Shown piece after piece: positions 1 through 64,000 of a stretch of 64,000 nucleotides of DNA (its first letter is position 1; the number at the start of each line of letters is the position of its first letter). Under the pieces are notes generated by a model. The model ran no database searches and had not been told where the DNA came from. It saw nothing but the letters and a program-made list of their open reading frames with translations. This stretch comes from Dehalococcoidia bacterium (GTDB taxonomy: Bacteria > Chloroflexota > Dehalococcoidia > UBA2979). Both the position numbers and the translations under genes were made by a program. The stretch lies in assembly GCA_020845735.1 (NCBI GenBank), contig JADLFF010000017.1, positions 8,704 to 72,703 of the forward strand. Direction: 5' to 3'.

Positions 1-37
1 TCCTCGAGGTCGACCGCTGACGGACGGGCCACGAGGC

Positions 38-1327
38 CTACCCGCCGACCATCGGCAGGACGTTCCCCACCTCGTTGACCACGGGTAGCGCCTGGATCTG
101 CCGGACCGCCGCCTCGAGCTTTCCGCCGGGCGTGGCGTGCGTCGTGATCACGAGCTCGGCCGTCCCTGCGTCGGGGTCCGTCTCGAACTGGATCACGGAG
201 GCGATCGAGATGTCCTGCTTGCCGAGGATCGTCGCGATCCGCGCCAGCACACCCGCCTGATCCGCGACCGTGACGCGCATGTAGAAGCGCGACGTGACCT
301 TCGAGGCCGGGCGCACGCGGACCCGCCGGTACGCGATGTTCTCCGCGGGTGGCCGCCCGGCCACCAGGTCCCGAGCCACGTCGAGGACATCGGCGAGGAC
401 GGCGCTGGCGGTGGGCATGGGCCCCGCGCCGGGCCCCTCGAAGAGCACACGCCCCACGAGGTCGCCCTCGACCTGCACCGCGTTGAGCACGCCATCGACG
501 CGCGCGAGCGGCTCGCTCAGGGCCACGAACGCGGGCTGCACCGTCGCGACGAGCTCGCCATCGATGAGCCGCCCGGAGGCCAGCAGCTTGATCGCGTAGC
601 CCAGCTCGCGCGCGTACCGGAAGTCGCGCGCGGTCAGCCCGGTGATGCCCGCGCGCATGACATCGGTGGGGGTGACATCGACGTGGAACGCCAGGCCGCA
701 CAGGATCGCGAGCTTGTACGAGGCGTCGATGCCCTCGACGTCCGCCGTCGGGTCGGGTTCCGCGTAGCCCAGCCGTTGCGCCTCGGCCAGCACGTCCGCG
801 TAGTCGCTGCCCTGTTGCGCCATGGCCGTGAGCATGAAGTTCGTCGTGCCGTTGATGATCGCGGTCACGCCGGTGATCTCGTTGGCGAGGAGATCGCGCG
901 ACAGCGGACTGATGATGGGAATGCCGCCCCCGACCGAGGCCTCGTAGAGGAGCCGCACCGAGTGCGCGCTGGCGCAGCGCAGCAGCTCGCCGCCGTGCTT
1001 GGCCATCACCTCTTTGTTCGCGGTCACAACGTGCCGCCCGGATTCGAGGGCGCGGCGAATGTGCTCGAAGGCTGGCTGTTCTCCACCCATCACCTCGACG
1101 ACGATGCGGACGGCGTCATCCTCGAGTACGACGTCGAGCGAGTCGGTGATCACCCGCCTCGCGAGGCCCGTGCGCTTTCGGGACGTGTCCCGCACGAGGA
1201 CGCGCCGCACCTCGAGGGGGCGCCCGACGCGCGCGGCGTAGCGGTCGGCCCCGCGCTCGAGTGCCTGGAGCACACCCCCACCGACGTTGCCCGCGCCAAG
1301 CAGTGCAATCCCGACTGGCTGCGTCAC
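38..1327 (-). CDS. hom: homoserine dehydrogenase (NAD-binding N-terminus GIALLGAGNVGG, C-terminal ACT domain)
   Basis: ORF 38..1396 translation matches Hom family throughout. Start moved to the GTG at V24, which sits in a GTGA overlap with the stop of the upstream PPIase gene and gives the typical N-terminus VTQPVGIALLGAGNVGG. Confidence 0.85.
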   Translation of the reverse strand: MTQPVGIALLGAGNVGGGVLQALERGADRYAARVGRPLEVRRVLVRDTSRKRTGLARRVITDSLDVVLEDDAVRIVVEVMGGEQPAFEHIRRALESGRHVVTANKEVMAKHGGELLRCASAHSVRLLYEASVGGGIPIISPLSRDLLANEITGVTAIINGTTNFMLTAMAQQGSDYADVLAEAQRLGYAEPDPTADVEGIDASYKLAILCGLAFHVDVTPTDVMRAGITGLTARDFRYARELGYAIKLLASGRLIDGELVATVQPAFVALSEPLARVDGVLNAVQVEGDLVGRVLFEGPGAGPMPTASAVLADVLDVARDLVAGRPPAENIAYRRVRVRPASKVTSRFYMRVTVADQAGVLARIATILGKQDISIASVIQFETDPDAGTAELVITTHATPGGKLEAAVRQIQALPVVNEVGNVLPMVGG

Positions 1328-2322
1328 TGCCGTGGGGCCGTCGTCTGCGACTCGAATGCCTTGCGCACGCGTTCCCCGACGTGATCGGAGATCCACTTCG
1401 ACTCATCGGGGGAGAGGTCCCTGGCGACGTTCACCGCGGACTCCTGCTCGCTCACCCAGTTGTCGACGCGGCGCTCGGCCAGCGTGGCCCGCTGCTCGTC
1501 CGAGAGCGGGCGCGCGGACTGGCTCTCGACGACCTTGTACACATCGAAGAAGAGCCCGCTCATCAAGGGCGCTGAGACGTCCCCGGCACCCAGCCCACCG
1601 AGCGCCTGCGTGGCCTCCGGAAGCAGGAGCTCGTCCGGGATCCAGCCCTGGTCCACCTGGATCGTCCGATCCGCGCCGTACTGCTCGCCCAGCCGAGTGA
1701 AGTCCTCGCCCGCCTTCGCGCGCTCAATCACGCGCTCGGCGTTCACGAGGCTCGGAGTACGCACCCGGAGGATGTGACGCTGGTCCACTGCTTCCGGGAG
1801 CTCGCCTCGGAAGCGGTCCGTGAGCCGCTCGACGAGCATGCGGCCCTTGAGGATCTCGCGGTACTGCTCGCGGTCGATCCCGGCGCGGTCGAGCACACCC
1901 TCGAGCGCCTCCGTGTACGCGTCGCCCTCGAGGTTGCCCAGCACCTCCCTGGCCCGCGCGTCGGCATCTGCGTCGCTGACCTCGCCGACGAGGGCCGGGG
2001 CAGCCTTCAGCACCACCGCATCGCGCACCAGGCGATCGACCCCGAGCTCAGCGAGGTCATCGATCTCGCGGTTGAAGGCACCGCCCTCGGAGACCATGAA
2101 GAAGGTGGCGCGGTCGACGGCATCGCCCGCGGTAACGGAGCGCCCGTCGATCGTCGCGACGGTCGCGCGCGGGGGCAGGTAGACGGTGAGGTACACACCA
2201 ACGAGGACGATGATCGCGACGGCGGCCAGCACACCGACCGTGCCCATGAGGATGGTGCGATCGCGACGGGCCTGGGCCTCTTCCTGGCGTCGCCGCAGCG
2301 CTGTCCGGCTCATCCCCGCCAA
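1324..2322 (-). CDS. membrane-anchored PpiC/parvulin-type peptidyl-prolyl cis-trans isomerase (SurA/PrsA-like)
   Basis: N-terminal TM helix (GTVGVLAAVAIIVLVGVYL). C-terminal parvulin signature QRHILRVRT...GGLGAGDVSAPLMSGLFFDVYKV. Confidence 0.6.
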   Translation of the reverse strand: MAGMSRTALRRRQEEAQARRDRTILMGTVGVLAAVAIIVLVGVYLTVYLPPRATVATIDGRSVTAGDAVDRATFFMVSEGGAFNREIDDLAELGVDRLVRDAVVLKAAPALVGEVSDADADARAREVLGNLEGDAYTEALEGVLDRAGIDREQYREILKGRMLVERLTDRFRGELPEAVDQRHILRVRTPSLVNAERVIERAKAGEDFTRLGEQYGADRTIQVDQGWIPDELLLPEATQALGGLGAGDVSAPLMSGLFFDVYKVVESQSARPLSDEQRATLAERRVDNWVSEQESAVNVARDLSPDESKWISDHVGERVRKAFESQTTAPRQ

Positions 2323-2391
2323 TGCGCCCTCGATCCCTTCAGCCCGACGCGTCCGCGCACATCCGTGGCGCGAGCATCGGGCGGGCCTCCG

Positions 2392-2745
2392 CTAGCGACG
2401 CCCGGAGAGCACGCCTGTCACTCGGATGTGCTCCGCGGTGAACGGCAGCAGCGCAATGTGCCGAGCGCGCTTGATCGCCTGGGCGACGACACGCTGGTGG
2501 CGCGCGCAGACGCCAGCCTTGCGCCGCGCCTCGATCTTGCCGCGGTCCCCGACGTAGCGGCGCAGCAGGTCGAGGTCCTTGTAGTCGACCTCGTTCACCT
2601 TGTCGATGCAGAACTCGCATCCGCGGCGTCGGAGGCCGCCACGACGAGGTCGCTCCGAGCGATCCCCGCGGTCGCGTCCGCCCTCGCCGCCCGGCTCATC
2701 GCCGGAGGGAGCCCCGTCTCGGAAGTCCTGCGTGTCCTGCACCAT
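2392..2745 (-). CDS. rpsR: 30S ribosomal protein S18
   Basis: CEFCIDKVNEVDYKDLDLLRRYVGDRGKIEARRKAGVCARHQRVVAQAIKRARHIALLPF is a canonical S18 core. The ORF-track start (GTG at 2793) lies 5 nt after the ssb stop with no RBS. The ATG at 2745 (M17) is preferred; 2793 remains possible. Confidence 0.75.
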   Translation of the reverse strand: MVQDTQDFRDGAPSGDEPGGEGGRDRGDRSERPRRGGLRRRGCEFCIDKVNEVDYKDLDLLRRYVGDRGKIEARRKAGVCARHQRVVAQAIKRARHIALLPFTAEHIRVTGVLSGRR

Positions 2746-2798
2746 CGTTCTCTCGATCCCTGCGAGGACACCACGCGTGTCCTCGATTGCCACCGGCC

Positions 2799-3224
2799 CT
2801 AGAAGGGCAGGTCATCCGGTTCGATGTCGCCCTCGGCGTCCGCACCGACGGGAAGCCCCGCCGAGTAGCGACCGCCGCCCCCTCCGCCACCACCGCCGTC
2901 GCGGCCGCCGAGGAACTTCACTTCCTGGGCGATCAACTCGGTGGTGTACCGCTTCTGGCCGTCCTGACCCTCCCACGAGCGGGTCTGCATGCGCCCCTCG
3001 ACGTAGACCAGGCGGCCCTTGCTGAGGTACTGGCTGCACGTCTCCGCGAGGCGGTTCCAGGTGACCACGCGGAACCACTCTGTCTCTTCGCGGCGCTCGC
3101 CGTCGGGACCCTGGAACTGGCGCGACGTGGCGACGTTGAAGGTCGTCACCGCGTTGCCATTCGCCGTGTATCGCATCTCGGGATCAGCGCCGAGGTGGCC
3201 GATCACCATCGCCTTGTTCAGCAT
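2799..3224 (-). CDS. ssb: single-stranded DNA-binding protein
   Basis: OB-fold SSB sequence MVIGHLGADPEMRYT..., Gly-rich linker (run of about 9 Gly) and C-terminal acidic DDLPF tail. AGGAG RBS 11 nt upstream of the ATG. Confidence 0.9.
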   Translation of the reverse strand: MLNKAMVIGHLGADPEMRYTANGNAVTTFNVATSRQFQGPDGERREETEWFRVVTWNRLAETCSQYLSKGRLVYVEGRMQTRSWEGQDGQKRYTTELIAQEVKFLGGRDGGGGGGGGGRYSAGLPVGADAEGDIEPDDLPF

Positions 3225-3274
3225 CGTCGTGCCACTCCTGCGCCGGTGCGCGGCGCATCGGGGAGAGTGTCGAG

Positions 3275-3808
3275 TTAGTCCGCGTCGGCCGGGGCAGGCT
3301 CGGCGGCCGCCTCGGCAGACGACTCGGTCGCGGGCTCCGGCGCGGCCTCTGCCGTCGCCTCGGGAGCTGCCTCCGCCACGGACTCCGAGGCCGCCGCTGC
3401 TACGGGAGCCTCGACTGGCGCCACGGGAGCCCTGAACTCGGCGCGCTCCGTCGGCACGGGGCGCGGCGCGAAGCGAGGGCGCTCGCTCGTGAACTCGGGC
3501 GGAGCCTCATCGCTGCCCATGATGCCACGAATCACCATGTGCCGGATCACGTCCTCCTGGATGTGCAGCGCTCGGTCGAGCGCGACCGCCGCTGCGGCGG
3601 GCATCCGGAGCCGGGCGATCACGTACGTGCCATCGAGGTTGTGCGCGATGGGGTACGCCATGCGTCGGCGCCCCCAGGTGCGGGAGCTCAGCACCTCGCC
3701 GCCACCGGACGTCACCTGCCCGGCGAGCCACGTGCCAAGCTGCTCGACCTCGGCGGGGCCGCGTCGAGGCGTGACGATGTAAATCAACTCGTATTCGTTC
3801 ATGTCCAT
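3275..3808 (-). CDS. rpsF: 30S ribosomal protein S6 with about 80-aa Ala/Pro/Glu-rich acidic C-terminal extension
   Basis: MDMNEYELIYIVTP...RLRMP core typical of S6. Start set at M104 of the ORF (ATG 3808, GAGGG-like RBS). The long N-terminal ORF extension is Arg/Pro-rich read-through. Confidence 0.85.
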   Translation of the reverse strand: MDMNEYELIYIVTPRRGPAEVEQLGTWLAGQVTSGGGEVLSSRTWGRRRMAYPIAHNLDGTYVIARLRMPAAAAVALDRALHIQEDVIRHMVIRGIMGSDEAPPEFTSERPRFAPRPVPTERAEFRAPVAPVEAPVAAAASESVAEAAPEATAEAAPEPATESSAEAAAEPAPADAD

Positions 3809-3879
3809 CCCTCGGGTATGGCCGCGCGCGCATCGAGGGCTCGAAGGCGCGACCGGGTTGGGATGCGCAGGAAGCTCCC

Positions 3880-3916
3880 GCGCCCAGAGAGTGTACGGGC
3901 CGCCCGTTGGACGGTA
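3880..3916 (-). promoter_or_regulatory. candidate sigma-70-like promoter for rpsF-ssb-rpsR (TTTACC-17nt-TACACT on minus strand)
   Basis: Read by eye in the 244-bp intergenic region upstream of rpsF. Nothing beyond the -35/-10 motif match supports it. Confidence 0.25.
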
Positions 3917-4003
3917 AACCGACAAGACCAGCGAGCCCGGCGGCGTAATCACCGGCCCGAGCACCCCCCGGCCACCCGAGGCACTCGCGGGAGCGGGGGA
4001 CGA

Positions 4004-4030
4004 CGAAGGCCCGGTCGCCCCGGGCCTTCG
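4004..4030 (-). terminator. 11-bp perfect hairpin (cgaaggcccgg-ggcga-ccgggccttcg) downstream of the acyl-CoA dehydrogenase gene
   Basis: Perfect inverted repeat immediately after the acd stop on the minus strand. The trailing sequence is only weakly U-rich, so this may be a terminator or a stability element. Confidence 0.3.
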
Positions 4031-4052
4031 CACTACCGTCGCTACGCCTCGA

Positions 4053-5270
4053 CTAGCCGCGGGGCAACCCGAGGCCGCGCGTGGCGATGATGTTGCGCTG
4101 GATCTCGGAGGTGCCACCGGCGATCGTCGACGGCACCGAGAGCACGTAGGAGCGCGTGAACTGCGCGTTCATCGGAGCGCGCTCGTCGTGCTCGTCCCAG
4201 ATGTTCGCGTGCAGGCCGAAGACCTTCGTGCCGGTCCGTGCGAGGCGCTGGCCCAGCTCGGACATGAACATCTTGGCGGTCGACGCCTCGTAGTTGGGGA
4301 TGATGCCCCGGTTCTGCATCGAGATGATGCGGAACGAGTACTGGAAGCCGACCTCGGTCTCGATGAAGTCCTCGGCGACCTCGTGTCGCAGCGAGTCGGA
4401 ATCATCGAGGCGCGACTTGGCCTTGCCGGCATCGGTCTTGGCGAACTCGATCAGCTTGTTGATCGTGCGTCGCGAGGCGATCGCGCCCGAGATGTTGGAG
4501 CGCTCGAAGTCGAGGAGCGACGCGCCGACGTACCAACCGCGGTTCTCCTCGCCGACCAGGTTCTTGGCCGGAACGTGGACATCCTCGAAGAACGTCTCGT
4601 TGAAGCCATGCTCCCAGCCCATGTTGATCAGCGGGCGAACCGTGATCCCGGGGCTCGTGCGGTCCATCATCAGGAAGGAGATGCCGCGGTGCTTGGGCGC
4701 CTCCGGGTCCGTGCGCATCATGCCGAACAGCCAGTCGGCGGTGTGCGCGCCCGAGGTCCAGATCTTCTGGCCGTTAATGATGTACTCGTCGCCGTCCTTG
4801 ACGGCGCGCGTCTGGAGCGATGCGAGGTCGGACCCCGAGCCCGGCTCGGAGTAGCCCTGGCACCACGCCACCTCGCCGGAGAGGATCTTCGGCAGGTGCT
4901 CGGCCTTCTGCTCCTCGGTGCCGTGGACGATCAGGGTGGGGCCGAACATCTGGACGCCCATGCCACCGACGCCCGGCGCTCCCGCGGTTGCCATCTCCTG
5001 GTTGAAGATGAACTGCTCCATCGGGCTCATGCCCGCGCCGCCGTACTCCTTCGGCCAGTGCGGCGCGACCCAGCCCTTCGAGGCCAGCGCGTTCGCCCAG
5101 TCGATGGCCGCCTGTCGCGCGACCGGGTCGTCCGACTTCCGGTCGACCTGCCAGCCGCCACGTTCGCCCTGCTCGCCCGACTTGCGGTAGCGCTCAGGGA
5201 GTCTGTCCTGGATCAGCGTCCGCACTTCGTTGCGGAACGCGGCCTGCTCAGGAGTGTCGTTCCAGTCCAT
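4053..5270 (-). CDS. acyl-CoA dehydrogenase
   Basis: Full-length ACAD family similarity (N-terminal, middle and C-terminal domains; YSEPGSGSDLASL, GQKIWTSGAH motifs). ATG start at 5270. Confidence 0.85.
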   Translation of the reverse strand: MDWNDTPEQAAFRNEVRTLIQDRLPERYRKSGEQGERGGWQVDRKSDDPVARQAAIDWANALASKGWVAPHWPKEYGGAGMSPMEQFIFNQEMATAGAPGVGGMGVQMFGPTLIVHGTEEQKAEHLPKILSGEVAWCQGYSEPGSGSDLASLQTRAVKDGDEYIINGQKIWTSGAHTADWLFGMMRTDPEAPKHRGISFLMMDRTSPGITVRPLINMGWEHGFNETFFEDVHVPAKNLVGEENRGWYVGASLLDFERSNISGAIASRRTINKLIEFAKTDAGKAKSRLDDSDSLRHEVAEDFIETEVGFQYSFRIISMQNRGIIPNYEASTAKMFMSELGQRLARTGTKVFGLHANIWDEHDERAPMNAQFTRSYVLSVPSTIAGGTSEIQRNIIATRGLGLPRG

Positions 5271-5542
5271 TCAGTCGCCTTCTCTTTCCGGCCCGCCGTC
5301 GGCTCTCAGGCGCAGCACGCAGCGCGGGCCTCGAGATAGGCCCGCGAACGCCGTCATCTTGAATGAACGCATGGAGGCCGTCAAGCTGCGGGGCCAGAAT
5401 CGAGGAGGTTCGCCGCGATCTCGCCCCTCGCGGCCCCCGAGCCGCCGCAGCGACGCCATGTGAAGCACCGATTCGCCCGCGACTCGGACGGCAAGGACTC
5501 GGACCGAGCGATCCTCACAGCGGTTGTAATGGGCCCCGGCGC

Positions 5543-6826
5543 CTACCTCCGAGGGGGCACGCCCGGCGCCGGGTGCGCCTCGCACAGCTCGAGCACCTCG
5601 TTGCGCAGGCGCCGCTCGACGTCGGCGTCACCCCGGGCGTCGAACGCCTCGAGGATGATCTCGCCGACGCGACGAATCTCGGCAGCCCCGAATCCCCGCG
5701 AGGTCAGCGCCGGCGTGCCGATCCGGATCCCCGAGGCCAGCGCCGGCGGCAACTCGTCGAAGGGGATCGCGTTCTTGTTCACCACCACGCCGCACCGCTC
5801 GAGGAGGTCGGCCGCCTCCTGCCCGTTGAGGTCCTTCGGACGCACGTCGACGAGTACGAGGTGGGTCTCGGTGCCGCCGCCCACCAGGCGCAGACCGCCG
5901 TCCGCGAGCGTCTCGGCGAGCGTCTTCGCGTTCTCCACGGTCTGCTGGGCGTACGCCTTGAACTGCGGCGTCGCCGCCTCCTTGAGCATCACCGCCTTGC
6001 CGGCAATCACGTGCATCAGCGGCCCACCCTGCGTGCCCGGGAAGACGCCGCGGTCCACCCGCCGCGCGAAGTTGGCGTCGCAGAGGACCATGCCACCTCG
6101 AGGTCCACGCAGGGTCTTGTGCGTCGAGGTGGTCACGACCTGGGCCAGCCCGGCCGGCGAGGGGTGCGCGCCCCCGGCCACCAGGCCCGAGATGTGCGCC
6201 ATGTCGGCCATGAGGGTTGCGCCCACCTCGTCCGCGATCTGGCGGGCGCGAGCGAAGTCGAACTGACGTGGGTAGGCCGTGGCGCCCACGACGATGATCT
6301 TCGGGCGGTGCTCTTTTGCCGTCGCGAGCATCGCGTCGTAGTTCAGCAGTTCCGTCTCGCGGTCGACGCCGTACGGCACGATGTCGTAGAGCTTGCCCGT
6401 CGCGTTGACCGACGCGCCGTGCGTGAGGTGTCCGCCCGCGGGCAGCTCCATCCCCATGAGGCGGTCACCGGGGCTGAGCACGCCCGTGTACACGGCCATG
6501 TTCGCCTGCGCCCCCGAGTGCGGCTGCACGTTCGCGTGCGCCATCCCGAAGAGCGCCGTGGCCCGGTCGATCGCCAGCTGCTCGACGATGTCCACGAACT
6601 CGTTGCCGTGGTAGTACCGCTTCCCCGGGTACCCCTCGGCGTACTTGTTCGTAAGCACCGTGCCGACGGCCTCGATCACCGCGGCGCTGGCGTAGTTCTC
6701 GCTCGCGATCATCTCGAGGACGGTGCGCTGGCGCTCCTCCTCGTTTGTAATCGCCGCAGCCACCTCGGGATCGACGGCTTCCAGCGCGGGCCGGAGGGAC
6801 TGGACATCGGTCGGCGCGTTCGCCAT
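5543..6826 (-). CDS. glyA: serine hydroxymethyltransferase
   Basis: Canonical SHMT sequence ([30 protein letters not shown]..., [14 protein letters not shown]-lysine region). ATG at 6826 with an AGAGAGG RBS preferred over the GTG at 6844. Confidence 0.9.
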
Positions 6827-6908
6827 CGACGGACCTCTCTGCACGGGGCACCAGGAACGAGGAAGCTCGATCTTAAGTCGTGGATTCGAGATGCACGAGT
6901 GCGCGCGG

Positions 6909-8048
6909 CTAGACGGGGACGCTCGCAGCCCGGCGAACCCCGTCGCGCTGCTCCCACGCCCAGTCGTTGAGCAGCATCAGCCCGCCTGCCACGAGGGAGT
7001 GCCCGCCGAGCACCACCGGCACCGGCGCGGCGTTCGCAGCCTCGACGAGCGAGCGCAGACCCGCGTCCGTGATTTCCGAGGCGAGCCCGAGGTCCGCCGC
7101 GAACCGGTCCGCCCTCGATGGGTGCAGTCCCAGCTGGACCAGCGCGGGCCGGATATCGAGGAACGCGGCCCCACCGAGGTCGGGCAGCAGCTCCGAGAAG
7201 AAGCGCTGCGACCCCGCCTCGGCGAGCAGCATCCCCAGCAGCGAGCGCGCCGAGCCGTCCGTCTCGCGGCCGGCCGCGGACATGCCGCGCTCCTCGGCAA
7301 GCAGGCGCACACGGCAGGCCGTCTCCCGCTCGAGGTACTGCCAGGCCCGCGATGACACGCGCCCCGCCACCAGCACCTCGGCGTGGCGGTCAGTGAACAG
7401 GCGTGCCGCCTCGCCAAGCCGAGGGAGCACGGGGACATCGGCCAGCGCGCGCCGCAATCGAGGCCCGCCGCGACCGCTGAGCGCCAGCGCTGCGAGGTCG
7501 ACGGGCGTATCGAGGTTGGTCTGCGTGGCGAGCGAACGCGGGAGCTCCACGAACTCGATCCCGCACTCGTCACGCAGGCGCCGAGGAACGCCGTTGTCCT
7601 TCGTTGGACGCGGCGTCAGCTGCCCGAGCGCGGCCGCCGGCCGCACCCCGAACAGGTCCGCCGAGTAGAAGTTGTTGCTGACCCCTCGGGGGTCGGGAGT
7701 GTCGAGCGCCGCGGCGAGCGCCTCGAAGTCCGCCCCCGCGAGGAGCGGCGCGCTCCCCCCGCCGAGGTAGACAACAGCCGCAGCATCGCGCTCGCGAATC
7801 GCGTCCGCGAGGCGCGTGCCGAACTCGAAGGGTGCGCCCGGCGCGTCGACGTCCACCTCGATGGACGGGGGCACCTCGAGCACCGGCGGCCGGTCCGCGA
7901 TGAGGAGACCTCGCTCGTACGCACCGGTCGCGAGGGCGACCTCGAGGGCATCGAGCGCGCTCGCCTCGAGGGCGCTCCGCAGCTGCTCCTCGAGGCGCCC
8001 GCCGCTCATGCCGCCCAGCATGACGATGAGCCAGGGACGAGCGTTCAT
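6909..8048 (-). CDS. hypothetical protein, two internally similar alpha/beta domains (possibly nucleotidyltransferase-like)
   Basis: Long ORF with protein-like composition. Start placed at [13 protein letters not shown] (ATG near 8048), 30 nt downstream of the pfkB stop. No confident family assignment. Confidence 0.45.
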
Positions 8049-8076
8049 CGGACCTCGATCCCGGGCGTCCGGAACG

Positions 8077-9036
8077 CTACGCGCGGACAGCGACGTGACG
8101 CGCCACGGGCTCGACCACGCCGTTGGGGAGGAGCTCGTTGACATCTCCCCGATGACAGAGCGCCGTCCCGGGGGCCATGCACACCGCAGCACCCACCGCC
8201 GAGGCGAGGCGAAGCGACTCCGCCCAGCCGCGCTCCTGCCGAAGTCCCAGCAGCAGCCCCGCGAGGAAGCCATCGCCTGCCCCGACCGCGGAGTCCACGG
8301 TGACGAGGGGTGGCATCGCGCGAAACTCGCCCTCTGGGGTCACCGCGACGGCGCCCTCGCCGCCACGCGTGATCACGGCGCTGTCGATGCCCATGCGCCG
8401 CACCGCGCGCGCGCCATCGAGGGCCTTCTCCTCGGAGCTGCAGTCGCGATGGAGCAGGCGACCGAGCTCGTGGTCGTTCATCTTGAGGATCGTGGGCTGC
8501 GCGCCAAGGGCGAACACCTGCTCTACGACCGGGCCATCCGCATCGAGGACGGACATGGCACCGAGCGCCTGCACGCGACCAAGCGCTTCCGCGTGGAAGG
8601 TGACCTCCATCCCCGGAGGCATCGAGCCGGCGAACACGAGGCAGGTGTCGCGCCGGATCCGTCGATGCAGGTGCCGGCTCAGGCGGTCGATCGCCTCGGG
8701 CGGCACGACGGGCCCGGGTGCCGCGAGCACCGTGCTCTGGTGCACGGAGCGGTCGAGGATATTGATGTTGGTACGCGTCTCGCCGGGGTAGGGGATGAAG
8801 TCGCAGCCGATGCCCTCGTCGGTGAGCTGCTCCTCGATCATCCCGCCGAAGCGTCCCGGAGCGAACCCCATCGCGAGGGGTTCGTAGCCCAGCTCCTTGA
8901 GCACGCGGGCCACGTTGACGCCCTTGCCGCCGATGTCGCGGCGGATGGCGACCACCCGATTCGTATCGGCGGTCACCAGCCGATCGACCTCGACCGTCTC
9001 ATCAACAGCGGGGTTGAGCGTGATAGTGATGATCAT
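8077..9036 (-). CDS. PfkB-family sugar kinase (1-phosphofructokinase / tagatose-6-phosphate kinase-like)
   Basis: MIITITLNPAVD...GGKGVNVA N-terminus and C-terminal DSAVGAGDGFLAGLL motif typical of FruK/LacC ribokinase-superfamily kinases. Confidence 0.75.
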   Translation of the reverse strand: MIITITLNPAVDETVEVDRLVTADTNRVVAIRRDIGGKGVNVARVLKELGYEPLAMGFAPGRFGGMIEEQLTDEGIGCDFIPYPGETRTNINILDRSVHQSTVLAAPGPVVPPEAIDRLSRHLHRRIRRDTCLVFAGSMPPGMEVTFHAEALGRVQALGAMSVLDADGPVVEQVFALGAQPTILKMNDHELGRLLHRDCSSEEKALDGARAVRRMGIDSAVITRGGEGAVAVTPEGEFRAMPPLVTVDSAVGAGDGFLAGLLLGLRQERGWAESLRLASAVGAAVCMAPGTALCHRGDVNELLPNGVVEPVARHVAVRA

Positions 9037-9148
9037 CTGGGACTGCCATCCCGCTGCGTTTTGCAGCGCCTCCAGGCCCCCGACACACCCGTTCGAGTCT
9101 AAGAAGTCGTCCTCGGACTGTCATCCATGGAATCACAAATGGAGGCCT

Positions 9149-9871
9149 TCAGTCCTCGATAGCGAGGGCGAGGGCAACGACTCGCCGCACACCGGCAGCG
9201 CGGAGCGCGGACGACACCGCCTCGAGCGTCGCACCGGTCGTGGTCACGTCATCCACGAGGAGCGCGCTGGCCGGCACGGCCGCCCCACCCCCCGCCCCAC
9301 CCTCGAGCGGCACGAACGCCCCCTCGACGTTCCGAGCCCGCTCCATCCTGCCGAGGGACGCCTGCACGCGCGTCCGTCGCGCCCGGCGTACGAGGTCGCC
9401 GCGAACGGGAACACCGAGGGCTCGGCCCACGTGAGAGGCGATCAGCGCACCCTGGTTGAACCCGCGCTCGCGCTCCCGCGAGGCGTGCAGCGGGACGGGC
9501 ACCACGCACTCCACCCCCCATTCGAGGGGTACCGCCTCGGCGGCCGCGAGCGAGAGCGGCTCGAAGAGGGCGCGGATACCGCGAAACTTCGCCTCGAGGA
9601 TCGCGCGACGGGCAATGCCCTCGAATCGGAACGCGGCGCGGCGCGCCACCAGCGCCGAGGGCGGAGCGACCTCGCAACGAGCGCAGGCGGACCGACCGGT
9701 GTCGACGGGCGCCCAGCAGCGGGAGCAGCGCGCGCCATCGGCGGCGGCCAGCCGACCGATGCACGCCGTGTGCAGCGCGTCGCCGAACGCCCCGCAGGCG
9801 ACGCAGCGCTGGGGGAGGAGCAGTTCCGCGAGCTCACGGACGAGCGTCGTCCACACGGGAGATGGGGGCAC
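9149..9871 (-). CDS. ComF-family protein (phosphoribosyltransferase domain with N-terminal Cys4 zinc finger)
   Basis: CVACGAFGD...CSRCWAP...CARC zinc ribbon plus C-terminal PRTase motif LLVDDVTTTGATL. Confidence 0.65.
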   Translation of the reverse strand: MPPSPVWTTLVRELAELLLPQRCVACGAFGDALHTACIGRLAAADGARCSRCWAPVDTGRSACARCEVAPPSALVARRAAFRFEGIARRAILEAKFRGIRALFEPLSLAAAEAVPLEWGVECVVPVPLHASRERERGFNQGALIASHVGRALGVPVRGDLVRRARRTRVQASLGRMERARNVEGAFVPLEGGAGGGAAVPASALLVDDVTTTGATLEAVSSALRAAGVRRVVALALAIED

Positions 9872-9915
9872 TGGCGTCCTCAGCGACCTCCGAGCAGCGG
9901 GAATATACTCGTCAG

Positions 9916-10605
9916 ATGCGAGTCCAGGTACGGCTGTTCGCCGGTCTCAGGCAGCTCGTCGGCGGGGACATCGAAGAGGACTTCGATGGCGATCGCGTCG
10001 CGGTCTCGGACCTCACGGAACGCCTCGCCGCGCGATACCCCGAGCTCCGACCGCACTTCGAGGTGATCGCCGTCGCGGTCAACGAGGAGTACTGCACCGA
10101 CCGGAACCAGCTCATCCGCGAGGGAGACGAGGTCGCCCTCATCCAGCCGATCTCCGGCGGTGCGGACACGGCAACCCCTCGCTTCCTGGTGACGCGCGAC
10201 AGACTCGAGGCGGACACCCTCCGCGCGGCCGTACTCACCCCCTCGAGCGGCGCGCTGGTGGTGTTCGAAGGCGTCGTCCGGGACCGTCACGAGGGCCATG
10301 TCGTGCTGCGCCTCGAATACGAGGCCTACGAGCCGATGGCCGAACGGACGCTCCGCGAGGTCGGGGAGGCCGTGCGGCGCGACTTCGCCGTGCACGACGT
10401 TGCCATTCACCATCGCGTCGGGATGCTGGAGGTCGGCGAGACCTCGCTCCTGGTCGCCGTCAGCGCCGAGCACCGGCGGGACGCCTTCGAGGCCGCACTC
10501 GCCGCGGTGGACCGCGTCAAGGAATCGGTGCCGGTCTGGAAGCGCGAGTTCAGCCCCGACGGCGTCACGTGGCAAGAAGGCATCCCGCCTCGACCCGTCG
10601 CCTAG
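9916..10605 (+). CDS. moaE: fused molybdopterin synthase: MoaD-like sulfur-carrier domain (ends ...ISGG) joined to MoaE catalytic subunit
   Basis: N-terminal roughly 85 aa, MRVQVRLFAGLRQ...LIQPISGG, is MoaD/ThiS beta-grasp. The remainder matches the MoaE family. ATG at 9916 chosen over the ORF-track start at 9862. Confidence 0.7.
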   Translation: MRVQVRLFAGLRQLVGGDIEEDFDGDRVAVSDLTERLAARYPELRPHFEVIAVAVNEEYCTDRNQLIREGDEVALIQPISGGADTATPRFLVTRDRLEADTLRAAVLTPSSGALVVFEGVVRDRHEGHVVLRLEYEAYEPMAERTLREVGEAVRRDFAVHDVAIHHRVGMLEVGETSLLVAVSAEHRRDAFEAALAAVDRVKESVPVWKREFSPDGVTWQEGIPPRPVA

Positions 10606-10618
10606 ACCGCCCGGCCTC

Positions 10619-12016
10619 CTACACCCCGCCGAGGCGGTAGTCGGGCGCCGTCACCTCATACACCACGCTCGCATCGAGGTCGGACAGCCGCGAGGCGATC
10701 CGCGGCTCCATCGCCCCCAGCTCCACGTTCGTCGTGACGATCGTGTGCGCGTGCGTGACGTGGCGGTGGTTGATCAGCTGGTAGAGCTTCTCCTGCGCCC
10801 ACGGGCTCGATTGCTGCGCGCCCAGGTCATCGAGGACGAGCAGCGGCACATCGAGCAGGGGCTTGAACATGCGCTCGAATCGGGACGGCGCCCCCGGTCC
10901 GAACGTCGAGCGCAGCTCGTCGAGGAGGTCCGGGACATTGGCAAAGCAGACGCGCTCGCCTCGATTGAGGCGGTATCCGGCGATGGCCGACGCGAGGTGC
11001 GTCTTTCCTGAGCCATTGCCCCCGATCAGGACCAGCCACCCGTGTGGTGACTCGGCCCACTGCCTCGCGAGGCGGTACGCCCCCTCGAGATTGTCGCGGA
11101 CCTTGCCGCGGAGACCGCGTCCTCCGGGGCTGAAGTTCTCGAAGGTGAAGTCGAGCATGCGTGCGCGCGTCATCGCGCCGACGTGCGAGTAGAGCGGCGC
11201 CACTTCCTCCTGCAGCACGAGCACCTGCGACATCGCAGGGTCCGACAGCCGAGCTGCCAGGCGGGCGTCGAGGTCCCCGAGCGCCTGCTCGCACGTGAAC
11301 ACCGTGGGGAGCGCGGCGTGGAATCGATGTGAGACGAGCTGCAGGAACTTCTCCCGCGCCCACGCCGTCTCGGCGAATGCGTCCAGGTCATCGAGGATCA
11401 CCAGCGGCGCGTTGCGCAGCTGCTCGAGGAGGCGCTCGTAGGGCAGCTCGGCGTCCTCACCGTACGAGGCGCGCAGTTGATCGAGCAGATCCGCGACGCC
11501 GAAGAAGAGCGCGGGCGTGCCGCGCTCGATCGCGCGAGAGGCGATCGCCGCGGCCAGGTGCGTCTTGCCGCAGCCCGGCACCCCCGAGATCACGAGCCAG
11601 CCCTCCGCATGCTCGGCGTATTGCTCCGCGACCGCGACCGCCTGCTCGTATCGCTGCTGCACCTCGGGATCCTCCGAGCGGCCGCGCCGTAGCAGCGTGT
11701 CGAAGGTCATCCGGCTCAGCGCACCCAGGCGCGAGTACCGCAGGAGGCGATCGTGGCGCACGTGCGAGTCCTCGTGGCGCACGCACTCACACGGCACCGC
11801 CTGGCCGAAGGCAGGGTCGTCGGGATCAGCGGTCACGCGGACAAAGCGGGCGCCGAGGCAGAGTGCGCACTCTGCTGGCCGTGGACGCTGCGACCGTCGA
11901 TCGGCCGCCTCAGGGCCAGTCGCGTCGGACCACGCGAGCGTATCGATCACCCGCCGCTCGAGGGCCTGCGACGTGCGCCGGCGTTGGGCCTCCAGCAGAT
12001 CCTGCAGCGCGTCCAT
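10619..12016 (-). CDS. DnaC/DnaI/IstB-type AAA+ helicase-loader homologue with two tandem complete ATPase domains and an N-terminal Cys-rich zinc ribbon
   Basis: Two Walker A motifs (GVPGCGKTHLAAAIA; GGNGSGKTHLASAIA) and two Walker B motifs (VILDDLD; LVLDDLG), each preceded by the TFD/TFENF segment typical of DnaC/IstB. CALCLG...CEC cluster upstream. Start ambiguous: ATG 12016 (GGAG 8 nt upstream) or 12028. Either overlaps the DnaD-like gene by about 100 bp. Confidence 0.6.
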   Translation of the reverse strand: MDALQDLLEAQRRRTSQALERRVIDTLAWSDATGPEAADRRSQRPRPAECALCLGARFVRVTADPDDPAFGQAVPCECVRHEDSHVRHDRLLRYSRLGALSRMTFDTLLRRGRSEDPEVQQRYEQAVAVAEQYAEHAEGWLVISGVPGCGKTHLAAAIASRAIERGTPALFFGVADLLDQLRASYGEDAELPYERLLEQLRNAPLVILDDLDAFAETAWAREKFLQLVSHRFHAALPTVFTCEQALGDLDARLAARLSDPAMSQVLVLQEEVAPLYSHVGAMTRARMLDFTFENFSPGGRGLRGKVRDNLEGAYRLARQWAESPHGWLVLIGGNGSGKTHLASAIAGYRLNRGERVCFANVPDLLDELRSTFGPGAPSRFERMFKPLLDVPLLVLDDLGAQQSSPWAQEKLYQLINHRHVTHAHTIVTTNVELGAMEPRIASRLSDLDASVVYEVTAPDYRLGGV

Positions 12017-12671
12017 GCTCGACTCCATCCTCGGGGCCCGGCTCCGGGCCACGAGCACGCCCCTCTTGCTCCCACCCGCGGAGGACTGCTGCCGCGTAGT
12101 TCCAGTTGCGCGCGCCACGTCTCGAGGCCAGGCGCAGCGCCTCCACGACCCACGCCTGGGGATAGCGCTCGCAGGCTTCGCTGAGCGACTCCGCCACGGC
12201 CGGAGTCAGCGCTCCCATCTCCGACTCGTACACCCTCGCCGGGTCCGCCGGCGCCTCCGCGGGATGTCCGGCGGCCAGAGGGACCGGCGGCGCCAGGGCT
12301 CCCGACTGGACCGCGGCCAGCGATCGGCGACCGACGTCGCTGTTCAGGAAGTACAGCGTGTCGCCATCCTCGAGGGCACAGGCGAGCAGCACCCCGCGAG
12401 CACGCGCCGCCGCCAGTCCGAACGTGAGCGCCTGGCGCCCCCCCAGCGTCTCGAGGGCCTCGACAAGCGGCGACTCGCTGGCCAACTCGCTCTCCCGGAT
12501 CGCCCGCAGCCGCCCGCGCCGACGTTGAATCGCGTACAGCGCGTAGAGCGTGACGCGCAGCTCCACCGGATCGGCAATCGCGGGAAGAAGCTCGGTGAAG
12601 AGCTGCACGGGCAAGGTGGTAGCCGGCGCTCCGGCGATGAACCCCGTGAACGACGACGTGCGATGAGTCAC
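11910..12671 (-). CDS. DnaD-domain replication initiation / helicase-loading protein
   Basis: C-terminal DnaD/DnaB_2 signature ...RNWNYAAAVLRGWEQEG. N-terminal winged-helix-like region. Located between dnaB and the DnaC-like gene. Confidence 0.55.
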   Translation of the reverse strand: MTHRTSSFTGFIAGAPATTLPVQLFTELLPAIADPVELRVTLYALYAIQRRRGRLRAIRESELASESPLVEALETLGGRQALTFGLAAARARGVLLACALEDGDTLYFLNSDVGRRSLAAVQSGALAPPVPLAAGHPAEAPADPARVYESEMGALTPAVAESLSEACERYPQAWVVEALRLASRRGARNWNYAAAVLRGWEQEGRARGPEPGPEDGVEHGRAAGSAGGPTPAHVAGPRAAGDRYARVVRRDWP

Positions 12672-12714
12672 TGCTCACCCCTCCCGCCAGCTCGCTGAGG
12701 ACGCGTGCCTTCCA

Positions 12715-14166
12715 TCAGAAGTCCGGCGGCGGCTGGCGCAGCACCAGGTCCATGAACGAGGCCGTTCGATCCCTGAAGCGCACGGTGACGGTATCCGTCG
12801 GGCCGTTTCGATGCTTGGCGATGATGATCTGCGCAAGCCCCGTCGGATGCTGGCCGCCGGGCTGGTCAGGATGCTGCTCCTGCCACTCCTCGGGCGTGCG
12901 ATACACGTCCTCGCGGTAGATGAACATGACGACATCGGCGTCCTGCTCGATGGAGCCCGACTCGCGGAGGTCGGACAGCATCGGGATGTGGGGCTGCCTC
13001 GTCTCCACCGCTCGAGACAGCTGCGCAGCCGCGATCACCGGCACTTTCAACTCGCGAGCAAGCTCCTTGAGGGAACGGGTGATGCCGGAGATCTCGTTCA
13101 CGCGCGTGTCGAGGCGTCCCGCCCCGTGGAGGAGCTGGAGGTAGTCGACGATCACGAGGTCGAGCCCCTGGTCGGCCTGCAGTCGACGGAGCTTCGCGCG
13201 GATCTCGGGGACCGACAGGTACGCCGAGTCATCGATGAAGATCTTCGCCTCGCCCAGCACGCCGATGGCGTGCATGATCCGCGCCTCCTCGTCCTCGCGA
13301 TGCATACCCAGGCGCAGCCGCGTCGAGTCGACATCGGCCTCATGGGACAGGAGTCGCATCGCAAGTTGCTCCGCCGACATCTCGAGTGCGAAGAAGGCAA
13401 CCGTCCCCTTTGAGCCCACCGCCGCGTTCCTCGCGAAGTTGAGGAGCAGCGACGACTTGCCGACGCCCGTGCGTGCGGCCAGCACCACGAGGTCGCCACG
13501 CTTGAACCCACCCAGGACCGTGTCGAGGTCCATGAACCCCGTGCGGACGGCGACCGTGTGCATCGCGTCCTGCTCGTCGCCGGGATTCTCGAGGAAGTCC
13601 TCCAGCAGACCCCGCAGGCGCTGGAAGTCGCCGGCCGACTCGGCGCTGCGCAGATCGAGCAGCAGCGTCTCCGCCGCCGAGAGCACCGCACTCGCGTCCG
13701 GACCGCCCTGGTACGCGACGCGCGCGATCTCGCCTGCGGCCTCGATCAGCCGCCGGTAGAGGGCGTCGCGAGCGACGATGCGCGCGTGCGCCTCGACGCC
13801 GACCGCGGTGAAGTACTTGCCGGCGAGGTCAACGAGGTACGCCTCGCCACCGCTGGCATCGAGGCGCCCCGCCCGCTCGAGGTCGTGCGCAACGGTCGCG
13901 ACCGTGATCGGCTCGCCGCGCTCGGCGACGGCCTGGGCCGCCTCGTAGCACCAGCGGTTCTGCTCGCGGAAGAAGTCCTCGGGCTGCAGGATGCTGAGGA
14001 CACGGGCGTACGCCTCCTCGTCGAGGAGCATCGCCGCCAGGACCGCTTCCTCCGCACCGACGTCGTGAGGTGGGAGACCACCCTGCGGGCCGCGCGTGGC
14101 CTCGCGATCCTGGTCACCCCGACGAGAACCGGACCGGAACGGTGCCGGTCTCCCCTCGATGACCAT
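12715..14166 (-). CDS. dnaB: replicative DNA helicase DnaB
   Basis: Full-length match to DnaB, no intein: N-terminal domain, Walker A GVGKSS, and the RecA-like C-terminal domain motifs. Confidence 0.9.
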   Translation of the reverse strand: MVIEGRPAPFRSGSRRGDQDREATRGPQGGLPPHDVGAEEAVLAAMLLDEEAYARVLSILQPEDFFREQNRWCYEAAQAVAERGEPITVATVAHDLERAGRLDASGGEAYLVDLAGKYFTAVGVEAHARIVARDALYRRLIEAAGEIARVAYQGGPDASAVLSAAETLLLDLRSAESAGDFQRLRGLLEDFLENPGDEQDAMHTVAVRTGFMDLDTVLGGFKRGDLVVLAARTGVGKSSLLLNFARNAAVGSKGTVAFFALEMSAEQLAMRLLSHEADVDSTRLRLGMHREDEEARIMHAIGVLGEAKIFIDDSAYLSVPEIRAKLRRLQADQGLDLVIVDYLQLLHGAGRLDTRVNEISGITRSLKELARELKVPVIAAAQLSRAVETRQPHIPMLSDLRESGSIEQDADVVMFIYREDVYRTPEEWQEQHPDQPGGQHPTGLAQIIIAKHRNGPTDTVTVRFRDRTASFMDLVLRQPPPDF

Positions 14167-14177
14167 GGCGGAGCGGC

Positions 14178-14813
14178 TTAGGGAGTCGAGGCGTCCCCCG
14201 CGTCGTCGAGGTTGTCCTCGGCGGCTGCGGCGGACCCATCGCTGTGCGAGGATTCGCCCGACTCCGACACACCCGCGGTGCCGTAAGCGTCAGCGCTGGT
14301 TGCCTCGTCCTCGTCAGCCGGCGGAGCCAGCATCGCCTGGACGGCAGCCTCGACGCCTTCCGACGCCTCAGCATCGACAACCACCACCGTCGCGTTGCCT
14401 GTCACATTGCGCGACAGGCGAACGGGGACGGCGTATACGCCAACGGTCCGAATCACCTCGGGCAGCAGGATGCGACGCCTGTCCAGTTGATCGCCAAGAA
14501 TCTCCCCAGCCTTCTCGGCGATATCCGCGTTGGTCACGGAACCGTACAAGCGTCCCTGCTCGCCCACCCTGACGGCCATCACGAGCGGGCGGCTCTCAAG
14601 CGTGCCGACCAGCCCTCGAGCCTGCTCGTCCTGGGACTGTTGCCGCTGTTCCTCAATCGCAGCGAGCTGCGCGGCTCGCTCCAGGACCTGCGGCGTTGCC
14701 GGTGCGGCGAGGCCGCGCGGCAAGAGGAAGTTCCGAGCGTATCCATTGGCGACGTTGCGCACCTCGCCCATGGACCCGGAACCCTCAACTGTCTCCAGGA
14801 AGACAACCTTCAC
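14178..14813 (-). CDS. rplI: 50S ribosomal protein L9 with about 60-aa acidic C-terminal tail
   Basis: [36 protein letters not shown] is canonical L9. GTG start with a GAGAGGG RBS. Asp/Glu/Ser/Ala-rich C-terminal extension. Confidence 0.8.
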
Positions 14814-15045
14814 GGCGGGACACCCTCTCAGCGTGTCGGAGCCGGGACGCCGCCCATGTTCGGGGCGCTGACCCTTCCGATCCGCGGGTTACACACAGGG
14901 TTGTCCGAAGCGAGGTGGCGGCTATCCAAGCCGGACTCGCCTCGAACGTCGGCACGCTGTGGACTCTTGAACGAGTGCCAGCGTAACCGCGCCTGCACCT
15001 TCCCCGCAATCGAAGTCAGCGGCCGCCCACGGGCGAGCCGGACAC

Positions 15046-15074
15046 ACAGTAGAACGTGCGTTCCAGGATGTCAA
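15046..15074 (-). promoter_or_regulatory. candidate sigma-70 promoter (TTGACA-17nt-TACTGT) about 230 nt upstream of rplI-dnaB
   Basis: Perfect -35 hexamer and TAnnnT -10 with 17-nt spacing in the 365-bp purL-rplI intergenic region. Implies a long 5-prime leader. Confidence 0.35.
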
Positions 15075-15178
15075 ACATCTGTTCGAGGAGATGCGAGATC
15101 CGGCTCAGCAGACGCGGGTCACGATGGGAGGGCGCGTGAGCAGTCGCGGCCCCGCGCATCGTCGTTCCCTCGCGTTGG

Positions 15179-17398
15179 CTACTCCGCCTCGACGCCCGCG
15201 AGTCGCTCCGGGAGTGCGCGCTCGTACGTCTCGCGCATCGCCTCGATGTCGACGTCCACCGGCCCGAGGCGCAACCGAGCGCCACCGGCCGTGCCCAACC
15301 GCACCGCGGGAACGTTCGCCGCGCGCGCCAGCTCGAGCAGGGTGCCCGCATCGCGCGTGCCGACGACGAATCGCGACGGGGCCTCACCGAACAGCGCTGC
15401 ATCCAGACGCCCCGCCACCGCGAGCGCGGACGCATCGAGTCCCGTCGCGCCCGCCATGCACGACTCGGCGAGGGTGGCCGCCAGGCCGCCGTCCGCGCAG
15501 TCATGCGCGCCCGTCAGCAGTTCTCGCCGGTGCGCCTCGAGAACGAGTCGTTGCACGCGCGCCTCAAACTCGAGGTCAATCGACGGCAGGCCCGCGGCAC
15601 GCCCCAGCGTCAACGCCTGGTACTCGGACCCGGCGAGCGTGGCAACCGGCTGCTCGAGGACCGCGCCGAGCAGGACCACCTCGTCCCCCTCGTGGAGCGC
15701 GATCTCGAGGTGGCGCTCGATGTCGTCGAGCACGCCCACGAGGCCAATCGCGGGCGTGGGCAGGACGGCCGCCTCGGGCACCTCGTTGTATAGCGACGCG
15801 TTACCGGAGATGACCGGCGTGCCGAGCACGCGCGCCGCATCCGACAGCCCGAGGATCGACTGCTCGATCTGGTAGGCGACCCCCGGCTTCTCCGGGTTCC
15901 CGAAGTTCAGGCAGTCCGTGATCGCGGCCGGCGTAGCACCCGTCGCCACGACGTTGCGCGCGGCCTCGGCGACCGCCATCGCCGCGCCAACCCGCGGCTC
16001 GAGGGCAACGAAGCGCCCGTTGCAGTCGGTGGAGACGGCGATGCCTCGAGGCGTGCCGCGCAGCCAGAGGACCGCCGCGTCACCGCCCGGCTTCACGACC
16101 GTGTGATTGAGCACCTGGTGGTCGTACTGCCGGAAGATCCACTGGCGGCTCGCGATGTTCTCCGAGGCGAGCAGCGTGAGGAGTGCCGCCGTCGCGTCTG
16201 CCGCGGCGAGGTCGGGTGGCGCATCGAGGTCCTCCGCCTGCAGCCGATCGAGCTCGCCCGGCCGCTCGGGCTCGAGCTCGTACTGCGGCGGATCGCTGAG
16301 GACGGCGATCGGAATCCGAGCGACCACGCTGCCGCCGTCGCGAATGGTCGCCATCTGGTCGTCGGTGACCGTGCCCACGACATCGGCGTGGAGCTCCCAC
16401 TTGCGAAACAGCGCCAGCACGTCATCGAGATGCTCGCGCTTCGGGATGACGAGCATCCGCTCCTGGGACTCGGACAGCATCACCTCGTACGGCGTCATGT
16501 TCCGCTCGCGACGGGGCACGAGCGCGACATCGAGCTCGAAGCCGGTGCCCGCGCGATTCGCCGACTCCACGGCACTCGAGGTCAGCCCGGCAGCACCGAG
16601 GTCCTGCAGCCCCTCGATCCAGCCGCGGTGCTGCTCAGCGAGCTCGACACACGCCTCCATGAGCAGCTTCTCCATGAACGGGTTGCCCACCTGGACGGCC
16701 GGGCGACGCTCCTCGGAGCCTTCGTCGAGCTCAACGGAGGCGAACGTCGCGCCGTGGATGCCGTCACGCCCGGTGTCGGCGCCAACGAGCACCAGCGGGT
16801 TGCCGACGCCTCGCGCGGCCGCCGAGAGCAGGTGCTCACGCCGCCCGACACCGACGCACATCGCGTTCACGAGCGGGTTCCCCGAGTAGGCCGGGTGCAT
16901 CTGCACTTCGCCGCCGACGGTCGGGACACCGATGCAGTTCCCGTACCCGCCGATGCCCGCAACCACACCTTTGAACAGCCGGCGATTGTGCGGAATCGAG
17001 AGTGGACCGAAACGCAGCGAGTCGAGCAGCGCGATGGGCCGCATGCCCATCGCGAAGATGTCCCGGAGGATGCCCCCGACGCCGGTCGCGGCGCCCTCGT
17101 ATGGCTCAATCGCACTCGGGTGGTTGTGCGACTCCATCTTGAAGACGGCGCACCACCCATCGCCGAGGTCGATCGCGCCCGCGTTCTCCTCGCCGACCTT
17201 GGTCAGCACGTACTGGCCGGTCGTCGGGAAGTGCTTGAAGAGGGGGCGCGTGTGCTTGTAGCCGCAGTGTTCCGACCACAGCGCGCCGGCCATGCCGAGC
17301 TCGACCTCGGTGGGTTCTCGGTCCAGCCGATCGATCAGCCGGTCGTACTCGGCGCGGGACATCGCGACCTGGGCGAGCGTGTGGTCATCGACGGGCAC
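15179..17398 (-). CDS. purL: phosphoribosylformylglycinamidine synthase subunit PurL
   Basis: Full-length PurL (FGAM synthase II) similarity, WSEHCGYKH motif. The ORF-track start is TTG. The GTG at V15 (17398) has a GAGGAG RBS 6 nt upstream and is preferred. Confidence 0.9.
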   Translation of the reverse strand: MPVDDHTLAQVAMSRAEYDRLIDRLDREPTEVELGMAGALWSEHCGYKHTRPLFKHFPTTGQYVLTKVGEENAGAIDLGDGWCAVFKMESHNHPSAIEPYEGAATGVGGILRDIFAMGMRPIALLDSLRFGPLSIPHNRRLFKGVVAGIGGYGNCIGVPTVGGEVQMHPAYSGNPLVNAMCVGVGRREHLLSAAARGVGNPLVLVGADTGRDGIHGATFASVELDEGSEERRPAVQVGNPFMEKLLMEACVELAEQHRGWIEGLQDLGAAGLTSSAVESANRAGTGFELDVALVPRRERNMTPYEVMLSESQERMLVIPKREHLDDVLALFRKWELHADVVGTVTDDQMATIRDGGSVVARIPIAVLSDPPQYELEPERPGELDRLQAEDLDAPPDLAAADATAALLTLLASENIASRQWIFRQYDHQVLNHTVVKPGGDAAVLWLRGTPRGIAVSTDCNGRFVALEPRVGAAMAVAEAARNVVATGATPAAITDCLNFGNPEKPGVAYQIEQSILGLSDAARVLGTPVISGNASLYNEVPEAAVLPTPAIGLVGVLDDIERHLEIALHEGDEVVLLGAVLEQPVATLAGSEYQALTLGRAAGLPSIDLEFEARVQRLVLEAHRRELLTGAHDCADGGLAATLAESCMAGATGLDASALAVAGRLDAALFGEAPSRFVVGTRDAGTLLELARAANVPAVRLGTAGGARLRLGPVDVDIEAMRETYERALPERLAGVEAE

Positions 17399-17520
17399 GT
17401 GTGCTCCTCGAATTCGGATGCGAGGGCACGAGGGTAGCAAGGCCTTCGGCGAGGAGCAGCGCTCGACATCGGGGACGGCGCCCGCTCAGGGTCCCGGGAG
17501 AACGAGGCGGGGCGAGGACG

Positions 17521-17559
17521 GAACGAAAAGAGGACTGCCGCCCAGAAGGCGGCAGTCCT
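17521..17559 (-). terminator. intrinsic terminator (12-bp perfect stem aggactgccgcc/ggcggcagtcct followed by CUUUUCGUUCC on the minus strand)
   Basis: Hairpin plus U-rich tract directly downstream of the small lipoprotein gene and upstream of purL. Confidence 0.5.
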
Positions 17560-17583
17560 TGAGCTCGATCGAGCGGACCGAAC

Positions 17584-17820
17584 CTACTTGGTGGCGGCGG
17601 TCGCCGAGGCCTTGGCGGCTGCCGTAGCAGCGGCGGTGGCAGTCTTCGGGGCGGCCGTGGGCGTCGTGGCCGCAGCCGTGGCCTTCGTGGTGGCGGCGGC
17701 GGTTGCCTTCGTCGTCGCGGTGGCCTTGGGAGCCTCTTCACCACCACTGCACGCAGCACCAACTGCGGAGCCAGCGACGATCAGAGCCAACCCGACCTGT
17801 GCCCAGCGCTTCGAAACCAT
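17584..17820 (-). CDS. small putative lipoprotein with tandem Ala/Thr/Lys-rich repeats (TTKATAAA x several)
   Basis: Signal peptide with a Cys lipobox-like site (AVGAACSGG). Coding tandem nucleotide repeats at about 17596-17715. AGGAG RBS. Confidence 0.4.
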   Translation of the reverse strand: MVSKRWAQVGLALIVAGSAVGAACSGGEEAPKATATTKATAAATTKATAAATTPTAAPKTATAAATAAAKASATAATK

Positions 17821-17843
17821 TTGCGATCATCTCCTAGCGTTCA

Positions 17844-17859
17844 CCCGGTGCGCACCGGG
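17844..17859 (-). promoter_or_regulatory. 16-bp perfect palindrome CCCGGTGCGCACCGGG immediately upstream of the small lipoprotein RBS
   Basis: Seen directly. Lies in the purQ-lipoprotein intergenic region next to a GTATAC motif. Candidate operator. Confidence 0.3.
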
Positions 17860-17951
17860 CCGCACAGCGGCACCGGACCGAGGAAAGGCTACGGCTGCCC
17901 GTCGTTACCCTCAACTGGTATACCCGGCATCACACGAGGATTTTTCCCGAC

Positions 17952-18650
17952 TTACCGGGACGAAACCCCGACGCTTTCCAGCATCGAGTGCCAGATCGCG
18001 TTGCCGTCCTCACCACCGAGTCGGGAGTCGCACGCCCGTTCTGGATGCGGCATCATTCCCAGGACGTTGCCGCGCTCGTTGAGTACGCCGGCGATATTCC
18101 GCACTGAACCGTTCGGATTCGCCTCGGGCGTAACTACACCCGAGGCATCGCAATAACGGAAGGCCACACGGCCCGCATCCTCGAGGCGATCAAGTGTCGC
18201 CTCGTCAGCGAAGTAATTGCCTTCGCCGTGCGAGATCGGAATCCGGAGCGGATGCCGCGGGTCGAGTCCTTGCGTGAATGATGATGCCCGGTTGTCCACG
18301 AGGAGGTGCACATCCTGGCATCGGAACTGCAGCGATGCGTTCCGCATCAGCACCCCCGGAAGGAGGCCCGCTTCGCAGAGGATCTGGAACCCGTTGCAGA
18401 TCCCAATGACGAGTCCGCCGTTCGCGGCATGCGACTGCACCGCTCCCATGATCGGAGAGAACCGCGCGATTGCGCCGCATCGGAGGTAGTCGCCGTACGA
18501 GAAGCCACCGGCGAGTACGACGAGCTCATCGTCGTCAAGATGCGTCTCACGATGCCAGACACGTCGCGAGGGCACACCGACGCGCTCGAGTGCATACATG
18601 CAGTCGGAGTCGCTCCACGTCCCGGGAAACACAAGGACAGCAGCCCGCAT
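17952..18650 (-). CDS. purQ: phosphoribosylformylglycinamidine synthase subunit PurQ (glutaminase)
   Basis: Class I glutamine amidotransferase with GICNGFQ catalytic Cys and C-terminal HPE; PurQ family throughout. Confidence 0.9.
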   Translation of the reverse strand: MRAAVLVFPGTWSDSDCMYALERVGVPSRRVWHRETHLDDDELVVLAGGFSYGDYLRCGAIARFSPIMGAVQSHAANGGLVIGICNGFQILCEAGLLPGVLMRNASLQFRCQDVHLLVDNRASSFTQGLDPRHPLRIPISHGEGNYFADEATLDRLEDAGRVAFRYCDASGVVTPEANPNGSVRNIAGVLNERGNVLGMMPHPERACDSRLGGEDGNAIWHSMLESVGVSSR

Positions 18651-18698
18651 CAGGTCCCCTCCTCGCGCCGAGTATATGGGGCGCCTGTGAGGAGCGCC

Positions 18699-20918
18699 TC
18701 AGGCATCGTCCGACGTGGGCAGCCCCAGCGACCGTGCCGGCAGGTCGGTGCGCGCGGACGGGGGAGGCGGAAGCGCCTCGACACGTCGGGCGTCGAGCTC
18801 TCGACTCGTAGGCGCCGGGTACGGCACCCTTGGGTGGTAGACGGCCGCGAGTGCACGCGTGAACGAGTCAGCGACAGCCGCGAGGTCGCGCAGCGAGATG
18901 TCGCAGTCGTCGAACTGGTGCTCCTCGATCCGTTCGCGGATGATCCCCTCGACGATGCCGCGGATCCGCTCCTCCGTGCGGTCGACGCTGGCGCGCACCG
19001 TCGCCTCGGCAGCATCCGCGATCATCACCAGCGCGCTCTCCCGCGAACTCGGCCGGGGCCCGGGATAGCGGAACAGCTCCACGTCCACATCCGGATCAAC
19101 CTCAGCCGCGCGTCGGTAGAAGAAGGTCATGAGTCGGGTGCCGTGGTGCTCGGGGATGAACTGCGTGACCGCCGGGGGCAGTCCGGCGCGGCGCGCCAGC
19201 TCGATGCCCGCAGTGACGTGCTGGTGGATGACCCGGGTGCTCTGCACGGGATCGAGGCCCTCGTGCGGGTTGGCGTCGGGGTGAACGTTCTCGACGAAGA
19301 ACGAGGGCGCGACGAGCTTGCCGACATCGTGGTAGTACGCGCCGACGCGCGCGAGCTGCGCGTTCGCGCCGATGCGGTCGGCGGCACGCTCGGCGAGGTT
19401 GCCCACCAGCACCGCGTGCTGGAACGTGCCGGGCGCCTCGTCCTGCAGCCGCCGCAGCAGCGGATGGCTCAGCTGCGCGAGTTCGAGGAGCCGAATGCGG
19501 GTGATGACGCCAAAGGGCCGGCTGAGCAGCACCATCGCCGCGAGCGTGACCGCTGCAGCGATGAGCCCTCCCGCAGCGGCAGCCCCGAGCAGCCACGGCA
19601 CTTCCATCAGCCCGCGGGCCGGGTTCAGGAGCCAGAACGCGAGCAGGGTGAGCGCGCCCGCGCCGGCTGACGCCATGCCGGCCGCGATGAAGCGCTGCAC
19701 GCGGTCCGTCTGCGCCACTACCAGGACGCCACCGAGCGACGTCGCGGCTGAGTAGAGCACGAGCCGGATCGCGTCCTGAACGAGCAGCGGCCCGTTCTCG
19801 GCAGGGATGTTCGTCGACACGAAGCCGAGGCCCACGGCGATCGTCACGGCCACCATCAGCGCGCTCAGGGTGTCGAGGAGCACGGCGGCGGTCATCGCAG
19901 CGGCGGCAAAGGGGAGCGCCGTCCACAGGTAGTGGTTGGACTCGTCTGGCACCATGAACGGGAGCGCGACTCGGAAAGCCGCGAACGGCACGCCGAGCAG
20001 GACCGCGGCCAGCGCGAGGTGCAACAGACGGCGCAAGCCGAGCGGGCGCACCACGAAGAGGAACCCGCCCCACATCAGTCCCATCAGCGCGCTGATCGTC
20101 GCGGTTGCAAGGACCGCCGAGACGGAGAGCGCGCGCGATCGCAGGCCGAGCCAGTCCAATCGCTCGATGTCCAGCTCTGTGAGGGCGCTCCCCCGCCTGG
20201 CGACCACCTCGTTTGCCGCAATCGACACCGTGACCGGCTCGACGGCGCCGACGGCCTCGGCACGCTGGGCCGCCGTGCGTTCGCGGTCAACGGAGAGCGT
20301 CTCGACGACGAACGGGGCGACCAGCTCGACCGTGGCGCCGGTGAGGTCAGGACCGAGCTCCGGCTGCAACATCGAGGCCAGCTGCTCGCGCTGCGCGTCG
20401 ACCTCCGCGCCGCTGGCGAGCGGCACCGCGAGCACTCGTCCGAGCACGGCCCGCGCCTGCTCCGCCACCACACGCCACTGGGCATCCGAGGCGACGACGA
20501 GCGCCGCCGCGCTCCGCTCCGAGAGGAGGTCCTCGCCGAACGCCCGGATCGCCGACTCGCGAGCCGCCGACGAGAGCGTGACGTCCCGCCGCACGACATC
20601 GATGCGCTCCAGCCGGCGGTCGAGGTCCGACAGCCGCCTTGCCCGGATGGCCGGGTCGAAGACGCGGACGTCCGCCACCGCCGCCGCTGCCCGGTCCCGC
20701 TGCTGCTGGGTGAGCACCTCCGAGACGTAGGTCACGTCTCGCGGCGCGTGCACGTCGACTCCGGGAATAGTCCCCACCTCGAAGCGGTGGATCCCGGGGA
20801 ACCACGGGTACAGGCCGGCAAAGGCAGCCCAGCCCACGATGAGCCCGAAGAGGATGGCGCGATCGCGGACCGGAAGGGCTGTGATGCGGACCGTAGGCCG
20901 ACTCCGAAGTGCGCTCAC
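18699..20918 (-). CDS. 7TM receptor with intracellular HD hydrolase (PgpH/YqfF-like; cyclic-di-AMP phosphodiesterase family)
   Basis: Extracellular N-domain, 7 predicted TM helices, C-terminal HD domain (YHDVGKL...PEHHGT). Confidence 0.7.
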   Translation of the reverse strand: MSALRSRPTVRITALPVRDRAILFGLIVGWAAFAGLYPWFPGIHRFEVGTIPGVDVHAPRDVTYVSEVLTQQQRDRAAAAVADVRVFDPAIRARRLSDLDRRLERIDVVRRDVTLSSAARESAIRAFGEDLLSERSAAALVVASDAQWRVVAEQARAVLGRVLAVPLASGAEVDAQREQLASMLQPELGPDLTGATVELVAPFVVETLSVDRERTAAQRAEAVGAVEPVTVSIAANEVVARRGSALTELDIERLDWLGLRSRALSVSAVLATATISALMGLMWGGFLFVVRPLGLRRLLHLALAAVLLGVPFAAFRVALPFMVPDESNHYLWTALPFAAAAMTAAVLLDTLSALMVAVTIAVGLGFVSTNIPAENGPLLVQDAIRLVLYSAATSLGGVLVVAQTDRVQRFIAAGMASAGAGALTLLAFWLLNPARGLMEVPWLLGAAAAGGLIAAAVTLAAMVLLSRPFGVITRIRLLELAQLSHPLLRRLQDEAPGTFQHAVLVGNLAERAADRIGANAQLARVGAYYHDVGKLVAPSFFVENVHPDANPHEGLDPVQSTRVIHQHVTAGIELARRAGLPPAVTQFIPEHHGTRLMTFFYRRAAEVDPDVDVELFRYPGPRPSSRESALVMIADAAEATVRASVDRTEERIRGIVEGIIRERIEEHQFDDCDISLRDLAAVADSFTRALAAVYHPRVPYPAPTSRELDARRVEALPPPPSARTDLPARSLGLPTSDDA

Positions 20919-20951
20919 CGTGCTGGTACGTCCGAATCGAACTCCGAGGCC

Positions 20952-21395
20952 TTACCGGCCCGCGAGGATCTCGCGAACGACCTCGTTGGCACGACGGCCA
21001 TCCGCCCGATCACCCAGGCGCTTCAGCAGCGGCCCCATGACCTTCCCGATGTCACCAGGCCCCGAGGCCTGCACCTCGGCGACGACGGCGGCCGCGGCCG
21101 TCCGTAACTCGTCGTCCGAGAGCGCCGCCGGCAGGTACTGCTCGATGAACTCGAGCTCCGCCTGCTCCTGCGCCACGAGATCCGGCCGGTTGCCGCGCTG
21201 GTACTCCTCGATGGAGTCGCGTCGCTGCCGCGCCTCACGCCGCAGCACGCGGAGCACTTCCTCGTCGGTGAGTTCATGCTGAGCGGCAATCCGGGCGTTG
21301 TCGACGGCGGCGATGATGAGCCTGAGCGTGTCGCGGCGGAACGAGTCACGCGCGCGAACGGCCTCGGTCAGCTCCGCTCGAAAAGTCTCCGTCAT
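20952..21395 (-). CDS. yqeY: GatB/YqeY domain protein
   Basis: YqeY family similarity (DSFRRDTLRLIIAAVDN...). Firmicute-type rpsU-yqeY adjacency. Confidence 0.7.
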   Translation of the reverse strand: MTETFRAELTEAVRARDSFRRDTLRLIIAAVDNARIAAQHELTDEEVLRVLRREARQRRDSIEEYQRGNRPDLVAQEQAELEFIEQYLPAALSDDELRTAAAAVVAEVQASGPGDIGKVMGPLLKRLGDRADGRRANEVVREILAGR

Positions 21396-21439
21396 GCCCA
21401 ACGTGGCGCTCCCCGCGGACCCTCGATGACGGGCGACAT

Positions 21440-21487
21440 TGTCTCAGAAAGCGCAGAAAGAACGAGCCCCGGCTGGACCGGGGCTCG
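21440..21487 (-). terminator. intrinsic terminator after rpsU (9-bp stem gagccccgg/ccggggctc followed by GUUCUUUCUGCGCUUUCUG)
   Basis: Seen directly on the minus strand between rpsU and yqeY. Confidence 0.55.
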
Positions 21488-21494
21488 AGATGAC

Positions 21495-21716
21495 CTAGCG
21501 CGCGTATCCGCGCTGCGTACGCTGCTCTTGCCGGCGTTCGGCCTTGCGCATCTTCCGCTTGCGTGCGGCTTCCTTCTTCTTGCGTCGTTCCGACGGCTTC
21601 TCGTAGTACTCGTGGCGTCGAGCATCGGTGAGCACGCCCTCCGCCTGCACGCGCTTGTTGAACCGCTTGAGCGCGGAGTCGATGGATTCGGAGTCGCCGA
21701 CAAAGATTTCAGTCAC
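21495..21716 (-). CDS. rpsU: 30S ribosomal protein S21
   Basis: MTEIFVGDSESIDSALKRFNKRVQAEGVLTDARRHEYYEKPSERRKK... is canonical S21. Confidence 0.85.
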   Translation of the reverse strand: MTEIFVGDSESIDSALKRFNKRVQAEGVLTDARRHEYYEKPSERRKKKEAARKRKMRKAERRQEQRTQRGYAR

Positions 21717-21793
21717 GGATGCTCGTCAAGTCCTACCGCAGTTCAGGTCGTTCCGGTTCCAGAGTACGTTCGCCGAACGAAGACCGTCAAACG

Positions 21794-21949
21794 CTAGTCC
21801 GCGGACGGCAGGACCTTCGGCTGGAGCTCCTCCATCCCGCGGCCGTCAACGTTGAGGTTGACGTCGGCGGGCTTCTCGCCGGGCTTGATGCAGAGCACCT
21901 CTATGTTGGTCAGCTCATCGCGATAGCGCTTGCCGAGTGCAACAGCCAT
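21794..21949 (-). CDS. small ORF, 51 aa (MAVALGKRYRDELTNIEVLCIKPGEKPADVNLNVDGRGMEELQPKVLPSAD), unknown function
   Basis: Below the ORF-track size cutoff; found by reading the minus strand. ATG preceded by an AGGGGG RBS. Coordinates approximate, within 2 nt. Confidence 0.3.
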   Translation of the reverse strand: MAVALGKRYRDELTNIEVLCIKPGEKPADVNLNVDGRGMEELQPKVLPSAD

Positions 21950-21960
21950 GTCGCTACCCC

Positions 21961-22077
21961 CTAGGCCTGTTCGAGCGCCGTGGTGCCGCAGCGCAGCTCC
22001 CCGTCGCCCCCGCGTGTCACGATGAACTCCGCGCCACAGTCAGGGCAGCGGTACCGCTTTCCTGTCTCCGTCGGCAT
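21961..22077 (-). CDS. small ORF, 38 aa zinc-ribbon-like (MPTETGKRYRCPDCGAEFIVTRGGDGELRCGTTALEQA)
   Basis: Found by manual translation. GGAGG RBS 9 nt upstream. A TAGAAT -10-like box lies about 35 nt upstream. Shares the GKRYR motif with the next small ORF. Confidence 0.3.
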   Translation of the reverse strand: MPTETGKRYRCPDCGAEFIVTRGGDGELRCGTTALEQA

Positions 22078-22161
22078 CTCTCACCCCCTCCGCACAAGCA
22101 GAAACTACGTCGATTCTATCCGGATGCGAACGCGGCCGGTTCCCGGTGTCGGTCTGACGGC

Positions 22162-23118
22162 TTACGGATTCACCGTCTTGATGTAGGTCACCAGGTTCTG
22201 GACGTCTTCGTCGCTGAGGCTCGCCGTGGTCTTCCACGCGGGCATCGCCGTCCCCGGTCGACCGTTCGCGATGGTGTTCGCGTAGAACTCGTCAGCCTGC
22301 GTCAGCCGCGCCGGGGTGAGGGCGGGGCCCACACCACCCTGGCGGTTCTGGCCGTGGCACACGGCGCAGTTCGCCCTGAAGAAGTCCGCCACCGCGATGC
22401 CCTTGACCGCCGGGCCGCTCACCGGCCCCTTGCCCTTCGACGTCGCTACGCCCTCAACCGGAGCGGAGCCCTTCGGGACGAACGGGTCGCGGACACGGAA
22501 TTCCGCAGCGGTCGTGCCCGTGTACTGCCCGCAGTTCGCCTCGGTGACGGTCAGCGTGGGGACATCGGCCAGCTTCACGAGCGTGGCTTCGGTGTCCTTC
22601 TGGAACGCCTCGGCGTGGTCGTGGATGTCCGGGTACACCTCTTCGAGGTGCTCGTCGCTGATCTCGTTGTAGATCTCCCACGCGCCGGGTGTCGTCAGGA
22701 GCGTCACCAGCTGGTCGATCTTCGTGTCGGACAGCGGGCCGCCGTAGCGCTCCGCCCACGTCGGCATGGGCGAGCCGGTGCGACCGCACGCGATCGTGGT
22801 GCGGAGGAACGTGCGAATCTTGGCCGCGTCGCCGGCCGGCGTCGCCTCGAAGTCCTGGTTGTGCTCGTCGATGATCAGGAACGAGTCGTTGTGCAGCACG
22901 GGCGCGAACGCGCCCTCCTCGGAGCCCTTGCCGGTCATCCCGTGGCAGCTGCGGCAGTTGTTCACGAACATCTTCGAGCCGCGCACGATGTCGCGCTCGA
23001 GGATCTCCTCGCGCGCCGCCTCCATCCGGTTGCCCTCGTTGATGGCGTATGCGGCGAGCACCAGGACGAGCAGGCCCAGCAGCCCAATCATGGCGTTGAC
23101 CTGCTTGCTCGTGTTCAT
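22162..23118 (-). CDS. membrane-anchored diheme c-type cytochrome (two CxxCH: CRSCH, CAVCH), cytochrome c subunit of a bc/b6c complex
   Basis: N-terminal TM anchor, two haem-binding motifs with downstream Met ligands; last gene of the Rieske/cytochrome b operon. Confidence 0.8.
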   Translation of the reverse strand: MNTSKQVNAMIGLLGLLVLVLAAYAINEGNRMEAAREEILERDIVRGSKMFVNNCRSCHGMTGKGSEEGAFAPVLHNDSFLIIDEHNQDFEATPAGDAAKIRTFLRTTIACGRTGSPMPTWAERYGGPLSDTKIDQLVTLLTTPGAWEIYNEISDEHLEEVYPDIHDHAEAFQKDTEATLVKLADVPTLTVTEANCGQYTGTTAAEFRVRDPFVPKGSAPVEGVATSKGKGPVSGPAVKGIAVADFFRANCAVCHGQNRQGGVGPALTPARLTQADEFYANTIANGRPGTAMPAWKTTASLSDEDVQNLVTYIKTVNP

Positions 23119-23170
23119 CAGCGCGCCTTATCCCTCGAGAGAGCGTTCACCGAATCCGACCCGACGCCGC

Positions 23171-23815
23171 CTAGACCTTCGTGGCGCGCTCGGGGTTCTC
23201 TGGGCCACCCGGTAGGCGCTGTCCGGTCTGCACGACGATGTTGCCCGCGCCGTCGATCTCCACCGCCATGGTGTCCATGGAGCGAGGGGCGGGGCCGAAG
23301 ACTCGAACGCCTGCCTTGGTGTACGTCGAGCCGTGACACGGGCAACGGAACCAGCCGTTGTCGTCGTTGTAGCTGAACCCGGGACGCCAGGGCACAGAAC
23401 ACCCGAGGTGCGGACACTTCCGCCAGAGGGCGAGGATGCCGTCACCGCCGCCGGAGCCACCGGGCCGGGTCTCCGCAGGGTCCAGGTTCACGAGGAAAAA
23501 CTGGCCGATCGGGAATTCCTTCGGAGCCCCACCCTTCGGCAGTTCGGTCACCTTGCCGGCAGGCACCGGGCCACCGAATCCCGTGACCCCTCGCGGGTAG
23601 AGGAAGTCGACCAGAACTCCGACCGAGCCCGCGAGCATCGTGCCGAGACCGGCCCAGAAGTTGAGGAGGATGAAGCGGCGCCGAGTGAGATCGGGCAGCC
23701 GTCGCGCGGCCGCCGCCGAGGGCAGCGTCGCGCCACCCGCGAGCTGCGTTCGCCGGGTGGCGATCGCCTGCTGCCACGAGCCTCCGACATCGCCCCCCTG
23801 GGGCTGATTGGTCAT
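23171..23815 (-). CDS. Rieske [2Fe-2S] iron-sulfur protein with Tat signal
   Basis: RRRFIL twin-arginine motif plus TM helix. CPHLGC...CPCHGS Rieske boxes. Confidence 0.85.
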   Translation of the reverse strand: MTNQPQGGDVGGSWQQAIATRRTQLAGGATLPSAAAARRLPDLTRRRFILLNFWAGLGTMLAGSVGVLVDFLYPRGVTGFGGPVPAGKVTELPKGGAPKEFPIGQFFLVNLDPAETRPGGSGGGDGILALWRKCPHLGCSVPWRPGFSYNDDNGWFRCPCHGSTYTKAGVRVFGPAPRSMDTMAVEIDGAGNIVVQTGQRLPGGPENPERATKV

Positions 23816-23870
23816 CGATGACCCCCTCGGTCCGAGTCCGAGCGAAAACGACCAGCCGGTCGTGCGTGTC

Positions 23871-24809
23871 CTACGTAATGACCGGCGGGTTGTCCCACGG
23901 CCAGTAGAGCTCCATCCCGCGACCTCGGAAGGCCGTGCCGATGATGGTCAGCGTGAAGTACACGGCGAGGAAGCCCGAGAACTGGAGGATCATGTGGTCG
24001 CGGCGGGTCTTCGCCCACCCGATCCGCCAGGCGACGATCGACAGCAAAATCGGCAGTCCGACCATCAGCGTCACGGGGATGATCTGCTCGACGATCAGGC
24101 CGGGCACGTTGACGGTGAGGTCGATCGGCTCCTCGGTCAACCCGAGGAGGTCCGTCCTCAGCAGGTAATCGCCCAGCGGGATGCGGCGCAGGCCGTCGGG
24201 AATCGGGGAGTACGCGCTCGTGTCGAGCCAGCCCTGGAAGTCACGCGCGCTCTTGAACCAGTTGAGGCTCGTCGGCCAGCTGCCCGCACCAAAGATCATC
24301 TGGTAGACCTGCACGTGCTTGGCGGCATCCCAGAGGATCAGGATCAGCGAGCCGATGGAGCCGACCCAGGCGCCCAGCTTGACGAGGCGGCCGCCTCCGG
24401 GCGTCGATACCCACTCCCCCTGGCCCTCGTTCGAGTTGTCGTAGAAGGGGATCGCGCCGATCGCGATGAGGGCGACCGTCGGCACGATGACGCCGGCGAG
24501 CGCCGGGTTCATGTGCAGCAGCAGCTCCTGCAGGTTGAGGAAGTACCACGGCGCCTTCGAGGGGTTCGGCGTGTTGGCCGGGTTCGCGCGGTCCTGCAGC
24601 GGCGAGTTAATCGCGATCGACAGGAGCGTGAACATCAGCGTGAAGACCAGCGCCGAGATGAACTCGATGAATACGAGGTCCGGCCAGACGAGGAGCTCCT
24701 CCTCGCGTTGGCGTCGGGCGCGGCCGCGTACGGCGGCGGAGGCAGCAGTTGCGGCATCGGTTGCCACGGCGAGCCCCTTCCTACAGCGGCCGCGCGAGTC
24801 CGCCGTCAC
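23871..24809 (-). CDS. cytochrome b C-terminal domain protein (b6f subunit IV / PetD-like) with extended C-terminus
   Basis: PEWY-like region (KAPWYFLNLQELL) and 3 or more TM helices. Start uncertain: the ORF-track start overlaps the cyt b6 stop by 29 nt; an alternative GTG lies near 24767. Confidence 0.7.
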   Translation of the reverse strand: MTADSRGRCRKGLAVATDAATAASAAVRGRARRQREEELLVWPDLVFIEFISALVFTLMFTLLSIAINSPLQDRANPANTPNPSKAPWYFLNLQELLLHMNPALAGVIVPTVALIAIGAIPFYDNSNEGQGEWVSTPGGGRLVKLGAWVGSIGSLILILWDAAKHVQVYQMIFGAGSWPTSLNWFKSARDFQGWLDTSAYSPIPDGLRRIPLGDYLLRTDLLGLTEEPIDLTVNVPGLIVEQIIPVTLMVGLPILLSIVAWRIGWAKTRRDHMILQFSGFLAVYFTLTIIGTAFRGRGMELYWPWDNPPVIT

Positions 24810-25536
24810 GACGGATTCGCCAGAAGTGGACGGTCATGAACGTTGCCGCGAGGAGCGGGAAGCCGATCACGTGCAGCGTGTAGAACCGGACGAGCGCCGC
24901 AGGACCCACCTCGAAGCCACCGATGAGCACGAACTGCTGAGGCGGACCGAGGATGGGCGCCGAGCCGACCATGTTCGTGCCCACGGTGATGGCCCAGAGG
25001 GACAGCTCGTCCCACGGAAGGAGATAGCCCGTGAACGAGAGCATCAGCGTGAGGACCAGGAGGACGACTCCGACGATCCAGTTGAACTCGCGAGGCGGCT
25101 TGTAGGCGCCGGTGTAGAACACGCGCATCATGTGCAGCAGCACCATCAGCACCATGCCGTGCGCCATCCATCGATGCATGTTGCGCATCAGGAAGCCGAA
25201 CCGAACATTCGTCTGGATGTTCTGGATGTCCTGGTACGCGCGTTCAACGGACGGCACGTAGTAGAACATCAGGAGCACGCCGGTAATCGTCAGTCCGATG
25301 AACAGGAAGAACGACAGACCGCCAAGACAGAACGTGTGCGTGATCTTGACGTGCGTGCGGTGGATACGCGTCGGGTGCAGGTGCAGGAAGACGTTGGTCG
25401 CGATGGCGAGCATCTGATTCCGAGGCGTGTTCGGATAGCCGGAGCGGAAGATCGCCTGCCACAACACGTTGTGGAAGACGATGTCGTAGATCCGGTCACC
25501 CAGCCCACGCGCCTCAGGTCGTTCAGAAGTTGCCAT
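24781..25536 (-). CDS. cytochrome b6 (cytochrome b N-terminal domain, four TM helices with haem-ligand His pairs)
   Basis: PetB/QcrB-like sequence ...HRWMAHGMVLMVLLHMMRVFYTGAYKPPREFNW..., His ligands in helices B and D. Confidence 0.85.
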   Translation of the reverse strand: MATSERPEARGLGDRIYDIVFHNVLWQAIFRSGYPNTPRNQMLAIATNVFLHLHPTRIHRTHVKITHTFCLGGLSFFLFIGLTITGVLLMFYYVPSVERAYQDIQNIQTNVRFGFLMRNMHRWMAHGMVLMVLLHMMRVFYTGAYKPPREFNWIVGVVLLVLTLMLSFTGYLLPWDELSLWAITVGTNMVGSAPILGPPQQFVLIGGFEVGPAALVRFYTLHVIGFPLLAATFMTVHFWRIRRDGGLARPL

Positions 25537-25580
25537 CTAGTACCCCCACGGAGCCCGATATCGTCCTGCTCGCGCAGGCC

Positions 25581-25688
25581 TCAGGACTCCCACCACTTCC
25601 CGAGCAGTGTCATGATGGCCAGGCCCGAGAACATCGCGATGAGGACACCGACGAGTTCAAGCGTCTCTCCCACTTCGCCAAAGATCAT
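25581..25688 (-). CDS. small ORF, 35 aa single-TM peptide (MIFGEVGETLELVGVLIAMFSGLAIMTLLGKWWES), candidate small subunit of the b6c complex
   Basis: Not in the ORF track (too short). ATG with an AGGGGG RBS, 45 nt upstream of cytochrome b6 on the same strand. Confidence 0.35.
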   Translation of the reverse strand: MIFGEVGETLELVGVLIAMFSGLAIMTLLGKWWES

Positions 25689-25812
25689 GGGAGCCCCCTG
25701 TTCGAGCGACGCAGCGCCAGCCATGGGCGCAGGCACAGCGCCGGTTTGTGCAGTTTCGCACGGGCGAGCGCGATGCTAGCGGCGCTCGAAACCTTGAGTC
25801 AAGGAAGGACGA

Positions 25813-26559
25813 TCAGGACAGCGCTGGACTCTTGCTCCCGCGCATCACGCGAGGGATGCCGTCCCGCCTCAGGCGCCAGACGCCGTGGAGATCCTCCATC
25901 GCGGTCTTGACGATCCGGACGCGCGTGTCGGGATCGTCGGTCCACTTCACGGGGACCTCGCGGAGGCGATAGCCGTTCTTCTGGGCCACCAGCAGCAGCT
26001 CCGAGTCGAAGAACCACTGCGTGTCCTTGACGAGGGGCACCAGCTCCCGTGCCGCCTCGCGGGAGATGGCCTTGAAGCCACACTGGGCATCCGAGACGCG
26101 CAGGCCGGCGGCCACCTTGAGGATCGTGATGTAGGTCCTCGAGATCAGTTCACGCTTCAGTCCGCGCGTCGTCTGGGAGTCGCGGTGGAGTCGCGTTCCG
26201 AACGCGAGGTCCACGTCCCCCTTCGCGATCGGGTCGACCAGGGCCGGCAACGCGCCCAGGTCGGTCGCGAGGTCAACGTCCATGTAGGCGAGCACGTCCG
26301 CCGTCGAGGTGAGCCACGCCGTGCGGAGGGCGATGCCGCGGCCCTTCGTGGGGATATGCAGCGCGACGGCACGGCCCGGCAGATCGCCCTCGAGGCGGCG
26401 CGCGATGGCGAGCGTCCCATCTGTCGAGGCGTTATCGGCCACCACGACGCGCCAGGTGTGCTCGGGGTGGGCATCGCACCAGCTGAGGACGGTGCGCACG
26501 CTCTGCTCGAGCTCACGCTCTTCGTTATAGACGGGAAGGACCAGGTCGACAGTCGCCAT
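25813..26559 (-). CDS. family 2 glycosyltransferase (dolichyl/polyprenyl-phosphate sugar transferase-like)
   Basis: VLPVYNEE...VVADNASTDGT...DVDLATD GT-A motifs (DxD). Confidence 0.75.
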   Translation of the reverse strand: MATVDLVLPVYNEERELEQSVRTVLSWCDAHPEHTWRVVVADNASTDGTLAIARRLEGDLPGRAVALHIPTKGRGIALRTAWLTSTADVLAYMDVDLATDLGALPALVDPIAKGDVDLAFGTRLHRDSQTTRGLKRELISRTYITILKVAAGLRVSDAQCGFKAISREAARELVPLVKDTQWFFDSELLLVAQKNGYRLREVPVKWTDDPDTRVRIVKTAMEDLHGVWRLRRDGIPRVMRGSKSPALS

Positions 26560-26604
26560 GCAGAGATCGTACGTCCGAGGCGGATTACCTGCCTGTGCGC
26601 CGCG

Positions 26605-28173
26605 TTAGTGCCGGAAGTGGCGCACGCCCGTCGTGAGGAGGCTCACCCCGAGCCGGTCGGCGGTGGCCACCGACTCATCGTCACGGATGGAGCCGCCGGT
26701 GTGGACGACCGCAGTCACGCCTGCGGCGGCGGCCACCTCGATGGTGTCCGGGAAGGGAATCAGCGCGTCCGAGGCACACGCGGCACCCCGAGCGCGGTCG
26801 CCCGCCTGCTCGACGGCCAGGCGCGCGCTCTGCACGCGGTTGGGCTGTCCGGCGCCCATCCCGATGAGCACGCCATCCTTGACCAGGACGATGCCATTCG
26901 ACTTCACGTGCTTGCAGACCGCCCACGCCGTGACGAGGTCCGAACGCTCCTCCTGAGTCGGCTGGCGCTGGCTGACGACCTCGGAGTCACGCTCCTCCGA
27001 GACGTCCGCCGCCTGCACGACCGCACCGCCGCGCACCGCGCGGAAATCGAGGCGTGGCCGCTGCGGGTCGCCGAGTGGGGCCGTGAGGATGCGCAGGTCT
27101 CGCGACTTCTTCTTGAGGTGCTCCAGCGCTTCCGGATCGGCATCCGGCACGATCACGATCTCGTAGAACATGCGCCCCCCGTGGACGGGGCTGAGCACGT
27201 CGCGCAGGGCCGTGGCGAGGGCCATGTCGAGCGGCCGGTTGACGGCGACGATGCCACCGTAGGCTGACACCGGGTCGCCCTCGACCAGTGCGCGCTCGAA
27301 GAGCCGCGCGAGACCGTCGGCCCCCTCGGCCGGACCGGTAGCGAAGCAGCACGGGTTCGTGTGCTTGATGATCGCGACGGCCGGCGCAGGGAAGTCGGCC
27401 ACGAGGTTGAAGGCGGCGTCGGCGTCGAGGATGTTGACGAACGACAGGGCCTTGCCGTGGTGCTGGACGGCCCCACCGATGCCCTCGACGGGCACACGCA
27501 CCGAGTCGAAGCGGTAGAAGGCGCCGGGCTGGTGCGGGTTCTCGCCGTAGCGCAGCTCCTCGAGGCGAGTCATCGCGAGGGTGAGCTCCGCAGGCAGCAA
27601 CTCCTCGCCGCGCAGGTACTCGGCGACCAGCGTGTCGTAGCGCGCCACGTGCTGGAAGGCCTTCGCTGCGAGGGCTCGCCGGGTCGTCGCGTCGACGCCG
27701 CCAGCACGCAGCGCCTCGAGGATGGCGGGGTAGTCGGCCGGGTCGACGATCGGGATCACAGAAGGGTGGTTCTTCGCCGCAGACCGGATCATCGCGGGGC
27801 CACCGATGTCGATGTTCTCGAGGGCTTCCTCGAACGTGGCGCCCGCTCGAGTCACGGTGGCGACGAAGGGGTAGAGGTTGCCGGCCAGCAGGTCGATCGA
27901 CGCCAGCCCGTGCGCTGCGACCTCGGCCTCGTCACCGGCGTGGCCGCGCCGGTAGAGCAGACCGCCGTGGATGCGCGGGTGCAGCGTCTTGACGCGCCCC
28001 TCGAGCATCTCCGGGCTGCCGGTGAACTCGGCGACCGGGGTCACTGGGACGCTGGCCTCCTCGAGGGCGCGCTGCGTGCCGCCCGTCGCGAGGATCTCCC
28101 AGCCGAGGGCCACCAGCCCGCGGGCGAACTCGACCAGTCCGGCCTTGTCGTACGGAGCGAGAAGCGCGCGCAT
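26605..28173 (-). CDS. purH: bifunctional AICAR transformylase / IMP cyclohydrolase
   Basis: Full-length PurH similarity (MGS-like N-domain, AICARFT C-domain). Confidence 0.9.
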   Translation of the reverse strand: MRALLAPYDKAGLVEFARGLVALGWEILATGGTQRALEEASVPVTPVAEFTGSPEMLEGRVKTLHPRIHGGLLYRRGHAGDEAEVAAHGLASIDLLAGNLYPFVATVTRAGATFEEALENIDIGGPAMIRSAAKNHPSVIPIVDPADYPAILEALRAGGVDATTRRALAAKAFQHVARYDTLVAEYLRGEELLPAELTLAMTRLEELRYGENPHQPGAFYRFDSVRVPVEGIGGAVQHHGKALSFVNILDADAAFNLVADFPAPAVAIIKHTNPCCFATGPAEGADGLARLFERALVEGDPVSAYGGIVAVNRPLDMALATALRDVLSPVHGGRMFYEIVIVPDADPEALEHLKKKSRDLRILTAPLGDPQRPRLDFRAVRGGAVVQAADVSEERDSEVVSQRQPTQEERSDLVTAWAVCKHVKSNGIVLVKDGVLIGMGAGQPNRVQSARLAVEQAGDRARGAACASDALIPFPDTIEVAAAAGVTAVVHTGGSIRDDESVATADRLGVSLLTTGVRHFRH

Positions 28174-28188
28174 CGCCGATGCCCCTTC

Positions 28189-29262
<1,074 letters not shown>

Positions 29263-29325
29263 CAGTCACCCCGTTTCAGCGAGTCAGCAGGGTAACGCGA
29301 ACGCGGAGTTGGCGAAATCGAGGCC

Positions 29326-30801
29326 CTAGGAGCCGCTCACGGCCACGGGCAGCGCATGCCGATCGCCCGCGGTGTCCGCCTCGAGGAGGAACTTGTCGAG
29401 CTGGAGGGGGACCGGGCTCGGGTAGGAGCCGCTGAAGCACGCCGTGCAGAGCGACTGCTCCCGGGAACCGGTGGCGTGCGCCGTGCCCTCGAGGGACAGG
29501 TAGCCCAGGGAGTCGGCGCCGATGTGGTCGCGAATCTCCTCGACGGAACGGTGTGCGGCGATCAGCTGCCCCTTGGTGGCCATGTCGACGCCGTAGAAGC
29601 AGGGATCGGTGATGGGAGGCGAGGTGATGCGCATGTGCACCTCGGAGGCGCCTGCCTTGCGCAGCATCGCCACTACCCGAGGCGTGGTCGTGCCGCGGAC
29701 GATGGTGTCGTCCACCACGATGACGCGCTTCCCCTCGAGGAGTTCGCGCAGCGGATTGAACTTGAGCTGGACCCCGCGCTCGCGCAGCCGCTGGTCGGGC
29801 TGGATGAACGTGCGGCCGACGTAGCGGTTCTTCACGAGGGCCTCGACGTACGGGATGCCCGACTCGCGCGCGTAGCCGTGGGCGGCAGCCGTCGCGGAGT
29901 CCGGCACGCCGATCACCATGTCAGCCTCGACGGGGTGCTCCCGCGCGAGCTGCGCGCCCATCTCCATGCGCACCGGGTAGAGCAGCTCGCCACCCAGCCT
30001 CGAGTCCGGCCGGGCGAAGTAGATGTACTCGAGGAGACAGAGGGCGGGGCGCTGCGGCTCGACCGCCTGCGTCGAGTGCAGCCCGTCGCTGTCGATGCGC
30101 ACGATCTCGCCGGGCAGCACCTCGCGCACCAGCTCCGCGCCGAGGTGGTCGAGTGCGCAGGTCTCGGAGGCGAGCACGTAGGCCCCACGGCCGTCGTTCA
30201 AGCGCCCGATGCAGAGCGGGCGGATGCCGTTGGGGTCGCGAAGCCCGTACACCGCATCGGTCGTGAGCATCGTGAGGGAATACGCACCGCTCGCGCGGCG
30301 CATCATGACCTCGAGGCGCTCTTCCCACGTCTCGCCCGGCGCGTTGGCCGCCAGCGCCGCGAGCACCTCGGAGTCCGTGGACGTTTCGAACTGCACGCCG
30401 CGCACCTCGAGGTCCGCGCGAAGCAGGTCGGCATTCACGACGTTGCCGTTGTGCGCGATCGCCAGTTGGCCGGCCAGCCCGTCGACGATGAACGGCTGCG
30501 CGTTGCGTACGACGCTCGAGCCGGTCGTCGAATAGCGCGTGTGACCGATGGCGGCGAACCCGGGGAGTCCGCTCAGGGCCGCCTCGTCGAAGATCTGCGA
30601 AACGAGGCCCATCGCGGCGAAGCGGTGAATCGAGCGCCCCTCGGTGGAGGCGATCCCCGCCGACTCCTGGCCGCGATGCTGGAGTGCGTGAAGCCCGAAG
30701 AAGGTGAGGCGAGCGACATCCTCGCCGGGAGCGTATACGCCGAAGACGCCGCACTTCTCGCGGATCATGTCCGGCGCTGAGGCCTCGGAGCGAGAATCCA
30801 T
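29326..30801 (-). CDS. purF: amidophosphoribosyltransferase
   Basis: Propeptide then the Cys nucleophile (MIREKCGVFGV), PRTase domain and C-terminal 4Fe-4S Cys ligands. Start at ATG 30801 with a GGGGAG RBS. The 190-aa upstream ORF extension is Arg-rich read-through. Confidence 0.9.
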   Translation of the reverse strand: MDSRSEASAPDMIREKCGVFGVYAPGEDVARLTFFGLHALQHRGQESAGIASTEGRSIHRFAAMGLVSQIFDEAALSGLPGFAAIGHTRYSTTGSSVVRNAQPFIVDGLAGQLAIAHNGNVVNADLLRADLEVRGVQFETSTDSEVLAALAANAPGETWEERLEVMMRRASGAYSLTMLTTDAVYGLRDPNGIRPLCIGRLNDGRGAYVLASETCALDHLGAELVREVLPGEIVRIDSDGLHSTQAVEPQRPALCLLEYIYFARPDSRLGGELLYPVRMEMGAQLAREHPVEADMVIGVPDSATAAAHGYARESGIPYVEALVKNRYVGRTFIQPDQRLRERGVQLKFNPLRELLEGKRVIVVDDTIVRGTTTPRVVAMLRKAGASEVHMRITSPPITDPCFYGVDMATKGQLIAAHRSVEEIRDHIGADSLGYLSLEGTAHATGSREQSLCTACFSGSYPSPVPLQLDKFLLEADTAGDRHALPVAVSGS

Positions 30802-30878
30802 CCGGTCTCCCCGGCGGCTCACATCCCGGCTGAGTCGCAAGTTTAGCACGCCGGGGAGGCCGTACGCCGGGCCGGCTC

Positions 30879-31316
30879 CTACGGAGATACGCGTCGACGG
30901 CGCAACAGCTCCTCGTGGTCGATCTTCGTGCACCGGTCCATCACGACGTGCAGGCCGGCCGCCCGGGCACGCTCGGCCGCCTCGGGGTGCACGATCTCGA
31001 GCTGGAGCCACACCGCTCGAGCCTGAGCCGCGATCGCATCCTCGACGACGCCCGGCACGAACTCGGGACGCCGAAACACATCCACGATATCCACCGGCTC
31101 GGGGAGCGCGGCCAGCGAGGGGTACACGGGCCGTCCCAGGATGGGCCCGGCTTCGGCCGGGTTCACGAGGTACACCTCGTAGCCGCCACCGATGAGGTAC
31201 TCGGCGACCTCGTACGAGGGCCGATCGGGGCGGGATGAAATGCCCACGACCGCGATCGAGCGGGCCGCCTCGATGATCGGGAGCGCTTCCGCAATCGGGG
31301 TCGTGAACTCGCTCAT
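30879..31316 (-). CDS. CoA-binding domain protein (YccU/YneT family)
   Basis: SIAVVGISSRPDRPSYEVAEYL...VDIVDVFR Rossmann-like CoA_binding_2 pattern. Confidence 0.7.
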   Translation of the reverse strand: MSEFTTPIAEALPIIEAARSIAVVGISSRPDRPSYEVAEYLIGGGYEVYLVNPAEAGPILGRPVYPSLAALPEPVDIVDVFRRPEFVPGVVEDAIAAQARAVWLQLEIVHPEAAERARAAGLHVVMDRCTKIDHEELLRRRRVSP

Positions 31317-31963
31317 CTCGCCTCCTCCGGCCCCGGACGAGCACGCGCGCGACGCGGGCGCCGCCGCGGCGCAACCGTCCGAGTGGGCACCGCCGCCACC
31401 TCGGCGAGCGCCGGGGCGATCGTAGCGACCGGCCGCCCCGTCATCTCGCCCAGCGCCTCGGCGAGGCGGTTGGCGCGGCGGATGCCGTCCTCCAGCAGCG
31501 CGTGCGCCGTCGTGAGGCTCGCCACATCGAGCACCCGCCCGTTGTCCTTCACCAGCCGCACGTCGAGCTCCACAAGGTCCTGGGCCTGGCCTGAGGTGAG
31601 GTCGTCGTCGATGTCAGACTCGGCAACGATCCGCTCGATGCGCTCGAACGGCACGAGCTCGAACGTCCCGATGCCGAGACCGAGGAAGCCCTGGTGCCAC
31701 CTCGCGGTGCCCTTGCGGCGCTCCACGAGGAACTCCGTGCCGTAAACGCTGTAGACCACCCCGAGGACGGCTGCCGGGCCGAGCAGCAGCGAGATGCCGA
31801 GGAGCACGAGCAGCAACCAGAGCGGAAGCACGTTGATGAACGTAATCAGCAGCCAGACCGCGCCGCCCGCGATCAACGCCTGCACGAGGGGAATCACGAG
31901 CTGTTGCCGGCTGGGGCGGATCGCGATGGAGTCCGGGCGAATCACGGCGACCGCGCGATGCAT
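31313..31963 (-). CDS. hypothetical membrane protein (two N-terminal TM helices, PH-like cytoplasmic domain)
   Basis: Start placed at MHRAVAVIRPD (ATG 31963). The upstream 86 codons of the ORF are Arg/Ser-rich. Confidence 0.45.
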   Translation of the reverse strand: MHRAVAVIRPDSIAIRPSRQQLVIPLVQALIAGGAVWLLITFINVLPLWLLLVLLGISLLLGPAAVLGVVYSVYGTEFLVERRKGTARWHQGFLGLGIGTFELVPFERIERIVAESDIDDDLTSGQAQDLVELDVRLVKDNGRVLDVASLTTAHALLEDGIRRANRLAEALGEMTGRPVATIAPALAEVAAVPTRTVAPRRRPRRARARPGPEEAR

Positions 31964-32120
31964 CGGAATACGCTCGTCGTCGGCCACGCGCACCTCCCAT
32001 TGACAGTCTAGGGACCTCGAGCGCCCGCACTCCACGGGACAGGGCCGGGAAGTGGCAGCAACTCGGAGGTTTGCGAGGCTGCGCGCCCCCTGCCTATGAT
32101 CGGCGCGAATCGGGGGACTC

Positions 32121-32336
32121 ATGCTGCGCGACCTCGTCGAGATCCTGGCCTGCACCGTCTGCCACGAGCCACTGACTCTCGCGGTCACTCGAGAAGACGG
32201 TGTCGAGGTCCTGACGGGCACGCTGACCTGCGCGGCCTGCGGCGAGGTCTACCCCATCAGCGATGGCATCCCAAACCTGCTGCCGCCCGATCTGCGCAAG
32301 GCCATCGAGGCAGAAGCGTCGGGAGCTGCTCGATGA
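32121..32336 (+). CDS. Trm112-like small zinc-ribbon protein (DUF343)
   Basis: LVEILACTVCHEPL...LTCAACGEVYPISDGIPNLL matches the Trm112p family pattern. Confidence 0.7.
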   Translation: MLRDLVEILACTVCHEPLTLAVTREDGVEVLTGTLTCAACGEVYPISDGIPNLLPPDLRKAIEAEASGAAR

Positions 32337-32614
32337 CGATTGAGCGCTCTCAGCAACTCGGCCGGCTGATCATGGCCATCTCCGGCGTCTCGCTCGCGAT
32401 GTTCCTCGCCGGGATCGTGCGGCGCTCGTACCTCGTCCTGGCGGTTCCCGTCGCGATCCTCGCCGGGGCGACGGCGGGACTCACCTTCTGGATCGGCTAC
32501 ACGATGGCCACCACGAGGTGGGAGACCGATGACCTCGGGGAGCTGGACTTCCCGGAAGCCGAGGGCGCCCCGCCCCCGGAGTACGTCGACCCGAGCTACG
32601 GATTCCGGCCCTAG
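32333..32614 (+). CDS. small hypothetical membrane protein (2 TM), translationally coupled (ATGA overlap) to the Trm112-like gene
   Basis: In-frame ATG at 32333 inside the longer ORF 32096..32614; hydrophobic helices AISGVSLAMFLAGIV and LAVPVAILAGATAGLTFWIGY. Confidence 0.45.
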   Translation: MTIERSQQLGRLIMAISGVSLAMFLAGIVRRSYLVLAVPVAILAGATAGLTFWIGYTMATTRWETDDLGELDFPEAEGAPPPEYVDPSYGFRP

Positions 32615-32626
32615 TCGCCAGGCTCG

Positions 32627-33151
32627 CTAGTCGAGGGCGATCCACTCGGGGCGGGCGTAGAGCCGCACCCCGGCGCGCTCCCCCTCGTCCAGGGCCTGCA
32701 GCAGCTGCGTGACGCTCGACCCGATCTGCGGATGCACGAGGCCCGGCGCGACCTCCGCGAGCGGTACGAGGACGAACGCCCGCTGATGCATCGCGGCGTG
32801 GGGCACCTCGAGATCAGGCGCGCTGAACGTTTCGCCATCGATCAGCAGGATGTCCACATCGATGGGGCGTGCGCTGTTCCGTGGCGCTCGGAAGTCGCGG
32901 CCTGCCGCTGCCTCGATTGACTTGCACAGCGCCAGGAGACGGTACGGCGACAGGTCGGTCGTGCCGGCAACCACCGCGTTGAGGTAGTCGGGCTGCTCGA
33001 TGCCGCCCCACGGGGGCGTCTCGTAGATCGAGGACGTGCGATCGACCGCCACACCGCCGGCACGCAGGGCCGCGACGGCCTCCTGCAGTCGCGCGACGCG
33101 GTCACCGAGGTTGCTGCCCAGCGCGAGCCACACGCGCCGCGGGTCCGTCAC
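32627..33151 (-). CDS. folK: 2-amino-4-hydroxy-6-hydroxymethyldihydropteridine pyrophosphokinase
   Basis: VWLALGSNLGDR...IYETPPWGG...RPIDVDILL HPPK motifs. GTG start in a GTGA overlap with the folP stop. Confidence 0.8.
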   Translation of the reverse strand: MTDPRRVWLALGSNLGDRVARLQEAVAALRAGGVAVDRTSSIYETPPWGGIEQPDYLNAVVAGTTDLSPYRLLALCKSIEAAAGRDFRAPRNSARPIDVDILLIDGETFSAPDLEVPHAAMHQRAFVLVPLAEVAPGLVHPQIGSSVTQLLQALDEGERAGVRLYARPEWIALD

Positions 33152-34008
33152 GCGGACCCCTCGGGGGTCCAGCCGCGGACCACCGCGTCGGCCATGCGCA
33201 CCACATCGACCATCGCCGCCACGTCGTGCACGCGGACGATGTCGACACCGGCGGCCACCGCGAGGGCCATCGTGGCAGCGGTCCCCCACTCACGCTCCTC
33301 GACAGGCTGCCCGAGGACGAGCCCGATGGTCGACTTGCGCGACGTCCCGAGCAGGAGCGGCCGTCCGAGCGCGCGCAGCTCACCGAGGCGGCGCAGCATC
33401 TCGAGATTCTGCTCCGGCTTCCAGCCGAAACCGAATCCGGGGTCGACCACCAGCTGCTCCACGGGCACACCGCCCGCCTCAGCCGTCGCGAGCGACCGTT
33501 CCAGGCCGGCCCGGATGTCCGCGATCACGTCGCCGCCGAACGTGCGCCCTCGCTGGTTGTGCATGACGATCGCCGGCAGCCCGCGGCGCCCGAGGAGCGC
33601 CGCCAGACCGGCGTCGGCGAGCAACCCGTGCACGTCGTTCAGTGCGTCCGCTCCGAGGTCGAATGCGCGCTCGGCGACACGAGCCTTGCTCGTGTCGACT
33701 GTGATCGGCACAGAGACCACGCGGCGGACCGCACGCAGGACCGGCTCGAGGCGTCGCCACTCTTCCGTCGCGTCGACACCGGCGAAGTCCGGCCGGGTCG
33801 ACTCCGCACCCACATCGAGGAGGTCAGCGCCGTCCTCGACCATCCGCGCCGCCTGCTCGGCGGCGGTGCCGGGGTCCATGACCCCGTCCCCCGAGAACGA
33901 ATCGGGCGTCGCGTTGACGATCCCCATGACGTAGGTGCGGCGGCCCCAGGGAAAGGTGACCCCACCGATCGAGAGCGGCGCGGGGGCTGGCTGGCTCGGC
34001 GTCACCAC
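33148..34008 (-). CDS. folP: dihydropteroate synthase
   Basis: Pterin-binding TIM-barrel DHPS similarity throughout (IVNATPDSFSGDG..., DVGAEST...). Confidence 0.9.
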   Translation of the reverse strand: MVTPSQPAPAPLSIGGVTFPWGRRTYVMGIVNATPDSFSGDGVMDPGTAAEQAARMVEDGADLLDVGAESTRPDFAGVDATEEWRRLEPVLRAVRRVVSVPITVDTSKARVAERAFDLGADALNDVHGLLADAGLAALLGRRGLPAIVMHNQRGRTFGGDVIADIRAGLERSLATAEAGGVPVEQLVVDPGFGFGWKPEQNLEMLRRLGELRALGRPLLLGTSRKSTIGLVLGQPVEEREWGTAATMALAVAAGVDIVRVHDVAAMVDVVRMADAVVRGWTPEGSA

Positions 34009-34052
34009 GTCAACTCACGAGGCGCGGTCGAGGCCGCCGGGCTGTCGGCCGG

Positions 34053-34487
34053 TCAATCGACCACCTCGATCGGCTCTTCCTCGATGACGCCGCCCATGCG
34101 GATGTGGAAGGCGCGCACTGCGGGTGGGTCGTACTTCAGCGACACGAGCACGTAGTACGTCTCGGGGAACATCGGCTCGTTGTCGATCTCACCGGGAGGC
34201 CAGAAGGCCATGCGCACGTCGGTGGGTGACGGGTACGCCTCGGATGCCACGTGCGAGTGGTAGATGGCGAAGAGGGACTCGCCCTCGTCCTCGCGACGGC
34301 GGTCCAGCTTCAGCATCTGCAGCGGGTTCATCTCGTAGCGAAACGGGCTGGCGGCGTCGTTCTTCACGCGGATCGCCTCGAAGGCCACGCCGTCACGAGC
34401 ATGGACCATGCCGCACGCCTCGTTGGGTAGGTCCTGGTGAGCGTGGGAAACCATCGCCTCGATCACCGATGAGGGGATGCGCGGCAT
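34053..34487 (-). CDS. JAMM/MPN+ metalloprotease (Mec+/CysO-cysteine peptidase-like)
   Basis: JAMM motif E...HSHVASEAYPSPTD. Start at ATG 34487 with a GAGG RBS. Confidence 0.75.
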   Translation of the reverse strand: MPRIPSSVIEAMVSHAHQDLPNEACGMVHARDGVAFEAIRVKNDAASPFRYEMNPLQMLKLDRRREDEGESLFAIYHSHVASEAYPSPTDVRMAFWPPGEIDNEPMFPETYYVLVSLKYDPPAVRAFHIRMGGVIEEEPIEVVD

Positions 34488-34518
34488 CAGCGACCTCGCC
34501 CGGACGCGCGGGAGTCGA

Positions 34519-34905
34519 TCACGTCCACGCCTCGGGTTCCCCGTCGTCGACGCACGCACCGGCGGAGAGCCGCATCTGTAGGAACGCGGGACTCACGGGG
34601 CGGGCGAGCAGGTGGTCGATCCAGTGCGCCCACTCGTCCTCTGGAAGCCGGTCGACGAGGTCCTGGAACGGCACGTGCAGCGAGCCATCCGGGGCAATGC
34701 CCACATCGAGTGACCAGCGACCCGTGAGGGTGACGCGCCCGACGGAGCGCGTCCGCAGTAGCTGCGCACCCTCGATGGCGCGGTATCGAGCGATCACCGC
34801 GCCATCGAAGTACACATGGAGATTCGAGGCATCGCGGGTCGTGAGGGCACGACGCAGCACGGACTGCTGCAGCACCTTCGTCGCGCGGGCGTCGCTGCTG
34901 ACCAT
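34519..34905 (-). CDS. hypothetical protein
   Basis: ORF with protein-like composition between the rhodanese and the JAMM protease. No family recognised. Confidence 0.4.
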   Translation of the reverse strand: MVSSDARATKVLQQSVLRRALTTRDASNLHVYFDGAVIARYRAIEGAQLLRTRSVGRVTLTGRWSLDVGIAPDGSLHVPFQDLVDRLPEDEWAHWIDHLLARPVSPAFLQMRLSAGACVDDGEPEAWT

Positions 34906-34917
34906 GGTGGGGACTCG

Positions 34918-35742
34918 TTACTTCTCGATCGGCACGTCGATCATGGAGCCGTACTCGGTCCACGAGCCGTCGTAGTTCTTCACATCGTTGTTGCCGAGCA
35001 GGTACTTGAGGACGAACCACGTGTGGCTCGAGCGCTCGCCGATGCGGCAGTAGGCCGTCACCGGCTCGTTGACCTTGATCCCGGCGCCCTCGTAGAGCGC
35101 GCGGAGCTCGTCCTGCGTCTTGAACGTGCCGTCCTCGTTGACCGCGCGCGCCCAGGGGATGTTGCGCGCACCGGGGATGTGGCCCGCGCGCTGGGCGGTC
35201 TCCGTCATACCCGGGGGCGCGATGATCTCGCCGCTGAACTCGGCGGGACTGCGCACATCGACCAGTTGCCGTCCGCCGTGGCGGGCGATCTCGATGACCT
35301 CGTCGCGCCGTGCGCGCAGCGCCTGGTTGGGCGCCTGTGCCTTGTACGTCGCGGGCGCCACCGAGGGCACATCGGTGACCGTCGGGCGGTTGTCGGCGAG
35401 CCACTTCACGCGCCCACCGTCCATCAACGACACGTTCTCGTGCCCGTACAGCTCGAGGAGCCACAGCGCATAGGCAGCGAACCAGTTGTTGTTGTCGCCG
35501 TAGAGCACCACGTGCGTGTCGTTGGACACCCCCGAGGCGCTCAGCAGCTCCTCGACGCCCTCGCGGGTGAGGATGTCGCGACGCTGCGCGTCCTGCAGCT
35601 GCGTCGTCCAGTTCCACGCGATCGCGCCCTCGACGTGGCCCTCGGCGTAGGCCGACGTGTCCACGTCAACCTCGACGAGGCGAACGCCGGGCTCGTCCTT
35701 GTGCTGCGCGACCCAGTCCGCGCTCACCAGCTTGTCAACCAT
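34918..35742 (-). CDS. thiosulfate/3-mercaptopyruvate sulfurtransferase (tandem rhodanese domains)
   Basis: Two rhodanese domains with the catalytic Cys loop CRIGERSSH in the second. Confidence 0.8.
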   Translation of the reverse strand: MVDKLVSADWVAQHKDEPGVRLVEVDVDTSAYAEGHVEGAIAWNWTTQLQDAQRRDILTREGVEELLSASGVSNDTHVVLYGDNNNWFAAYALWLLELYGHENVSLMDGGRVKWLADNRPTVTDVPSVAPATYKAQAPNQALRARRDEVIEIARHGGRQLVDVRSPAEFSGEIIAPPGMTETAQRAGHIPGARNIPWARAVNEDGTFKTQDELRALYEGAGIKVNEPVTAYCRIGERSSHTWFVLKYLLGNNDVKNYDGSWTEYGSMIDVPIEK

Positions 35743-35818
35743 GTCGTCCCCCCGATCCGCTCAGCATCCGTTGGCCCCGGCACGTGACAGCGTACAGATT
35801 CGACCGCGCTTCGCGGCC

Positions 35819-36787
35819 TCACCACCACAGCTTGTCGGCGACGTCTTCCTCGATCGTGGCGTAGTCCGTCGTCCAGAGGTGCGAGGACAGGTACTTCCAG
35901 CCACCGTCCGCCAGCAGGCAGACGACGTGCCCCTCCTCGATGCGTTCCGCGAGCCGCTGCGCCGCACGCACGACCGCGCCTCCCGAGATGCCCGCGAAGA
36001 TGCCGGTGCGCTGCGTGAGCTCGCGCGTGACACGGAACGACGTGGCCGAATCGACCACGATCCGCCCATCGAGGACCGACTCGTCGAGGACTGGCGGGAT
36101 GTACCCCTCCTCGAGACTGCGCAGGCCCTGCACCTGGTCGCCGGGATGCGGCGCCGCCGCGATGATGCGCACGCCGGGGCGCTCCTCCTTGAGGCGCCGC
36201 CCGGTCCCGGTGAGCGTCCCGCCGGTACCCAGCCCGGCCACGAAGTGCGTCACCTCGGGCAGGTCCGCGAGGATCTCGGGCGCCGTGGTGTAGTAGTGAG
36301 CGCTCGGGTTCTGCGGGTTCTCGTACTGGAACGGCATGAACCAGTCCGGGTGCTGCGCGGCCACCTCGCGCGCCAGTGCCACCGAGCCGTTCGTCCCGAG
36401 GTCGCCCGGCGAGTAGATGATCTCCGCGCCGAACGCCTGCAGGAGCTCAGTGCGCTCCGGGCTCACCGCATCCGGCATGACGACCTTGACCGGGTACCCC
36501 TTGAGCCGCCCGACGAGGGCGAGCGCGATCCCGGTGTTCCCGGAGGTCGGCTCAAGGATGGTCTGGCCGGGTTGCAGGCGCCCCTCCCGCTCGGCCGCCT
36601 CGATCATGAACTTCGCGATCCGGTCCTTGACGGACCCCGTCGGGTTCTGCCCCTCGAGCTTGGCGTAGAGGCGCACGCCCGGCTTCGGCGAGAGCTCGGA
36701 GATCTCGACGAGTGGCGTGTTGCCGACCATGTCCAGGACTGAGCGGTAGCGCACGGAACGCGTGGCCCCGCTATGCGCCGCCGGCAA
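35819..36787 (-). CDS. cysM: PLP-dependent cysteine synthase, CysM-type (thiocarboxylate-dependent O-phosphoserine sulfhydrylase-like)
   Basis: GNTPLVEI...NPTGSVKDR...TSGNTGIALA motifs. Sits immediately downstream of the CysO-like carrier. Start may be the internal GTG near 36754 rather than 36787 (17-nt overlap with cysO). Confidence 0.75.
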   Translation of the reverse strand: MPAAHSGATRSVRYRSVLDMVGNTPLVEISELSPKPGVRLYAKLEGQNPTGSVKDRIAKFMIEAAEREGRLQPGQTILEPTSGNTGIALALVGRLKGYPVKVVMPDAVSPERTELLQAFGAEIIYSPGDLGTNGSVALAREVAAQHPDWFMPFQYENPQNPSAHYYTTAPEILADLPEVTHFVAGLGTGGTLTGTGRRLKEERPGVRIIAAAPHPGDQVQGLRSLEEGYIPPVLDESVLDGRIVVDSATSFRVTRELTQRTGIFAGISGGAVVRAAQRLAERIEEGHVVCLLADGGWKYLSSHLWTTDYATIEEDVADKLWW

Positions 36788-37049
36788 GCGCCGGCAGGAT
36801 GGACACCTCGTCGCCGTCGGTCAGCTCGGTGTCGGCGCCCTTCAGGTAGCGGATGTCCTCGTCGTTCAGGTAGATGTTGACGAATCGATGCAGCACGCCC
36901 TGCTCATCGGCGAGCTGCTCCCGGAAGCCCGGATAACGCGAGTCGATGTTCGAGATGAGCTCGCCGATCGTGCGCCCCTCGCTGGTGAACGCACGCTGGT
37001 TGTCGACGACCTTTTGAATCACCGAGGTGACAAGGACCTTCACCGGCAC
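36771..37049 (-). CDS. cysO: ThiS/MoaD-family sulfur-carrier protein, CysO-like (C-terminus ...ALAGGA)
   Basis: 92-aa beta-grasp protein ending in Gly-Gly plus one Ala, adjacent to CysM. Confidence 0.7.
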   Translation of the reverse strand: MPVKVLVTSVIQKVVDNQRAFTSEGRTIGELISNIDSRYPGFREQLADEQGVLHRFVNIYLNDEDIRYLKGADTELTDGDEVSILPALAGGA

Positions 37050-37124
37050 GCTGTCGTCCTTCCATCGATGCCGCGGCCGCGCAGCCGCGGCCCGTCAACC
37101 GCACGCAGAGCTGGAGGTGCGAGG

Positions 37125-38240
37125 CTAGTCGCCCACGGCCTCCAGCATGAGCGGCGGGGTGCCGCAGAACTGGTCGTAGTCGATGAGCTCGTTCACCGTC
37201 GGGTTGTCACCGCAGAGGGGGCACGCCGGGTCGCGGCGGATGCGCATCGTGCGGAACTCCATCGTGAGGGCATCGACGAGCAGGAGCCGGCCGACGAGCG
37301 GCTCGCCGATCTCGAGGACCTGCTTGAAGACCTCGGTGGCCTGGATGGAGCCGATGATCCCCGTGATCGCGCCAAGCACGCCGGCCTCGGCGCACGAGGG
37401 CACCAGCCCCGGGGGAGGCGGCGAGGGGTAGAGGCAGCGGTAGCAGCCCTGGCCGGGCTTGTAGACCGTCGCCTGCCCGTCGAAGAGCAGGATCGAGCCG
37501 TCGACCAGCGTCTTGCCGAGCAGGTAGGCGGCGTCGTTGACGAGATAGCGGGTCGCGAAGTTGTCCGCGCCGTTCACGATGATGTCGTAGTCCCGGATGA
37601 TCTCCATCGCGTTGTCCGAGGTGATCGGCATCTCGTGGAGGCGGACATTCACCCCCGGGTTGTACGCGTTGAGCGTCTCCTGGGCGGACAGGGCCTTGCG
37701 CTTCCCGACATCGGCAGTCTGGTGCAGCAGCTGCCGCTGGAGGTTCGAGAGGTCGACCGTGTCGAACTCGACGATCCCGACTGTGCCCACACCCGCCAGC
37801 GCGAGGTAGATCGCCACCGGGGAGCCCAGCCCGCCGGCACCGATGATCAGGACCTTCGCGGCCTTGAGCTTGCGCTGCCCGACCGGCCCCACCTGGCCCA
37901 TGATGATGTGGCGCGAGTAGCGCATGACCTCGTCGGCGGAGAGCGCCTGCGAGGCAACACCGTCGGAACCACCCGCGAGCGCTGGGATTACCGCCACCTG
38001 GTCACCGTCCTCGACCTGCGTGTCCACGCCCGACAGGTCGTGGATCTCCTGGTTGTTCACGTAGATGTTGATGTGCCTCGGCACGCGGCGGTCACTGTCG
38101 TAGACCAGCATGTCGAAGCCCGGGTACTGGGCGTTCACCGCGTCGAGGACCTCGCTGATGTTGCGGCCCTCGACGCTGACGTACTCGCGGTTCGCCGTAA
38201 GGCGGCGGAACGGCGAGGGAATGTAGACGCTCACCGCCAC
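37125..38240 (-). CDS. fusion protein: N-terminal ThiS/MoaD-like beta-grasp domain (ends ...ALAGG-SDG) joined to MoeB/ThiF-type E1 adenylyltransferase with C-terminal CxxC...CxxC zinc site
   Basis: Residues 1-91 resemble the neighbouring CysO (VSVEGRNISEVLDAVNAQYPGF...VAVIPALAGG). Residues 110-371 show E1 motifs (RYSRHI, LIIGAGGLGS, CYRC, CPLCG). Confidence 0.75.
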   Translation of the reverse strand: MAVSVYIPSPFRRLTANREYVSVEGRNISEVLDAVNAQYPGFDMLVYDSDRRVPRHINIYVNNQEIHDLSGVDTQVEDGDQVAVIPALAGGSDGVASQALSADEVMRYSRHIIMGQVGPVGQRKLKAAKVLIIGAGGLGSPVAIYLALAGVGTVGIVEFDTVDLSNLQRQLLHQTADVGKRKALSAQETLNAYNPGVNVRLHEMPITSDNAMEIIRDYDIIVNGADNFATRYLVNDAAYLLGKTLVDGSILLFDGQATVYKPGQGCYRCLYPSPPPPGLVPSCAEAGVLGAITGIIGSIQATEVFKQVLEIGEPLVGRLLLVDALTMEFRTMRIRRDPACPLCGDNPTVNELIDYDQFCGTPPLMLEAVGD

Positions 38241-38340
38241 CCTGGTGTCCTCTCGCTGACCGCTCCCGCGAGCGGCTCCGTTACGTCCGATTGTGCCAAT
38301 ACGAGCCGCTTCACGCTCGTGAGTGCTGCGCGCTCGCGGG

Positions 38341-39285
<945 letters not shown>

Positions 39286-39324
39286 GCCTTCCCGAACGCC
39301 GTCTCCCAGTGCGAGACGTTCAGC

Positions 39325-39771
39325 CTAGATCGAGTAGTTCGCCTGCCGCGACTGCAGTCGCTCGCGTTCGCGCGCCGCGAGGTCCGCGATCGACACTGCG
39401 GTGAGCCGCCGTCGCGTCTCGTCGTAGATGTCCCGCCAGACCCACTGCTGCCCACAGAGGACGTTGTGCTCGTGGTCGTCCGCTTCGTCCTCGAGACAGG
39501 CGAGCGGGGCGAGCGACCCCTCCAGGCTCTCGAGGGCGTGCAGGAGACACATCTCCTCGGCGGGACGGGCCAGCTCATGTCCCCCGCCGGGGCCCCTGGT
39601 GCTGCGCACGAAGCCATCGCGTCGGAGCTGGGCCAGCAGGTGATCGAGATACGACTCGGGGATCTGCTGCCGGCGCGCGATCTCGGATCGCTGCACCGGA
39701 CCGTCGCCTCCGTAGATCGCGAGGTCGATCAGCGCGCGTACACCGTAATCACCCTTGGTACTGAGTCGCAT
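39325..39771 (-). CDS. Rrf2-family transcriptional regulator (CymR/IscR-like)
   Basis: MRLSTKGDYGVRALIDLA HTH N-terminus typical of Rrf2; Cys residues in the C-terminal half. Confidence 0.8.
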   Translation of the reverse strand: MRLSTKGDYGVRALIDLAIYGGDGPVQRSEIARRQQIPESYLDHLLAQLRRDGFVRSTRGPGGGHELARPAEEMCLLHALESLEGSLAPLACLEDEADDHEHNVLCGQQWVWRDIYDETRRRLTAVSIADLAARERERLQSRQANYSI

Positions 39772-39794
39772 CATGCTGCGAACCCCGGCTGCCA

Positions 39795-39822
39795 TATTCT
39801 CGACTAACTTTGTCGAGTATAG
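39795..39822 (-). promoter_or_regulatory. palindromic operator candidate TATACTCGAC-N7-GTCGAGAATA overlapping a TATACT -10 box, about 25 nt upstream of the Rrf2 gene
   Basis: Seen directly. The arrangement resembles IscR/CymR-type inverted-repeat sites and suggests autoregulation. Confidence 0.4.
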
Positions 39823-39877
39823 CACCGTCTTCCGCGCGGAATGCTAGTCCCGATCACCCGACCGGCCCCCGAGTGGA

Positions 39878-40435
39878 CTACCCGCGCGACCCCTCGCGAG
39901 CACGGATCTCGACGAGCGCCCGCAGCGCCTGAGGTGACGCGTCGGGGAGATCGTCGAACGCCGACTGCAACGGCTGCGCTGCGATTTCGGACGTGGTGGG
40001 GCCATTGGGCTCGACCCGGGCGCCGGGTGGGATCGCACTCGCCGAGCCGGTCACGAAGCAGACGGTGGCTGCCGCCGTATCGAGGGCAAGCACCTGCTCG
40101 GGCCACCAGGCGAGGCGGGACGCCTTCGTTTGCAGCCCCTGTGTCAGCTGCACGCCAAACGCCGGGTCGATGGGGCCCAGCGGATACTCGCGGCAGACTC
40201 TGGAGACGCGGTCCCAGTTCGGATCGGACTTCGCCGAGCGCAGCGCGTCACGCAGTGCTCGTGCGGAATCGACGGCAGCCGACACCTCGCGAACCGTGGC
40301 TTCGACGTCTGCCTCGGAGGTGACCGCCGAGCCGGACACGGGTGGCACGGGCGTCGGCGACACCGCCACGCCGGAGGTCCCAGCGCAGCCGGCGAGCAGC
40401 GCCGCAAGACAGACCAGGACCTTCCCGAGTGTCAC
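39878..40435 (-). CDS. putative lipoprotein (signal peptide + LAGC lipobox), unknown function
   Basis: MTLGKVLVCLAALLAGCAG... N-terminus. Lies between the ThiS-like gene and the Rrf2 gene. Confidence 0.5.
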   Translation of the reverse strand: MTLGKVLVCLAALLAGCAGTSGVAVSPTPVPPVSGSAVTSEADVEATVREVSAAVDSARALRDALRSAKSDPNWDRVSRVCREYPLGPIDPAFGVQLTQGLQTKASRLAWWPEQVLALDTAAATVCFVTGSASAIPPGARVEPNGPTTSEIAAQPLQSAFDDLPDASPQALRALVEIRAREGSRG

Positions 40436-40486
40436 CCACGCCCTCGCGCATCCATGCAGAGCGGCACCTCGACTGGACGTCGCGGG

Positions 40487-40765
40487 TCAGACGCCTCCGG
40501 CGACCGCCGGCACGATCGACACCTCGTCGCCCGCCTTGAGGTCGGTCGACAGCCCCTGGAGGAAGCGCACGTCCTCGCCGTTCACGTAGATGTTGACGAA
40601 GCGACGCAGCTCGCCGGTGTCATCGCACAGCCGCTCGCGCATGCCGGGGAACTCGCTCTCGAGGTTGGCCACCAGGTCCTGCAGGGTACCGGCCTCGGTG
40701 CTCACGGTGTCGCGGTTGAGCGTGAGCGCGCGGAGGGGTGTGGGGATCTTCACAGTCACGGGCAT
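40487..40765 (-). CDS. ThiS/MoaD-family sulfur-carrier protein (C-terminus ...AVAGGV)
   Basis: 92 aa, paralogous to CysO (same FVNIY...GDEVSI..A.AGG pattern). Confidence 0.65.
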   Translation of the reverse strand: MPVTVKIPTPLRALTLNRDTVSTEAGTLQDLVANLESEFPGMRERLCDDTGELRRFVNIYVNGEDVRFLQGLSTDLKAGDEVSIVPAVAGGV

Positions 40766-40814
40766 CTTGCGTTGCTTTCCTTAGGCTCGATTGGCGGCGG
40801 GTGGCGTCCGAGGG

Positions 40815-41060
40815 CTACCCGCCCTCGACGACATCTCCCGCCAGGGAGTCGATCCGCACGCCGAGCTCCTCGGCCCAGTGCAGACTCCGGTCGATCTCGG
40901 ACGGATCCCCCTCCAGCTCGAGGATGACCCAGCCCACCTGCTCGTCGACATCCGCCATCCGGATGTTGGTGACCACCTTGAACTCGTGCCCCAGCCGGTA
41001 GATCACCGGCTCCGTGATGAGCTGGGGCTCGAACGTCAGTCGCACTCGCTTCTTGGCCAT
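40815..41060 (-). CDS. 81-aa NIL-domain-like small protein ending in -Gly-Gly, candidate sulfur carrier (MetO-like) coupled to the ThrC-like gene
   Basis: MAKKRVRLTFEPQLITEPVIYRLGHEFKVVTNIRMADVDEQVGWVILELEG...DVVEGG. Its start codon lies 1 nt after the stop of the upstream ThrC-like gene. Confidence 0.55.
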   Translation of the reverse strand: MAKKRVRLTFEPQLITEPVIYRLGHEFKVVTNIRMADVDEQVGWVILELEGDPSEIDRSLHWAEELGVRIDSLAGDVVEGG

Positions 41061-41061
41061 G

Positions 41062-42318
41062 TCAGGCACCCACTCCCGCCGGAACACGTGCGTTGCGCGC
41101 GCGCAGCGCCTCGTCGAAGGCTGCCGACCGCGCCGGGATGTGAATCGGCTCGTCCATCGAGTCGAGGACCGCCTCGACGGTCTTGAGTCCGGCGCCCGTG
41201 ATGAAGGCGACCGTCTCCTCGTTCGGGTTGATGGCGCCACTCGCGACGAGCTTCTTCAGGCAGGCGACGGTGACCCCACCCGCGGTCTCCGCGAAGATGC
41301 CCTCGGTCTCTGCGAGGAGGTAGATGCCCTCGACGATCTCCTCGTCGGTGGCCATCTCCGCGCCACCACCGGTCTCGTCCATCACCTTCAGCGCGTAGTA
41401 GCCGTCCGCCGGATTCCCGATGGCGAGCGACCTCGCGATGGTGTTCGGCTTCTGCGGCACGAAGTTGAACGTGTGATTCTGGAAGGCGGTGGCGATCGGC
41501 GAGCAGCCGCTGGCCTGCGCCCCCGACATCCGCGTGTGGGGCTCGTCGATCAGTCCCACCTTGTGGAGCTCCTGGAAGCCCTTCCAGATCTTCGTGAAGA
41601 GCGACCCGGAGGCCATCGGCGCCACGACGTGCTGAGGCGCGCGCCACCCGAGTTGCTCCGCCACCTCGTACGCGAGCGTGCGCGAGCCCTCGGCGTAGTA
41701 GGGGCGCACGTTGATGTTCACGAACGCCCAGTTGTGGTCCGCTGCCACCTCGGTGCACAGCCGGTTCACGTCGTCGTACGACCCCTCGATCATGACGAGC
41801 GTCGGGCGGTACACGCCGCTCCCGACGACCTTCCCCTGCTCGAGGTCATCGGGGATGAACACGTAGGCGTCCATCCCGGCGGCCGCGGCATGCGCGGAGA
41901 CGGAGTTCGCGAGGTTGCCCGTGCTCGCGCAGGCAATGGCCTCGAACCCGAACTGCCGCGCGCGGGCAATTGCCACGGAGACGACTCGATCCTTGAACGA
42001 CCACGTCGGGTTGACCGTGTCGTTCTTGATCCAGAGCTGCTTGAGGCCCACCGCGCGGGCGAGGCGTTTCGCATCGATCAGCGGCGTGTACCCCGTGCCG
42101 ATGTCCACCTTGTAGGCGGGATCGCAGGGGAGGAGGTCGGCGTATCGCCACAGCGTCGAGGGACCGGCCTCGATCCGGTCACGCGAGATGGACTCGCGGA
42201 TGCCGTCGTAGTCGTAGGCCACCTCGAGGGGACCGAAACAGAACTCGCATGAGAAGACGGGCGCGAGATCGTACTCGCGGCCACACTCCCGGCAGCGCAG
42301 CGCTCGTTCGAACGACAT
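41062..42318 (-). CDS. threonine synthase-family PLP enzyme with N-terminal Cys4 zinc ribbon (MetM-like candidate O-phosphohomoserine-dependent homocysteine synthase)
   Basis: Fold-type II PLP enzyme (SFKDR lysine motif) with a ThrC-like C-terminal half. CRECG...CEFC zinc ribbon. Preceded by a SAM-I riboswitch. Confidence 0.8.
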   Translation of the reverse strand: MSFERALRCRECGREYDLAPVFSCEFCFGPLEVAYDYDGIRESISRDRIEAGPSTLWRYADLLPCDPAYKVDIGTGYTPLIDAKRLARAVGLKQLWIKNDTVNPTWSFKDRVVSVAIARARQFGFEAIACASTGNLANSVSAHAAAAGMDAYVFIPDDLEQGKVVGSGVYRPTLVMIEGSYDDVNRLCTEVAADHNWAFVNINVRPYYAEGSRTLAYEVAEQLGWRAPQHVVAPMASGSLFTKIWKGFQELHKVGLIDEPHTRMSGAQASGCSPIATAFQNHTFNFVPQKPNTIARSLAIGNPADGYYALKVMDETGGGAEMATDEEIVEGIYLLAETEGIFAETAGGVTVACLKKLVASGAINPNEETVAFITGAGLKTVEAVLDSMDEPIHIPARSAAFDEALRARNARVPAGVGA

Positions 42319-42497
42319 GGGTACTGACTCCGGACCCGCGTCCTTCCGGACGCAGACAATGCAACTTGCTGGTGCCGCCTGAACGCCCGAGTCGTCACCC
42401 CTCGCGGGGTCACGATCGGGCTAGCGCATCGCCATGCCGTGTGCTGCCGCGCGGCAACGAGATGTGGAGTCGGGCTCGACCATCGAGGGGGCGCCTT

Positions 42498-42620
42498 CCG
42501 TTCATCTTCCCCGCCCGGCGTGCCGGAAGGGTCGGAATTGGCACCGTGTCCACCTCGGCGAAGGATGGCCGGTTGCCGTGGCTTCGATGGGCCGTGACCC
42601 TCAGCCACTCTGGATGAACC
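42498..42620 (-). promoter_or_regulatory. SAM-I riboswitch (S-box) aptamer in the 5-prime leader of the ThrC-like/NIL/ThiS-like operon
   Basis: Minus-strand RNA reads UUCAUCCAGAGUGGCUGAGGGUCACGGCCCAUCGAAGCCACGGCAACC...GGUGCCAAUUCC...GGAAGAUGAAC. This matches the conserved S-box blocks (GAGGGA, UGGCCC, AUGAA, GGCAACC, GGUGCCAAUUCC, GAAGAUGA), and P1 pairs UUCAUC with GAUGAA. Confidence 0.75.
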
Positions 42621-42645
42621 GCGCCCAGGGCGCAGAGTGCGTCAT

Positions 42646-42675
42646 ACGCTACGGCCCGTTTCGGAAATCTGTCAA
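42646..42675 (-). promoter_or_regulatory. candidate sigma-70 promoter TTGACA-18nt-TAGCGT about 25 nt upstream of the riboswitch
   Basis: Perfect -35 hexamer; -10 matches TAnnnT. Confidence 0.4.
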
Positions 42676-42693
42676 TCAGCGCGCACCGCGGCG

Positions 42694-42957
42694 CTAGCGG
42701 CCTCGGAGGGCACGCCGCACGCGGTCGAGGTCGACCGGGGCCTGCGTCGTGATCGCGCCGTCGACCTCGACGACAGGGATCTCGAGGAGCCAGCGCTTCG
42801 CGAGCTCGCCGTCGGAGTGGATATCGACCTCACTGAACACAAACGGGATTTCCCGGGCGAGGAGCTGCAGGCCCCGCCGCGCCTCCTCGCAGAGGTGGCA
42901 GCCCGGGGCCGAGTACAGGACCACCGAGTGCACACCGGGCACGCGCTGCGCGGCCAC
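42694..42957 (-). CDS. glutaredoxin-like protein (DUF836/Grx2 family, CHLC active site)
   Basis: VVLYSAPGCHLCEE motif. No ATG in frame; GTG start near 42957 inferred (the longer ORF-track N-terminus is Arg/Ala-rich). Confidence 0.5.
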   Translation of the reverse strand: MAAQRVPGVHSVVLYSAPGCHLCEEARRGLQLLAREIPFVFSEVDIHSDGELAKRWLLEIPVVEVDGAITTQAPVDLDRVRRALRGR

Positions 42958-42959
42958 GG

Positions 42960-43859
42960 CTAGAGATCGCCGCCGCGACGCCCGCGCGTGGGGCGCGCCG
43001 GCGCAACCACGCGAATGCGCGCCGCGCTCGGACTCGACGCAGGCGCCGGCTGCAGCGGCCGCGGATGCCTCCAGAGCCACAGCATCGCCGGGATAGAGGC
43101 AATGACGACGACCACGGCGATCATCTGAGGCACATCGAGGCCGAATGCCGCGCCCGCCGAGTCGACGCGGAGGAACGAGACCAGGAACCGGAGCACCGAG
43201 TACACGTCGAGGAACACGAAGAACAGGAGGCCGGGCCAGGCGCGCAGGCGCTCGAGCAGCACGAACATGAACCCCAGCAGGAGCAGCATGCCCAGCATCT
43301 CGTAAGTTGTGGCCGGGTGGTGCGGACCAACGGCCAGCGAGTGCGCGAAGGCCGGCGAGTCTCGATCGGTGTAGACCACACCCCACGGCAACGTGGTCGC
43401 CGTGGCGAGGTGCTCGCCGTTGATGAGGTCACCGAGGCGCCCGATCGCGAGGCCGACGAGCAGCCCGAAGGCGGCCGAGTCCAGGCCGAGCCGAACGTCG
43501 TAGCGCCGCCACATCGCGAAGAGGAGCCCCGAGAGCACACCACCGATGACGGCACCCCAGACCGAGATGCCGCCCTCGTTCAGCGCAAGGATCTCGAGCG
43601 GGCGCTCGCGGAAGAACGTCCAGTGCTCGACGACGTAGAGCATGCGCGCGCCGAGGACCCCGCCGGGCACGGCGACGAGGGAGATCGAGTACGCATCGTC
43701 CTCGTCGAAGCCGATCCGTCGCCCGATGAACAGCGCGAGCTGGACCCCCGCCAGGATGCCCACGGCGGTGAACAGTCCGTGCCACGTGAGGACGATGCCG
43801 CCGATCGTGACGATGTTCGGGTCCCACGGGATCCCGATGGCGAGCAATGGCACGACCAC
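42960..43859 (-). CDS. lgt: prolipoprotein diacylglyceryl transferase
   Basis: Lgt signature GRLGDLINGEHLG and multiple TM helices. GTG start with a GAGGGG RBS, 4 nt after the upstream stop. Confidence 0.8.
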   Translation of the reverse strand: MVVPLLAIGIPWDPNIVTIGGIVLTWHGLFTAVGILAGVQLALFIGRRIGFDEDDAYSISLVAVPGGVLGARMLYVVEHWTFFRERPLEILALNEGGISVWGAVIGGVLSGLLFAMWRRYDVRLGLDSAAFGLLVGLAIGRLGDLINGEHLATATTLPWGVVYTDRDSPAFAHSLAVGPHHPATTYEMLGMLLLLGFMFVLLERLRAWPGLLFFVFLDVYSVLRFLVSFLRVDSAGAAFGLDVPQMIAVVVVIASIPAMLWLWRHPRPLQPAPASSPSAARIRVVAPARPTRGRRGGDL

Positions 43860-43863
43860 CCCC

Positions 43864-44652
43864 TCAGGCCACGCCGAAGAGCTGGAGGTAGAGGCTGCGC
43901 ACGACCGCCGGCTCCACGCCCTCGCCGAGGAACGTGTCGCCGATGCGCACCTCAGCGTGGAGGTGCATCTCCGTGCCCGGTGCCGTGATGAACTCGGGCG
44001 TGCCCGACTCACCCACACCGCCGAGCTGCTGCCCGGCCTGGACCTGGACCCCAACTCGGATGCCCGGGGTGATCGAGCTCAGGTGGCAGTAGCGGGTCAC
44101 GATGCCCCCGCCGTGATCGACCCATACCTGGCGGCCTCGATAGGTGTCCAGCGTCTGGGGGTCCGAGAACCCCTGCTTCGCAGTGAGCTCGCCGAGCTGG
44201 CGGACCTGCTCGGGAGTGATGTCCCGGTAGTCGAGCTCCGCGCGCACGACGGTCCCTGCGTACATCGCCGTCACCGGCGTCCCGAACTGGATCACCGCGC
44301 ATGAGGACCCTGCGTAGAAGTCGAGGCCCTCGTGGACGCCGTTACGGTACGTCCGAGGAGCGTTCGGGAGCAGGGCGTCCGATTGCGGCAGGCAACCACC
44401 CTGCACGGGCCAGGCGAATGGCCTCGGGATCCGGCGATCCAGGACCGGCGAGCGCGGATCAGGCGTCGCCGAGGGCGTCACCGGCGCCGGAGTGGCCGTG
44501 CGCAGCGCGGGAGCGAGCACCAGCTCCTGCGTCGGCGTGGGAGTCGGTGGCGACGCCACGGCCTCGGAGCCGCCACACCCGACGAGCGCCAGCGCACCCA
44601 CTCGGGTCGCCAGTGTGAGGAACGCGCGGCGGCTGACTCGATGGAACTCCAC
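43864..44652 (-). CDS. M23-family peptidase, putative lipoprotein (Tat-like RRAFLTL, LVGCGG lipobox)
   Basis: C-terminal LytM domain (HGGGIVTRYCHL...GQQLGGVGESG...HLHAEV). GTG start near 44652 inferred. Confidence 0.6.
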   Translation of the reverse strand: MEFHRVSRRAFLTLATRVGALALVGCGGSEAVASPPTPTPTQELVLAPALRTATPAPVTPSATPDPRSPVLDRRIPRPFAWPVQGGCLPQSDALLPNAPRTYRNGVHEGLDFYAGSSCAVIQFGTPVTAMYAGTVVRAELDYRDITPEQVRQLGELTAKQGFSDPQTLDTYRGRQVWVDHGGGIVTRYCHLSSITPGIRVGVQVQAGQQLGGVGESGTPEFITAPGTEMHLHAEVRIGDTFLGEGVEPAVVRSLYLQLFGVA

Positions 44653-44722
44653 GCTACGAGGATGCCCATCCGCCGCCCGACCGTCAAAGGCATCAGTCAC
44701 GAGTGCGCATCGTCGGCAGCGG

Positions 44723-45490
44723 TCACGTACGTGGACGTCCGCGCGAGCGCGCGACCTCGGCGGCGGACGCGTGTGCCCGCACGGCCCACTCGTCACCCGG
44801 GACCTCAGGCAGTGACTCGTCAGGACCGTATCGGTGGCGCAGGGCCGCGAGGATCAATCGGTCCAGCAGCGCGGGATTCTTCGGCAGCACGGGCCCATGG
44901 AGGTAGGTCCCGATCGCCTCGCGGTACACCGCCCCCTCCGAGGGGTCGTCGCCGTTGTTGCCGTGGCCGAATCGCACCAGCGCGAACGGCCGTGCGCGCG
45001 GGCCGAGGTAGGTGCGCCCGCCGTGGTTCTCGAACCCCACGACCTCGCCCACGCCCTCCACGAGGGAGTCGGCAAGCACGTCACCAATGCACCGCTCCCA
45101 GCCCAGTGGAGGCGCCACTGTGGTGACATCGAAGACGCCGATGCCGGGGAGCTCGTCACCGGCGCCGGTGCGATACGCCTGGCCGAAGAGCTGGTACCCC
45201 CCGCAGATCGCGAGCACGCCCGCGCCCTCCTCGACCCAGCGATGCAGCGTGTCTCGGCGTTCGAAGAGGTCGGGCGCGACGCGCCGCTGCTCAGCGTCCT
45301 GGCCGCCCCCGATAAGCACCAGGTCCGCCTCGGTCGGCAGCGGGTCGCCGAGACCGACGTTCGCCACCTCGAGCGCCACCCCCAGCGCCCGACACCGGGC
45401 GCGGAGGGCGATGAGGTTCCCGCGATCCGCGTAGACATCCATGATGTGCGGATACAGCACGACGGCGCGGATCGCGCGTTCGAGCGTCAT
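44723..45490 (-). CDS. gatD: lipid II isoglutaminyl synthase glutaminase subunit GatD (CobB/CobQ-type GATase)
   Basis: ICGGYQ catalytic Cys motif, GATase1-like. Overlaps and follows murT. Confidence 0.75.
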   Translation of the reverse strand: MTLERAIRAVVLYPHIMDVYADRGNLIALRARCRALGVALEVANVGLGDPLPTEADLVLIGGGQDAEQRRVAPDLFERRDTLHRWVEEGAGVLAICGGYQLFGQAYRTGAGDELPGIGVFDVTTVAPPLGWERCIGDVLADSLVEGVGEVVGFENHGGRTYLGPRARPFALVRFGHGNNGDDPSEGAVYREAIGTYLHGPVLPKNPALLDRLILAALRHRYGPDESLPEVPGDEWAVRAHASAAEVARSRGRPRT

Positions 45491-46920
45491 GCCCTCGCCT
45501 CCCAGTACGCGTCGCGTCCCGTGCGCGCGGCGAGGAGGGAACGCACATCGAGCATCGCCGTGTACGTCGCCACGATGTCGAGCTGACCGCCCTCGGAAGT
45601 CGCCTCCAGCGCTTCATCAAGCGCGTCGCGGATGCCGGGCCGGGTGCTGCTCGCGTCGAGACCCCCGAGGTGCAGACGCAGCGCCAGGTCGCTGGCGCGG
45701 TCGCCACCGACCGTCAACTCGCGGACGCGGCCTGCCAGCACCTCGATATCGGCATCGTAGATCCACGAGACATCGCGGCCGTCCTGGATGCCATCGTTGA
45801 GGAGCCACAGCAGATGCAGCTCGGGGCCCGACGCAGCCAGCGTCCGGATCACCTCGTTGAGGCCCGCCGGGTTCTTCGCGAGGAGCAGGCGCACCTCCCG
45901 ACCTCCCACGGTGAAGCGCTCCTGCCGCCCAAACGCCGGCCCGGCGTCCGTCAGCGCGCGAGTCACCGCCTCCACCCGTAGGTCGAGGGCGACAGCGCCA
46001 GCCGCCGCCGCCAGCGCGTTGTACACCGAGTACAGTCCGGCTAGTGGCAGCCGGAGCTCGAGCGACCCGCGCGGCGTCACGAGTTCGAATCGGGCCCCGG
46101 ACTCCTCCAGGCGGATGTGGCGCGCCGACACGGTGGGTGCCGGGCGTGCGCGCGCGCACGAACTGCAGTGCCAGTGCCCGACGTGACCGATGAACCGCGC
46201 GTCGTACTCGAAGGTGCCGCCACAGAGACAGAACCGGGCGTCGGCGGCGTGCTCGGCCGCGCGGAGCGCCGCGCCGCGGTCGTCGACGCCGAACGTCACG
46301 ACGTCGCCGCGAGCGACCTCGGCAAGTTGCGCCACCGAGGGGTCATCCGCATTGAGGACCAGCGTCGGACCGCCCCCGTCCGCCTCGAGTGCGTGCCACC
46401 AGCCCTGGGCAATCGAGTCCACCTCGCCATAGCGGTCGAGCTGGTCGCGAAACAGGTTGAGGACCACCACCGCCCGAGGGTGCACGCGCGGGAGCACGGC
46501 GGCCGCGGCTGCCTCGTCCACCTCGAGGATGGCGACCGAGCCGTCCGGCTGCGGCAGCCCGCCGAGCTGGCCGGCGGCATCGACGAGTGCTCCCACCACC
46601 CCCCGCTCGAGGTTCGAGCCAGACGGGTTCGCGATGACCTGGAGGCCCCCCGCGCGGGCGATCGCGGTCAGGAGGTGTGCGGTCGTGGTCTTGCCGTTCG
46701 TGCCGGTGACCAGCACCGCGCCGTGCTCCGAGGCGCGCCCCAGCGCCTCGACGAGGTGCGGGGCGATCCGTCCGGCCACCAGGCCGGGGACCGCGGTGCC
46801 TCCGCCGCGCCCGAGGCGTCGCGAGGCGGCACCGACGGCACGCCCCGCCAGGAGCGCGAGGCGCTGCCTCGGGGGCGTGGGACGTCCCGCCGCAGCCTGT
46901 CGTGAGAGCAAGAGCAGCAC
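45487..46920 (-). CDS. murT: lipid II isoglutaminyl synthase MurT (Mur-ligase domain + DUF1727, Cys4 ribbon)
   Basis: VTGTNGKTTT P-loop, CLCGG...HWHCSSC zinc ribbon, C-terminal DUF1727-like region. GTG start at about 46920 with a GGAG RBS inferred. Confidence 0.75.
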   Translation of the reverse strand: MLLLLSRQAAAGRPTPPRQRLALLAGRAVGAASRRLGRGGGTAVPGLVAGRIAPHLVEALGRASEHGAVLVTGTNGKTTTAHLLTAIARAGGLQVIANPSGSNLERGVVGALVDAAGQLGGLPQPDGSVAILEVDEAAAAAVLPRVHPRAVVVLNLFRDQLDRYGEVDSIAQGWWHALEADGGGPTLVLNADDPSVAQLAEVARGDVVTFGVDDRGAALRAAEHAADARFCLCGGTFEYDARFIGHVGHWHCSSCARARPAPTVSARHIRLEESGARFELVTPRGSLELRLPLAGLYSVYNALAAAAGAVALDLRVEAVTRALTDAGPAFGRQERFTVGGREVRLLLAKNPAGLNEVIRTLAASGPELHLLWLLNDGIQDGRDVSWIYDADIEVLAGRVRELTVGGDRASDLALRLHLGGLDASSTRPGIRDALDEALEATSEGGQLDIVATYTAMLDVRSLLAARTGRDAYWEARA

Positions 46921-47072
46921 CGCTCCATTCTCGCACCGCGCTGCGGCTCGCGCCGCGTGCCACGACGTACAGCGGTATGTGCGACGTGCGGCGCGTCGTG
47001 TTGCGAACGCGCGGAGAAGGCCTACGCTGCGCGGGTCGACGCGAGTCGACGCGCATGGTGCGGAGGGCAGCG

Positions 47073-47921
47073 ATGACATCGGACGTGGACACCAGCAGCT
47101 GGAAGAAGACCCCGGACGGCATCGCCATCCCGCCCCCGAGTCCCGACGATGTCCTCTACGAGTCCCGGGGCGACATCGGCTGGATCACGCTCAACCGGCC
47201 GGTTGTCCTCAACGCGATGAACAAGAGCATGCAGCGCGCCCTCGGCCGCGCGCTGGACGCCGCCGAGGCCGACACGGGCGCCCGCGCGTTCGTGCTCATC
47301 GGGGCCGGGCGTGCATTCTCCGCGGGCGGTGACCTCTGGGCGTCCCTCTATCCCGACGACGAGCCCGCCCCGAACGGTGACGAGCTGAAGATGCGCATCT
47401 TCGACTTCCCTCGGCCGGTGGTGGCAGCCGTCCGAGGCGCCGCCGTCGGCCAGGGCTTCGAGCTCGCGGCCGTGTGCGACCTCACGGTCGCCTCGGAAAC
47501 CGCGCGCATGGGCGAGATCCAGATTCGACACGGGTTCGGTCCCCCGTTGCTCATCACCCCCTTCGTCGTGGGGCTCAAGCACGCGAAGGAGATCCTGTTG
47601 CTGGGTGAGACGCTCACGGCACAGGAGGCGTACCGCATGGGCGTCGTCAATCGCGTGGTCGCGGACGCCGACCTCGAGAGTGCCGCCGAGGAGACCGCGC
47701 GGAAGCTCGCGAGCCTGCCCGAGAACACCGTGCGCCTGAACAAGGCGCTCGTGAATCGCGTGTATCGCCTCGCGAACATGGACGAGGGCCTGAACTTCCG
47801 CGCTGACCCTGCGCTCGCGGACCTGTTCTCCGGCCGCGACTCGGTGGCGCAGGAACGCCACCGCCTGCGCGAGGAGCAGGGCTGGAGTGCCTTCAAGAGC
47901 GAGCGAGACAGAGGCTACTAG
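47073..47921 (+). CDS. enoyl-CoA hydratase/isomerase family protein
   Basis: Crotonase fold motifs (FSAGGDL, oxyanion-hole regions). ATG 47073 with a GGAGGG RBS. Confidence 0.8.
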   Translation: MTSDVDTSSWKKTPDGIAIPPPSPDDVLYESRGDIGWITLNRPVVLNAMNKSMQRALGRALDAAEADTGARAFVLIGAGRAFSAGGDLWASLYPDDEPAPNGDELKMRIFDFPRPVVAAVRGAAVGQGFELAAVCDLTVASETARMGEIQIRHGFGPPLLITPFVVGLKHAKEILLLGETLTAQEAYRMGVVNRVVADADLESAAEETARKLASLPENTVRLNKALVNRVYRLANMDEGLNFRADPALADLFSGRDSVAQERHRLREEQGWSAFKSERDRGY

Positions 47922-48005
47922 CCGAGCCCGGCGCGCACATTCGGGTACGACTGCGCGATCACCCTCGAGGGCAGCTCAACCGCCCTCGAGGGCTGCGGCG
48001 TGGAC

Positions 48006-49064
48006 CTACGCCTGCACCCACCCGACGCGGTCGGCATCCTCGATGCGCCGAACGCGCTCCTCGTCCTGGAGGAGCTGCAGGTGGGACAGCGTCTCGCCGA
48101 GGGCTGAGCGCTTCATGAAGAGGTTGAAGTCCTCGAACGGACCCGTGTTCCAAGCCACGCGCATCGAGATCTCGCGCGCAGTCACCGGCCCCTCGTCGCC
48201 GATGGCCGTGAACACCTCCTCGAGGCGTCCGTCGTGGTGATGCTGGAGCACGTCGCAGCGGTGCCCGAGGTCCCCGATCGTGAACTCGTGGGCCGGTAAC
48301 GCGAGCTCCGGACGGAAGTCGGCGACCTTCTGCAGTGAGGCGCGGAAGTCCGAGAGCGGGCTCGTGCCCTCCTGGTCTGCGTGCAGGGACACGTTCGGCG
48401 AGATGTACGGCAGGACGTGGTCACCCGTGAACATGAGCCGGTGCTGACGCTCGAACATGCAGAGGTGGCCCGGCGTGTGGCCGGGCGTCCAGACGGCCTG
48501 GAACGACCAGCGGTCGAACTCGTAGGACTCGCCGTCGCGCAGCTTCACGTCGGGTTCGACGTAGCGCTGACCCGAGGGGTTCGTGCCCGGTCCAGCGCGC
48601 GGCACCTCGACGGCTGGCGCGCCGGGCTGCACGCGCGGCGAGGTAGGTGCGAGCGCGCCCTGGCGATGCGCCTCCTCGATCTCGTCGATGGGTAGCCCGT
48701 GACGCACGAGCCAGGCGTCGGAGAGACGCGTCCAGCCGGTGTTGTCGATCCAGCGATCGACGACCCACTGCCACTCGCGCGCCAGCATCACGACCTCGCA
48801 GTCGGGATTCTGCTCGCGAATCCACGGCGTCATCCCGTAGTGGTCCGGGTGGGCGTGCGAGATCATGATGCGGCGGATGTCGGACGGCGTGCGGCCGAGC
48901 TTCGCCAGCTCCGCCGTCATCGCCGCGGTGGCCTCGGGCGTGCCGAAGCCAGCGTCGAACAGGCCTACCCCGTCGTCGCACTCGAAGATGTACGCGAGGA
49001 CGTACGGGAGCGCCGGGCTCGGCATCGGCGTCTTGACCTGGTGCAGGCCCGGCAGGATCTCCAC
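48006..49064 (-). CDS. MBL-fold metallo-hydrolase
   Basis: HAHPDH metal-binding motif and further His/Asp ligands. Confidence 0.7.
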   Translation of the reverse strand: MEILPGLHQVKTPMPSPALPYVLAYIFECDDGVGLFDAGFGTPEATAAMTAELAKLGRTPSDIRRIMISHAHPDHYGMTPWIREQNPDCEVVMLAREWQWVVDRWIDNTGWTRLSDAWLVRHGLPIDEIEEAHRQGALAPTSPRVQPGAPAVEVPRAGPGTNPSGQRYVEPDVKLRDGESYEFDRWSFQAVWTPGHTPGHLCMFERQHRLMFTGDHVLPYISPNVSLHADQEGTSPLSDFRASLQKVADFRPELALPAHEFTIGDLGHRCDVLQHHHDGRLEEVFTAIGDEGPVTAREISMRVAWNTGPFEDFNLFMKRSALGETLSHLQLLQDEERVRRIEDADRVGWVQA

Positions 49065-49202
49065 GCACAGCCCCCTCTACCGCCACGAGGAATCGAGTGG
49101 CGCGATTCTAGAGGGTGGACTCAGGAGTGCGGGAGCGCGAGCGTGCTCGGCAGCGCACCGACTCAGATCGGCGCGTGACCGGCCTCGGCGCTGCGTGGCG
49201 TA

Positions 49203-49418
49203 TTACGTGCTGGCGGGGGGCTCGGACTTGGGGGCCGTTGAGGCCGCCACATCGGCCTTCGGCTCGGGCTTGTCCGAGTCGCTCTTCGCCTCCTGGCGGA
49301 ACTCCCGGATACCGCGGCCCAGCGCACCACCGAGGTCCGCCACGCGCGATGCACCGAACACAAGCGCGAGAATCGCAAGAATGATGAGCAGCTCTTGCCA
49401 GCCAAGGCTACCGAGCAT
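49203..49418 (-). CDS. tatA: twin-arginine translocase subunit TatA/E
   Basis: MLGSLGWQELLIILAILALVFGASRVADLGGALGRGIREFRQE is canonical TatA (TM helix, hinge and amphipathic helix). Confidence 0.8.
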   Translation of the reverse strand: MLGSLGWQELLIILAILALVFGASRVADLGGALGRGIREFRQEAKSDSDKPEPKADVAASTAPKSEPPAST

Positions 49419-49493
49419 AACCGTGTCCCTTCAGGCGCACCCATCGTAGCACCAACGCGCCGAGGGACACGCCCGGATGCACCCGTCGGTCAG

Positions 49494-51197
49494 CTACTGA
49501 AGCACGATGGTGCCGTACATCCCGTCCTCGAGGTGGGGTCGGAACGTGCAGATCACGAGGTACGCACCACGGCCGAGTCCACGCGTGTCCCAGTCCCACT
49601 CGGTTGGCGCCGGCTGGACGAAGGGAAGCACCGGCGACTCCGTCACGCGGCGGTTCGGGTCGATGAGGATGGCATTCGCGCCGGGCGTACCGGCGACCCC
49701 ACCGAGGATCTCGCGCTGGATGTCCTCGACGCGCGTGCCGGGCGCGTAGATCGCCACCTGGTGCGACTGCGCACGGATGTTGAACCGCACCGAGTCGCCC
49801 ATGCGCACCGTCGTGTCCCGGGGAATGAGCACGTCCGCCTCGGGGCAGCGCCCGGCCGGTGGACACGCGCCCGGGTTGCCGAACTCGATGGAGGTCAGCG
49901 GCGCTGGAGGCGGCCCGCTGCTCGAGGGTGGGCTCGGCGGTGCGGCCACCGCGGGCGCCTCGGTCGCTTTCGGCGTCGCTTTGGCCTTCGGAGTCGCCGT
50001 GGGCACGGCACCCGGCTTCGGGAGGACCACGATGCGGCCGTTCCCGGCGTCCGAGATGAACACGTTACCGAGGTTGTCGATGGCGGCCCCTCGAGGGCCG
50101 TTCAGGTGCTGGTCGTCGCTGCCGCCCTCGCAGGGCACGCCGAACACCGGGTAGCCGGCGCCGAACCGCTCCTGGTACCAGACCACGTTATTGGAATCGA
50201 CGATCAGCGCGGGCTCACCCCCGAGCTCGTTCGCGGGGAGCACCACCACATCCCGAGGCAGCACCGGCGACACCTTCGAGTCAGCGCACGGAGCGTACGT
50301 CGAGAGCCACCGCTGGGCAGCGCCGCTCTGCACCACGCGCACCTGCTCGTCGGGGCGCCGGGGCGCGGTCTCCGGCACCACGTACATCAGCCGCGAGTCG
50401 TCGCCCGCCGCGTCGAGCCCCAGGGCCCGACCGCCCTCAACCCAGGGCCGGAGCGTCTTCCCGTCCGCTTCGAGGCGGAACACGCCCGCCGGGTCGCTCG
50501 CTGACAGGTACACCGCTCCCGTGTCGGTCACGGCCATCGCCTGGAGCGCAGCAGGCCACCCGCTCGAGCCCTCGGAACCCACCTGGCTCCACGCGGACGC
50601 CGACGCGGGCTTCCGGAAAACGCGCCACTCGAACGGGCCATCGACGACGAGAGCGTAGACGCTCCCGTCCGAGGACACATCGACGTCTGCGATGCGCGAC
50701 GCGCCGAGGTCCTTGATGTCGGTCGAGACCGTCTTGACTTCGCCCTTGTAGTTCACCGTCTTCAACTCGAGCTTGCGCGTCACGACGTAGGCAAGGCCCT
50801 CGCGCGCCGTGACGAACGACGGCTGCTCGACCTTGGCGAAGATCGCTTTCCCGAGGGTGAGGCCCGGGGTCGGCGTGGGCGTCGGTGCTGCCGGGGGTGT
50901 CGGCTCGGCGGGCGGTGCGGCCCCATCGGGCGCGGCCGGCGCGAGGGGTGTCGGCGTCTCGACGGCCGGCGTGGTCAGCTCGGTGCGCTGTGAGACGACC
51001 CGGCCGCCTTCGTCAACCACGAGGATGAACGTCCGCTCGGCCGCCACCGCGGGCGTGTTCGCCCGTCCACCGAGGCCACCGATGCCATCAGCGCGCAGTC
51101 CGAAGCGCCCGATCGGATCGACGATCAGCAGGGTGAGGGCGGTGCAGATCAGCCCGATGAGGATGCCCGAGAAGAACCAGCGCCACGAGTTATCCAC
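49494..51197 (-). CDS. membrane-anchored NHL-repeat beta-propeller protein with C-terminal cupredoxin (type-1 copper) domain
   Basis: N-terminal TM helix, Pro/Thr-rich linker, NHL-like repeats (NLGNVFISDAGNGRIVV), C-terminal ...YLVICTFRPHLEDGMYGTIVLQ matching the Cys-x(n)-His-x(n)-Met copper site of plastocyanin/azurin. Confidence 0.55.
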   Translation of the reverse strand: MDNSWRWFFSGILIGLICTALTLLIVDPIGRFGLRADGIGGLGGRANTPAVAAERTFILVVDEGGRVVSQRTELTTPAVETPTPLAPAAPDGAAPPAEPTPPAAPTPTPTPGLTLGKAIFAKVEQPSFVTAREGLAYVVTRKLELKTVNYKGEVKTVSTDIKDLGASRIADVDVSSDGSVYALVVDGPFEWRVFRKPASASAWSQVGSEGSSGWPAALQAMAVTDTGAVYLSASDPAGVFRLEADGKTLRPWVEGGRALGLDAAGDDSRLMYVVPETAPRRPDEQVRVVQSGAAQRWLSTYAPCADSKVSPVLPRDVVVLPANELGGEPALIVDSNNVVWYQERFGAGYPVFGVPCEGGSDDQHLNGPRGAAIDNLGNVFISDAGNGRIVVLPKPGAVPTATPKAKATPKATEAPAVAAPPSPPSSSGPPPAPLTSIEFGNPGACPPAGRCPEADVLIPRDTTVRMGDSVRFNIRAQSHQVAIYAPGTRVEDIQREILGGVAGTPGANAILIDPNRRVTESPVLPFVQPAPTEWDWDTRGLGRGAYLVICTFRPHLEDGMYGTIVLQ

Positions 51198-51327
51198 GGA
51201 AGCCCCCCGTCCGAAGACGCGCGTCCATGCCCACGACGCCCGCCATTACGTCGGGTGTTGGGGGGACTGTACGCAGTGTCACCGTGGGGTGTCCACCGGG
51301 ATTGCCCCGCGGATCTGAGGGGCGGCC

Positions 51328-52563
51328 CTAGCCGGAGATGGCCAGGAGATGCCGCCCAAACCTCGCGAGCGACTCCACGTTATGAACAGGCATGAAGTCG
51401 TCGCAGTAGGGAAGTGCGGCCGCCATCCCCATCGTCAGTGGCTGGTATCCGGGCTGCCCGAGGAGCGGATTCAACCAGATGAGGCGCCTGGCACGGCGCG
51501 CCAGCGTGCCCATCTCGCGCTTCAGGCGTTCGCCGTCGCCGCGGTCCCAGCCGTCCGACATCACGATGACAATCGTGTTCGCACGGACGCGATCGCGCGC
51601 GAATCGGCGATTGAAGTCGGCAAGACAGGCGCCGATCTGCGTGCCGCCGCCCCACCCCTCGACGTGCTGTTCGAGGAGCCTCAGCGCCTCCCCAAACGAG
51701 CGGGCACGCAGCATCGGCGTGACCTCGTGGAGCCGTGTGGAGAAGACGAACGCGGACACCCCTCGCAATTCCTGCTGCAGGCCATAGACGAACTGCACGA
51801 GGAACTCCGAGTACACATCCATCGAGCCGCTCACGTCCGCGAGCAGCACCACGTCGGTCCGTCGCCGGCGCCGGCGGAGGCGGGCCAGCTCGCGGAGTTC
51901 ACCCCCCGACCTCGCGGCCCGACGCAGCGAGCGCCGGAGGTCGAGTGCATCGCCGAGGCGGTGAGCGCGACTCCGCCTCGAGACCGCGGTGCTGAGCTGG
52001 TGCGCGATCAGCTGGATGAGGTGTCGCACCTGCCGGAGGTCGTCCCCGCGCAGAGCGGAGAAATCTCGCGAGGCGAGCAGCTCCGCATCGCTGTAGGACG
52101 CGGGCTGTCCGGGCGGTCGCACCCGCGACTCGCCGGTACCGGCGCTCCGAGACACGACTCGCTGCTCCGCCGTGATCCGTGGCCCCTCGGACGTGCGACC
52201 ACCAGCAACGGAGGCTGGAGGCGGAAGCACCGCCGGAGGGGGCGCGATCAGCGACCAGAACACGACGAACAGCGCATCGAAGAGCGGCCGCTGTGCGACA
52301 TCGGAGAGCAGCGTGGCCGCGCAGGCCGCCCGCACATCCTCGCGCGAGGCGAGGTCGACCCACGACAGCGCGCGTGCGGCGTCGAGGGCGCGACCGACCG
52401 TGACATCGATGCCGCTCTCGCGCAGGAGTCCGCAGAACGCCAGGAGGTTCTCGACCAGCGAGCCCCGACGCGCCGCAGGGGCAAGGGCGAGGAACGCGGC
52501 CAGCGCCCGTTCATCCGCAACGAGCGCGCCGGGGTCGCCGAGGCGGTTCGGGCTAGAGAGCAC
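51328..52563 (-). CDS. VWA domain protein, CoxE-like
   Basis: vWA MIDAS motif (DVSGSM...S.R...SDG) in the C-terminal half; CoxE family organisation downstream of the MoxR ATPase. Confidence 0.7.
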   Translation of the reverse strand: MLSSPNRLGDPGALVADERALAAFLALAPAARRGSLVENLLAFCGLLRESGIDVTVGRALDAARALSWVDLASREDVRAACAATLLSDVAQRPLFDALFVVFWSLIAPPPAVLPPPASVAGGRTSEGPRITAEQRVVSRSAGTGESRVRPPGQPASYSDAELLASRDFSALRGDDLRQVRHLIQLIAHQLSTAVSRRSRAHRLGDALDLRRSLRRAARSGGELRELARLRRRRRRTDVVLLADVSGSMDVYSEFLVQFVYGLQQELRGVSAFVFSTRLHEVTPMLRARSFGEALRLLEQHVEGWGGGTQIGACLADFNRRFARDRVRANTIVIVMSDGWDRGDGERLKREMGTLARRARRLIWLNPLLGQPGYQPLTMGMAAALPYCDDFMPVHNVESLARFGRHLLAISG

Positions 52564-53473
52564 GCTCGCTCACCTGGTCGAGCACTGCCACCAGGTTCTC
52601 GTCTCGGAAGCGCTCGACGTCGTCGTGGTACTTGAAGATGCAACCGAGCGTCTCGGCGACCGTGGCCTCATCGAGGGCGTCGCGATGCAGCGCCACGAGG
52701 GCCATGCCCCAGTCGATCGTCTCGGCCACGCCGGGGCGCTTATAGAAGTCGCGGTCACGCAGCAGCTGCATGAAGCCGCAGACCTGCGTCGCGAGGTGCT
52801 CCTCGATGCCCGGGACGCGCGTCCTGAGGATCTCGTACTCCCGTTCGAACGCCGGATACGACAGCCAGAGGTAGAGGCAGCGCCGCTTGAGCGCGTCGTG
52901 TAGCTCGCGCGTCCGGTTGCTCGTCAGGATCACGAGCGGGCGCTGCCGGGCGCGCAGCGTGCCCAGCTCCGGCACGGTCACCTGGAAGTCGGACAGCACC
53001 TCGAGGAGGAACGCCTCGAACTCCTCGTCGGCGCGGTCCACCTCGTCGATGAGGAGGACCGGCGGCACCGGGTCGTCGGTGAGGATGGCATCGAGCAGGG
53101 GCCGGTGAATGAGGTATTCCTCGGTGAACAGCTCCTGTTCGACGGCGCGCGCGTCCGCCTCGCCCTGGCGGTGGTCCAGCTCCGCGAGGCGGATGTGCAG
53201 CAGCTGTCGCTGGTAGTTCCACTCGTAGAGGGCCTGCGAGGCGTCGAGCCCCTCGTAGCACTGGAGGCGAATCAGGCGCGAACCGCGCGCGGTCGCGAGG
53301 GCCTTCGCGAGCTCCGTCTTGCCCACGCCCGCTTCCCCCTCGAGGAGCAGCGGCTTCTCGAGGGCCTGCGCCAGGAACACCGTCGTCGCCAGTTCGCGAT
53401 CGGCCAGGTAGCCCACGTCGCGCAGCGCGCGCAGGACCGCATCCACCGACTCGAATGAGGGCGCGAGGCTCAC
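52553..53473 (-). CDS. MoxR-type AAA+ ATPase, CoxD-like
   Basis: LLEGEAGVGKTELAKALA Walker A, LLIDEVDRA Walker B. GTG start at about 53473 chosen so as not to overlap the upstream XdhC-N gene. Confidence 0.75.
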   Translation of the reverse strand: MSLAPSFESVDAVLRALRDVGYLADRELATTVFLAQALEKPLLLEGEAGVGKTELAKALATARGSRLIRLQCYEGLDASQALYEWNYQRQLLHIRLAELDHRQGEADARAVEQELFTEEYLIHRPLLDAILTDDPVPPVLLIDEVDRADEEFEAFLLEVLSDFQVTVPELGTLRARQRPLVILTSNRTRELHDALKRRCLYLWLSYPAFEREYEILRTRVPGIEEHLATQVCGFMQLLRDRDFYKRPGVAETIDWGMALVALHRDALDEATVAETLGCIFKYHDDVERFRDENLVAVLDQVSERAL

Positions 53474-53483
53474 CGGTGCGCGA

Positions 53484-53798
53484 TCAGCCGGAGACGCGCT
53501 CGACGAAGACTCGCATGATCCCGCCGCAGATCTTGTCATCGCCGTCGACGGGTTGAGTGAGATCGACGACCACCATGCGGGGCTGTCCATCCCGCATCGT
53601 CTCCATCGCGTCCTGCCAGACTTCGGCCTCGCCGCAACCGCCACCGATCGTGCCGGTGAACGAGCCGTCCGGCCGCAGGAGCAGGCGCGCGCCGGCCTTG
53701 CGCGGCGTAGACCCGAGCGTCTCCGCCACCGTCGCGAGGACGCGCGGCTCGCCCCGTCGCTGCGCCTCCCGTAACTCGCCAAACAACTCGCGAGACAC
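53484..53798 (-). CDS. XdhC/CoxI family N-terminal-domain-only protein
   Basis: Matches the XdhC_CoxI N-domain (LATVAETLGSTPRKAGARLLL...). Third GTG (53798) preferred because GGTGGAGG sits 5 nt upstream. Confidence 0.6.
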   Translation of the reverse strand: MSRELFGELREAQRRGEPRVLATVAETLGSTPRKAGARLLLRPDGSFTGTIGGGCGEAEVWQDAMETMRDGQPRMVVVDLTQPVDGDDKICGGIMRVFVERVSG

Positions 53799-53946
53799 AA
53801 CGACCTCCACCACAAACGTAAGTGCGGAGAGTATACCGCGGCCGCCCCCTCGCGACGGGAGATCCGATGGGCGCGCAGACGACGTTACTCAGGTGCAGAG
53901 GGAACGGCCGGGGGCCGCGCGACGCGGCCTCCGGTCAGAACCACCA

Positions 53947-54034
53947 TCAGGTTCCGGTCAGCAGGTTCCGGTCCGCATCGACAGCCCCGACCCAGGCCTC
54001 CCGAGAAGCCCGGGAAAGCAGAAGCTCGGGAAAG
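53947..54034 (-). promoter_or_regulatory. two sets of tandem direct repeats in the low-GC leader of the XdhC-N/CoxD/CoxE operon (2x caggttccggtc; 2x agaagc[c/t]cgggaaagc)
   Basis: Seen directly in the 368-bp intergenic region 53814-54181. A GTATAC/TATACT -10-like element lies at about 53828-53836. Confidence 0.35.
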
Positions 54035-54100
54035 CGTAGAGGCCGATCGCTCGGCCCCTACGCCCCAGAGGGAACTGGCAGATTCGGGCGGCTCAGGGCC

Positions 54101-54145
54101 GCAAACACAGACTAACAGAATCGAACTCGCCTCAGACGGCGAGTT
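54101..54145 (-). terminator. intrinsic terminator after full-length xdhC (stem aactcgcc/ggcgagtt, then CGAUUCUGUUAGUCUGUGUUUG on the minus strand)
   Basis: 8-bp perfect hairpin followed by a U-rich tract, an unusually AT-rich stretch for this genome. Confidence 0.45.
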
Positions 54146-54181
54146 GGGCTGCCCCGGTTACTTTCGAGTTAAGAACGACGG

Positions 54182-55000
54182 TCAGGTACGACGGCTCATG
54201 ACGGCACCGGTGCCCCCGCGCCGGACCATGATGATCTCGGCCAGGATCGCGACCGCGATCTCCTCGGGGGTCTCCGCACCGATATCCAGTCCGATCGGCG
54301 TACGCACCGTCGCGAGGACCTCGGCCGGAACACCGAGGTCGCGCAGATGCTCGAGGACCGTCTGCGTCCGCCGGCGGCTGCCGATCATCCCCACGTACGC
54401 CGCTCCTCGACCCACCGTGTGCCGTAGCGCCATCTCGTCGAGCTGGTGCCCCCGGGACACGAGGACCACGAAGTCGCTCGCGCCCATATCGATGGCATCG
54501 AGGGCCGCGGCCGTGTCCCCGGCGAACACATGCTCGGCCATGGGGAACCGCTCGCGGTTGGCGAACTCCTCGCGGTCGTCGAAGACGGACACCTCCATGC
54601 CGCACAGCTCGCCGAGGGTGGCCACGGCCAGGCCGACGTGCCCGCCTCCCACGATGAGCAGCCGGGCCGGAGCCTCGTAGAGCTCCATCATCACAGTGGT
54701 CGCGTCCGCTGCCGCCTGGGAGCGGCGCACCGCGGCACTCCCGTCGGCGCCCAGCCAGACGGTCTGCACGGTGATACGAGGCAGCGTGCGGAGCTGATCC
54801 AGCGCGGCGTCTACGAGGATGCGATCCACCGCCTCGGCGATCCCGCCGACGACCTCGCCGTCGGACCGCACGAGGAGCTTCGCGCCAACCGCGAGGCCCA
54901 TCGCGCCCGCACTCGTGACGGTGGCAACGGCGACCGGGGCGCCGCCATCCAGGGCGCGCTGGATCGCCTCGGTGATCTCTGCCTGGTATGCCTCGTTCAT
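54182..55000 (-). CDS. XdhC/CoxF-family molybdoenzyme maturation protein (N-domain + Rossmann-like C-domain)
   Basis: Full-length XdhC similarity (LLIVGGGHVGLAV Rossmann motif). Start at MNEAYQ (ATG near 55000) to avoid overlapping the DUF1232 gene; the ATG at 55051 is an alternative. Confidence 0.7.
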   Translation of the reverse strand: MNEAYQAEITEAIQRALDGGAPVAVATVTSAGAMGLAVGAKLLVRSDGEVVGGIAEAVDRILVDAALDQLRTLPRITVQTVWLGADGSAAVRRSQAAADATTVMMELYEAPARLLIVGGGHVGLAVATLGELCGMEVSVFDDREEFANRERFPMAEHVFAGDTAAALDAIDMGASDFVVLVSRGHQLDEMALRHTVGRGAAYVGMIGSRRRTQTVLEHLRDLGVPAEVLATVRTPIGLDIGAETPEEIAVAILAEIIMVRRGGTGAVMSRRT

Positions 55001-55034
55001 GGCGACATCATAACCGCGCAGGCCCGCCTGGCAG

Positions 55035-55457
55035 TCAGGGGCTTGCGGCATCCTCGGGAGATGGATCGTCAGACTGGGCCACGGCGGCATCGCGCAGGAA
55101 CTCGACGCGTTCGAGGTGCTCCTCGAACGGAGCGGGTGCCGCCGCGGTCACTGCCCAGAGCGCGATCGCGAGGACCGCGCGGTCATCGAGGCGTCCCACT
55201 CCGGGCAGGATGTCCGGCAACAGGTCCAGCGGCGTCACGCCGTAGACGAAGGCCGTGATCGGCAACAGCCGCACGAGCATCGGCACGCGCCGGTCTCGCG
55301 CGATCCAGACGCCGAGGCGGCCGCGCAGCGGTGGCGCCAGGTCCTCGAGGCGTCCGCGCGCCGCACGGACGCGCGGCGAGCGCTCGGCGGTCAGCCCCAC
55401 GGTGACCAGGAGGCCGATCAGGACGAGCCACGCCGCGAAGATCTGCAGCAGGGGCAT
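55035..55457 (-). CDS. DUF1232/YkvA-family membrane protein
   Basis: YGVTPLDLLPDILPGVGRLDD signature. Confidence 0.55.
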   Translation of the reverse strand: MPLLQIFAAWLVLIGLLVTVGLTAERSPRVRAARGRLEDLAPPLRGRLGVWIARDRRVPMLVRLLPITAFVYGVTPLDLLPDILPGVGRLDDRAVLAIALWAVTAAAPAPFEEHLERVEFLRDAAVAQSDDPSPEDAASP

Positions 55458-55535
55458 TCCCTCTCACTCCGTCCGCCGATGATAGGCGGGCGTCATCGAG
55501 CGCGAAGACGGCGAGGGAGGGAGCCGCGCCAACCG

Positions 55536-56630
55536 CTAGAGGTTGAAGAGGATGTTCAACACGTCGCCGTCCTGGACAAGGTAGCCCTTGCCCTCGACGC
55601 GGAGACGGCCGCGCTTCTTCAGCTCGGCGAGCGAACCCGCCTCGACGAGCTCATCCCAGCGCGCCACCTCGGCGCGGATGAACCCCTTCTCGAGGTCGGA
55701 GTGGATGCGCCCGGCCGCCTCGGGCGCGCTGGCGCCTCGGCGCACCGTCCACGCGCGACACTCGTCCTCACCCGCGGTCAGGAACGACTGGAGGTGCAGG
55801 AGCTCGTAGGCCGCCTGGATCGCGCGGTCGAGCGGCGACGACTCGGGCAGGCCGAGGTCCGCCCGGAACTCCGTCGCCTCGGCGGGCTCCATCGTTGCGA
55901 GTTCCGCCTCGACCCTGGCGCAGAGGGCGACGACCGCGACACCGGGGCCCCCGCAGCGCTCGGCGAAGTCACGCTCGATGGTCTCGGCATCCGCGAGCTG
56001 CGACTCACCGATGTTGATCACGAGCAACACCGGACGCCGCGTCACGAACTGGTAGGCCGACAGCGCCTTCGACTCCTCGTCGGTGAACTGGAGCGTCCGG
56101 ATCGCCGCACCACCCTCGAGGGTCGACTTCAGCCGCTCCATCAGCGCGCGGTCCCGCTCGAGGGGTCCACGGTCGGCAGCACGGACGGACCGCAGCTCCG
56201 CCTCGATCCGCGTCAGGCGACGTTCGATCAGCGCGAGGTCGGCGAACGTGAGTTCGAGGTCGAGCGCCTCCGCGTCACGATGTGGGTCCACCGACTGCTG
56301 GGGGTGCGGCACCGCATCATCCTCGAAGGCGCGCACCACGTGCACGAGGGCGTCCATCCCGGCGAGCTCGGCCACGTACTTCGCGGCGGGCCCCTCTGCG
56401 CCGAATCCCGACACCGGGTAGTCGACGAAGCGCACCTCGGCGTACGTGGTCTTCCTCGGGCTGTACAGGCGCGCGAGGGCATCGACCCGGGCGTCGGGCA
56501 CGCGGACGACCCCGACGTTGGGCTCGTTCTTCGCCGAGAAGGCACCGACGGCCGCGCTGCCGCGAGTCATCGCGTTGAACAGCGACGTCTTACCGCTGCG
56601 TGCGAGTCCGATGATCCCGATGTCGACCAT
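55536..56630 (-). CDS. ychF: ribosome-binding ATPase YchF (Obg-family GTPase, TGS domain)
   Basis: MVDIGIIGLARSGKTSLFNA G1 motif, C-terminal TGS (GKGYLVQDGDVLNILFN). Confidence 0.9.
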   Translation of the reverse strand: MVDIGIIGLARSGKTSLFNAMTRGSAAVGAFSAKNEPNVGVVRVPDARVDALARLYSPRKTTYAEVRFVDYPVSGFGAEGPAAKYVAELAGMDALVHVVRAFEDDAVPHPQQSVDPHRDAEALDLELTFADLALIERRLTRIEAELRSVRAADRGPLERDRALMERLKSTLEGGAAIRTLQFTDEESKALSAYQFVTRRPVLLVINIGESQLADAETIERDFAERCGGPGVAVVALCARVEAELATMEPAEATEFRADLGLPESSPLDRAIQAAYELLHLQSFLTAGEDECRAWTVRRGASAPEAAGRIHSDLEKGFIRAEVARWDELVEAGSLAELKKRGRLRVEGKGYLVQDGDVLNILFNL

Positions 56631-56690
56631 GCGCTCAGTGTCGGCGGCACGACGAAGGCGCGCAACGGCGCGCCCTCGAGGGTTGTGGCC

Positions 56691-57113
56691 TCAGGCCTGC
56701 CGGACCAGCTCCACGACGGGAATCGTGCGTTCCGTGCGCGCCTGGTAGTCCGCGAACTGGGGGAAGTTCGCGGACTGGGTCGCGTATACGCGATCCCGCT
56801 CGGCCCCCTCGAGGACCACCGCGCGCGCCTCATAGCGCTCGCCAGCAACCTCGACCGTGACCGCGGGATCAGCGACGAGGTTGCGGTACCACTCGGGACT
56901 GGCCGGCGCGCCACCCTTCGAGGCGAATACGAACAGGCGTCCGTCCTCGCGGTGGTGCATTAGCGGCGTCGTGTGGCGGTGCCCGGTCTTCGCTCCGGTC
57001 GTCGTGAGGAGCAGCAGCGGACGCCCCTCCCACGAGCCGCCGACACGACCGGCGTTCGCACGAAACTCCTCGATGACCGCGCGGTTGCGCTCATTTGGAG
57101 TGGTGGTCGTCAT
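56691..57113 (-). CDS. deazaflavin (F420)-dependent nitroreductase family protein (Ddn/DUF385-like)
   Basis: Matches the PNPOx-like F420-dependent Ddn family (GRVGGSWEGRPLLLLTTTGAKTG...PEWYRNL). Confidence 0.7.
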   Translation of the reverse strand: MTTTTPNERNRAVIEEFRANAGRVGGSWEGRPLLLLTTTGAKTGHRHTTPLMHHREDGRLFVFASKGGAPASPEWYRNLVADPAVTVEVAGERYEARAVVLEGAERDRVYATQSANFPQFADYQARTERTIPVVELVRQA

Positions 57114-57140
57114 CGCAGCCCCCTCGACAGCCCTGCTTGC

Positions 57141-57695
57141 CTACGTCCAGTCCCAGCGCACCACCGGCGCCGAGCGCTGGCCCTCCTTCGGCGGATCCTC
57201 GGGCCTCGGGTAGCCGAGGTTGACGTAGCCCACGATGCGATCGTGCGGTGCCAGTCCGATGTAGGACTTCGCGCCCTCGTACTCCACCATCGCACCGGTG
57301 CTGAAGTGGGCGATCAGCCCCTCGGCGTGGGCAGCAAGGAGGATGTTCTGCACCGCCATGACGCAGGCCGCGTAGTCCTCGAGGTCACGCGTGGCGTCCT
57401 CAGGCGTTGCCACCTGCGCCACGACCACGGTCACCGGCGCGCGGAGGAGCTTCGAGCGCGCGGAACGTTGCGCGCCCTCGGGCTTCCCCTCGGCCGCAAG
57501 CGAGGCGGCGATCGCGTCACCCATCGCCTCCCGGCCCGCGCCCGCGAGCACGACGAAGCGCCACGGCTCGGTGAGCCGGTGGTTGGGCGCCCAGATCGCA
57601 GCATCGATCAGCCGCTCGACGAGGTCGCGCGGCGGAATCTGCTCGGCGAACCGCTCGATGTCGCGGCGCGAACGGATGGCGGTGAACACGTCCAT
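57141..57695 (-). CDS. nitroreductase-family (NADH/flavin) oxidoreductase
   Basis: Nitroreductase fold motifs (AIRSRR...; APNHRLTEPWRF). ATG at 57695 with a GAGGAG RBS. Confidence 0.7.
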   Translation of the reverse strand: MDVFTAIRSRRDIERFAEQIPPRDLVERLIDAAIWAPNHRLTEPWRFVVLAGAGREAMGDAIAASLAAEGKPEGAQRSARSKLLRAPVTVVVAQVATPEDATRDLEDYAACVMAVQNILLAAHAEGLIAHFSTGAMVEYEGAKSYIGLAPHDRIVGYVNLGYPRPEDPPKEGQRSAPVVRWDWT

Positions 57696-57721
57696 GGCGA
57701 ACTCCTCTAGCACCGACGCTA

Positions 57722-58456
57722 TCAGTCCGTGAGGCCGAGCGTCCGCTGCCCGAACGGACAGTCCTCGAGGAGCGGGCACTCATCACAATGAGGATTCGAC
57801 CGCCTGCAGGTGCGCTGCCCGTGACGCACGATGAGCGCGTGCCACTCGTTGAGCCGGTGGACATCGTCGCCGGCGGCCTCGAGGAAGAAGCGCCGGTAGC
57901 GCTCGTACTGCCGGGGCCCCGGCGCCAGCTCCAGGCGCTCCGCGAGGCGATACGCGTAGGCGTCGACGACGAACGTAGGCAACCTCGCGGCGTAGAGCGT
58001 CATCGCATCGGCCGTCTCCGGCCCCACGCCCCAGATCGCGAGGAGACGTGCGCGCACCACCTCGGCATTTCCGGCGAGGAGCGCATCGATCGAGCCGCCG
58101 TGCTCCTCGACAAGGACGCGGCAGAACTCCTGGACCTTGCGGGCCTTCACGTTGAAGTGCCCCGCGGGGCGCACGAGGTCGGCGACGGCGTCCTGCGGGA
58201 GGGCGAGCAGCGCCTCGGCCGGCCACGCCCCCGCCGCGCGGAGGTTCGCCAGCGCGCGGGCCGCCGAGGTCCACGCCGTGTTCTGGGTCAGGATCGCGCC
58301 GATGCAGATCTCGAAGCGTCCATCCTCGTCGGCGTGGGGCCACCACTGCTGCGGCCCCAGCGCCTCGAGGAGCGCGCGGTACGTGAACTCGAGGCGGTCG
58401 GCGTCAGGCGTGCGTTCGAGTCGGCGCCTGCGCCCGGCGGCCGTCCCGTCAGCCAC
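57722..58456 (-). CDS. HhH-GPD base-excision DNA glycosylase, endonuclease III-like with 4Fe-4S cluster loop
   Basis: ILTQNTAW..., HhH-GPD helix region, C-terminal C-x6-C-x2-C-x5-C (CRRSNPHCDECPLLEDC). Confidence 0.7.
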   Translation of the reverse strand: MADGTAAGRRRRLERTPDADRLEFTYRALLEALGPQQWWPHADEDGRFEICIGAILTQNTAWTSAARALANLRAAGAWPAEALLALPQDAVADLVRPAGHFNVKARKVQEFCRVLVEEHGGSIDALLAGNAEVVRARLLAIWGVGPETADAMTLYAARLPTFVVDAYAYRLAERLELAPGPRQYERYRRFFLEAAGDDVHRLNEWHALIVRHGQRTCRRSNPHCDECPLLEDCPFGQRTLGLTD

Positions 58457-58910
58457 GAGCCCACTTCGGGAGGGAGGCCTTCGGCTCCGCGTCGTAGAAC
58501 GCGATGTAGGGCTTCACATCGAGGACCGGCGTCCCGTCGATGAGGTCGAGCCCCTCCACCTCGAGGATGGCGCCGGCCACACCCCGGAGGCGGCACACGG
58601 TCACCGAGATCGGGTTCGGCCTTGCGCCGCCGCGCAGCGCCAGCGCCCCCTGCAGGGGGAGCCGCTGGTCCCCCGAGGGGTACGCCTGCGTCCTCGAACG
58701 CATGTCCTGGGGGATCTCGTGCAGCCAGCCGAGCACGATGACGTGGGAGTAGTCGGCGAGGCCCAGCAGCGCCGCTTCGAGGTCGGCACGCAGTTCGAGG
58801 CGGGAACGCACGCCTCGCCAGTCCTGGCGGGCTGCATCGAACTCACCGTTCCGCACCACGCCGATTGGGACGAGGTTCTGAGGCGGTTCCGGCGGATTCA
58901 TGACCAGCAT
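58449..58910 (-). CDS. tRNA (adenine37-N6)-methyltransferase TrmO/TsaA family
   Basis: RPNPISVTV...GLDLIDGTPVLDVKPY TrmO signature. Start approximate (58901-58970). Confidence 0.7.
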   Translation of the reverse strand: MLVMNPPEPPQNLVPIGVVRNGEFDAARQDWRGVRSRLELRADLEAALLGLADYSHVIVLGWLHEIPQDMRSRTQAYPSGDQRLPLQGALALRGGARPNPISVTVCRLRGVAGAILEVEGLDLIDGTPVLDVKPYIAFYDAEPKASLPKWARG

Positions 58911-58987
58911 CTTAGCGACCCCGGAAGCCGGCGCCAGAATGGGTTCTGGAACGCTCGAATCGGCTATCATGACGGGGTGACCAATGA

Positions 58988-61087
<2,100 letters not shown>

Positions 61088-61093
61088 GGCCTC

Positions 61094-61798
61094 GTGACCG
61101 TCCGCGGGACAGTTGACCGACTTCGGGCAACGGTCACGAGCAGGAACGGTGCGACTTGGGTGTTCGCCGCCGTAATCGGACTCGTCATGGCTTCGTGCGC
61201 GGATGCGAATCGACCCCCCGGGGCAAGCTCAACCGCCGCGTCCGTCTCAGGGTCCCCGATCACCTCGACAGCAACGGCGATGTCGTCGCGGGGCCCTCTC
61301 ACCATCGAAACGCTGCTAGACGGCACCTACCCCGACATGTCGGGCCCGGAAACGGTGACGCTCACCGGGGGGGAGTGGGCGAGGGACGTCACCCTCACCA
61401 GCGGCGGCTCAACCCGCACCTACCACGAGTCTGTACGTGCGTTTGGCAGCGCGCTGGGCGACCTCGATGACACCGACGGGGTGGTGGTGCTCGGCTACAA
61501 CGGCGGTGGCACGGGAACGTTCATGCGCCTCATTCCTGTGCTGAACGAGGCCGGCCAGCTGACACCTGGCGCACTGAGCGCACTCGGCGACCGGATCAGT
61601 GTGCGGGCGCTTGAGGTGACAGCTTCCGGCACCGTTGTCGTCGACGCGCTGATGCACGGAATCGGCGACGGTCTGTGCTGCCCGACGCTGCCGTTGCGAA
61701 CCGAGTGGCAACTGCACGGCTCTCAGCTCAAGTGGCTCGACCCCGAGGTGTGCGCGGGTCGGTGCGCCGACTCGATTGGCCCGCGCGCGAACCCGTAG
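61094..61798 (+). CDS. putative lipoprotein, unknown function
   Basis: Hydrophobic signal-like segment ending ...VMASCADA. Start uncertain. Confidence 0.4.
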   Translation: MTVRGTVDRLRATVTSRNGATWVFAAVIGLVMASCADANRPPGASSTAASVSGSPITSTATAMSSRGPLTIETLLDGTYPDMSGPETVTLTGGEWARDVTLTSGGSTRTYHESVRAFGSALGDLDDTDGVVVLGYNGGGTGTFMRLIPVLNEAGQLTPGALSALGDRISVRALEVTASGTVVVDALMHGIGDGLCCPTLPLRTEWQLHGSQLKWLDPEVCAGRCADSIGPRANP

Positions 61799-61833
61799 TC
61801 CCTCCGAGGCGCCCTCTGACCCCTCACGTCCGA

Positions 61834-61861
61834 CTGCGCGCGTAGAATCCTGCGCGCGCAG
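61834..61861 (+). promoter_or_regulatory. 9-bp perfect inverted repeat (ctgcgcgcg / cgcgcgcag) bracketing a TAGAAT -10-like hexamer, 27 nt upstream of the ATG at 61888
   Basis: Seen directly; GGGAGG RBS follows. Candidate operator/promoter, or a weak terminator for the upstream gene. Confidence 0.3.
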
Positions 61862-61887
61862 TTGCGCTGGGCGCACGGGAGGTCCAC

Positions 61888-62229
61888 ATGCTGGGAGACA
61901 AGATCTGGGAGGCCACGGGGCGGATCACGGGACAGCGGGTGCTGCCGGGGGACGACTACCGCCTGCTGAAGGTCGAAACGTCGATCGAGTACCAGGGGAA
62001 GCTGTTCGGCAAGGACGCGATGGGGATGGCCACGTTCGTGTCCTTCGAGCGGGTGCCCGGGCAGATGTACGCCGAGGGCCAGGGCATCATCGGGACGGCC
62101 GAGGGGGACTCCGCGATCTGGAACGGCCACGGGATCGGCTCGATGGGCGCCGACGAAGGCGGCCTCACGATGTCAATCCGCTACTCGATCGCGTACCAGG
62201 CGGCGCCGGCGGGGCCCTCGAGGCCCTGA
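61888..62229 (+). CDS. hypothetical protein (possibly frameshifted; see findings)
   Basis: 113-aa ORF with a good RBS. An adjacent overlapping frame continues to 62306. Confidence 0.4.
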   Translation: MLGDKIWEATGRITGQRVLPGDDYRLLKVETSIEYQGKLFGKDAMGMATFVSFERVPGQMYAEGQGIIGTAEGDSAIWNGHGIGSMGADEGGLTMSIRYSIAYQAAPAGPSRP

Positions 62230-62363
62230 ACCGCGCACTCGTCGTCGGCGAGTTCGAAACGAAGTCGGACGGGACCTTCACGGACAGCGCCTGGCTCTGG
62301 CAGTAGCTCGGCTCTGGCAATAGCTCGCCCGCCCGGAGCTGTCCGGAGCGCTAGCATCGAGGC

Positions 62364-62903
62364 ATGACGCCAACCCTCGAAGCCCAGCAGGCCGCAGGAC
62401 GCCGGTTCTTCATCGAGACCGACGGCACCGAGCACTGCCCGCTGGACTTCGAGGGGAACCCGGACATCGTGCTGTTCTTCGCCAGCTGGGCCTATGCGGT
62501 GCAGTTCGGCGGCATGCACGAGCTGGCGCAGGCCGCCCTCCATCTGCAGCGCAAGCACCGGATCAAGCTGCGCGCGCTGCTGCGCTACGCCGACCGCGAC
62601 ATCGAGGATCCCGATGACGCACGCGAACTCGAGCGGGCATGGCAGCCGGGCGCCGAGCTCGCAGAGTGCTGCGATGCACTCGTCACCGCCCTCGAGTCCG
62701 CCGACGAGCGGCTCAGGGAGTTGACGGCGGGATACGAGGAGCTGCTCCCGCGGCTGCGGGACCTGCGCGCCATCGCGCAGTGGGCGGCGGACCACGACGC
62801 GCGCGTGCGCATGTCGTTTGACATGCGACACGACGAACCGACGGCCCCGCGCCCCGACCTCTCGGCGCACGGGCCGCTGCTCGGCCCCCTCGGCCGCGCG
62901 TAA
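62364..62903 (+). CDS. hypothetical protein
   Basis: 179-aa ORF, ATG with a GAGG RBS, protein-like composition. No family recognised. Confidence 0.45.
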   Translation: MTPTLEAQQAAGRRFFIETDGTEHCPLDFEGNPDIVLFFASWAYAVQFGGMHELAQAALHLQRKHRIKLRALLRYADRDIEDPDDARELERAWQPGAELAECCDALVTALESADERLRELTAGYEELLPRLRDLRAIAQWAADHDARVRMSFDMRHDEPTAPRPDLSAHGPLLGPLGRA

Positions 62904-62904
62904 C

Positions 62905-63189
62905 GTGACTGCCGACTTCGGACTCGACCGCGAGGCGCGGGCCGAGGGCGTGCGGCGCATCCGCGCGTACTTCGAGCGCGAGCGCGGCGAGGAGCTGGGC
63001 GAGCTGGCCGCCGGCTTCATCCTCGACTTCATCGCCGAGGAAGTGGCGCCGCTCTTCTATAACGCCGCGCTTGGCGACGCCCAGGCGCTGGTTGCGAGGG
63101 CGGCGGACGCGCTGGACGCGGACCTCGAGGCGCTGCGGCGGAGCCCGCCTCGAGCAGTCCGGCAGCCACCCCGGGAACCGGAGGATTGA
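62905..63189 (+). CDS. small hypothetical protein (DUF2164-like)
   Basis: GTG start 2 nt after the upstream stop. Conserved-looking core FGLDREARAEGVRRIRAYFERERGEELGELAAGFILDFIAEEVAPLFYN. Confidence 0.45.
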   Translation: MTADFGLDREARAEGVRRIRAYFERERGEELGELAAGFILDFIAEEVAPLFYNAALGDAQALVARAADALDADLEALRRSPPRAVRQPPREPED

Positions 63190-63220
63190 GCGGCCTTCGC
63201 ACACCTGCGACCATCAGTCC

Positions 63221-63928
63221 GTGACAGGTTCCTCAGAAGCCCACCGACTGCGGACATTCGAGCGCTGGCAGGCCTCGCTGTCGCCGTTCGCGCTGCTCGA
63301 GCGGTTCCTGGGATCGCCGGCGGGCGCGTTCCTGGTCAACGCCCCCATCTTCCAGCTCAAGGAGAACCTGAAGATCGAGCCGTGGATGCGCGTGCTGGAC
63401 GTGGGCTGCGGGGCGGGCAGCGCCCTGCGCCTCCTCGATGAACGAGTCCAGTTCGAGCACCCTCCGGTCGGCGTGGACTTCTCGAGCGTCGCGATCCGGA
63501 ACGCGCGTGCGTCCGCGCAGAGCGCCGACCGCCCGCCGGAGTTCGTGCGCGCCTCGGCGCTGGCGTTGCCATTCCGGGACGGCACGTTCGACCTGATGGT
63601 CAGCAGCTACCTCGTGCGGCACCTCGACGACGAAGAGATGCGCACCTTCCTCCTCGAGGTCAGGCGCGTCCTCGCGCCCGGCGGCCTGGCACTGCTCTGG
63701 GATTGCGCACCGACTGGGAACCCGCGCCTGGACCGCTGGAACGCGTACGTGCTGTCGAGGGGTACCGGCGACCCGCGCTGGCGCAGCACCCGGGCGCTCA
63801 TGGCCCTCGGGGAGCTCGCGGGATTCGAGTACATCCGGCCGGCGAAGCTGAGGCCGTTCCTCTTCCCGCCGATCCCGCGCGCTTCGGTGCTCCTCGGGAA
63901 GCCGCCCGAGGGCTGGCAGGCCCCCTAG
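63221..63928 (+). CDS. class I SAM-dependent methyltransferase
   Basis: Motif I VLDVGCGAGS and post-I/II motifs (DLMVSSYLVRHL). GTG start inferred. Confidence 0.7.
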   Translation: MTGSSEAHRLRTFERWQASLSPFALLERFLGSPAGAFLVNAPIFQLKENLKIEPWMRVLDVGCGAGSALRLLDERVQFEHPPVGVDFSSVAIRNARASAQSADRPPEFVRASALALPFRDGTFDLMVSSYLVRHLDDEEMRTFLLEVRRVLAPGGLALLWDCAPTGNPRLDRWNAYVLSRGTGDPRWRSTRALMALGELAGFEYIRPAKLRPFLFPPIPRASVLLGKPPEGWQAP

Positions 63929-64000
63929 CCGTCGCCGTCCCGGCCTGAGCGCAACGCATCGGCGATCAGGGCGAGCAGCGTGACAGCCGCGGTCTCGATG
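63927..64000 (-). CDS. 3-prime end of a minus-strand gene truncated by the window edge (C-terminus ...IETAAVTLLALIADALRSGRDGDG)
   Basis: In-frame translation to a TAG that overlaps the methyltransferase stop (convergent). Confidence 0.25.

Follow-up and report, generated by a model that had tools for sequence, protein, structure and literature searches.

A candidate chromosomal helicase-loading module with a tandem AAA+ loader in a Dehalococcoidia bacterium

In the window (the whole 64,000-nt stretch of Dehalococcoidia DNA analyzed here), a conserved minus-strand block, rplI-dnaB-dnaD-loader, includes a gene encoding two complete AAA+ modules of the DnaC/IstB type in a single chain. We consider it reasonably probable that this block serves a Chloroflexota (Dehalococcoidia-type) bacterium as its chromosomal helicase-loading module and encodes a covalently doubled loader, whose assembly on DnaB we infer.

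Results

The locus and its conservation

A preliminary description of this DNA had reported the gene order dnaB, DnaD-domain gene, loader, and all of these genes are present where it had placed them (Table 1). The helicase scored 470.9 bits against TIGR00665 (cut-off 385.25) in an HMM search. The neighbors of the loader in the window are dnaD, dnaB, and a moaD-moaE fusion. No IstA transposase lies near the loader in the window, and the operon showed no second DDBH protein that would correspond to DnaB of B. subtilis.

Table 1 Features of the rplI-dnaB-dnaD-loader block (window coordinates)
Feature	Coordinates	Strand	Basis
rplI (ribosomal protein L9), heads the block	14178..14813	-	Pfam Ribosomal_L9_N and Ribosomal_L9_C
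dnaB, replicative DNA helicase, 483 aa	12715..14166	-	TIGR00665; Pfam DnaB, DnaB_C
DnaD-like adaptor gene (putative), 253 aa	11910..12671	-	PF07261 and TIGR01446 above cut-offs
DnaD-like N-terminal domain, aa 22-123, predicted winged-helix fold (DDBH1-like)	12303..12608	-	AlphaFold2
DnaD C-terminal domain (DDBH2), aa 144-204, motif Y192-x3-V-x3-W200	12060..12242	-	PF07261 at aa 147-204
DnaD C-terminal tail, aa 205-253 and stop codon, mostly disordered, conserved terminal motif	11910..12059	-	Alignments, AlphaFold2
Shine-Dalgarno-like GGAG, 6 nt upstream of loader ATG, inside dnaD coding sequence	12023..12026	-	Sequence read
107-nt out-of-frame overlap, dnaD tail/loader N-terminus	11910..12016	-	Sequence read
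Tandem-AAA+ helicase-loader gene (putative), 465 aa, DnaC/DnaI/IstB superfamily	10619..12016	-	
Loader N-terminal helix, aa 1-21, pattern M-x-x-L-x-x-[LI]-L	11954..12016	-	AlphaFold2 helix aa 2-21
Four-cysteine cluster C50-x2-C53-x22-C76-x-C78 and motif GARFVRVT, putative zinc ribbon	11783..11869	-	Alignment
AAA+ module 1, ~aa 100-280	11177..11719	-	Alignment to E. coli DnaC chain 6qel_G
AAA+ module 2, ~aa 290-465	10622..11149	-	Alignments to 6qel_G and 3ec2

A scan with one genome per species yielded at least 539 species-level relatives of the loader. We counted gene order in the best 80 of these loci, taking loci with enough flank as denominators. Upstream of the loader we found dnaB in 65/65, dnaD in 75/76, and rplI in 61/63. 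The best 80 loci span 39–72% GC and are nearly all titled Chloroflexota or Dehalococcoidia MAGs. The proximity to dnaB, previously described as unusual, is so by the standard of model organisms; within this lineage it is the normal arrangement. An integrated element, raised earlier as a possible source of these genes, does not fit this synteny, the housekeeping neighbors, or the flat composition of the window, in which we saw no integrase, transposase, or compositional break. A function as helicase loader, binding DnaB and promoting its loading onto ssDNA, is predicted from this linkage to dnaB and from homology.

Two ATPase modules in one chain

In a Pfam HMM search, the loader matched IstB_IS21 with 120.2 bits over two stretches, and Bac_DnaA also in two stretches. 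Its halves align with each other at 41% identity over 174 aa (E = 1e-34), and the reading frame runs from one to the other without a stop codon or frameshift. A separate Walker A (GxxGxGKT) and Walker B (LDD) occur in both halves. As judged from these alignments, the ATPase module is duplicated inside the gene, giving two complete AAA+ modules in one chain, as had been proposed.

The chain begins with an N-terminal helix and the four-cysteine region, followed by the first AAA+ module, a linker of ~20–25 residues, and the second. The pattern of the helix is kept at the loader start in 59 places. Within the cluster, C76 and C78 are invariant (121/121 sequences), and C50 and C53 are present in at least 90%. 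AlphaFold2 modeled the four-cysteine region with low confidence (pLDDT 48–63); it matches no Pfam family, and the N-terminal 138 aa gave no family, DnaI_N included, at E values up to 10. The cluster is probably a zinc-binding, helicase-binding region; of the zinc ribbon first described, what stands is a conserved CxxC-x22-CxC motif, and zinc binding is a prediction from it. The full-chain model had a pTM of 0.57, which leaves the relative position of the two modules uncertain.

Start of the loader and overlap with dnaD

The open reading frame as first listed spans 10619-12118, and the NCBI annotation gives a 405-aa "ATP-binding protein" starting at V61. Because close homologs start there ("MDALQ...") and a GGAG lies 6 nt upstream, the ATG at 12016 is, on comparative grounds, the true start, and the protein has 465 aa. 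With the dnaD stop ending at 11910, this start yields an overlap of 107 nt, in agreement with the ~100 nt noted before. A homologous out-of-frame overlap of 65–110 nt occurs in 56 of the 59 places with a recognizable loader start, with modes at 83 and 86 nt. Over the first 13 codons, the loader frame gives an amino-acid identity of 0.41, higher than either alternative frame (0.28 and 0.27). Such a long overlap, with a ribosome-binding site inside dnaD, may couple synthesis of the adaptor and the loader.

Motifs of the two modules

We mapped motifs by alignment onto E. coli DnaC (6qel_G), with residue roles from PMC8213410. The Walker residues (K151 and D209-D210 in module 1, K338 and D396-D397 in module 2) are conserved in 120–121 of 121 homologs. 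The sensor-I asparagine of E. coli DnaC, N203, aligns with N430 in module 2 and with E243 in module 1; close relatives have V, D, E, A, or S at the module 1 position. In DnaC, an N203A mutation abolishes ATPase activity (PMC8213410). By this alignment, module 1 has lost the sensor-I asparagine in this lineage and module 2 is canonical, so that the earlier concern that the second half might be a pseudo-domain is reversed: the degenerate half is the first. Among 87 tandems, the asparagine is absent from both halves in 27 and kept in both in 3. The loss is thus non-uniform, and "one live, one dead" is a feature of the lineage, no rule of the family.

An RxxxR pair (R252/R256 in module 1, R439/R443 in module 2; DnaC counterparts R216 and R220) is conserved in both halves in 120–121 of 121 sequences. 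The assignment of the arginine finger follows the RxxxR and "SRL" pattern because in the ungapped HMMER alignment the E. coli DnaC sequence is shifted by four residues, with R256 opposite R216. For the ssDNA-contact residues of DnaC, the counterparts of K143 and F146 are R and Y in module 1 (R and F in module 2), and those of S177 and Y179 are T and W in module 1 (S and W in module 2). A motif P458-D459-Y-R461 is found in module 2 and has no counterpart in module 1. In the AlphaFold2 model, strands 2 and 3 of each module are separated by two helices (H174-183 and H193-202; H361-370 and H380-389), consistent with an initiator-specific motif in both.

Variation in module number

The two-module length (404–485 aa) is shared by thousands of sequences obtained independently (NCBI, JGI, ENA, Logan), some of them on megabase contigs. 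A one-module loader of 278 aa (L081) has the same cysteine cluster, operon, and overlap. A second tandem type (L082), in which module 2 is degenerate, lies in a dnaB-dnaD-loader operon, as does an 827-aa chain in which only one cysteine cluster, at the N-terminus, precedes four modules of 41–65% mutual identity. In IMG/VR, the 80 best viral relatives span 400–790 nt, equal to one module, at 25–43% identity. Some relatives resemble artefacts: frameshifted DnaD-loader fusions (P0500, P0059) and a three-module protein on a 5.7-kb scaffold, two modules of which are 84% identical.

The DnaD-like protein

This protein is 100% identical to the NCBI entry "DnaD domain protein [Dehalococcoidia bacterium]" (P0304). 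It exceeded the cut-offs of PF07261 (33.7 bits vs 22) and TIGR01446 (33.4 vs 24.95), which bears out the DnaD domain recognized earlier, and contains a YxxxVxxxW motif within RNWNYAAAVLRGW; the DnaD-family motif YxxxIxxxW has been described (PMC2978336). In DDBH2, residues W190, Y192, L197, W200, and G204 are invariant among 37 homologs.

The AlphaFold2 model (mean pLDDT 82.7) predicts an N-domain of helices, a beta-hairpin, and one more helix with pLDDT >90. This domain had no Pfam match. Its top Foldseek match in the PDB was a full-length DnaD chain from an integrative model (9a5c_B; E = 1.6e-3, query TM-score 0.25), and the other matches were generic winged-helix DNA-binding proteins. The tail has pLDDT <50 at aa 214–239 and a short helix at 245–250. 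Its last residues read D-P-Y-x-R-V-V-R-R among near relatives; for distant relatives the ending is Y-G-H-[LM]-V-[KR]-R.

Family assignment

The loader fell below the cut-offs of the DnaC (PRK07952, 117.7 bits vs 357), DnaI (PRK08939, 98.3 vs 228), and IstB (NF038214, 139.8 vs 200) equivalogs. The label "Firmicute-style" given to the pair therefore holds for DnaD but not for the loader, which also has no match to DnaI_N. Both modules matched 6qel_G by sequence (E = 1e-12 to 1e-13), and the top PDB sequence match was IS5376 IstB. By fold, the model matched single-module structures of DnaC (3ecc) and DnaI (2w58), with a target TM-score of 0.73 each, as well as the DnaC chain of the E. coli DnaBC complex (6qem_G).

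PRK08116 was the top-scoring NCBIfam for tandem and one-module relatives alike. One-module Chloroflexota relatives scored 128–143 bits against its cut-off of 189, and the tandem, at 205 bits, passes only because the scores of two modules add up. The cysteine-cluster region of a one-module relative (P0196) aligns with N-terminal parts of PRK08116 (positions 9–235) and PRK06835 (positions 100–303). The top PHROG families were phrog_50, "DnaC-like helicase loader" (260 bits, two stretches), for the loader and phrog_186, "DnaD-like helicase loader".

Discussion

We propose that the DnaD-like protein would act as an adaptor bringing the helicase-loader complex to unwound origin DNA, by analogy with DnaD in Bacillus. 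On the DnaB hexamer, the loader modules would polymerize head-to-tail and form an open spiral like that of DnaC. Each chain would fill two adjacent positions of the spiral, and three chains, with three helicase-binding regions, would thus serve each hexamer. In such a spiral, binding-only ATP sites (module 1) would alternate with hydrolyzing ones (module 2). Stacked rings are hard to reconcile with the four-module chain and its one cysteine cluster; that chain fits an open filament, as reportedly formed in the AAA+ loader clade. Four modules do not divide evenly into six, an observation that goes against three chains per hexamer.

It is possible, though rather unlikely, that six tandem chains act per DnaB hexamer (a 6:6 complex like those of DnaC and DnaI). 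The loader spiral would then be built from module 2, with module 1 as a second tier that has another task, such as extra ssDNA binding or contact with DnaD or DnaA. Only one helicase-binding N-terminus is present per chain, and in known AAA+ loaders each DnaB subunit is served by one of these, as in E. coli DnaB6-DnaC6. Two-ring stacking is usual in natural tandem AAA+ proteins, such as p97, NSF, and ClpB, and homotypic tiers would also explain why both arginine pairs are conserved. Against this arrangement, DnaC-type modules lack the lid domain that joins the tiers of type II AAA+ proteins, full-chain matches to p97-type proteins were poor (query TM-score 0.3–0.4, rmsd 10–19 Å), and the four-module variant would need four tiers. 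The degenerate module, moreover, is first or second depending on lineage, which fits equivalent positions better than distinct tiers. We prefer the open spiral of three doubled chains.

That the block instead serves replication restart or a secondary loading pathway, or is a domesticated prophage remnant, with a different protein as the main origin loader, strikes us as improbable. DnaD-like and DnaC-like genes are typical neighbors in phage replication modules and the top PHROG families are phage-type, but the place right after rplI-dnaB is kept even between lineages whose loaders share only 39–67% identity. Nor does the window contain a mobile-element signature, the 80 best viral relatives (at most 43% identity) have one module each, and a survey of Chloroflexi recorded dna[CI] without dciA (PMC5109545). 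A still weaker candidate is an IstB-type transposition helper or other non-replicative AAA+ protein: IstB_IS21 is the best Pfam family and an IstB the top PDB sequence match, but the equivalog cut-off was missed, no IstA is nearby, and the gene is linked to dnaB and dnaD; we regard this reading as very improbable. An origin of the doubled ATPase in faulty assembly, such as a collapsed repeat (considered earlier), or in faulty gene calling, such as the fusion of two genes, is suggested by the artefact-like database entries but is refuted for practical purposes by the 41% identity of the uninterrupted halves, the at least 539 species-level relatives, the recurrent two-module length, and the 121 homologs with halves likewise only 32–46% identical.

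Part of this system is already known. For the Chloroflexi genomes shown in its supplementary table, Dehalococcoides and Dehalogenimonas among them, a survey by Brézellec et al. in 2016 (PMC5109545) records dna[CI] but not dciA; it derives these domesticated genes from phages. The loader described here probably belongs to the same gene family. The words "tandem" and "duplicat" occur 0 times in the main text of that paper. In the literature searched, we found no account of the tandem architecture, the operon, or the overlap.

Phage replication modules also contain both DnaD-like and DnaC-like genes (PMC11087808); unlike them, the locus in the window is chromosomal and syntenic, and its best viral relatives are single-module. 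The uncharacterized DnaC-like "ATP-binding protein" families PRK08116 and PRK06835 are likewise single-module, unlike the tandem loader. The DnaD-like protein shares with DnaD of Bacillus subtilis a DDBH2 above the Pfam and TIGRFAM cut-offs with Y-x3-[IV]-x3-W, a winged-helix N-domain (predicted here), and a mobile C-terminal tail. It differs in its low identity (~17% to 9a5c_B in the fold match), in an N-domain that escapes Pfam, and in a tail that has its own conserved end motif and whose coding sequence overlaps the loader gene.

Like DnaC of E. coli and Aquifex aeolicus and DnaI of Bacillus and Staphylococcus, the loader has the AAA+ superfamily fold, with a (putative) helicase-binding N-terminal region followed by ATPase, and counterparts of the Walker motifs, sensor I (in module 2), the RxxxR pair, and the ssDNA-contact residues; with DnaI it also shares a cysteine cluster in the N-terminal region. 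Unlike these proteins, it has two ATPase modules per chain instead of one, one of them without sensor I in this lineage, and it is encoded directly after dnaB and dnaD.

Genomic context of the loader

The arrangement read in the preliminary description, a DnaD-domain gene beside dnaB followed by one ORF with two ATPase modules, is present in the window as four consecutive minus-strand genes at 10.6-14.8 kb: rplI, dnaB, the DnaD-like gene (dnaD) and the loader. The DnaB and DnaD profiles score above their cut-offs, and IstB_IS21 and Bac_DnaA each match the loader in two stretches, here module 1 and module 2. When the loader is aligned with itself, its halves are 41% identical over 174 residues (E = 1e-34). 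The DnaD-like protein is 100% identical to the NCBI entry 'DnaD domain protein [Dehalococcoidia bacterium]', and the loader corresponds to MCC6236196.1, named 'ATP-binding protein'.

Features of the window discussed in the text, with the matches that identify them
Feature	Position	Strand	Matches
rplI	14178-14813	-	both L9 Pfam domains
dnaB	12715-14166	-	TIGR00665, 470.9 bits (cut-off 385); Pfam DnaB and DnaB_C
DnaD-domain gene, 253 aa	11910-12671	-	PF07261, 33.7 bits (cut-off 22); TIGR01446, 33.4 (cut-off 24.95)
Loader, long ORF	10619-12118	-	IstB_IS21, 120.2 bits, two stretches; Bac_DnaA and AAA, also in two stretches
MoaD(ThiS)-MoaE fusion, 247 aa	9862-10605	+
ComF-like gene	9149-9871	-	double zinc ribbon and phosphoribosyltransferase
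Ribosomal protein S6 ORF, 280 aa	3275-4117	-	S6 domain at residues 109-197
Long ORF	5363-6970	+	no Pfam match at E <= 1e-5
Long ORF	6909-8273	-	no Pfam match at E <= 1e-5
Long ORF	1324-2322	-	no Pfam match at E <= 1e-5
Long ORF	21937-23376	+	no Pfam match at E <= 1e-5

The neighbours of the operon are ordinary core genes, encoding homoserine dehydrogenase, ribosomal protein S6, acyl-CoA dehydrogenase, a PfkB kinase, a ComF-like protein, a MoaD-MoaE fusion, PurL and a 7TM-HD protein. The window annotation places no transposase or integrase among the genes surrounding the operon, and GC content is flat at ~0.70 across the window. The MoaD-MoaE fusion gene lies directly downstream of the loader and converges with it, and its start overlaps that of the ComF-like gene by 10 nt on opposite strands; both genes are likewise syntenic in the closest related loci (L001-L007). 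The listed start of the S6 ORF is probably too far upstream, and this ORF may have a long C-terminal extension. As for the long ORFs that lack a Pfam match (332-535 aa), some may be spurious shadow ORFs of a 70% GC genome and others uncharacterised genes.

Start of the loader gene

Close homologues of the loader begin with 'MDALQ(D/E)LLEAQ', which in the window corresponds to an ATG at 12016 with a GGAG 6 nt upstream. We therefore take the loader to be 465 residues long. The NCBI record starts 60 codons late, at V61 (405 aa), cutting through the cysteine cluster, so that the conserved N-terminal helix and the first CxxC are lost. Many database relatives of 404-408 aa open with 'MRVT...' at the position equivalent to V61, which suggests that the start is systematically mis-called. 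With such late starts and the public name 'ATP-binding protein', annotation falls short for the replication machinery of a large phylum whose members are mostly uncultured.

Conservation of the loader and its operon

Among 5.8 billion proteins searched, thousands are full-length loader relatives (404-485 aa), and all of the named ones come from Dehalococcoidia or Chloroflexota MAGs. A Dehalococcoidales-type query had the same outcome; with it and with cluster look-ups we found MAGs and metagenome entries only, and no cultured representative. A scan of one genome per species gave at least 600 pattern matches and at least 539 confirmed relatives, from which the best 80 loci were retrieved. The GC content of these loci ranges from 39% to 72%, and their loaders share 39-67% identity with that of the window. 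Where enough flank is available, dnaB lies upstream of the loader in 65 of 65 loci, dnaD in 75 of 76 and rplI in 61 of 63. Modules 1 and 2 of one protein are 0.32-0.46 identical (median 0.40; 121 aligned sequences).

The range of identity between the halves, the relatives across species and the synteny together exclude a collapsed or artificial duplication in the assembly, and also a mobile element; a prophage is further contradicted by the lack of transposase or integrase genes and by the flat GC content. The best 80 relatives in IMG/VR are all single-module (matches of 400-790 nt, 25-43% identity). One locus (L062:4602-7308), from a MAG titled 'Proteobacteria bacterium' that is probably mislabelled, has a tandem loader ~100 nt after dnaB and no detectable dnaD.

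Overlap of dnaD and the loader

The two genes had been thought to overlap by about 100 bp. The dnaD ORF extends past the loader ATG to its stop at 11910, giving an out-of-frame overlap of 107 nt. We could recognise a loader start pattern (M-x-x-[LIVMF]-x-x-[LIVMF]-[LIVMF]) in 58 of the 80 best loci, 59 places with the window, and in 56 of the 59 the dnaD stop falls 65-110 nt downstream of the loader start, most often at 83 nt (21 places) or 86 nt (19 places). The end of the dnaD tail is conserved within lineages: sequences near the window have '...DPYARVVRRDWP' or a similar ending, and genomes of the Dehalococcoidales type have '...DKYIKGKYGH(L/M)V(K/R)R'.

In the loader frame, the first 13 codons of the loader show a mean pairwise amino acid identity of 0.41, versus 0.28 and 0.27 in the other frames, and nucleotide conservation in the loader frame is highest at codon position 2, then 1, then 3. 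The frame signal at the dnaD end is weak (0.26 in the dnaD frame versus 0.20) because tail lengths vary. In the AlphaFold2 models, pLDDT is below 50 for loader residues 20-46 and DnaD residues 214-239, and the conserved motif of each protein appears to face a stretch of the other that is poorly conserved and probably disordered. This long conserved overlap is a clean case for studying dual-coding constraint and translational coupling.

One related protein, P0413 (671 aa, on a 2.3-kb JGI contig), joins DnaD and loader in a single in-frame ORF, and the junction ('...EGRSNGTYKREILKR...') falls exactly within the overlap region; two others, P0500 and P0059, look like frameshifted gene calls. All three may reflect sequencing errors or rare natural fusions, or hint at frameshifting.

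Anatomy and motifs of the loader

The AlphaFold2 model of the loader (mean pLDDT 83.5, pTM 0.57) consists of a helix at residues 2-21, a disordered linker, a low-confidence cysteine region, short helices and two Rossmann-type AAA+ cores at residues ~117-280 and ~304-455. The CxxC...CxC cluster noticed earlier at the N-terminus is C50-x2-C53-x22-C76-x-C78, in which C76 and C78 are invariant and C50 and C53 are kept in at least 90%. Among single-module proteins, the best fold matches of the loader model are A. aeolicus DnaC (3ecc) and G. kaustophilus DnaI (2w58), each with a target TM-score of 0.73, E. coli DnaC of the DnaBC complex (6qem_G), IstB and DnaA. Each module has its own Walker A and B motifs, as had been described.

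Key residues of the two modules, mapped on E. coli DnaC by HMMER alignment, with roles according to Puri et al. 2021 (PMC8213410)
Role	DnaC	Module 1	Module 2
Walker A	K112	K151	K338
Walker B	D169-E170	D209-D210	D396-D397
ssDNA contact	K143, F146	R, Y	R, F
ssDNA contact	S177, Y179	T217, W219	S, W406
Sensor I	N203	E243	N430

The modules differ at sensor I. Close relatives have V, D, E, A or S at the module 1 position, and module 2 has N in 100 and D in 19 of 121 sequences. In E. coli DnaC, N203A abolishes ATPase activity and is the active-site mutation most damaging to loading (PMC8213410). An RxxxR pair in each module (R252/R256 and R439/R443) is kept in 120-121 of 121 sequences; assigned by pattern, as the ungapped HMMER alignment is four residues off, these pairs would be the Arg-coupler and Arg-finger (R216 and R220 of DnaC). 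Module 2 also has a 'PDYR' motif 18 residues past R443, with P, D and R invariant in a 34-sequence alignment, and module 1 has no counterpart. By its spacing, this motif may be placed like the sensor-II R237 of DnaC.

The idea that the second half is a pseudo-domain thus fails, since it is module 1 that has lost the sensor-I Asn. Judged by its motifs, module 2 of the window lineage has the complete ATPase set, and module 1 should bind ATP and ssDNA and donate an arginine to the neighbouring site without hydrolysing ATP.

Variation across the family

Run in full against 1.84 billion cluster representatives, HMMER gave 509 clusters at E <= 1e-30, and the top 150 are mostly two-module proteins of 420-490 aa that share the cysteine cluster. 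We tallied the sensor-I residue in 87 tandems. N is present in module 1 with another residue in module 2 in 34, and the reverse holds in 15; 27 have other residues in both modules and three have N in both. Where D occurs, it is in module 1 with N in module 2 (three), in module 1 with another residue in module 2 (three) or in module 2 with another residue in module 1 (two). Asymmetry is therefore common, and the degenerate module is the first or the second depending on lineage.

Dehalococcoidales-type loaders lack the Asn in both halves. Two of them (from loci L014 and L065) have TTS or TTR at sensor I in both modules and retain Walker A/B and RxxxR. Loaders of this type may work without canonical ATP hydrolysis.

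The number of modules also varies. One-module loaders (278-281 aa), with the N-terminus and cysteine cluster of the tandem form, occur in Dehalococcoidia and Chloroflexota MAGs; one lies within rplI-dnaB-dnaD-loader with an 83-nt overlap (L081), and a reversed tandem, with module 2 degenerate, is also found in dnaB-dnaD-loader (L082). An 827-aa loader, P0122 (L163:5001-7484), combines a single cysteine cluster at its N-terminus with four modules. These all have intact Walker A/B and are 41-65% identical to one another, with TTN kept in three and not in the last. On its 64-kb contig this loader is preceded by dnaB and then dnaD; this dnaB (2433-4259, 608 aa) contains an intein-splicing domain. 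A 792-aa three-module loader, P0121 (L164:3004-5382), directly follows rplI-dnaB with no dnaD between. Its modules 1 and 2 are 84% identical, its C-terminal segment is repeated and its scaffold is 5.7 kb long, and it may be a recent duplication or an assembly problem.

The preliminary description had looked to a phylogeny of the ATPase halves. A neighbour-joining tree of 185 module sequences was built, together with pairwise identity tables; its internal branches are very short, and modules and one-module relatives are 35-50% identical throughout, a pattern that would fit a single ancient duplication or several independent events. The halves of another tandem, P0137, are 85% similar, which along with the three- and four-module chains hints at repeated duplication.

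The DnaD-like protein

In the AlphaFold2 model of the DnaD-like protein (mean pLDDT 82.7), residues 22-123 form a confidently predicted N-domain of helices, a beta-hairpin and one more helix, and residues 144-203 form a C-domain of four helices; the tail is mostly disordered and has a short helix at its end. Its best Foldseek match in the PDB is 9a5c_B, the full-length DnaD chain of an integrative model (E = 1.6e-3), and all other matches are winged-helix DNA-binding proteins. W190, Y192, L197, W200 and G204 are invariant in 37 homologues and match the DNA-binding motif YxxxIxxxW. [quoted passage not shown]

A possible three-chain assembly

We infer that the DnaD-like protein would be an adaptor, that the N-terminal helix and cysteine cluster of the loader would bind DnaB, and that the AAA+ modules would oligomerise head-to-tail on DnaB and ssDNA in the fashion of DnaC. 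Three chains would serve one DnaB hexamer, each taking up two neighbouring positions of the spiral. The main rival, less likely yet compatible with the sequence data, is a complex of 6:6 stoichiometry, in which six chains arrange their modules in two tiers. Foldseek with the whole loader model against the PDB returned p97/Cdc48-type matches (query TM-score 0.3-0.4, rmsd > 10 A) that are uninformative on module arrangement. We favour the three-chain assembly because both modules appear to retain all residues for binding ATP and ssDNA and for completing the neighbour's site, because the degenerate module can be first or second, and because chains of one, two and four modules in the same operon fit an open filament better than stacked tiers.

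In full, and with confidence well short of even, we propose a trimer of covalent dimers: three chains would form a DnaC-like six-position spiral on DnaB with only three helicase-binding regions, ATP sites would alternate between binding-only and hydrolysing, and translational coupling through the deeply conserved 80-86 nt dnaD/loader overlap would fix the ratio of adaptor to loader. If true, both the stoichiometry and the asymmetry of sites would be new for bacterial helicase loading, and the number of loader modules strung together in a chain (one, two or four) would be a property of the machine that evolution can adjust.

For DnaC and DnaI it is an open question what number of loader subunits, and of active ATP sites, it takes to crack the DnaB ring open and to release it. 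These organisms appear to hard-wire loader modules in pairs and, in many lineages, also to disable one site per pair, a natural counterpart to experiments in which subunits of other AAA+ machines were linked or mutants were mixed. The family also provides a comparative series, with chains of one, two and four modules in the same operon setting.

Relation to known helicase loaders

The loader belongs to the DnaC/DnaI/IstB AAA+ superfamily and scores below the curated equivalog cut-offs for DnaC (118 versus 357), DnaI (98 versus 228) and IstB (140 versus 200). The original interpretation is partly supported: the two-module loader beside dnaB and dnaD stands, and the Firmicute style applies to DnaD only. 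An IstB helper is rejected by the IstB score, by the lack of a transposase nearby and by the linkage to dnaB and dnaD. Pfam has no match in the N-terminal regions of the loader (138 residues) and of the DnaD-like protein.

The nearest NCBIfam is PRK08116, and the tandem exceeds its cut-off (205 versus 189 bits) only because the scores of two modules are summed; one-module Chloroflexota relatives, in contrast, score 128-143 bits. In both the PRK08116 and the PRK06835 profile, the N-terminal part aligns with the cysteine-cluster region of a one-module relative, so the layout of a cysteine cluster plus one AAA+ module is probably older than the duplication.

Brézellec et al. 2016 described one case in which Chloroflexi domesticated a phage dna[CI] gene, and their supplementary table lists dna[CI] and no dciA for the Chloroflexi genomes that it shows, Dehalococcoides and Dehalogenimonas among them; tandem modules are not mentioned in the main text (PMC5109545). 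In the full-text collection searched, which has few papers from subscription journals, we found no paper on a tandem DnaC/DnaI/IstB-type loader or on a Chloroflexota DnaD, a result that is suggestive rather than proof. The tandem loader is genuine and widespread; it is an architectural variant, apparently not described before, of a known type of machine and does not amount to a new kind of system.

Follow-up and report, generated by a model that had tools for sequence, protein, structure and literature searches.

Two adjacent operons of a Dehalococcoidia bacterium predicted to make cysteine and homocysteine through protein thiocarboxylates

We identified a sulfur amino-acid locus in a 64-kb stretch of DNA from a Dehalococcoidia bacterium (this whole stretch is called the window below). 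Its genes all lie on the minus strand between positions 34053 and 42620, and they form two adjacent operons. We consider it likely that the two operons direct sulfur amino-acid synthesis via protein thiocarboxylates and share one E1 enzyme, one JAMM peptidase and one rhodanese. A first-pass annotation had proposed a sulfur amino-acid cluster with cysteine and homocysteine branches built on ThiS-type carriers, and the domain matches and gene order bear this out.

Layout of the locus

Profile searches on each ORF matched the ThiS, ThiF, JAB, rhodanese, PALP and NIL families, with family assignments for the JAMM, rhodanese, CysM, carrier, E1, CysK, Rrf2, NIL and ThrC-like genes. These assignments, like the motifs, gene order, conservation and riboswitch described below, are direct observations. 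The features are as follows.

42499–42620, minus strand: SAM-I riboswitch aptamer heading the metM operon (RF00162, 73.5 bits; gathering score 44.4)
41062–42318, minus strand: metM, ThrC-like PLP enzyme (PALP, E = 2.4e-67)
40815–41060, minus strand: standalone NIL-domain protein, 81 aa, ending EGG (PF09383, E = 2e-15)
40487–40765, minus strand: metO, ThiS-family carrier ending AGG-V (PF02597, E = 2e-18)
39878–40435, minus strand: lipoprotein-like ORF between the modules, lipobox LLAGC (no family match)
39799–39817, no strand assigned: candidate Rrf2 operator directly upstream of rrf2, perfect palindrome CTCGAC-N7-GTCGAG
39325–39774, minus strand: Rrf2-family regulator heading the cysteine operon (PF02082, E = 1.7e-33)
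38341–39285, minus strand: cysK, O-acetylserine sulfhydrylase A type (TIGR01139, 435.6 bits; cut-off 351)
37125–38240, minus strand: ThiS~E1 fusion (PF02597 and PF00899; MoeB subfamily NF004281, 290.7; cut-off 266)
36771–37049, minus strand: cysO, ThiS-family carrier ending AGG-A (PF02597, E = 1.3e-15)
35819–36754, minus strand: cysM, Mycobacterium-type O-phosphoserine sulfhydrylase (best PDB matches 3DWG and 3DKI)
34918–35742, minus strand: tandem-rhodanese sulfurtransferase, loop CRIGERS (two PF00581 stretches, E = 3e-32)
34519–34905, minus strand: conserved cysteine-containing 128-aa protein, overlooked in the first reading
34053–34487, minus strand: JAMM/MPN+ metallopeptidase, Mec-like (PF14464, E = 1.4e-18)

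The E1, the tandem rhodanese and the JAMM protein occur once each within 64 kb: our search of the window turned up no further E1, rhodanese or JAMM gene, nor another NIL gene. The three expected PLP enzymes (CysM-type, CysK and ThrC-like) were all recovered by profile or PDB matches, and the Rrf2 gene, the palindrome and the SAM-I riboswitch are likewise present. The proposal that SAM and Rrf2 jointly control a single unit did not hold, as each regulator heads its own operon. The lipoprotein-like ORF is a lineage-specific insert outside the system; its slot is occupied by other genes in loci L002, L003 and L085 and is empty in L084.

The cysteine operon and sulfur activation

The cysteine operon runs rrf2, cysK, thiS~E1, cysO, cysM, the rhodanese gene, the 128-aa gene and the JAMM gene, and would also provide sulfur activation. 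The palindrome at its head has an AT-rich spacer, lies right after a -10-like TATACT and recurs as an imperfect copy at the equivalent position in L002 and L003. Rrf2 would act as a repressor on this palindrome at its own promoter. The regulator fell below the cut-offs of both the CymR and IscR models and has a single invariant Cys across relatives. In Bacillus subtilis, CymR and CysK form a regulatory pair. The window resembles that pair in having an Rrf2-family regulator that lacks a three-Cys cluster site and adjoins cysK, which directly follows rrf2 in every relative examined. It differs in its CymR score (86.6 bits; cut-off 195), and both the complex and the operator are putative here. 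CysK would serve as an ordinary O-acetylserine sulfhydrylase and might also be a partner of Rrf2.

The carrier and synthase genes of this operon most resemble those of Mycobacterium tuberculosis. CysM aligned over its full length with M. tuberculosis CysM (312 bits; 244 bits for the next family) and retains both the Arg that aligns within GLRSLEEG and the C-terminal tail ...LW. The closest solved relative of CysO is M. tuberculosis CysO (3DWG_C, 77.6 bits), and its orthologs in L002 and L003 terminate at GG. The JAMM protein carries the motif HSHVASEAYPSPTD, which has the pattern H-S-H-x7-S-x2-D. On these sequence features we assign CysO with its AGGA end, the Mycobacterium-type CysM and the JAMM protein to the known CysO/CysM/Mec route. 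By analogy, we infer that CysM uses CysO-thiocarboxylate, which it would combine with O-phosphoserine to yield cysteine. Like Mec, the JAMM protein would also hydrolyze the CysO-cysteine adduct. The window shares with the M. tuberculosis CysO/CysM/Mec/MoeZR system a JAMM protein and one E1 for several carriers, but differs in gene order, in its regulator (Rrf2), in the additional Ala on CysO, in having cysK in the same operon and in encoding the rhodanese as a separate tandem-domain protein unfused to the E1.

The E1 protein consists of a ThiS domain (residues 7–91), a linker and a ThiF domain (residues 108–341), and a profile search detected no rhodanese domain in it. The fused ThiS domain is encoded at 37965–38240 and ends ...PALAGG-S. 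The Gly-Gly at the fusion junction is kept in 119–120 of 121 homologs, and L018 encodes the ThiS part as a free-standing protein ending AGGVR. From its sequence, we classify this domain as a real third carrier. A precedent is the MoaD-MoaE fusion MoaX of M. tuberculosis, which reportedly gains activity only on cleavage after its Gly-Gly (PMC4326299). Both proteins join a partner enzyme to a carrier domain whose Gly-Gly is internal, and a cut would release the carrier's terminus; the partner in the window is an E1, not a synthase, and its cleavage is predicted.

We propose that the JAMM protein exposes Gly-Gly on the carriers by trimming Ala from CysO and Val from MetO, and that it severs the third ThiS domain from the E1. 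The lone MoeB-type E1 would then adenylate the carriers, and the tandem rhodanese would give persulfide sulfur to form the thiocarboxylates. These catalytic steps, the pairing of carriers with enzymes and the cleavage of the fusion are modeled on characterized homologs, as is the NIL protein role discussed below. The rhodanese scored 145 bits against the 3-mercaptopyruvate sulfurtransferase model, below its cut-off. The gene for the 128-aa protein always lies directly upstream of the JAMM gene or a few genes away.

The homocysteine operon and its NIL-domain protein

The homocysteine operon consists of the SAM-I riboswitch, metM, the NIL gene and metO. Of 15 other loci tested, 7 also have a SAM-I riboswitch 5' of metM (L002, L003, L084, L085, L004, L014 and L047), and one precedes the MetM/MetO pair in Actinobacteria. 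MetM aligns with solved threonine synthases only from about residue 55 on; its N-terminus forms a Cys4 ribbon in which C9, C12, C24 and C27 are invariant. Relatives of MetM at 57–67% identity adjoin a ThiS gene in many phyla. About 72 of 83 loci have a ThiS-type metO ortholog after metM, and the pair spans Chloroflexota, Actinomycetota, Nitrospirota, Cyanobacteria and other phyla. One of these loci is from Microcystis (L077), where the MetM homolog adjoins a ThiS-like protein ending AVAGG that shares 47% identity with Streptomyces albulus MetO according to PMC12172450. The closest solved relative of the window's MetO is again M. tuberculosis CysO (3DWG_C).

We assign the ThrC-like enzyme and the AGGV ThiS protein, from their sequences and order, as the MetM/MetO pair of S. 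albulus (Hasebe et al. 2024, Appl Environ Microbiol 90:e01247-24). That MetO is a ThiS-type protein is supported by synteny and by two secondary sources (GapMind 2026; PMC12172450), the first of which gives MetM, MetO, Mec and MoeZ as published pathway steps. According to these two sources, the systems have in common a ThrC-like PLP enzyme with a ThiS-type carrier after it, an upstream SAM riboswitch, residues beyond the carrier Gly-Gly that call for a Mec-type JAMM, and a MoeZ-type activating E1 that is also used in making cysteine. On the same account, the window differs in placing the E1, JAMM and rhodanese genes beside the metM operon, in the NIL-domain gene between metM and metO, and in an E1 that lacks a rhodanese domain and has an N-terminal ThiS domain. 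MetM is predicted to be a homocysteine synthase: at low SAM, it would turn O-phosphohomoserine into homocysteine with the C-terminal thiocarboxylate of MetO as sulfur donor.

This MetM/MetO assignment replaces the earlier comparison of the homocysteine branch to HcyS/HcyD/HcyF. The Wolinella succinogenes HcyS/HcyD/HcyF/MetY system (Krishnamoorthy & Begley 2011) also leads to homocysteine through an E1-activated, JAMM-trimmed ThiS-type carrier whose Gly-Gly is followed by a residue. Its acceptor, however, is MetY, an O-acetylhomoserine sulfhydrylase of fold type I, whereas the window enzyme is ThrC-like and of fold type II. We found no MetY-type gene in the window's cluster.

The NIL protein had been counted as one of four beta-grasp carriers with a C-terminal Gly-Gly. 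Three ThiS-type carriers (CysO, MetO and the E1-fused domain) stand, and MetO, not the NIL protein, would be the partner of the ThrC-like enzyme. We place the start of the NIL gene at 41060 (81 aa) instead of 41240. Its start codon lies 1 nt past the metM stop, and the protein is translationally coupled to MetM. An AlphaFold2 model shows a beta-alpha-beta-beta-alpha-beta, ferredoxin-like fold whose top Foldseek matches are the C2/NIL domains of MetN rather than ThiS or ubiquitin, and the NIL-motif Asn is retained (TNIR).

One could still argue that the NIL protein is a fourth carrier, thiocarboxylated directly on its own Gly-Gly and feeding the ThrC-like enzyme, while the AGGV ThiS protein serves elsewhere. 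Its gene does sit between metM and the ThiS gene, its C-terminal tail is conserved and modeled with the low confidence expected of a flexible tail (pLDDT about 33), and MetM and NIL occur without an adjoining ThiS gene in L009 and L006. The EGG end is found on the window and L003 copies; the count of C-termini across 35 loci gives EGG once, with EG or DG in 19, ES in 4, ...VVE or IIE in 9 and EP or LP in 2. However, the NIL gene is absent from 30 of 30 cyanobacterial loci, where the ThiS neighbor is nearly universal. In the Syntrophaceae genome L042, where NIL is fused to MetO, the Gly-Gly lies in the ThiS portion and the NIL portion terminates in NIIE. We regard a carrier role as very unlikely, given the ferredoxin-like fold and given that a terminal Gly-Gly is not a feature of the family.

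Instead, the NIL protein is most likely a widespread MetM/MetO accessory, which may be either a methionine- or homocysteine-binding regulator or a docking subunit. NIL domains are also tied to homocysteine and methionine metabolism in the NIL/ferredoxin protein of the DUF39 homocysteine pathway (MA1822, DvMF_0262) and in MetN, whose C2/NIL domain binds methionine. In contrast to these, the window protein stands alone, without a ferredoxin or ABC domain, and it accompanies MetM/MetO, a homocysteine synthase unrelated to the DUF39 pathway. The L009 and L006 loci suggest that carrier use may be flexible, or that the NIL protein may have a wider role than assumed.

Conservation and shared use of the activation enzymes

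Gene-neighborhood comparison placed both modules together, in recurring gene order, in six other Dehalococcoidia genomes (L002, L003, L084, L085, L009 and L018), whose E1 proteins show 67–89% identity over the ThiF domain. This recurrence indicates that the arrangement is more than chance. It could still be historical, reflecting independent operons in a conserved chromosome stretch of one lineage with the E1 for MetO encoded elsewhere. The flanking genes (Lgt-Glrx ... folP-folK) are equally syntenic. Given the variable inserts between modules, the separate regulators and the absence of a nearby cysteine module from most other Chloroflexota metM operons, and with an E1 within 10 kb in only about 14 of 82 loci, we can only infer functional coupling. 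Yet MetO requires an E1 and usually a JAMM, and the sole copies in 64 kb are those of the neighboring module. The modules also remain neighbors in L009 despite a changed order, the intermodule gap of L085 is filled by sulfate-assimilation genes to give a larger sulfur cluster, and Nitrospirota and Syntrophaceae carry E1 and JAB genes directly within the metM cluster. Purely historical adjacency is therefore, in our view, unlikely.

We also considered that the ThiS, E1 and JAMM proteins form, additionally or mainly, a protein-conjugation system of the SAMP/TtuB type, with the JAMM as deconjugase. MetO passes the SAMP1 model (NF041918, 65.3 bits; cut-off 60), the E1 resembles SAMP-activating UbaA at 317 bits, below the cut-off, and the top NCBIfam match of the JAMM protein is 'desampylase', far below its cut-off. 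But each carrier gene lies beside a PLP sulfhydrylase of the thiocarboxylate-using type, a rhodanese is within the operon, SAM and Rrf2 regulation suits biosynthesis, and profile searches of the cluster genes found no E2-like or target-recognition component. We give conjugation hardly any weight.

Sharing of the E1 and peptidase among carriers, initially presented as unrecognized, is already documented. MoeZR serves both CysO and MoaD (PMC3227635), and GapMind 2026 has MoeZ and Mec shared, including with MetO. A 2006 catalogue by Iyer, Burroughs & Aravind (PMC1779556) already lists Ubl-ThiF fusions as well as ThiS/E1/JAB clusters that contain cysteine synthase or genes for sulfate assimilation. 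Their types 4c and 4e combine ThiS, E1, JAB and cysteine synthase in operons, one from Chloroflexus; their sulfate-assimilation variants, with an E1 lacking rhodanese, resemble L085; and an N-terminal Ubl on ThiF occurs alongside standalone ThiS genes, as in the window. Those neighborhoods lack the ThrC-like enzyme and NIL protein that the window has, and their fused Ubl was called distinct from ThiS, whereas the domain fused in the window resembles CysO and has retained its Gly-Gly. Both the cysteine and the homocysteine routes have thus been described and their parts are known; what this Dehalococcoidia locus adds is the compactness with which they are arranged, along with three small additional proteins.

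Two sulfur amino-acid modules side by side

Genes for making the sulfur amino acids are consolidated in this region into one cluster, which relies on ThiS-type carriers and a common activation machinery. About 8.6 kb contain all genes presumed necessary for the CysO/CysM and MetM/MetO thiocarboxylate routes, among them those for the E1, the trimming peptidase, and the sulfurtransferase. The gene inventory proposed in the first-pass annotation was largely right. The listed genes are present on the minus strand, and profile searches gave family matches for them. A lipoprotein-like ORF matches no family, and a 128-aa ORF that the inventory had missed has no Pfam domain.

Features of the sulfur amino-acid cluster (window positions)
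42499-42620, minus strand: SAM-I riboswitch (RF00162, 73.5 bits against a gathering score of 44.4)
41062-42318, minus strand: metM, ThrC-like PLP enzyme (PALP, E 2.4e-67)
ATG at 41060, minus strand: NIL-domain ORF, 81 aa, C-terminus VVEGG; starts one base past the metM stop codon
40487-40765, minus strand: metO, ThiS-family carrier, 92 aa, ending AGGV (PF02597, E 2e-18)
39878-40435, minus strand: lipoprotein-like ORF with lipobox LLAGC; no family match; fills the variable slot between the modules
39799-39817: perfect palindrome CTCGAC-N7-GTCGAG, directly after a TATACT box
39325-39774, minus strand: Rrf2 regulator (Rrf2 superfamily, 113 bits against a cut-off of 73)
38341-39285, minus strand: cysK (TIGR01139, 435 bits against a cut-off of 351)
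37125-38240, minus strand: ThiS+ThiF fusion (ThiS~E1) with no rhodanese domain (ThiS part PF02597, E 1.2e-11)
36771-37049, minus strand: cysO, ThiS-family carrier ending AGGA (best solved relative 3DWG_C, 77.6 bits)
35819-36754, minus strand: cysM, CysM-type enzyme (3DWG/3DKI, 312 bits)
34918-35742, minus strand: tandem rhodanese
34519-34905, minus strand: 128-aa ORF between the rhodanese and JAMM genes; no Pfam domain
34053-34487, minus strand: JAMM peptidase (PF14464, E 1.4e-18), metal motif intact

All three PLP enzymes match PF00291 (fold type II), and the JAMM motif HSHVASEAYPSPTD (H-x-H-x7-S-x2-D) is intact. The source is a Dehalococcoidia MAG at NCBI (proteins MCC6236223 to MCC6236233), and its gene annotations include 'threonine synthase', 'NIL domain-containing protein', 'MoaD/ThiS family protein', and 'hypothetical protein'. 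Searching the 64-kb window by tblastn with each cluster protein found no second E1, JAMM, rhodanese, or NIL gene, in agreement with the earlier proposal of a single E1, JAMM peptidase, and rhodanese. The family of the 128-aa protein, which has so far been found only in Dehalococcoidia, has an invariant Cys-x-Asp-Asp-Gly close to the C-terminus. AlphaFold2 gave a confident model of this protein, yet no structural relative was found.

We examined how the cluster is arranged in other genomes. A genome scan with a 7-sequence MetM alignment yielded relatives at 57-67% identity (80 loci) rather than the closest genomes; close relatives of the window were found by exact-protein look-ups. Neighboring genes were labeled by BLASTP against the window proteins. 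The scan returned MetM homologs from Chloroflexota, Acidimicrobiia, Nitrospirota, Cyanobacteria, Aquificaceae, Syntrophaceae, Methylomirabilota, and Verrucomicrobiia. Six other Dehalococcoidia genomes (loci L002, L003, L084, L085, L009, and L018) contain both modules side by side, which upholds the proposed synteny. Three of these loci (L002, L003, and L084) share the order Lgt-Glrx-[riboswitch-metM-NIL-metO]-(insert)-[rrf2-cysK-thiS~E1-cysO-cysM-rhodanese-128aa-JAMM]-folP-folK. The cysteine module and folP precede metM-NIL in L009, and L018 is without the rhodanese and 128-aa genes.

What lies between the modules differs from genome to genome. The window has a lipoprotein gene there, L002 has acyl-CoA genes, L003 has an acetyltransferase gene, and L084 has no insert. 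In L085 the insert (3551-8554) carries sulfite reductase, PAPS reductase, ATP sulfurylase, and a permease-like gene, making a larger sulfur-assimilation cluster; tblastn found no match to these sulfate-assimilation genes in the window. Because the insert varies, we conclude that the metM and cysteine modules are two neighboring operons and do not form a single transcription unit. In the majority of other Chloroflexota loci the metM operon stands alone. Nitrospirota (L015, L020, L028, L037, L057, L058, and L080) have a compact cluster of CysK-like, E1, MetM, MetO, NIL, E1, and JAB genes, at ~6.7-12 kb in L015. Both E1 genes of the Nitrospirota cluster encode a full ThiF domain.

The flanks of the cluster are as syntenic in close relatives as the cluster itself. 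Upstream (window 42694-44054) are Lgt and a glutaredoxin-like DUF836 protein, which may provide reducing power for sulfur transfer. Downstream (window 32627-34008) are folP and folK.

The first-pass annotation had placed the whole cluster under dual SAM and Rrf2 control. Both elements are present, a SAM-I riboswitch and an Rrf2 gene with a palindrome, but they do not govern one joint unit, since there are two operons. The aptamer covers positions 1-108 of the 108 in the RF00162 model. It precedes metM in the window, in four of the Dehalococcoidia loci (L002, L003, L084, and L085), and in loci from Anaerolineaceae (L004) and Acidimicrobiia (L014 and L047). Tests of eight further loci did not detect it. 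The riboswitch leader showed no U-tract terminator after the aptamer and no promoter-like sites. Terminator-like sites in the leader were at chance level, with a fold z of -1.1.

The Rrf2 protein scored 86.6 with the CymR model (cut-off 195) and 92.8 with the IscR model (cut-off 207), which places it outside both subfamilies. A single Cys is invariant across seven orthologs, and the protein is thus without the three-Cys site of IscR. The fixed rrf2-cysK adjacency may recall the CymR-CysK pair of Bacillus. An imperfect copy of the palindrome lies in the same place upstream of rrf2 in L002 and L003. With up to two mismatches the pattern matches 15 times in the window against 24 expected by chance, and no Rrf2 regulon could be defined from it there. 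The only perfect copy besides that of rrf2 (30058-30076) falls within the coding sequence of purF, with a spacer rich in GC; given the lack of enrichment, this copy is probably a chance match.

Homocysteine and cysteine branches

Mycobacterium tuberculosis CysM is an O-phosphoserine sulfhydrylase that takes its sulfur from CysO-thiocarboxylate. The product of the window cysM gene is closest to this enzyme (3DWG and 3DKI; 312 bits against 244 for the next family). The two proteins align over their full length, with the Arg of GLRSLEEG opposite that of ALRNMDEG in the M. tuberculosis enzyme, which we take to be Arg220, and the C-terminal ...LW tail is kept. M. tuberculosis CysO (3DWG chain C) is the nearest solved relative of both free ThiS proteins (AGGA and AGGV). 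The cysO product ends in GG-A in the window and in GG in L002 and L003. Judged by these sequence relationships, cysM, cysO, and the JAMM gene constitute the CysO/CysM/Mec route already known. In two respects the E1 departs from its Mycobacterium counterpart. MoeZ has a C-terminal rhodanese domain, whereas the window E1 begins with a ThiS domain and stops after its ThiF domain, and the rhodanese is encoded by a separate gene. With 372 bits against a cut-off of 647 for the MoeZ model NF005902, it is not classed as a MoeZ-type E1.

The homocysteine branch had been compared to the HcyS/HcyD/HcyF system. That system is not present. In the HcyS/HcyD/HcyF/MetY pathway of Wolinella the acceptor is MetY, an O-acetylhomoserine sulfhydrylase, whereas no MetY-type gene lies within 34053-42620, and MetM and MetO are found instead. 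The ThrC-like enzyme and the AGGV ThiS protein make up a metM-metO pair as in the Streptomyces pathway of 2024. An ortholog of the AGGV protein directly follows MetM in ~72 of 83 loci (43-75% identity by BLASTP). In Microcystis (L077) the sole MetM neighbor is a 94-aa ThiS-like protein ending VPAVAGG, to which the AGGV protein is orthologous at 58% identity. This neighbor gene has been reported as 47% identical to Streptomyces albulus MetO and termed a sulfur-carrier family protein (PMC12172450). GapMind 2026 lists as pathway steps MetO (carrier), Mec (MetO maturation), MoeZ (sulfur ligase), and MetM (homocysteine synthase). Together, the neighbor survey, the Microcystis gene, and these two sources identify the AGGV gene as metO. 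A SAM riboswitch has also been reported for S. albulus metM (mentioned in PMC12172450).

By analogy with that pathway, MetM is predicted to convert O-phospho-L-homoserine to homocysteine with MetO-COSH as sulfur donor. MetM is set apart from true threonine synthase: its alignment with solved ThrC structures starts only near residue 55, and the stretch before that point holds a Cys4 ribbon (CxxC...CxxC; MetM residues 9-27, window 42238-42294, minus strand) that is absent from solved threonine synthases. The ribbon has been lost in 10 cyanobacterial MetM homologs, Microcystis included. MetM is 'often misannotated' as threonine synthase (GapMind 2026), and its homologs in these genomes still carry that annotation. 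Their reannotation would close apparent gaps in the methionine pathway in Chloroflexota, Nitrospirota, Acidimicrobiia, and Aquificota.

The C-termini of the carriers bear on the role of the peptidase. MetO orthologs usually end in PAVAGG, and many have one or two residues past the Gly-Gly (GGQ, GGR, GGH, GGSR, GGAA, GGV, GGLL, GGCF, and others). Because so many extend beyond Gly-Gly, JAMM trimming of MetO orthologs would be a common situation. Both free carriers stop exactly at Gly-Gly in L002 and L003, so the added Ala and Val are a peculiarity of the window organism. Five cyanobacterial loci have, besides the downstream metO, a second and more divergent ThiS-like gene just upstream of metM; its product ends in PPVSGG in four (L017, L022, L034, and L049) and in SGGAA in L060.

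The first-pass annotation had regarded shared machinery serving both branches as an unrecognized arrangement. Both branches and the principle of sharing have been described: MetO served by the E1 and peptidase of the cysteine pathway is already within the published model (GapMind 2026), and operons of ThiS, E1, and JAB genes with cysteine synthase or sulfate-assimilation genes were cataloged in 2006 (PMC1779556). The observation was largely right and its interpretation partly so. What is new is the lineage-specific joining of the metM and cysteine modules, a ThiS~E1 fusion with a conserved, putatively cleavable junction, a widespread NIL protein, putatively an accessory, with one case of a MetO-NIL fusion, and the 128-aa protein adjoining the JAMM peptidase. 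The cluster provides natural comparative evidence for one activation set serving both branches. Its minimal gene set also lends itself to reconstitution and to tests of carrier specificity.

A third carrier fused to the E1

The ThiS domain at the N-terminus of the E1 is CysO-like and shares 36-38% identity with the two free carriers. N-terminal Ubl-ThiF fusions were cataloged in 2006 (PMC1779556). The fused ThiS+ThiF architecture occurs in all but one of the best 120 database homologs, and the named homologs among these are Dehalococcoidia/Chloroflexota MAGs. Gly-Gly is kept at the junction in 119-120 of 121 homologs; the next residue is Ala or Ser, after which comes a linker whose length varies. 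The Dehalococcoidia locus L018 encodes the same carrier as a separate 94-aa gene ending AGGVR, with a stop codon that overlaps the E1 start (ATGA). This free-standing ortholog and the conserved Gly-Gly argue that the fused domain is a genuine third carrier joined to its own E1.

We infer that the JAMM peptidase may release the fused domain; a paper on MoaX (PMC4326299) offers, by its title, a precedent for cleavage of a carrier fusion. The gene order around the fused carrier is always rrf2-cysK-thiS-E1, which makes CysK one candidate for its acceptor. Against this assignment, CysK scores as a standard O-acetylserine sulfhydrylase.

The NIL protein as a proposed accessory of MetM and MetO

Four beta-grasp carriers had been proposed for the cluster. 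The three ThiS-type carriers (CysO, MetO, and the E1-fused domain) stand, and the NIL protein does not. Its AlphaFold2 model (single sequence, pLDDT 74.5) has the order beta-alpha-beta-beta-alpha-beta, and the top Foldseek matches are MetN C2/NIL domains (6CVL, 2QSW, 3DHX, and 3CED), followed by ACT- and PII-like proteins. The modeled fold is thus ferredoxin-like, not beta-grasp. The terminal Gly-Gly is not conserved: NIL proteins from 35 loci besides the window end in EG or DG (19), ES (4), ...VVE or IIE (9), EP or LP (2), and EGG (1).

The NIL gene adjoins MetM in 18 of 26 Chloroflexota and 8 of 9 Nitrospirota loci, lies within 10 kb without being adjacent in 6 of 12 Actinomycetota loci, and is absent from all 30 cyanobacterial loci. 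NIL occurs only alongside ribbon-bearing MetM (30 versus 0), a comparison confounded by phylogeny because all ribbon-less MetM but one are cyanobacterial. MetM-NIL pairs without an adjacent ThiS/MetO gene occur in L009 (10001-11518) and at another MetM locus, L006 (5117-6630). The genes that come next after MetM-NIL in L009 look like hydrolases.

A Syntrophaceae MAG (L042, 11288-11803, plus strand) contains one 171-aa ORF that runs from MetO through ...AIAGG straight into a NIL domain ending NIIE, with E1 and JAB genes directly after it. This fusion links NIL functionally to MetO and shows that the Gly-Gly belongs to the ThiS part. The fold, the unconserved C-terminus, the distribution among loci, and the fusion argue against NIL as a fourth carrier. 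An identification of MetO with the NIL protein was also dropped, as the Microcystis MetM neighbor is ThiS-like.

The NIL domains of MetN bind methionine. Our best inference is that NIL is an accessory of MetM/MetO, as a ligand-sensing or docking subunit. A NIL/ferredoxin protein is required in the unrelated DUF39 homocysteine pathway (PMC5764234). The putative NIL accessory is the most useful lead from this cluster. Its domain is found here with another homocysteine synthase than in the DUF39 pathway, and in L042 it is joined to the carrier of that synthase. A broader and distinctly tentative reading, which we consider rather unlikely as a whole, joins two proposals. NIL would be an unrecognized third component of thiocarboxylate-dependent homocysteine synthesis, either sensing methionine or homocysteine or docking the carrier, with a domain that, as it accompanies the DUF39 pathway too, may be general in homocysteine formation; in the same lineage, the ThiS domain on the E1 would act as a self-encoded third carrier that the JAMM peptidase sets free and that may serve the CysK-type enzyme. 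If this joint reading is true, sulfur would reach both amino acids on proteins and not as free sulfide.

Follow-up and report, generated by a model that had tools for sequence, protein, structure and literature searches.

A CysO-type sulfur carrier encoded in frame with its own E1 activating enzyme in a Chloroflexota cysteine/methionine locus is probably a carrier precursor

In the 64,000-nucleotide stretch of DNA analysed here (referred to as the window), a single reading frame joins a sulfur-carrier domain to the enzyme by which such carriers are activated, and the question raised by this locus is how a carrier made in this form could be put to use. If a carrier is to be activated by an E1 enzyme, then it is its free C-terminal carboxylate that is adenylated, as is established for MoeB and ThiF, and, as encoded here, the last glycine of the carrier (G91) is peptide-bonded to S92. 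The original prediction for this locus offered two solutions, viz. release of the carrier after its Gly-Gly by the neighbouring JAMM protease, or its activation in cis, and both were regarded as mechanistically unusual. The second of these, activation of the uncut protein in cis, can be ruled out on chemical grounds, given that the substrate of an E1 must have a free carboxylate at its C-terminus, whereas the first is well supported by the comparative evidence described below.

The reading frame in question (37125..38240, minus strand) is uninterrupted and specifies 371 amino acids, starting from a GTG at 38240 with GAGG located 8 nt upstream, and ending with the stop codon at 37125-37127. The protein consists of a CysO-like carrier domain of the ThiS/MoaD/CysO beta-grasp type (residues 1-91; 37968..38240), a linker of 7 residues, SDGVASQ (residues 92-98; 37947..37967), and a MoeB/ThiF-type E1 adenylyltransferase domain (residues 99-371; 37125..37946), and its junction reads ...AVIPALAGG-SDGVASQ-ALSADEVMRYSRH..., in which the tail AVIPALAGG represents residues 83-91, the GG codons lie at 37968-37973 and the predicted JAMM cleavage site is G91/S92. 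The beta-grasp assignment of the first 91 residues, which the original prediction had left open to refutation by profile searches, is supported by them: Pfam ThiS (PF02597) matches residues 7-91 with an E value of 1.2e-11 (45.4 bits; gathering score 22.5), and in the PDB residues 1-91 match CysO carriers of solved structure (4n6e_B, 8.7e-13; M. tuberculosis CysO 3dwg_C, 2e-11). Together with gap-free alignments to the two free carriers of the window (38% and 36% identity), these matches indicate that this part of the protein belongs to the ThiS/CysO family proper, of which it also has the canonical tail. The E1 was likewise correctly described as complete, as Pfam ThiF (PF00899) matches residues 108-341 with an E value of 4.5e-79 and 237 of its 238 model positions covered, and over residues 100-344 the protein is similar to E. 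coli MoeB (1jw9_B; 1.5e-52). This half contains the GAGGLG ATP loop, D160, D226, a structural Zn site made up of two CxxC pairs (C266/C269 and C340/C343) and a loop cysteine, Cys283, which in the 1jw9_B alignment coincides with the Cys of the MoeB T-C-VEAGV motif (Cys187). No rhodanese domain was found by Pfam in the 371-residue protein, and its score with the NCBIfam MoeZ model is 372 (cut-off 647), which places the fusion outside the MoeZ/Uba4/MOCS3 class (E1 plus rhodanese). In an AF2 model of the full fusion (pTM 0.63) both domains are folded, the carrier domain with strands and helices at pLDDT 75-91, and residues 87-99, comprising the junction and linker, are below 50; a Foldseek search with this model re-identified only MoeB/ThiF (TM 0.84 to MoeB). 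The production of a separate E1 from an internal start was also considered and rejected. The sole in-frame ATG near the junction corresponds to M106, inside the conserved N-terminal helix, and it is not a conserved start since T, E, D, N, L or Q is present at this position in many homologs.

The genes surrounding the fusion, all of which are on the minus strand, indicate the process to which it belongs. The operon is headed by an Rrf2-family regulator (CymR/IscR-like; 39325..39825; Pfam Rrf2 1.7e-33 and the NCBIfam rrf2 superfamily), and directly upstream of the fusion lies CysK, cysteine synthase A (38341..39285), which is identified by the NCBIfam cysK equivalog (435.6 bits, cut-off 350.95) and a PDB match to CysK at 1e-112. 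Both of these genes are conserved in the related loci, where CysK is the conserved upstream neighbour of the fusion. Downstream follow a free CysO-like carrier of 92 aa ending in ALAGG-A (36771..37049; Pfam ThiS 1.3e-15), which directly follows the E1 in almost all of the related loci, and a CysM-type, O-phosphoserine sulfhydrylase-like cysteine synthase (35819..36787), which in the PDB is closest to M. tuberculosis CysM (3dki/3dwg, 1.6e-92) and scores under the NCBIfam cysK and cysM equivalog cut-offs. Next to them is a two-domain rhodanese (34918..35742; Pfam Rhodanese 3.2e-32 in 2 stretches, and a weak match to the NCBIfam 3-mercaptopyruvate sulfurtransferase model), which is the probable persulfide donor for the rhodanese-less E1. 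It is followed by a conserved 128-aa protein (34519..34905), which matches no Pfam or NCBIfam model and keeps its position in many loci, including the split operons L087-L089 of the kind described below. The JAMM protease invoked in the original prediction is indeed present about 2.6 kb downstream of the fusion as a Mec-like JAMM/MPN+ metalloprotease (34053..34487; Prok-JAB 1.4e-18; PDB matches 2kks and PfJAMM1 5lda), with its E...HSHx7SxxD motif intact and with a weak match to the NCBIfam desampylase model. On the other side of the regulator, the window contains a MetM-like threonine-synthase homolog (41062..42318; Pfam PALP 2.4e-67 and thrC-like NCBIfam matches), which is a candidate thiocarboxylate-dependent homocysteine synthase, a small NIL-domain protein (40815..41060; Pfam NIL 8.5e-15) and a second free carrier, which is MetO-like, 92 aa long and ends in AVAGG-V (40487..40765; Pfam ThiS 2.2e-18); in related loci this carrier always follows the ThrC-like/NIL pair. 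Thus, one free carrier of the window adjoins CysM, another adjoins the MetM-like enzyme, and the fused domain is the third carrier. No thi genes are found in this Rrf2-CysK-...-CysM-JAMM context, and no E2/E3-like genes are present in it.

A database search for the same architecture found both domains on one chain in 119 of the 120 best homologs, the same fusion in 77 of 80 related species-level loci, and the carrier-E1 architecture in at least 566 species-level genomes. The Gly-Gly at the junction is present in all 80 of these loci, and in the alignment of 27 homologs the tail A83-G91 (AVIPA-x-AGG) is invariant, as are G134-G139, D160, R169, K182, D226, C266, C269, C283, C340 and C343; the linker among relatives is of low complexity and varies from 0 to 39 residues. 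Further, among distant representatives at 50% identity, which include members of other phyla and in which the architecture is Ubl-E1 with or without a rhodanese (P0122, P0124, P0126 and P0149 being of the Ubl-E1-rhodanese form), GG is kept in 16 of 17. Mean pairwise identity over 62 loci is 0.606 for the fused domain and 0.616 for the adjoining free CysO, which suggests that the fused domain is constrained as strongly as its free neighbour. The residues following GG on the free CysO showed no clear correlation with the presence of a JAMM in the locus, and in many JAMM-containing loci the free CysO ends exactly at GG.

The relationship of the fused form to its closest relatives is also informative. 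In sister lineages, the same operon is found with carrier and E1 as separate genes, where the carrier is 93 aa long and its GG, as in the fused form, is not terminal, being followed by 2-6 residues. In these split operons, the stop codon of the carrier gene and the start codon of the E1 share nucleotides (ATGA/GTGA) within the linker region, and the AGG codons of the carrier form a GGAGG Shine-Dalgarno sequence. About 100 clusters of free-standing proteins of 92-104 aa are known, which share 67-91% identity with the fused domain, end in PALAGG followed by 2-6 residues and are encoded in loci syntenic with the window. The split forms nest at several points inside the fused clade, and L041, at the genomic level the closest relative of the window, is itself split, with an E1 that is 95.5% identical. 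It is clear from these results that the fusion is common in Chloroflexota and that the fused and split states flip in close relatives. The best explanation of this pattern, as judged from the sequences, is that the fusion corresponds to a translationally coupled pair of carrier and E1 genes brought into one reading frame, and that one indel in the linker would interconvert both forms. A stop or frameshift between the two domains, which had been named as an observation that would speak against the proposed fusion, is thus the natural state of close relatives and it supports the reading of the first domain as a carrier.

Based on these observations, we consider it probable that the fusion is a carrier precursor, from which the JAMM of the operon would free the carrier after its GG for adenylation in the same way as the two free ones. 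According to this proposal, a CysO-type carrier would be synthesised at the N-terminus of the E1 that activates it, and following translation the JAMM/MPN+ metalloprotease would cut the chain between Gly91 and Ser92 (GG|S) and would also trim the single extra residue from the free carriers (GG-A and GG-V). The products would be a carrier of 91 residues whose Gly-Gly carboxylate is free, and a fully competent MoeB-type E1 on a chain of its own. The latter would use ATP to adenylate the C-terminus of the carrier, which would then be turned into a thiocarboxylate with sulfur for which the rhodanese, encoded by a gene of its own, is the probable source, and the thiocarboxylate would pass its sulfur on to one of the PLP enzymes encoded in this cysteine/methionine locus (the CysM-type enzyme and possibly others). 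The cleavage, the protease responsible for it, the thiocarboxylation and the client enzyme of the third carrier are all inferred here from comparative sequence data. Release by the JAMM is well supported because of the invariant GG, the split orthologs, and the loci in which the fused domain is the sole carrier with a JAMM overlapping or fused to it. L062 and L074 show the gene order MetM-NIL-MetO-[Ubl-E1]-CysM-JAMM and lack a free CysO, the fused domain being the only carrier beside CysM, and in L081-L086 no carrier other than the fused Ubl is detectable, with adjoining PALP and/or JAB genes overlapping or fused to it, although these loci are on short contigs (3-16 kb) and a free carrier could be present elsewhere in the same genomes.

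Several other interpretations of the fusion have to be weighed against release by the JAMM. A single indel in the GC-rich linker converts one form into the other and close relatives are split, and due to this an assembly or sequencing error that merged two separate genes might be suspected. This is extremely improbable. An independent sequence (P0001, 93% identical and with 15 member sequences) has the same reading frame and linker length with three substitutions, and together with the 119 of 120 homologs that share both domains it indicates that the fusion is not an artefact; the window also lacks both the ATGA/GTGA overlap and the start codon found in split forms. A different interpretation is that the beta-grasp domain is permanent, serving the E1 as a docking or scaffold module (for CysM, CysK or the rhodanese) or as a pseudo-substrate in cis, while the free carriers carry out the sulfur transfer. 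Permanent ubiquitin-fold domains exist in canonical E1s, and both of the thiocarboxylate-type clients in the window already adjoin free carriers. Moreover, a JAMM is found in 37 of those 58 related loci for which 6 kb or more of downstream sequence was available, and in the other 21 it is absent from the fetched flanks; in two JAMM-less loci that were inspected, only unrelated genes and no alternative protease were seen downstream of CysM. However, an invariant PA-x-AGG tail would serve no purpose in a domain that is never cleaved, and yet GG is retained in all 80 loci and in distant phyla. Nor should orthologs of such a domain exist as free 93-aa proteins that toggle with the fused state in close relatives, or the domain itself as the only carrier of a locus, and we therefore regard a permanent module as unlikely.

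It is also conceivable that the released domain functions less as a sulfur donor than as a modifier of the ubiquitin type, conjugated to lysines of target proteins similar to SAMP or TtuB, with the JAMM serving in addition for deconjugation. A dual role is known for SAMP1 of archaea and for TtuB of Thermus, the loop cysteine Cys283 is retained in the E1, the JAMM weakly resembles the desampylase model as noted above, and the SAMP1 and UbaA (SAMP-activating E1) models of NCBIfam match the two halves of the fusion. However, the last two scores (52.9 bits with a cut-off of 60, and 316.9 bits with a cut-off of 450), like every SAMP-related score, are below the curated cut-offs, the context lacks E2/E3-like genes and consists wholly of cysteine/methionine biosynthesis under an Rrf2 regulator, and in compact loci the fused carrier directly precedes CysM. 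A role mainly as a modifier is thus very unlikely. Lastly, the uncleaved carrier might keep the E1 from acting, or occupy it in cis, in which case the JAMM would license the whole thiocarboxylate-dependent system in a zymogen-like manner, and the third carrier might then serve an unrecognised client, e.g. the neighbouring CysK, which is always co-located, or conjugation; this extension of the precursor reading we consider quite unlikely.

The finding of the fusion is thus real, and it is ordinary in kind. Its earlier description as mechanistically unusual was an overstatement, in view of the precedent for release from MoaD-MoaE fusions, the previously noted Ubl-E1 layout and its occurrence in the genomes enumerated above, and no new kind of chemistry is revealed by it. 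If the proposed processing is correct, then proteins that are uniformly annotated as "molybdopterin-synthase adenylyltransferase MoeB" would be carrier-plus-E1 precursors of a cysteine/methionine thiocarboxylate pathway widespread in Chloroflexota, and pathway-reconstruction tools would overlook the carrier hidden in the E1. The natural fused and split pairs with 95% identical E1s would in that case provide a control for JAMM-dependent carrier maturation, which has so far been shown only for carrier-MoaE fusions and not from a carrier's own activating enzyme, and the system would be a bacterial counterpart of ubiquitin, which is likewise synthesised in fused form.

Of the known systems, the CysO/CysM/Mec+/MoeZ cysteine route of M. 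tuberculosis, in which a role of MoeZR with CysO has been described (PMC3227635), shares with the window a CysO-family carrier, a CysM ortholog, an operonic JAMM and a MoeB-family E1. However, unlike MoeZ, the E1 of the window lacks a C-terminal rhodanese, which is encoded by a separate gene, and has an N-terminal CysO-like domain instead; further, the window has three carriers rather than one, as well as a MetM/MetO-type module and a true CysK. The layout of that module (40487-42318) matches the Streptomyces MetM/MetO/Mec/MoeZ homocysteine pathway (Hasebe 2024), which, as summarised in the GapMind 2026 preprint, comprises a ThrC homolog, a carrier matured by the JAMM protein Mec, and an E1; in comparison with that summary, the window has an additional NIL-domain protein between enzyme and carrier, and its E1 is fused and rhodanese-less.

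Fusions of a Ubl to an E1 were noted in 2006 and 2010 (PMC1779556; PMC2948915), viz. the Ubl-ThiF fusions of epsilon-proteobacteria and Firmicutes (Iyer, Burroughs and Aravind 2006) and the Ubl-E1-TBP proteins of Thaumarchaeota (Makarova and Koonin 2010). The former share with the window an N-terminal Ubl-ThiF fusion and a solo ThiS-like gene in the same operon. However, they occur in thiamine operons, and their Ubl was described as "distinct from ThiS" with a different role presumed, whereas the domain in the window passes the Pfam ThiS threshold and is found in a cysteine/methionine operon with a JAMM. No demonstrated processing of any carrier-E1 fusion was found in the literature. The release of a carrier by a JAMM has been shown experimentally for linear MoaD-MoaE fusions (PMC4326299, PMC8832034, PMC4443979): M. 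tuberculosis MoaX is cleaved at Gly82|Ser83 and requires this cleavage for activity, and D. radiodurans DRJAMM (acting on DR2607) and H. volcanii HvJAMM1 cut MoaD-MoaE and SAMP1-MoaE linear fusions. The fusion described here resembles the MoaX type in having an N-terminal carrier, a GG|S junction and an available JAMM with an intact metal site, but its partner is a ThiF-family E1, i.e. the activating enzyme, and not MoaE, the sulfur-accepting synthase subunit. The eukaryotic ubiquitin precursors (Ub-eL40, Ub-eS31 and polyubiquitin) likewise consist of an N-terminal modifier that is freed by a cut after GG, although the proteases, partners and function all differ and the resemblance is one of analogy only.

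The gene at 37125-38240 on the reverse strand is a single open reading frame of 371 codons without interruption, starting with a GTG at 38240 that has a GAGG upstream. The Pfam domains of its product are ThiS, which spans residues 7-91 and exceeds the gathering score (E 1.2e-11), and ThiF, which spans residues 108-341 (E 4.5e-79). The matches among solved structures are CysO carriers for residues 1-91 (4n6e_B, 8.7e-13; M. tuberculosis CysO 3dwg_C, 2e-11) and, for residues 100-344, E. coli MoeB (1jw9_B, 1.5e-52). In the alignment with 1jw9_B, Cys283 lines up with the conserved Cys of the MoeB T-C-VEAGV motif (Cys187); both CxxC pairs of the E1 are present, and no rhodanese domain is detected in the protein by Pfam and NCBIfam profiles. 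The two domains are joined by the sequence AVIPALAGG-SDGVASQ-ALSADEVMRYSRH. In an AlphaFold2 model both are folded, with residues 87-99 disordered, and the Foldseek matches are MoeB and ThiF. The original prediction of a ThiS/CysO-like carrier domain fused in-frame to a complete E1 was thus accurate, and JGI annotation already describes such proteins as an adenylyltransferase plus a converting-factor small subunit.

The fusion is real and conserved. Of the 120 best-matching proteins, which come from Chloroflexota/Dehalococcoidia MAGs and show 69-93% identity, 119 contain both Pfam domains, and the 93% identical cluster P0001 (15 member sequences) agrees in both frame and linker length. When one genome per species was scanned, at least 566 relatives of the carrier-plus-junction segment emerged, and in the best 80 of these the fusion is intact in 77 loci and the junction GG is kept in all 80. 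The AVIPA-x-AGG tail is invariant across 27 homologs, and the linker varies in length, from none at all (AGG followed directly by QVLTEEQVNRYSRH) up to 39 residues of low complexity. In its degree of conservation the fused carrier matches the neighbouring free CysO (mean pairwise identity over 62 loci 0.606 versus 0.616). Beside these results, the explanation that the fusion is an assembly artefact is scarcely credible.

A search with the fused carrier domain alone recovered about 100 clusters of free-standing ThiS proteins (92-104 aa; 67-91% identity to the fused domain), whose C-terminus is PALAGG plus 2-6 residues. The loci with carrier and E1 in such split form are syntenic with the window, some of them on contigs of 0.8-2.6 Mb and recurrent across many samples, and show the order Rrf2-CysK-ThiS(93 aa)-ThiF(288-307 aa)-CysO-CysM-(rhodanese or Lactamase_B)-JAB-folP-folK, with an extra 134-aa gene without a Pfam match before JAB in L087-L089. 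In these operons the stop codon of the carrier gene shares nucleotides with the E1 start codon, as ATGA (GTGA in L041), at 6240-6330 in L087/L089 and L090/L092 and at about 10240-10375 in L041, and the Ala-Gly-Gly codons double as the GGAGG Shine-Dalgarno of the E1 gene. When E1 cores are placed in a neighbour-joining tree, the split forms occupy several separate positions within the fused clade, and the nearest genomic relative of the window, L041 (95.5% E1 identity), is split. From this comparison, the decisive one, we infer that the two states, which appear functionally equivalent, interconvert by a single linker indel, and hence that the fused domain is orthologous to a self-standing carrier precursor itself requiring C-terminal trimming. 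This toggling provides a useful natural experiment. Some split carriers (P0306, P0333 and L068 2911-3275) have a tandemly duplicated tail (…AVIPALAGGSEIPALAGGSGAK), with three copies in L068, and thus two or three candidate GG cleavage sites; that of P0306 is probably real, as this cluster has 31 member sequences. In the marine split operons L090-L092, a metallo-beta-lactamase-fold protein (PF00753; 8730-9575) stands at the position of the window's rhodanese.

Between 34053 and 42318 every gene is read in the direction of the fusion, and together they constitute a sulfur-amino-acid locus. In the order of transcription these encode a ThrC homolog (MetM-like), a small NIL-domain protein, a free carrier ending in AVAGG-V (40487-40765, reverse strand), an Rrf2 regulator, a true CysK (NCBIfam equivalog, 435.6 bits versus a cut-off of 350.95), the fusion, a free carrier ending in ALAGG-A (36771-37049, reverse strand), a CysM ortholog (M. 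tuberculosis CysM match, 1.6e-92), a two-domain rhodanese, a conserved 128-aa protein (34519-34905, reverse strand) and a JAMM/MPN+ protease whose HSHx7SxxD motif is intact, after which come folP, folK and purine genes. The 128-aa product, without a Pfam or NCBIfam match, recurs at this place in many of the related loci, as well as in split operons, where it has 134 aa and again no Pfam match; it is an uncharacterised conserved operon component. The first three genes (40487-42318, reverse strand) form a MetM/MetO-like homocysteine module, in which the NIL protein between enzyme and carrier is conserved in related loci and absent from the accessible part of the published MetM/MetO description. 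The three window carriers align gap-free at 36-46% identity. As both free carriers have one residue beyond GG, they also need C-terminal trimming; across related loci the CysO terminus varies from an exact GG to GG plus about 12 residues. CysM has a free carrier of its own next to it, and so does the MetM-like enzyme; the conserved CysK-carrier adjacency hints at CysK as a candidate client of the fused carrier.

In the MoeB/ThiF family, the group that the E1 adenylates is the free carboxylate at the last glycine of the carrier. Of the two routes envisaged originally, viz. JAMM release after GG or activation in cis, the latter is chemically impossible for the uncleaved domain because of this requirement, and release after Gly91 by the operon JAMM is the best-supported model, the cleavage being predicted from sequence comparisons. 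The JAMM, which would anyway have to strip the final Ala of one free carrier and the final Val of the other, would cut the fusion after Gly91, and the released carrier would then undergo ordinary adenylation and thiocarboxylation, for which the separate rhodanese is the probable sulfur source. Experiments on other linear carrier fusions give precedents for release of this JAMM type: MoaX is cut between Gly82 and Ser83 and its uncut form is inactive (PMC4326299), D. radiodurans DRJAMM cuts a MoaD-MoaE fusion (PMC8832034) and HvJAMM1 cuts SAMP1-MoaE (PMC4443979); no experiment on carrier-E1 fusions was found in the literature.

A JAMM gene is absent from the flanks examined in 21 of 58 related loci, two of which, when inspected, had unrelated genes after CysM. 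It may be considered that the fused domain is a permanent accessory or regulatory domain, which is unlikely, or that the released domain plays a SAMP-like conjugation role, which is more doubtful still. Against a purely accessory role stand two compact loci, L062 and L074, with the order MetM-NIL-MetO-[Ubl-E1]-CysM (Ubl, the carrier domain), where CysM is 63% identical to that of the window; L062 has a JAMM after CysM and the L074 contig stops inside CysM. Free CysO is absent from both loci, which leaves CysM there with no candidate carrier other than the fused domain. Separately, a basic motif, (P)RKRIGALT, is conserved immediately ahead of the E1 helix in one fusion clade (L025, L030, L033, L034, L037, L039, L040, L048, L055 and L061), whose members have no JAMM gene within 10 kb.

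Among more distant proteins, 17 of the best 150 representatives of 50%-identity clusters align from the carrier domain onward, and 16 of these 17 keep the junction GG. Some are ThiS-ThiF-Rhodanese proteins 470-516 aa long, and one, of 619 aa, has the architecture JAB-Ubl-ThiF-Rhodanese; the cluster names indicate Gemmatimonadales, Evtepia (Clostridia) and Pseudomonas. Their contexts are Rrf2-PALP-JAB-[Ubl-E1-Rhd], JAB-[Ubl-E1-Rhd]-SrpI-like, where the JAB stop overlaps the fusion start, and [JAB-Ubl-E1-Rhd]-PALP, and a sensitive carrier profile found no second carrier ORF in the six loci with these contexts. The 619-aa protein (L081 8001-10799, Pseudomonas sp., WP_457339519.1) carries protease, carrier, E1 and sulfurtransferase on a single chain, between an EamA transporter gene and a cysteine-synthase-like PALP gene; its Ubl segment, ending in LLATSGG, has no Pfam match, yet aligns to the query. 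The Clostridia-type contigs L082-L084 show JAB (4-nt overlap)-[ThiS-ThiF-Rhodanese]-SrpI-like-FtrD-like genes adjoining a cysteine desulfurase and a PP-loop ATPase (ATP_bind_3), lack a free carrier, and may represent a different thiolation pathway using a fused carrier.

Mec+ and CysM are components of the M. tuberculosis CysO cysteine route. The present locus works like the CysO/CysM/Mec/MoeZ system of that species plus a MetM/MetO module; MoeZR acts with CysO in cysteine synthesis (PMC3227635), and a MetM/MetO/Mec/MoeZ thiocarboxylate route to homocysteine appears in the GapMind 2026 preprint, citing Hasebe 2024. The E1 of the fusion is not a MoeZ, as it lacks a rhodanese domain. Ubl-E1 fusions were known before, viz. 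a Ubl-ThiF fusion with a second solo ThiS (Iyer et al. 2006) and Ubl-E1-TBP, 'shared with bacteria' (Makarova and Koonin 2010), and the present group is a well-populated addition to them. Given these reports and the experimental precedent for JAMM release from linear fusions, the fusion holds no mechanistic surprise, and the initial view that either route would be mechanistically unusual was too strong. The fusion resembles the processed fusions of the MoaX type, except that the partner here is an E1, whereas in those it is MoaE.
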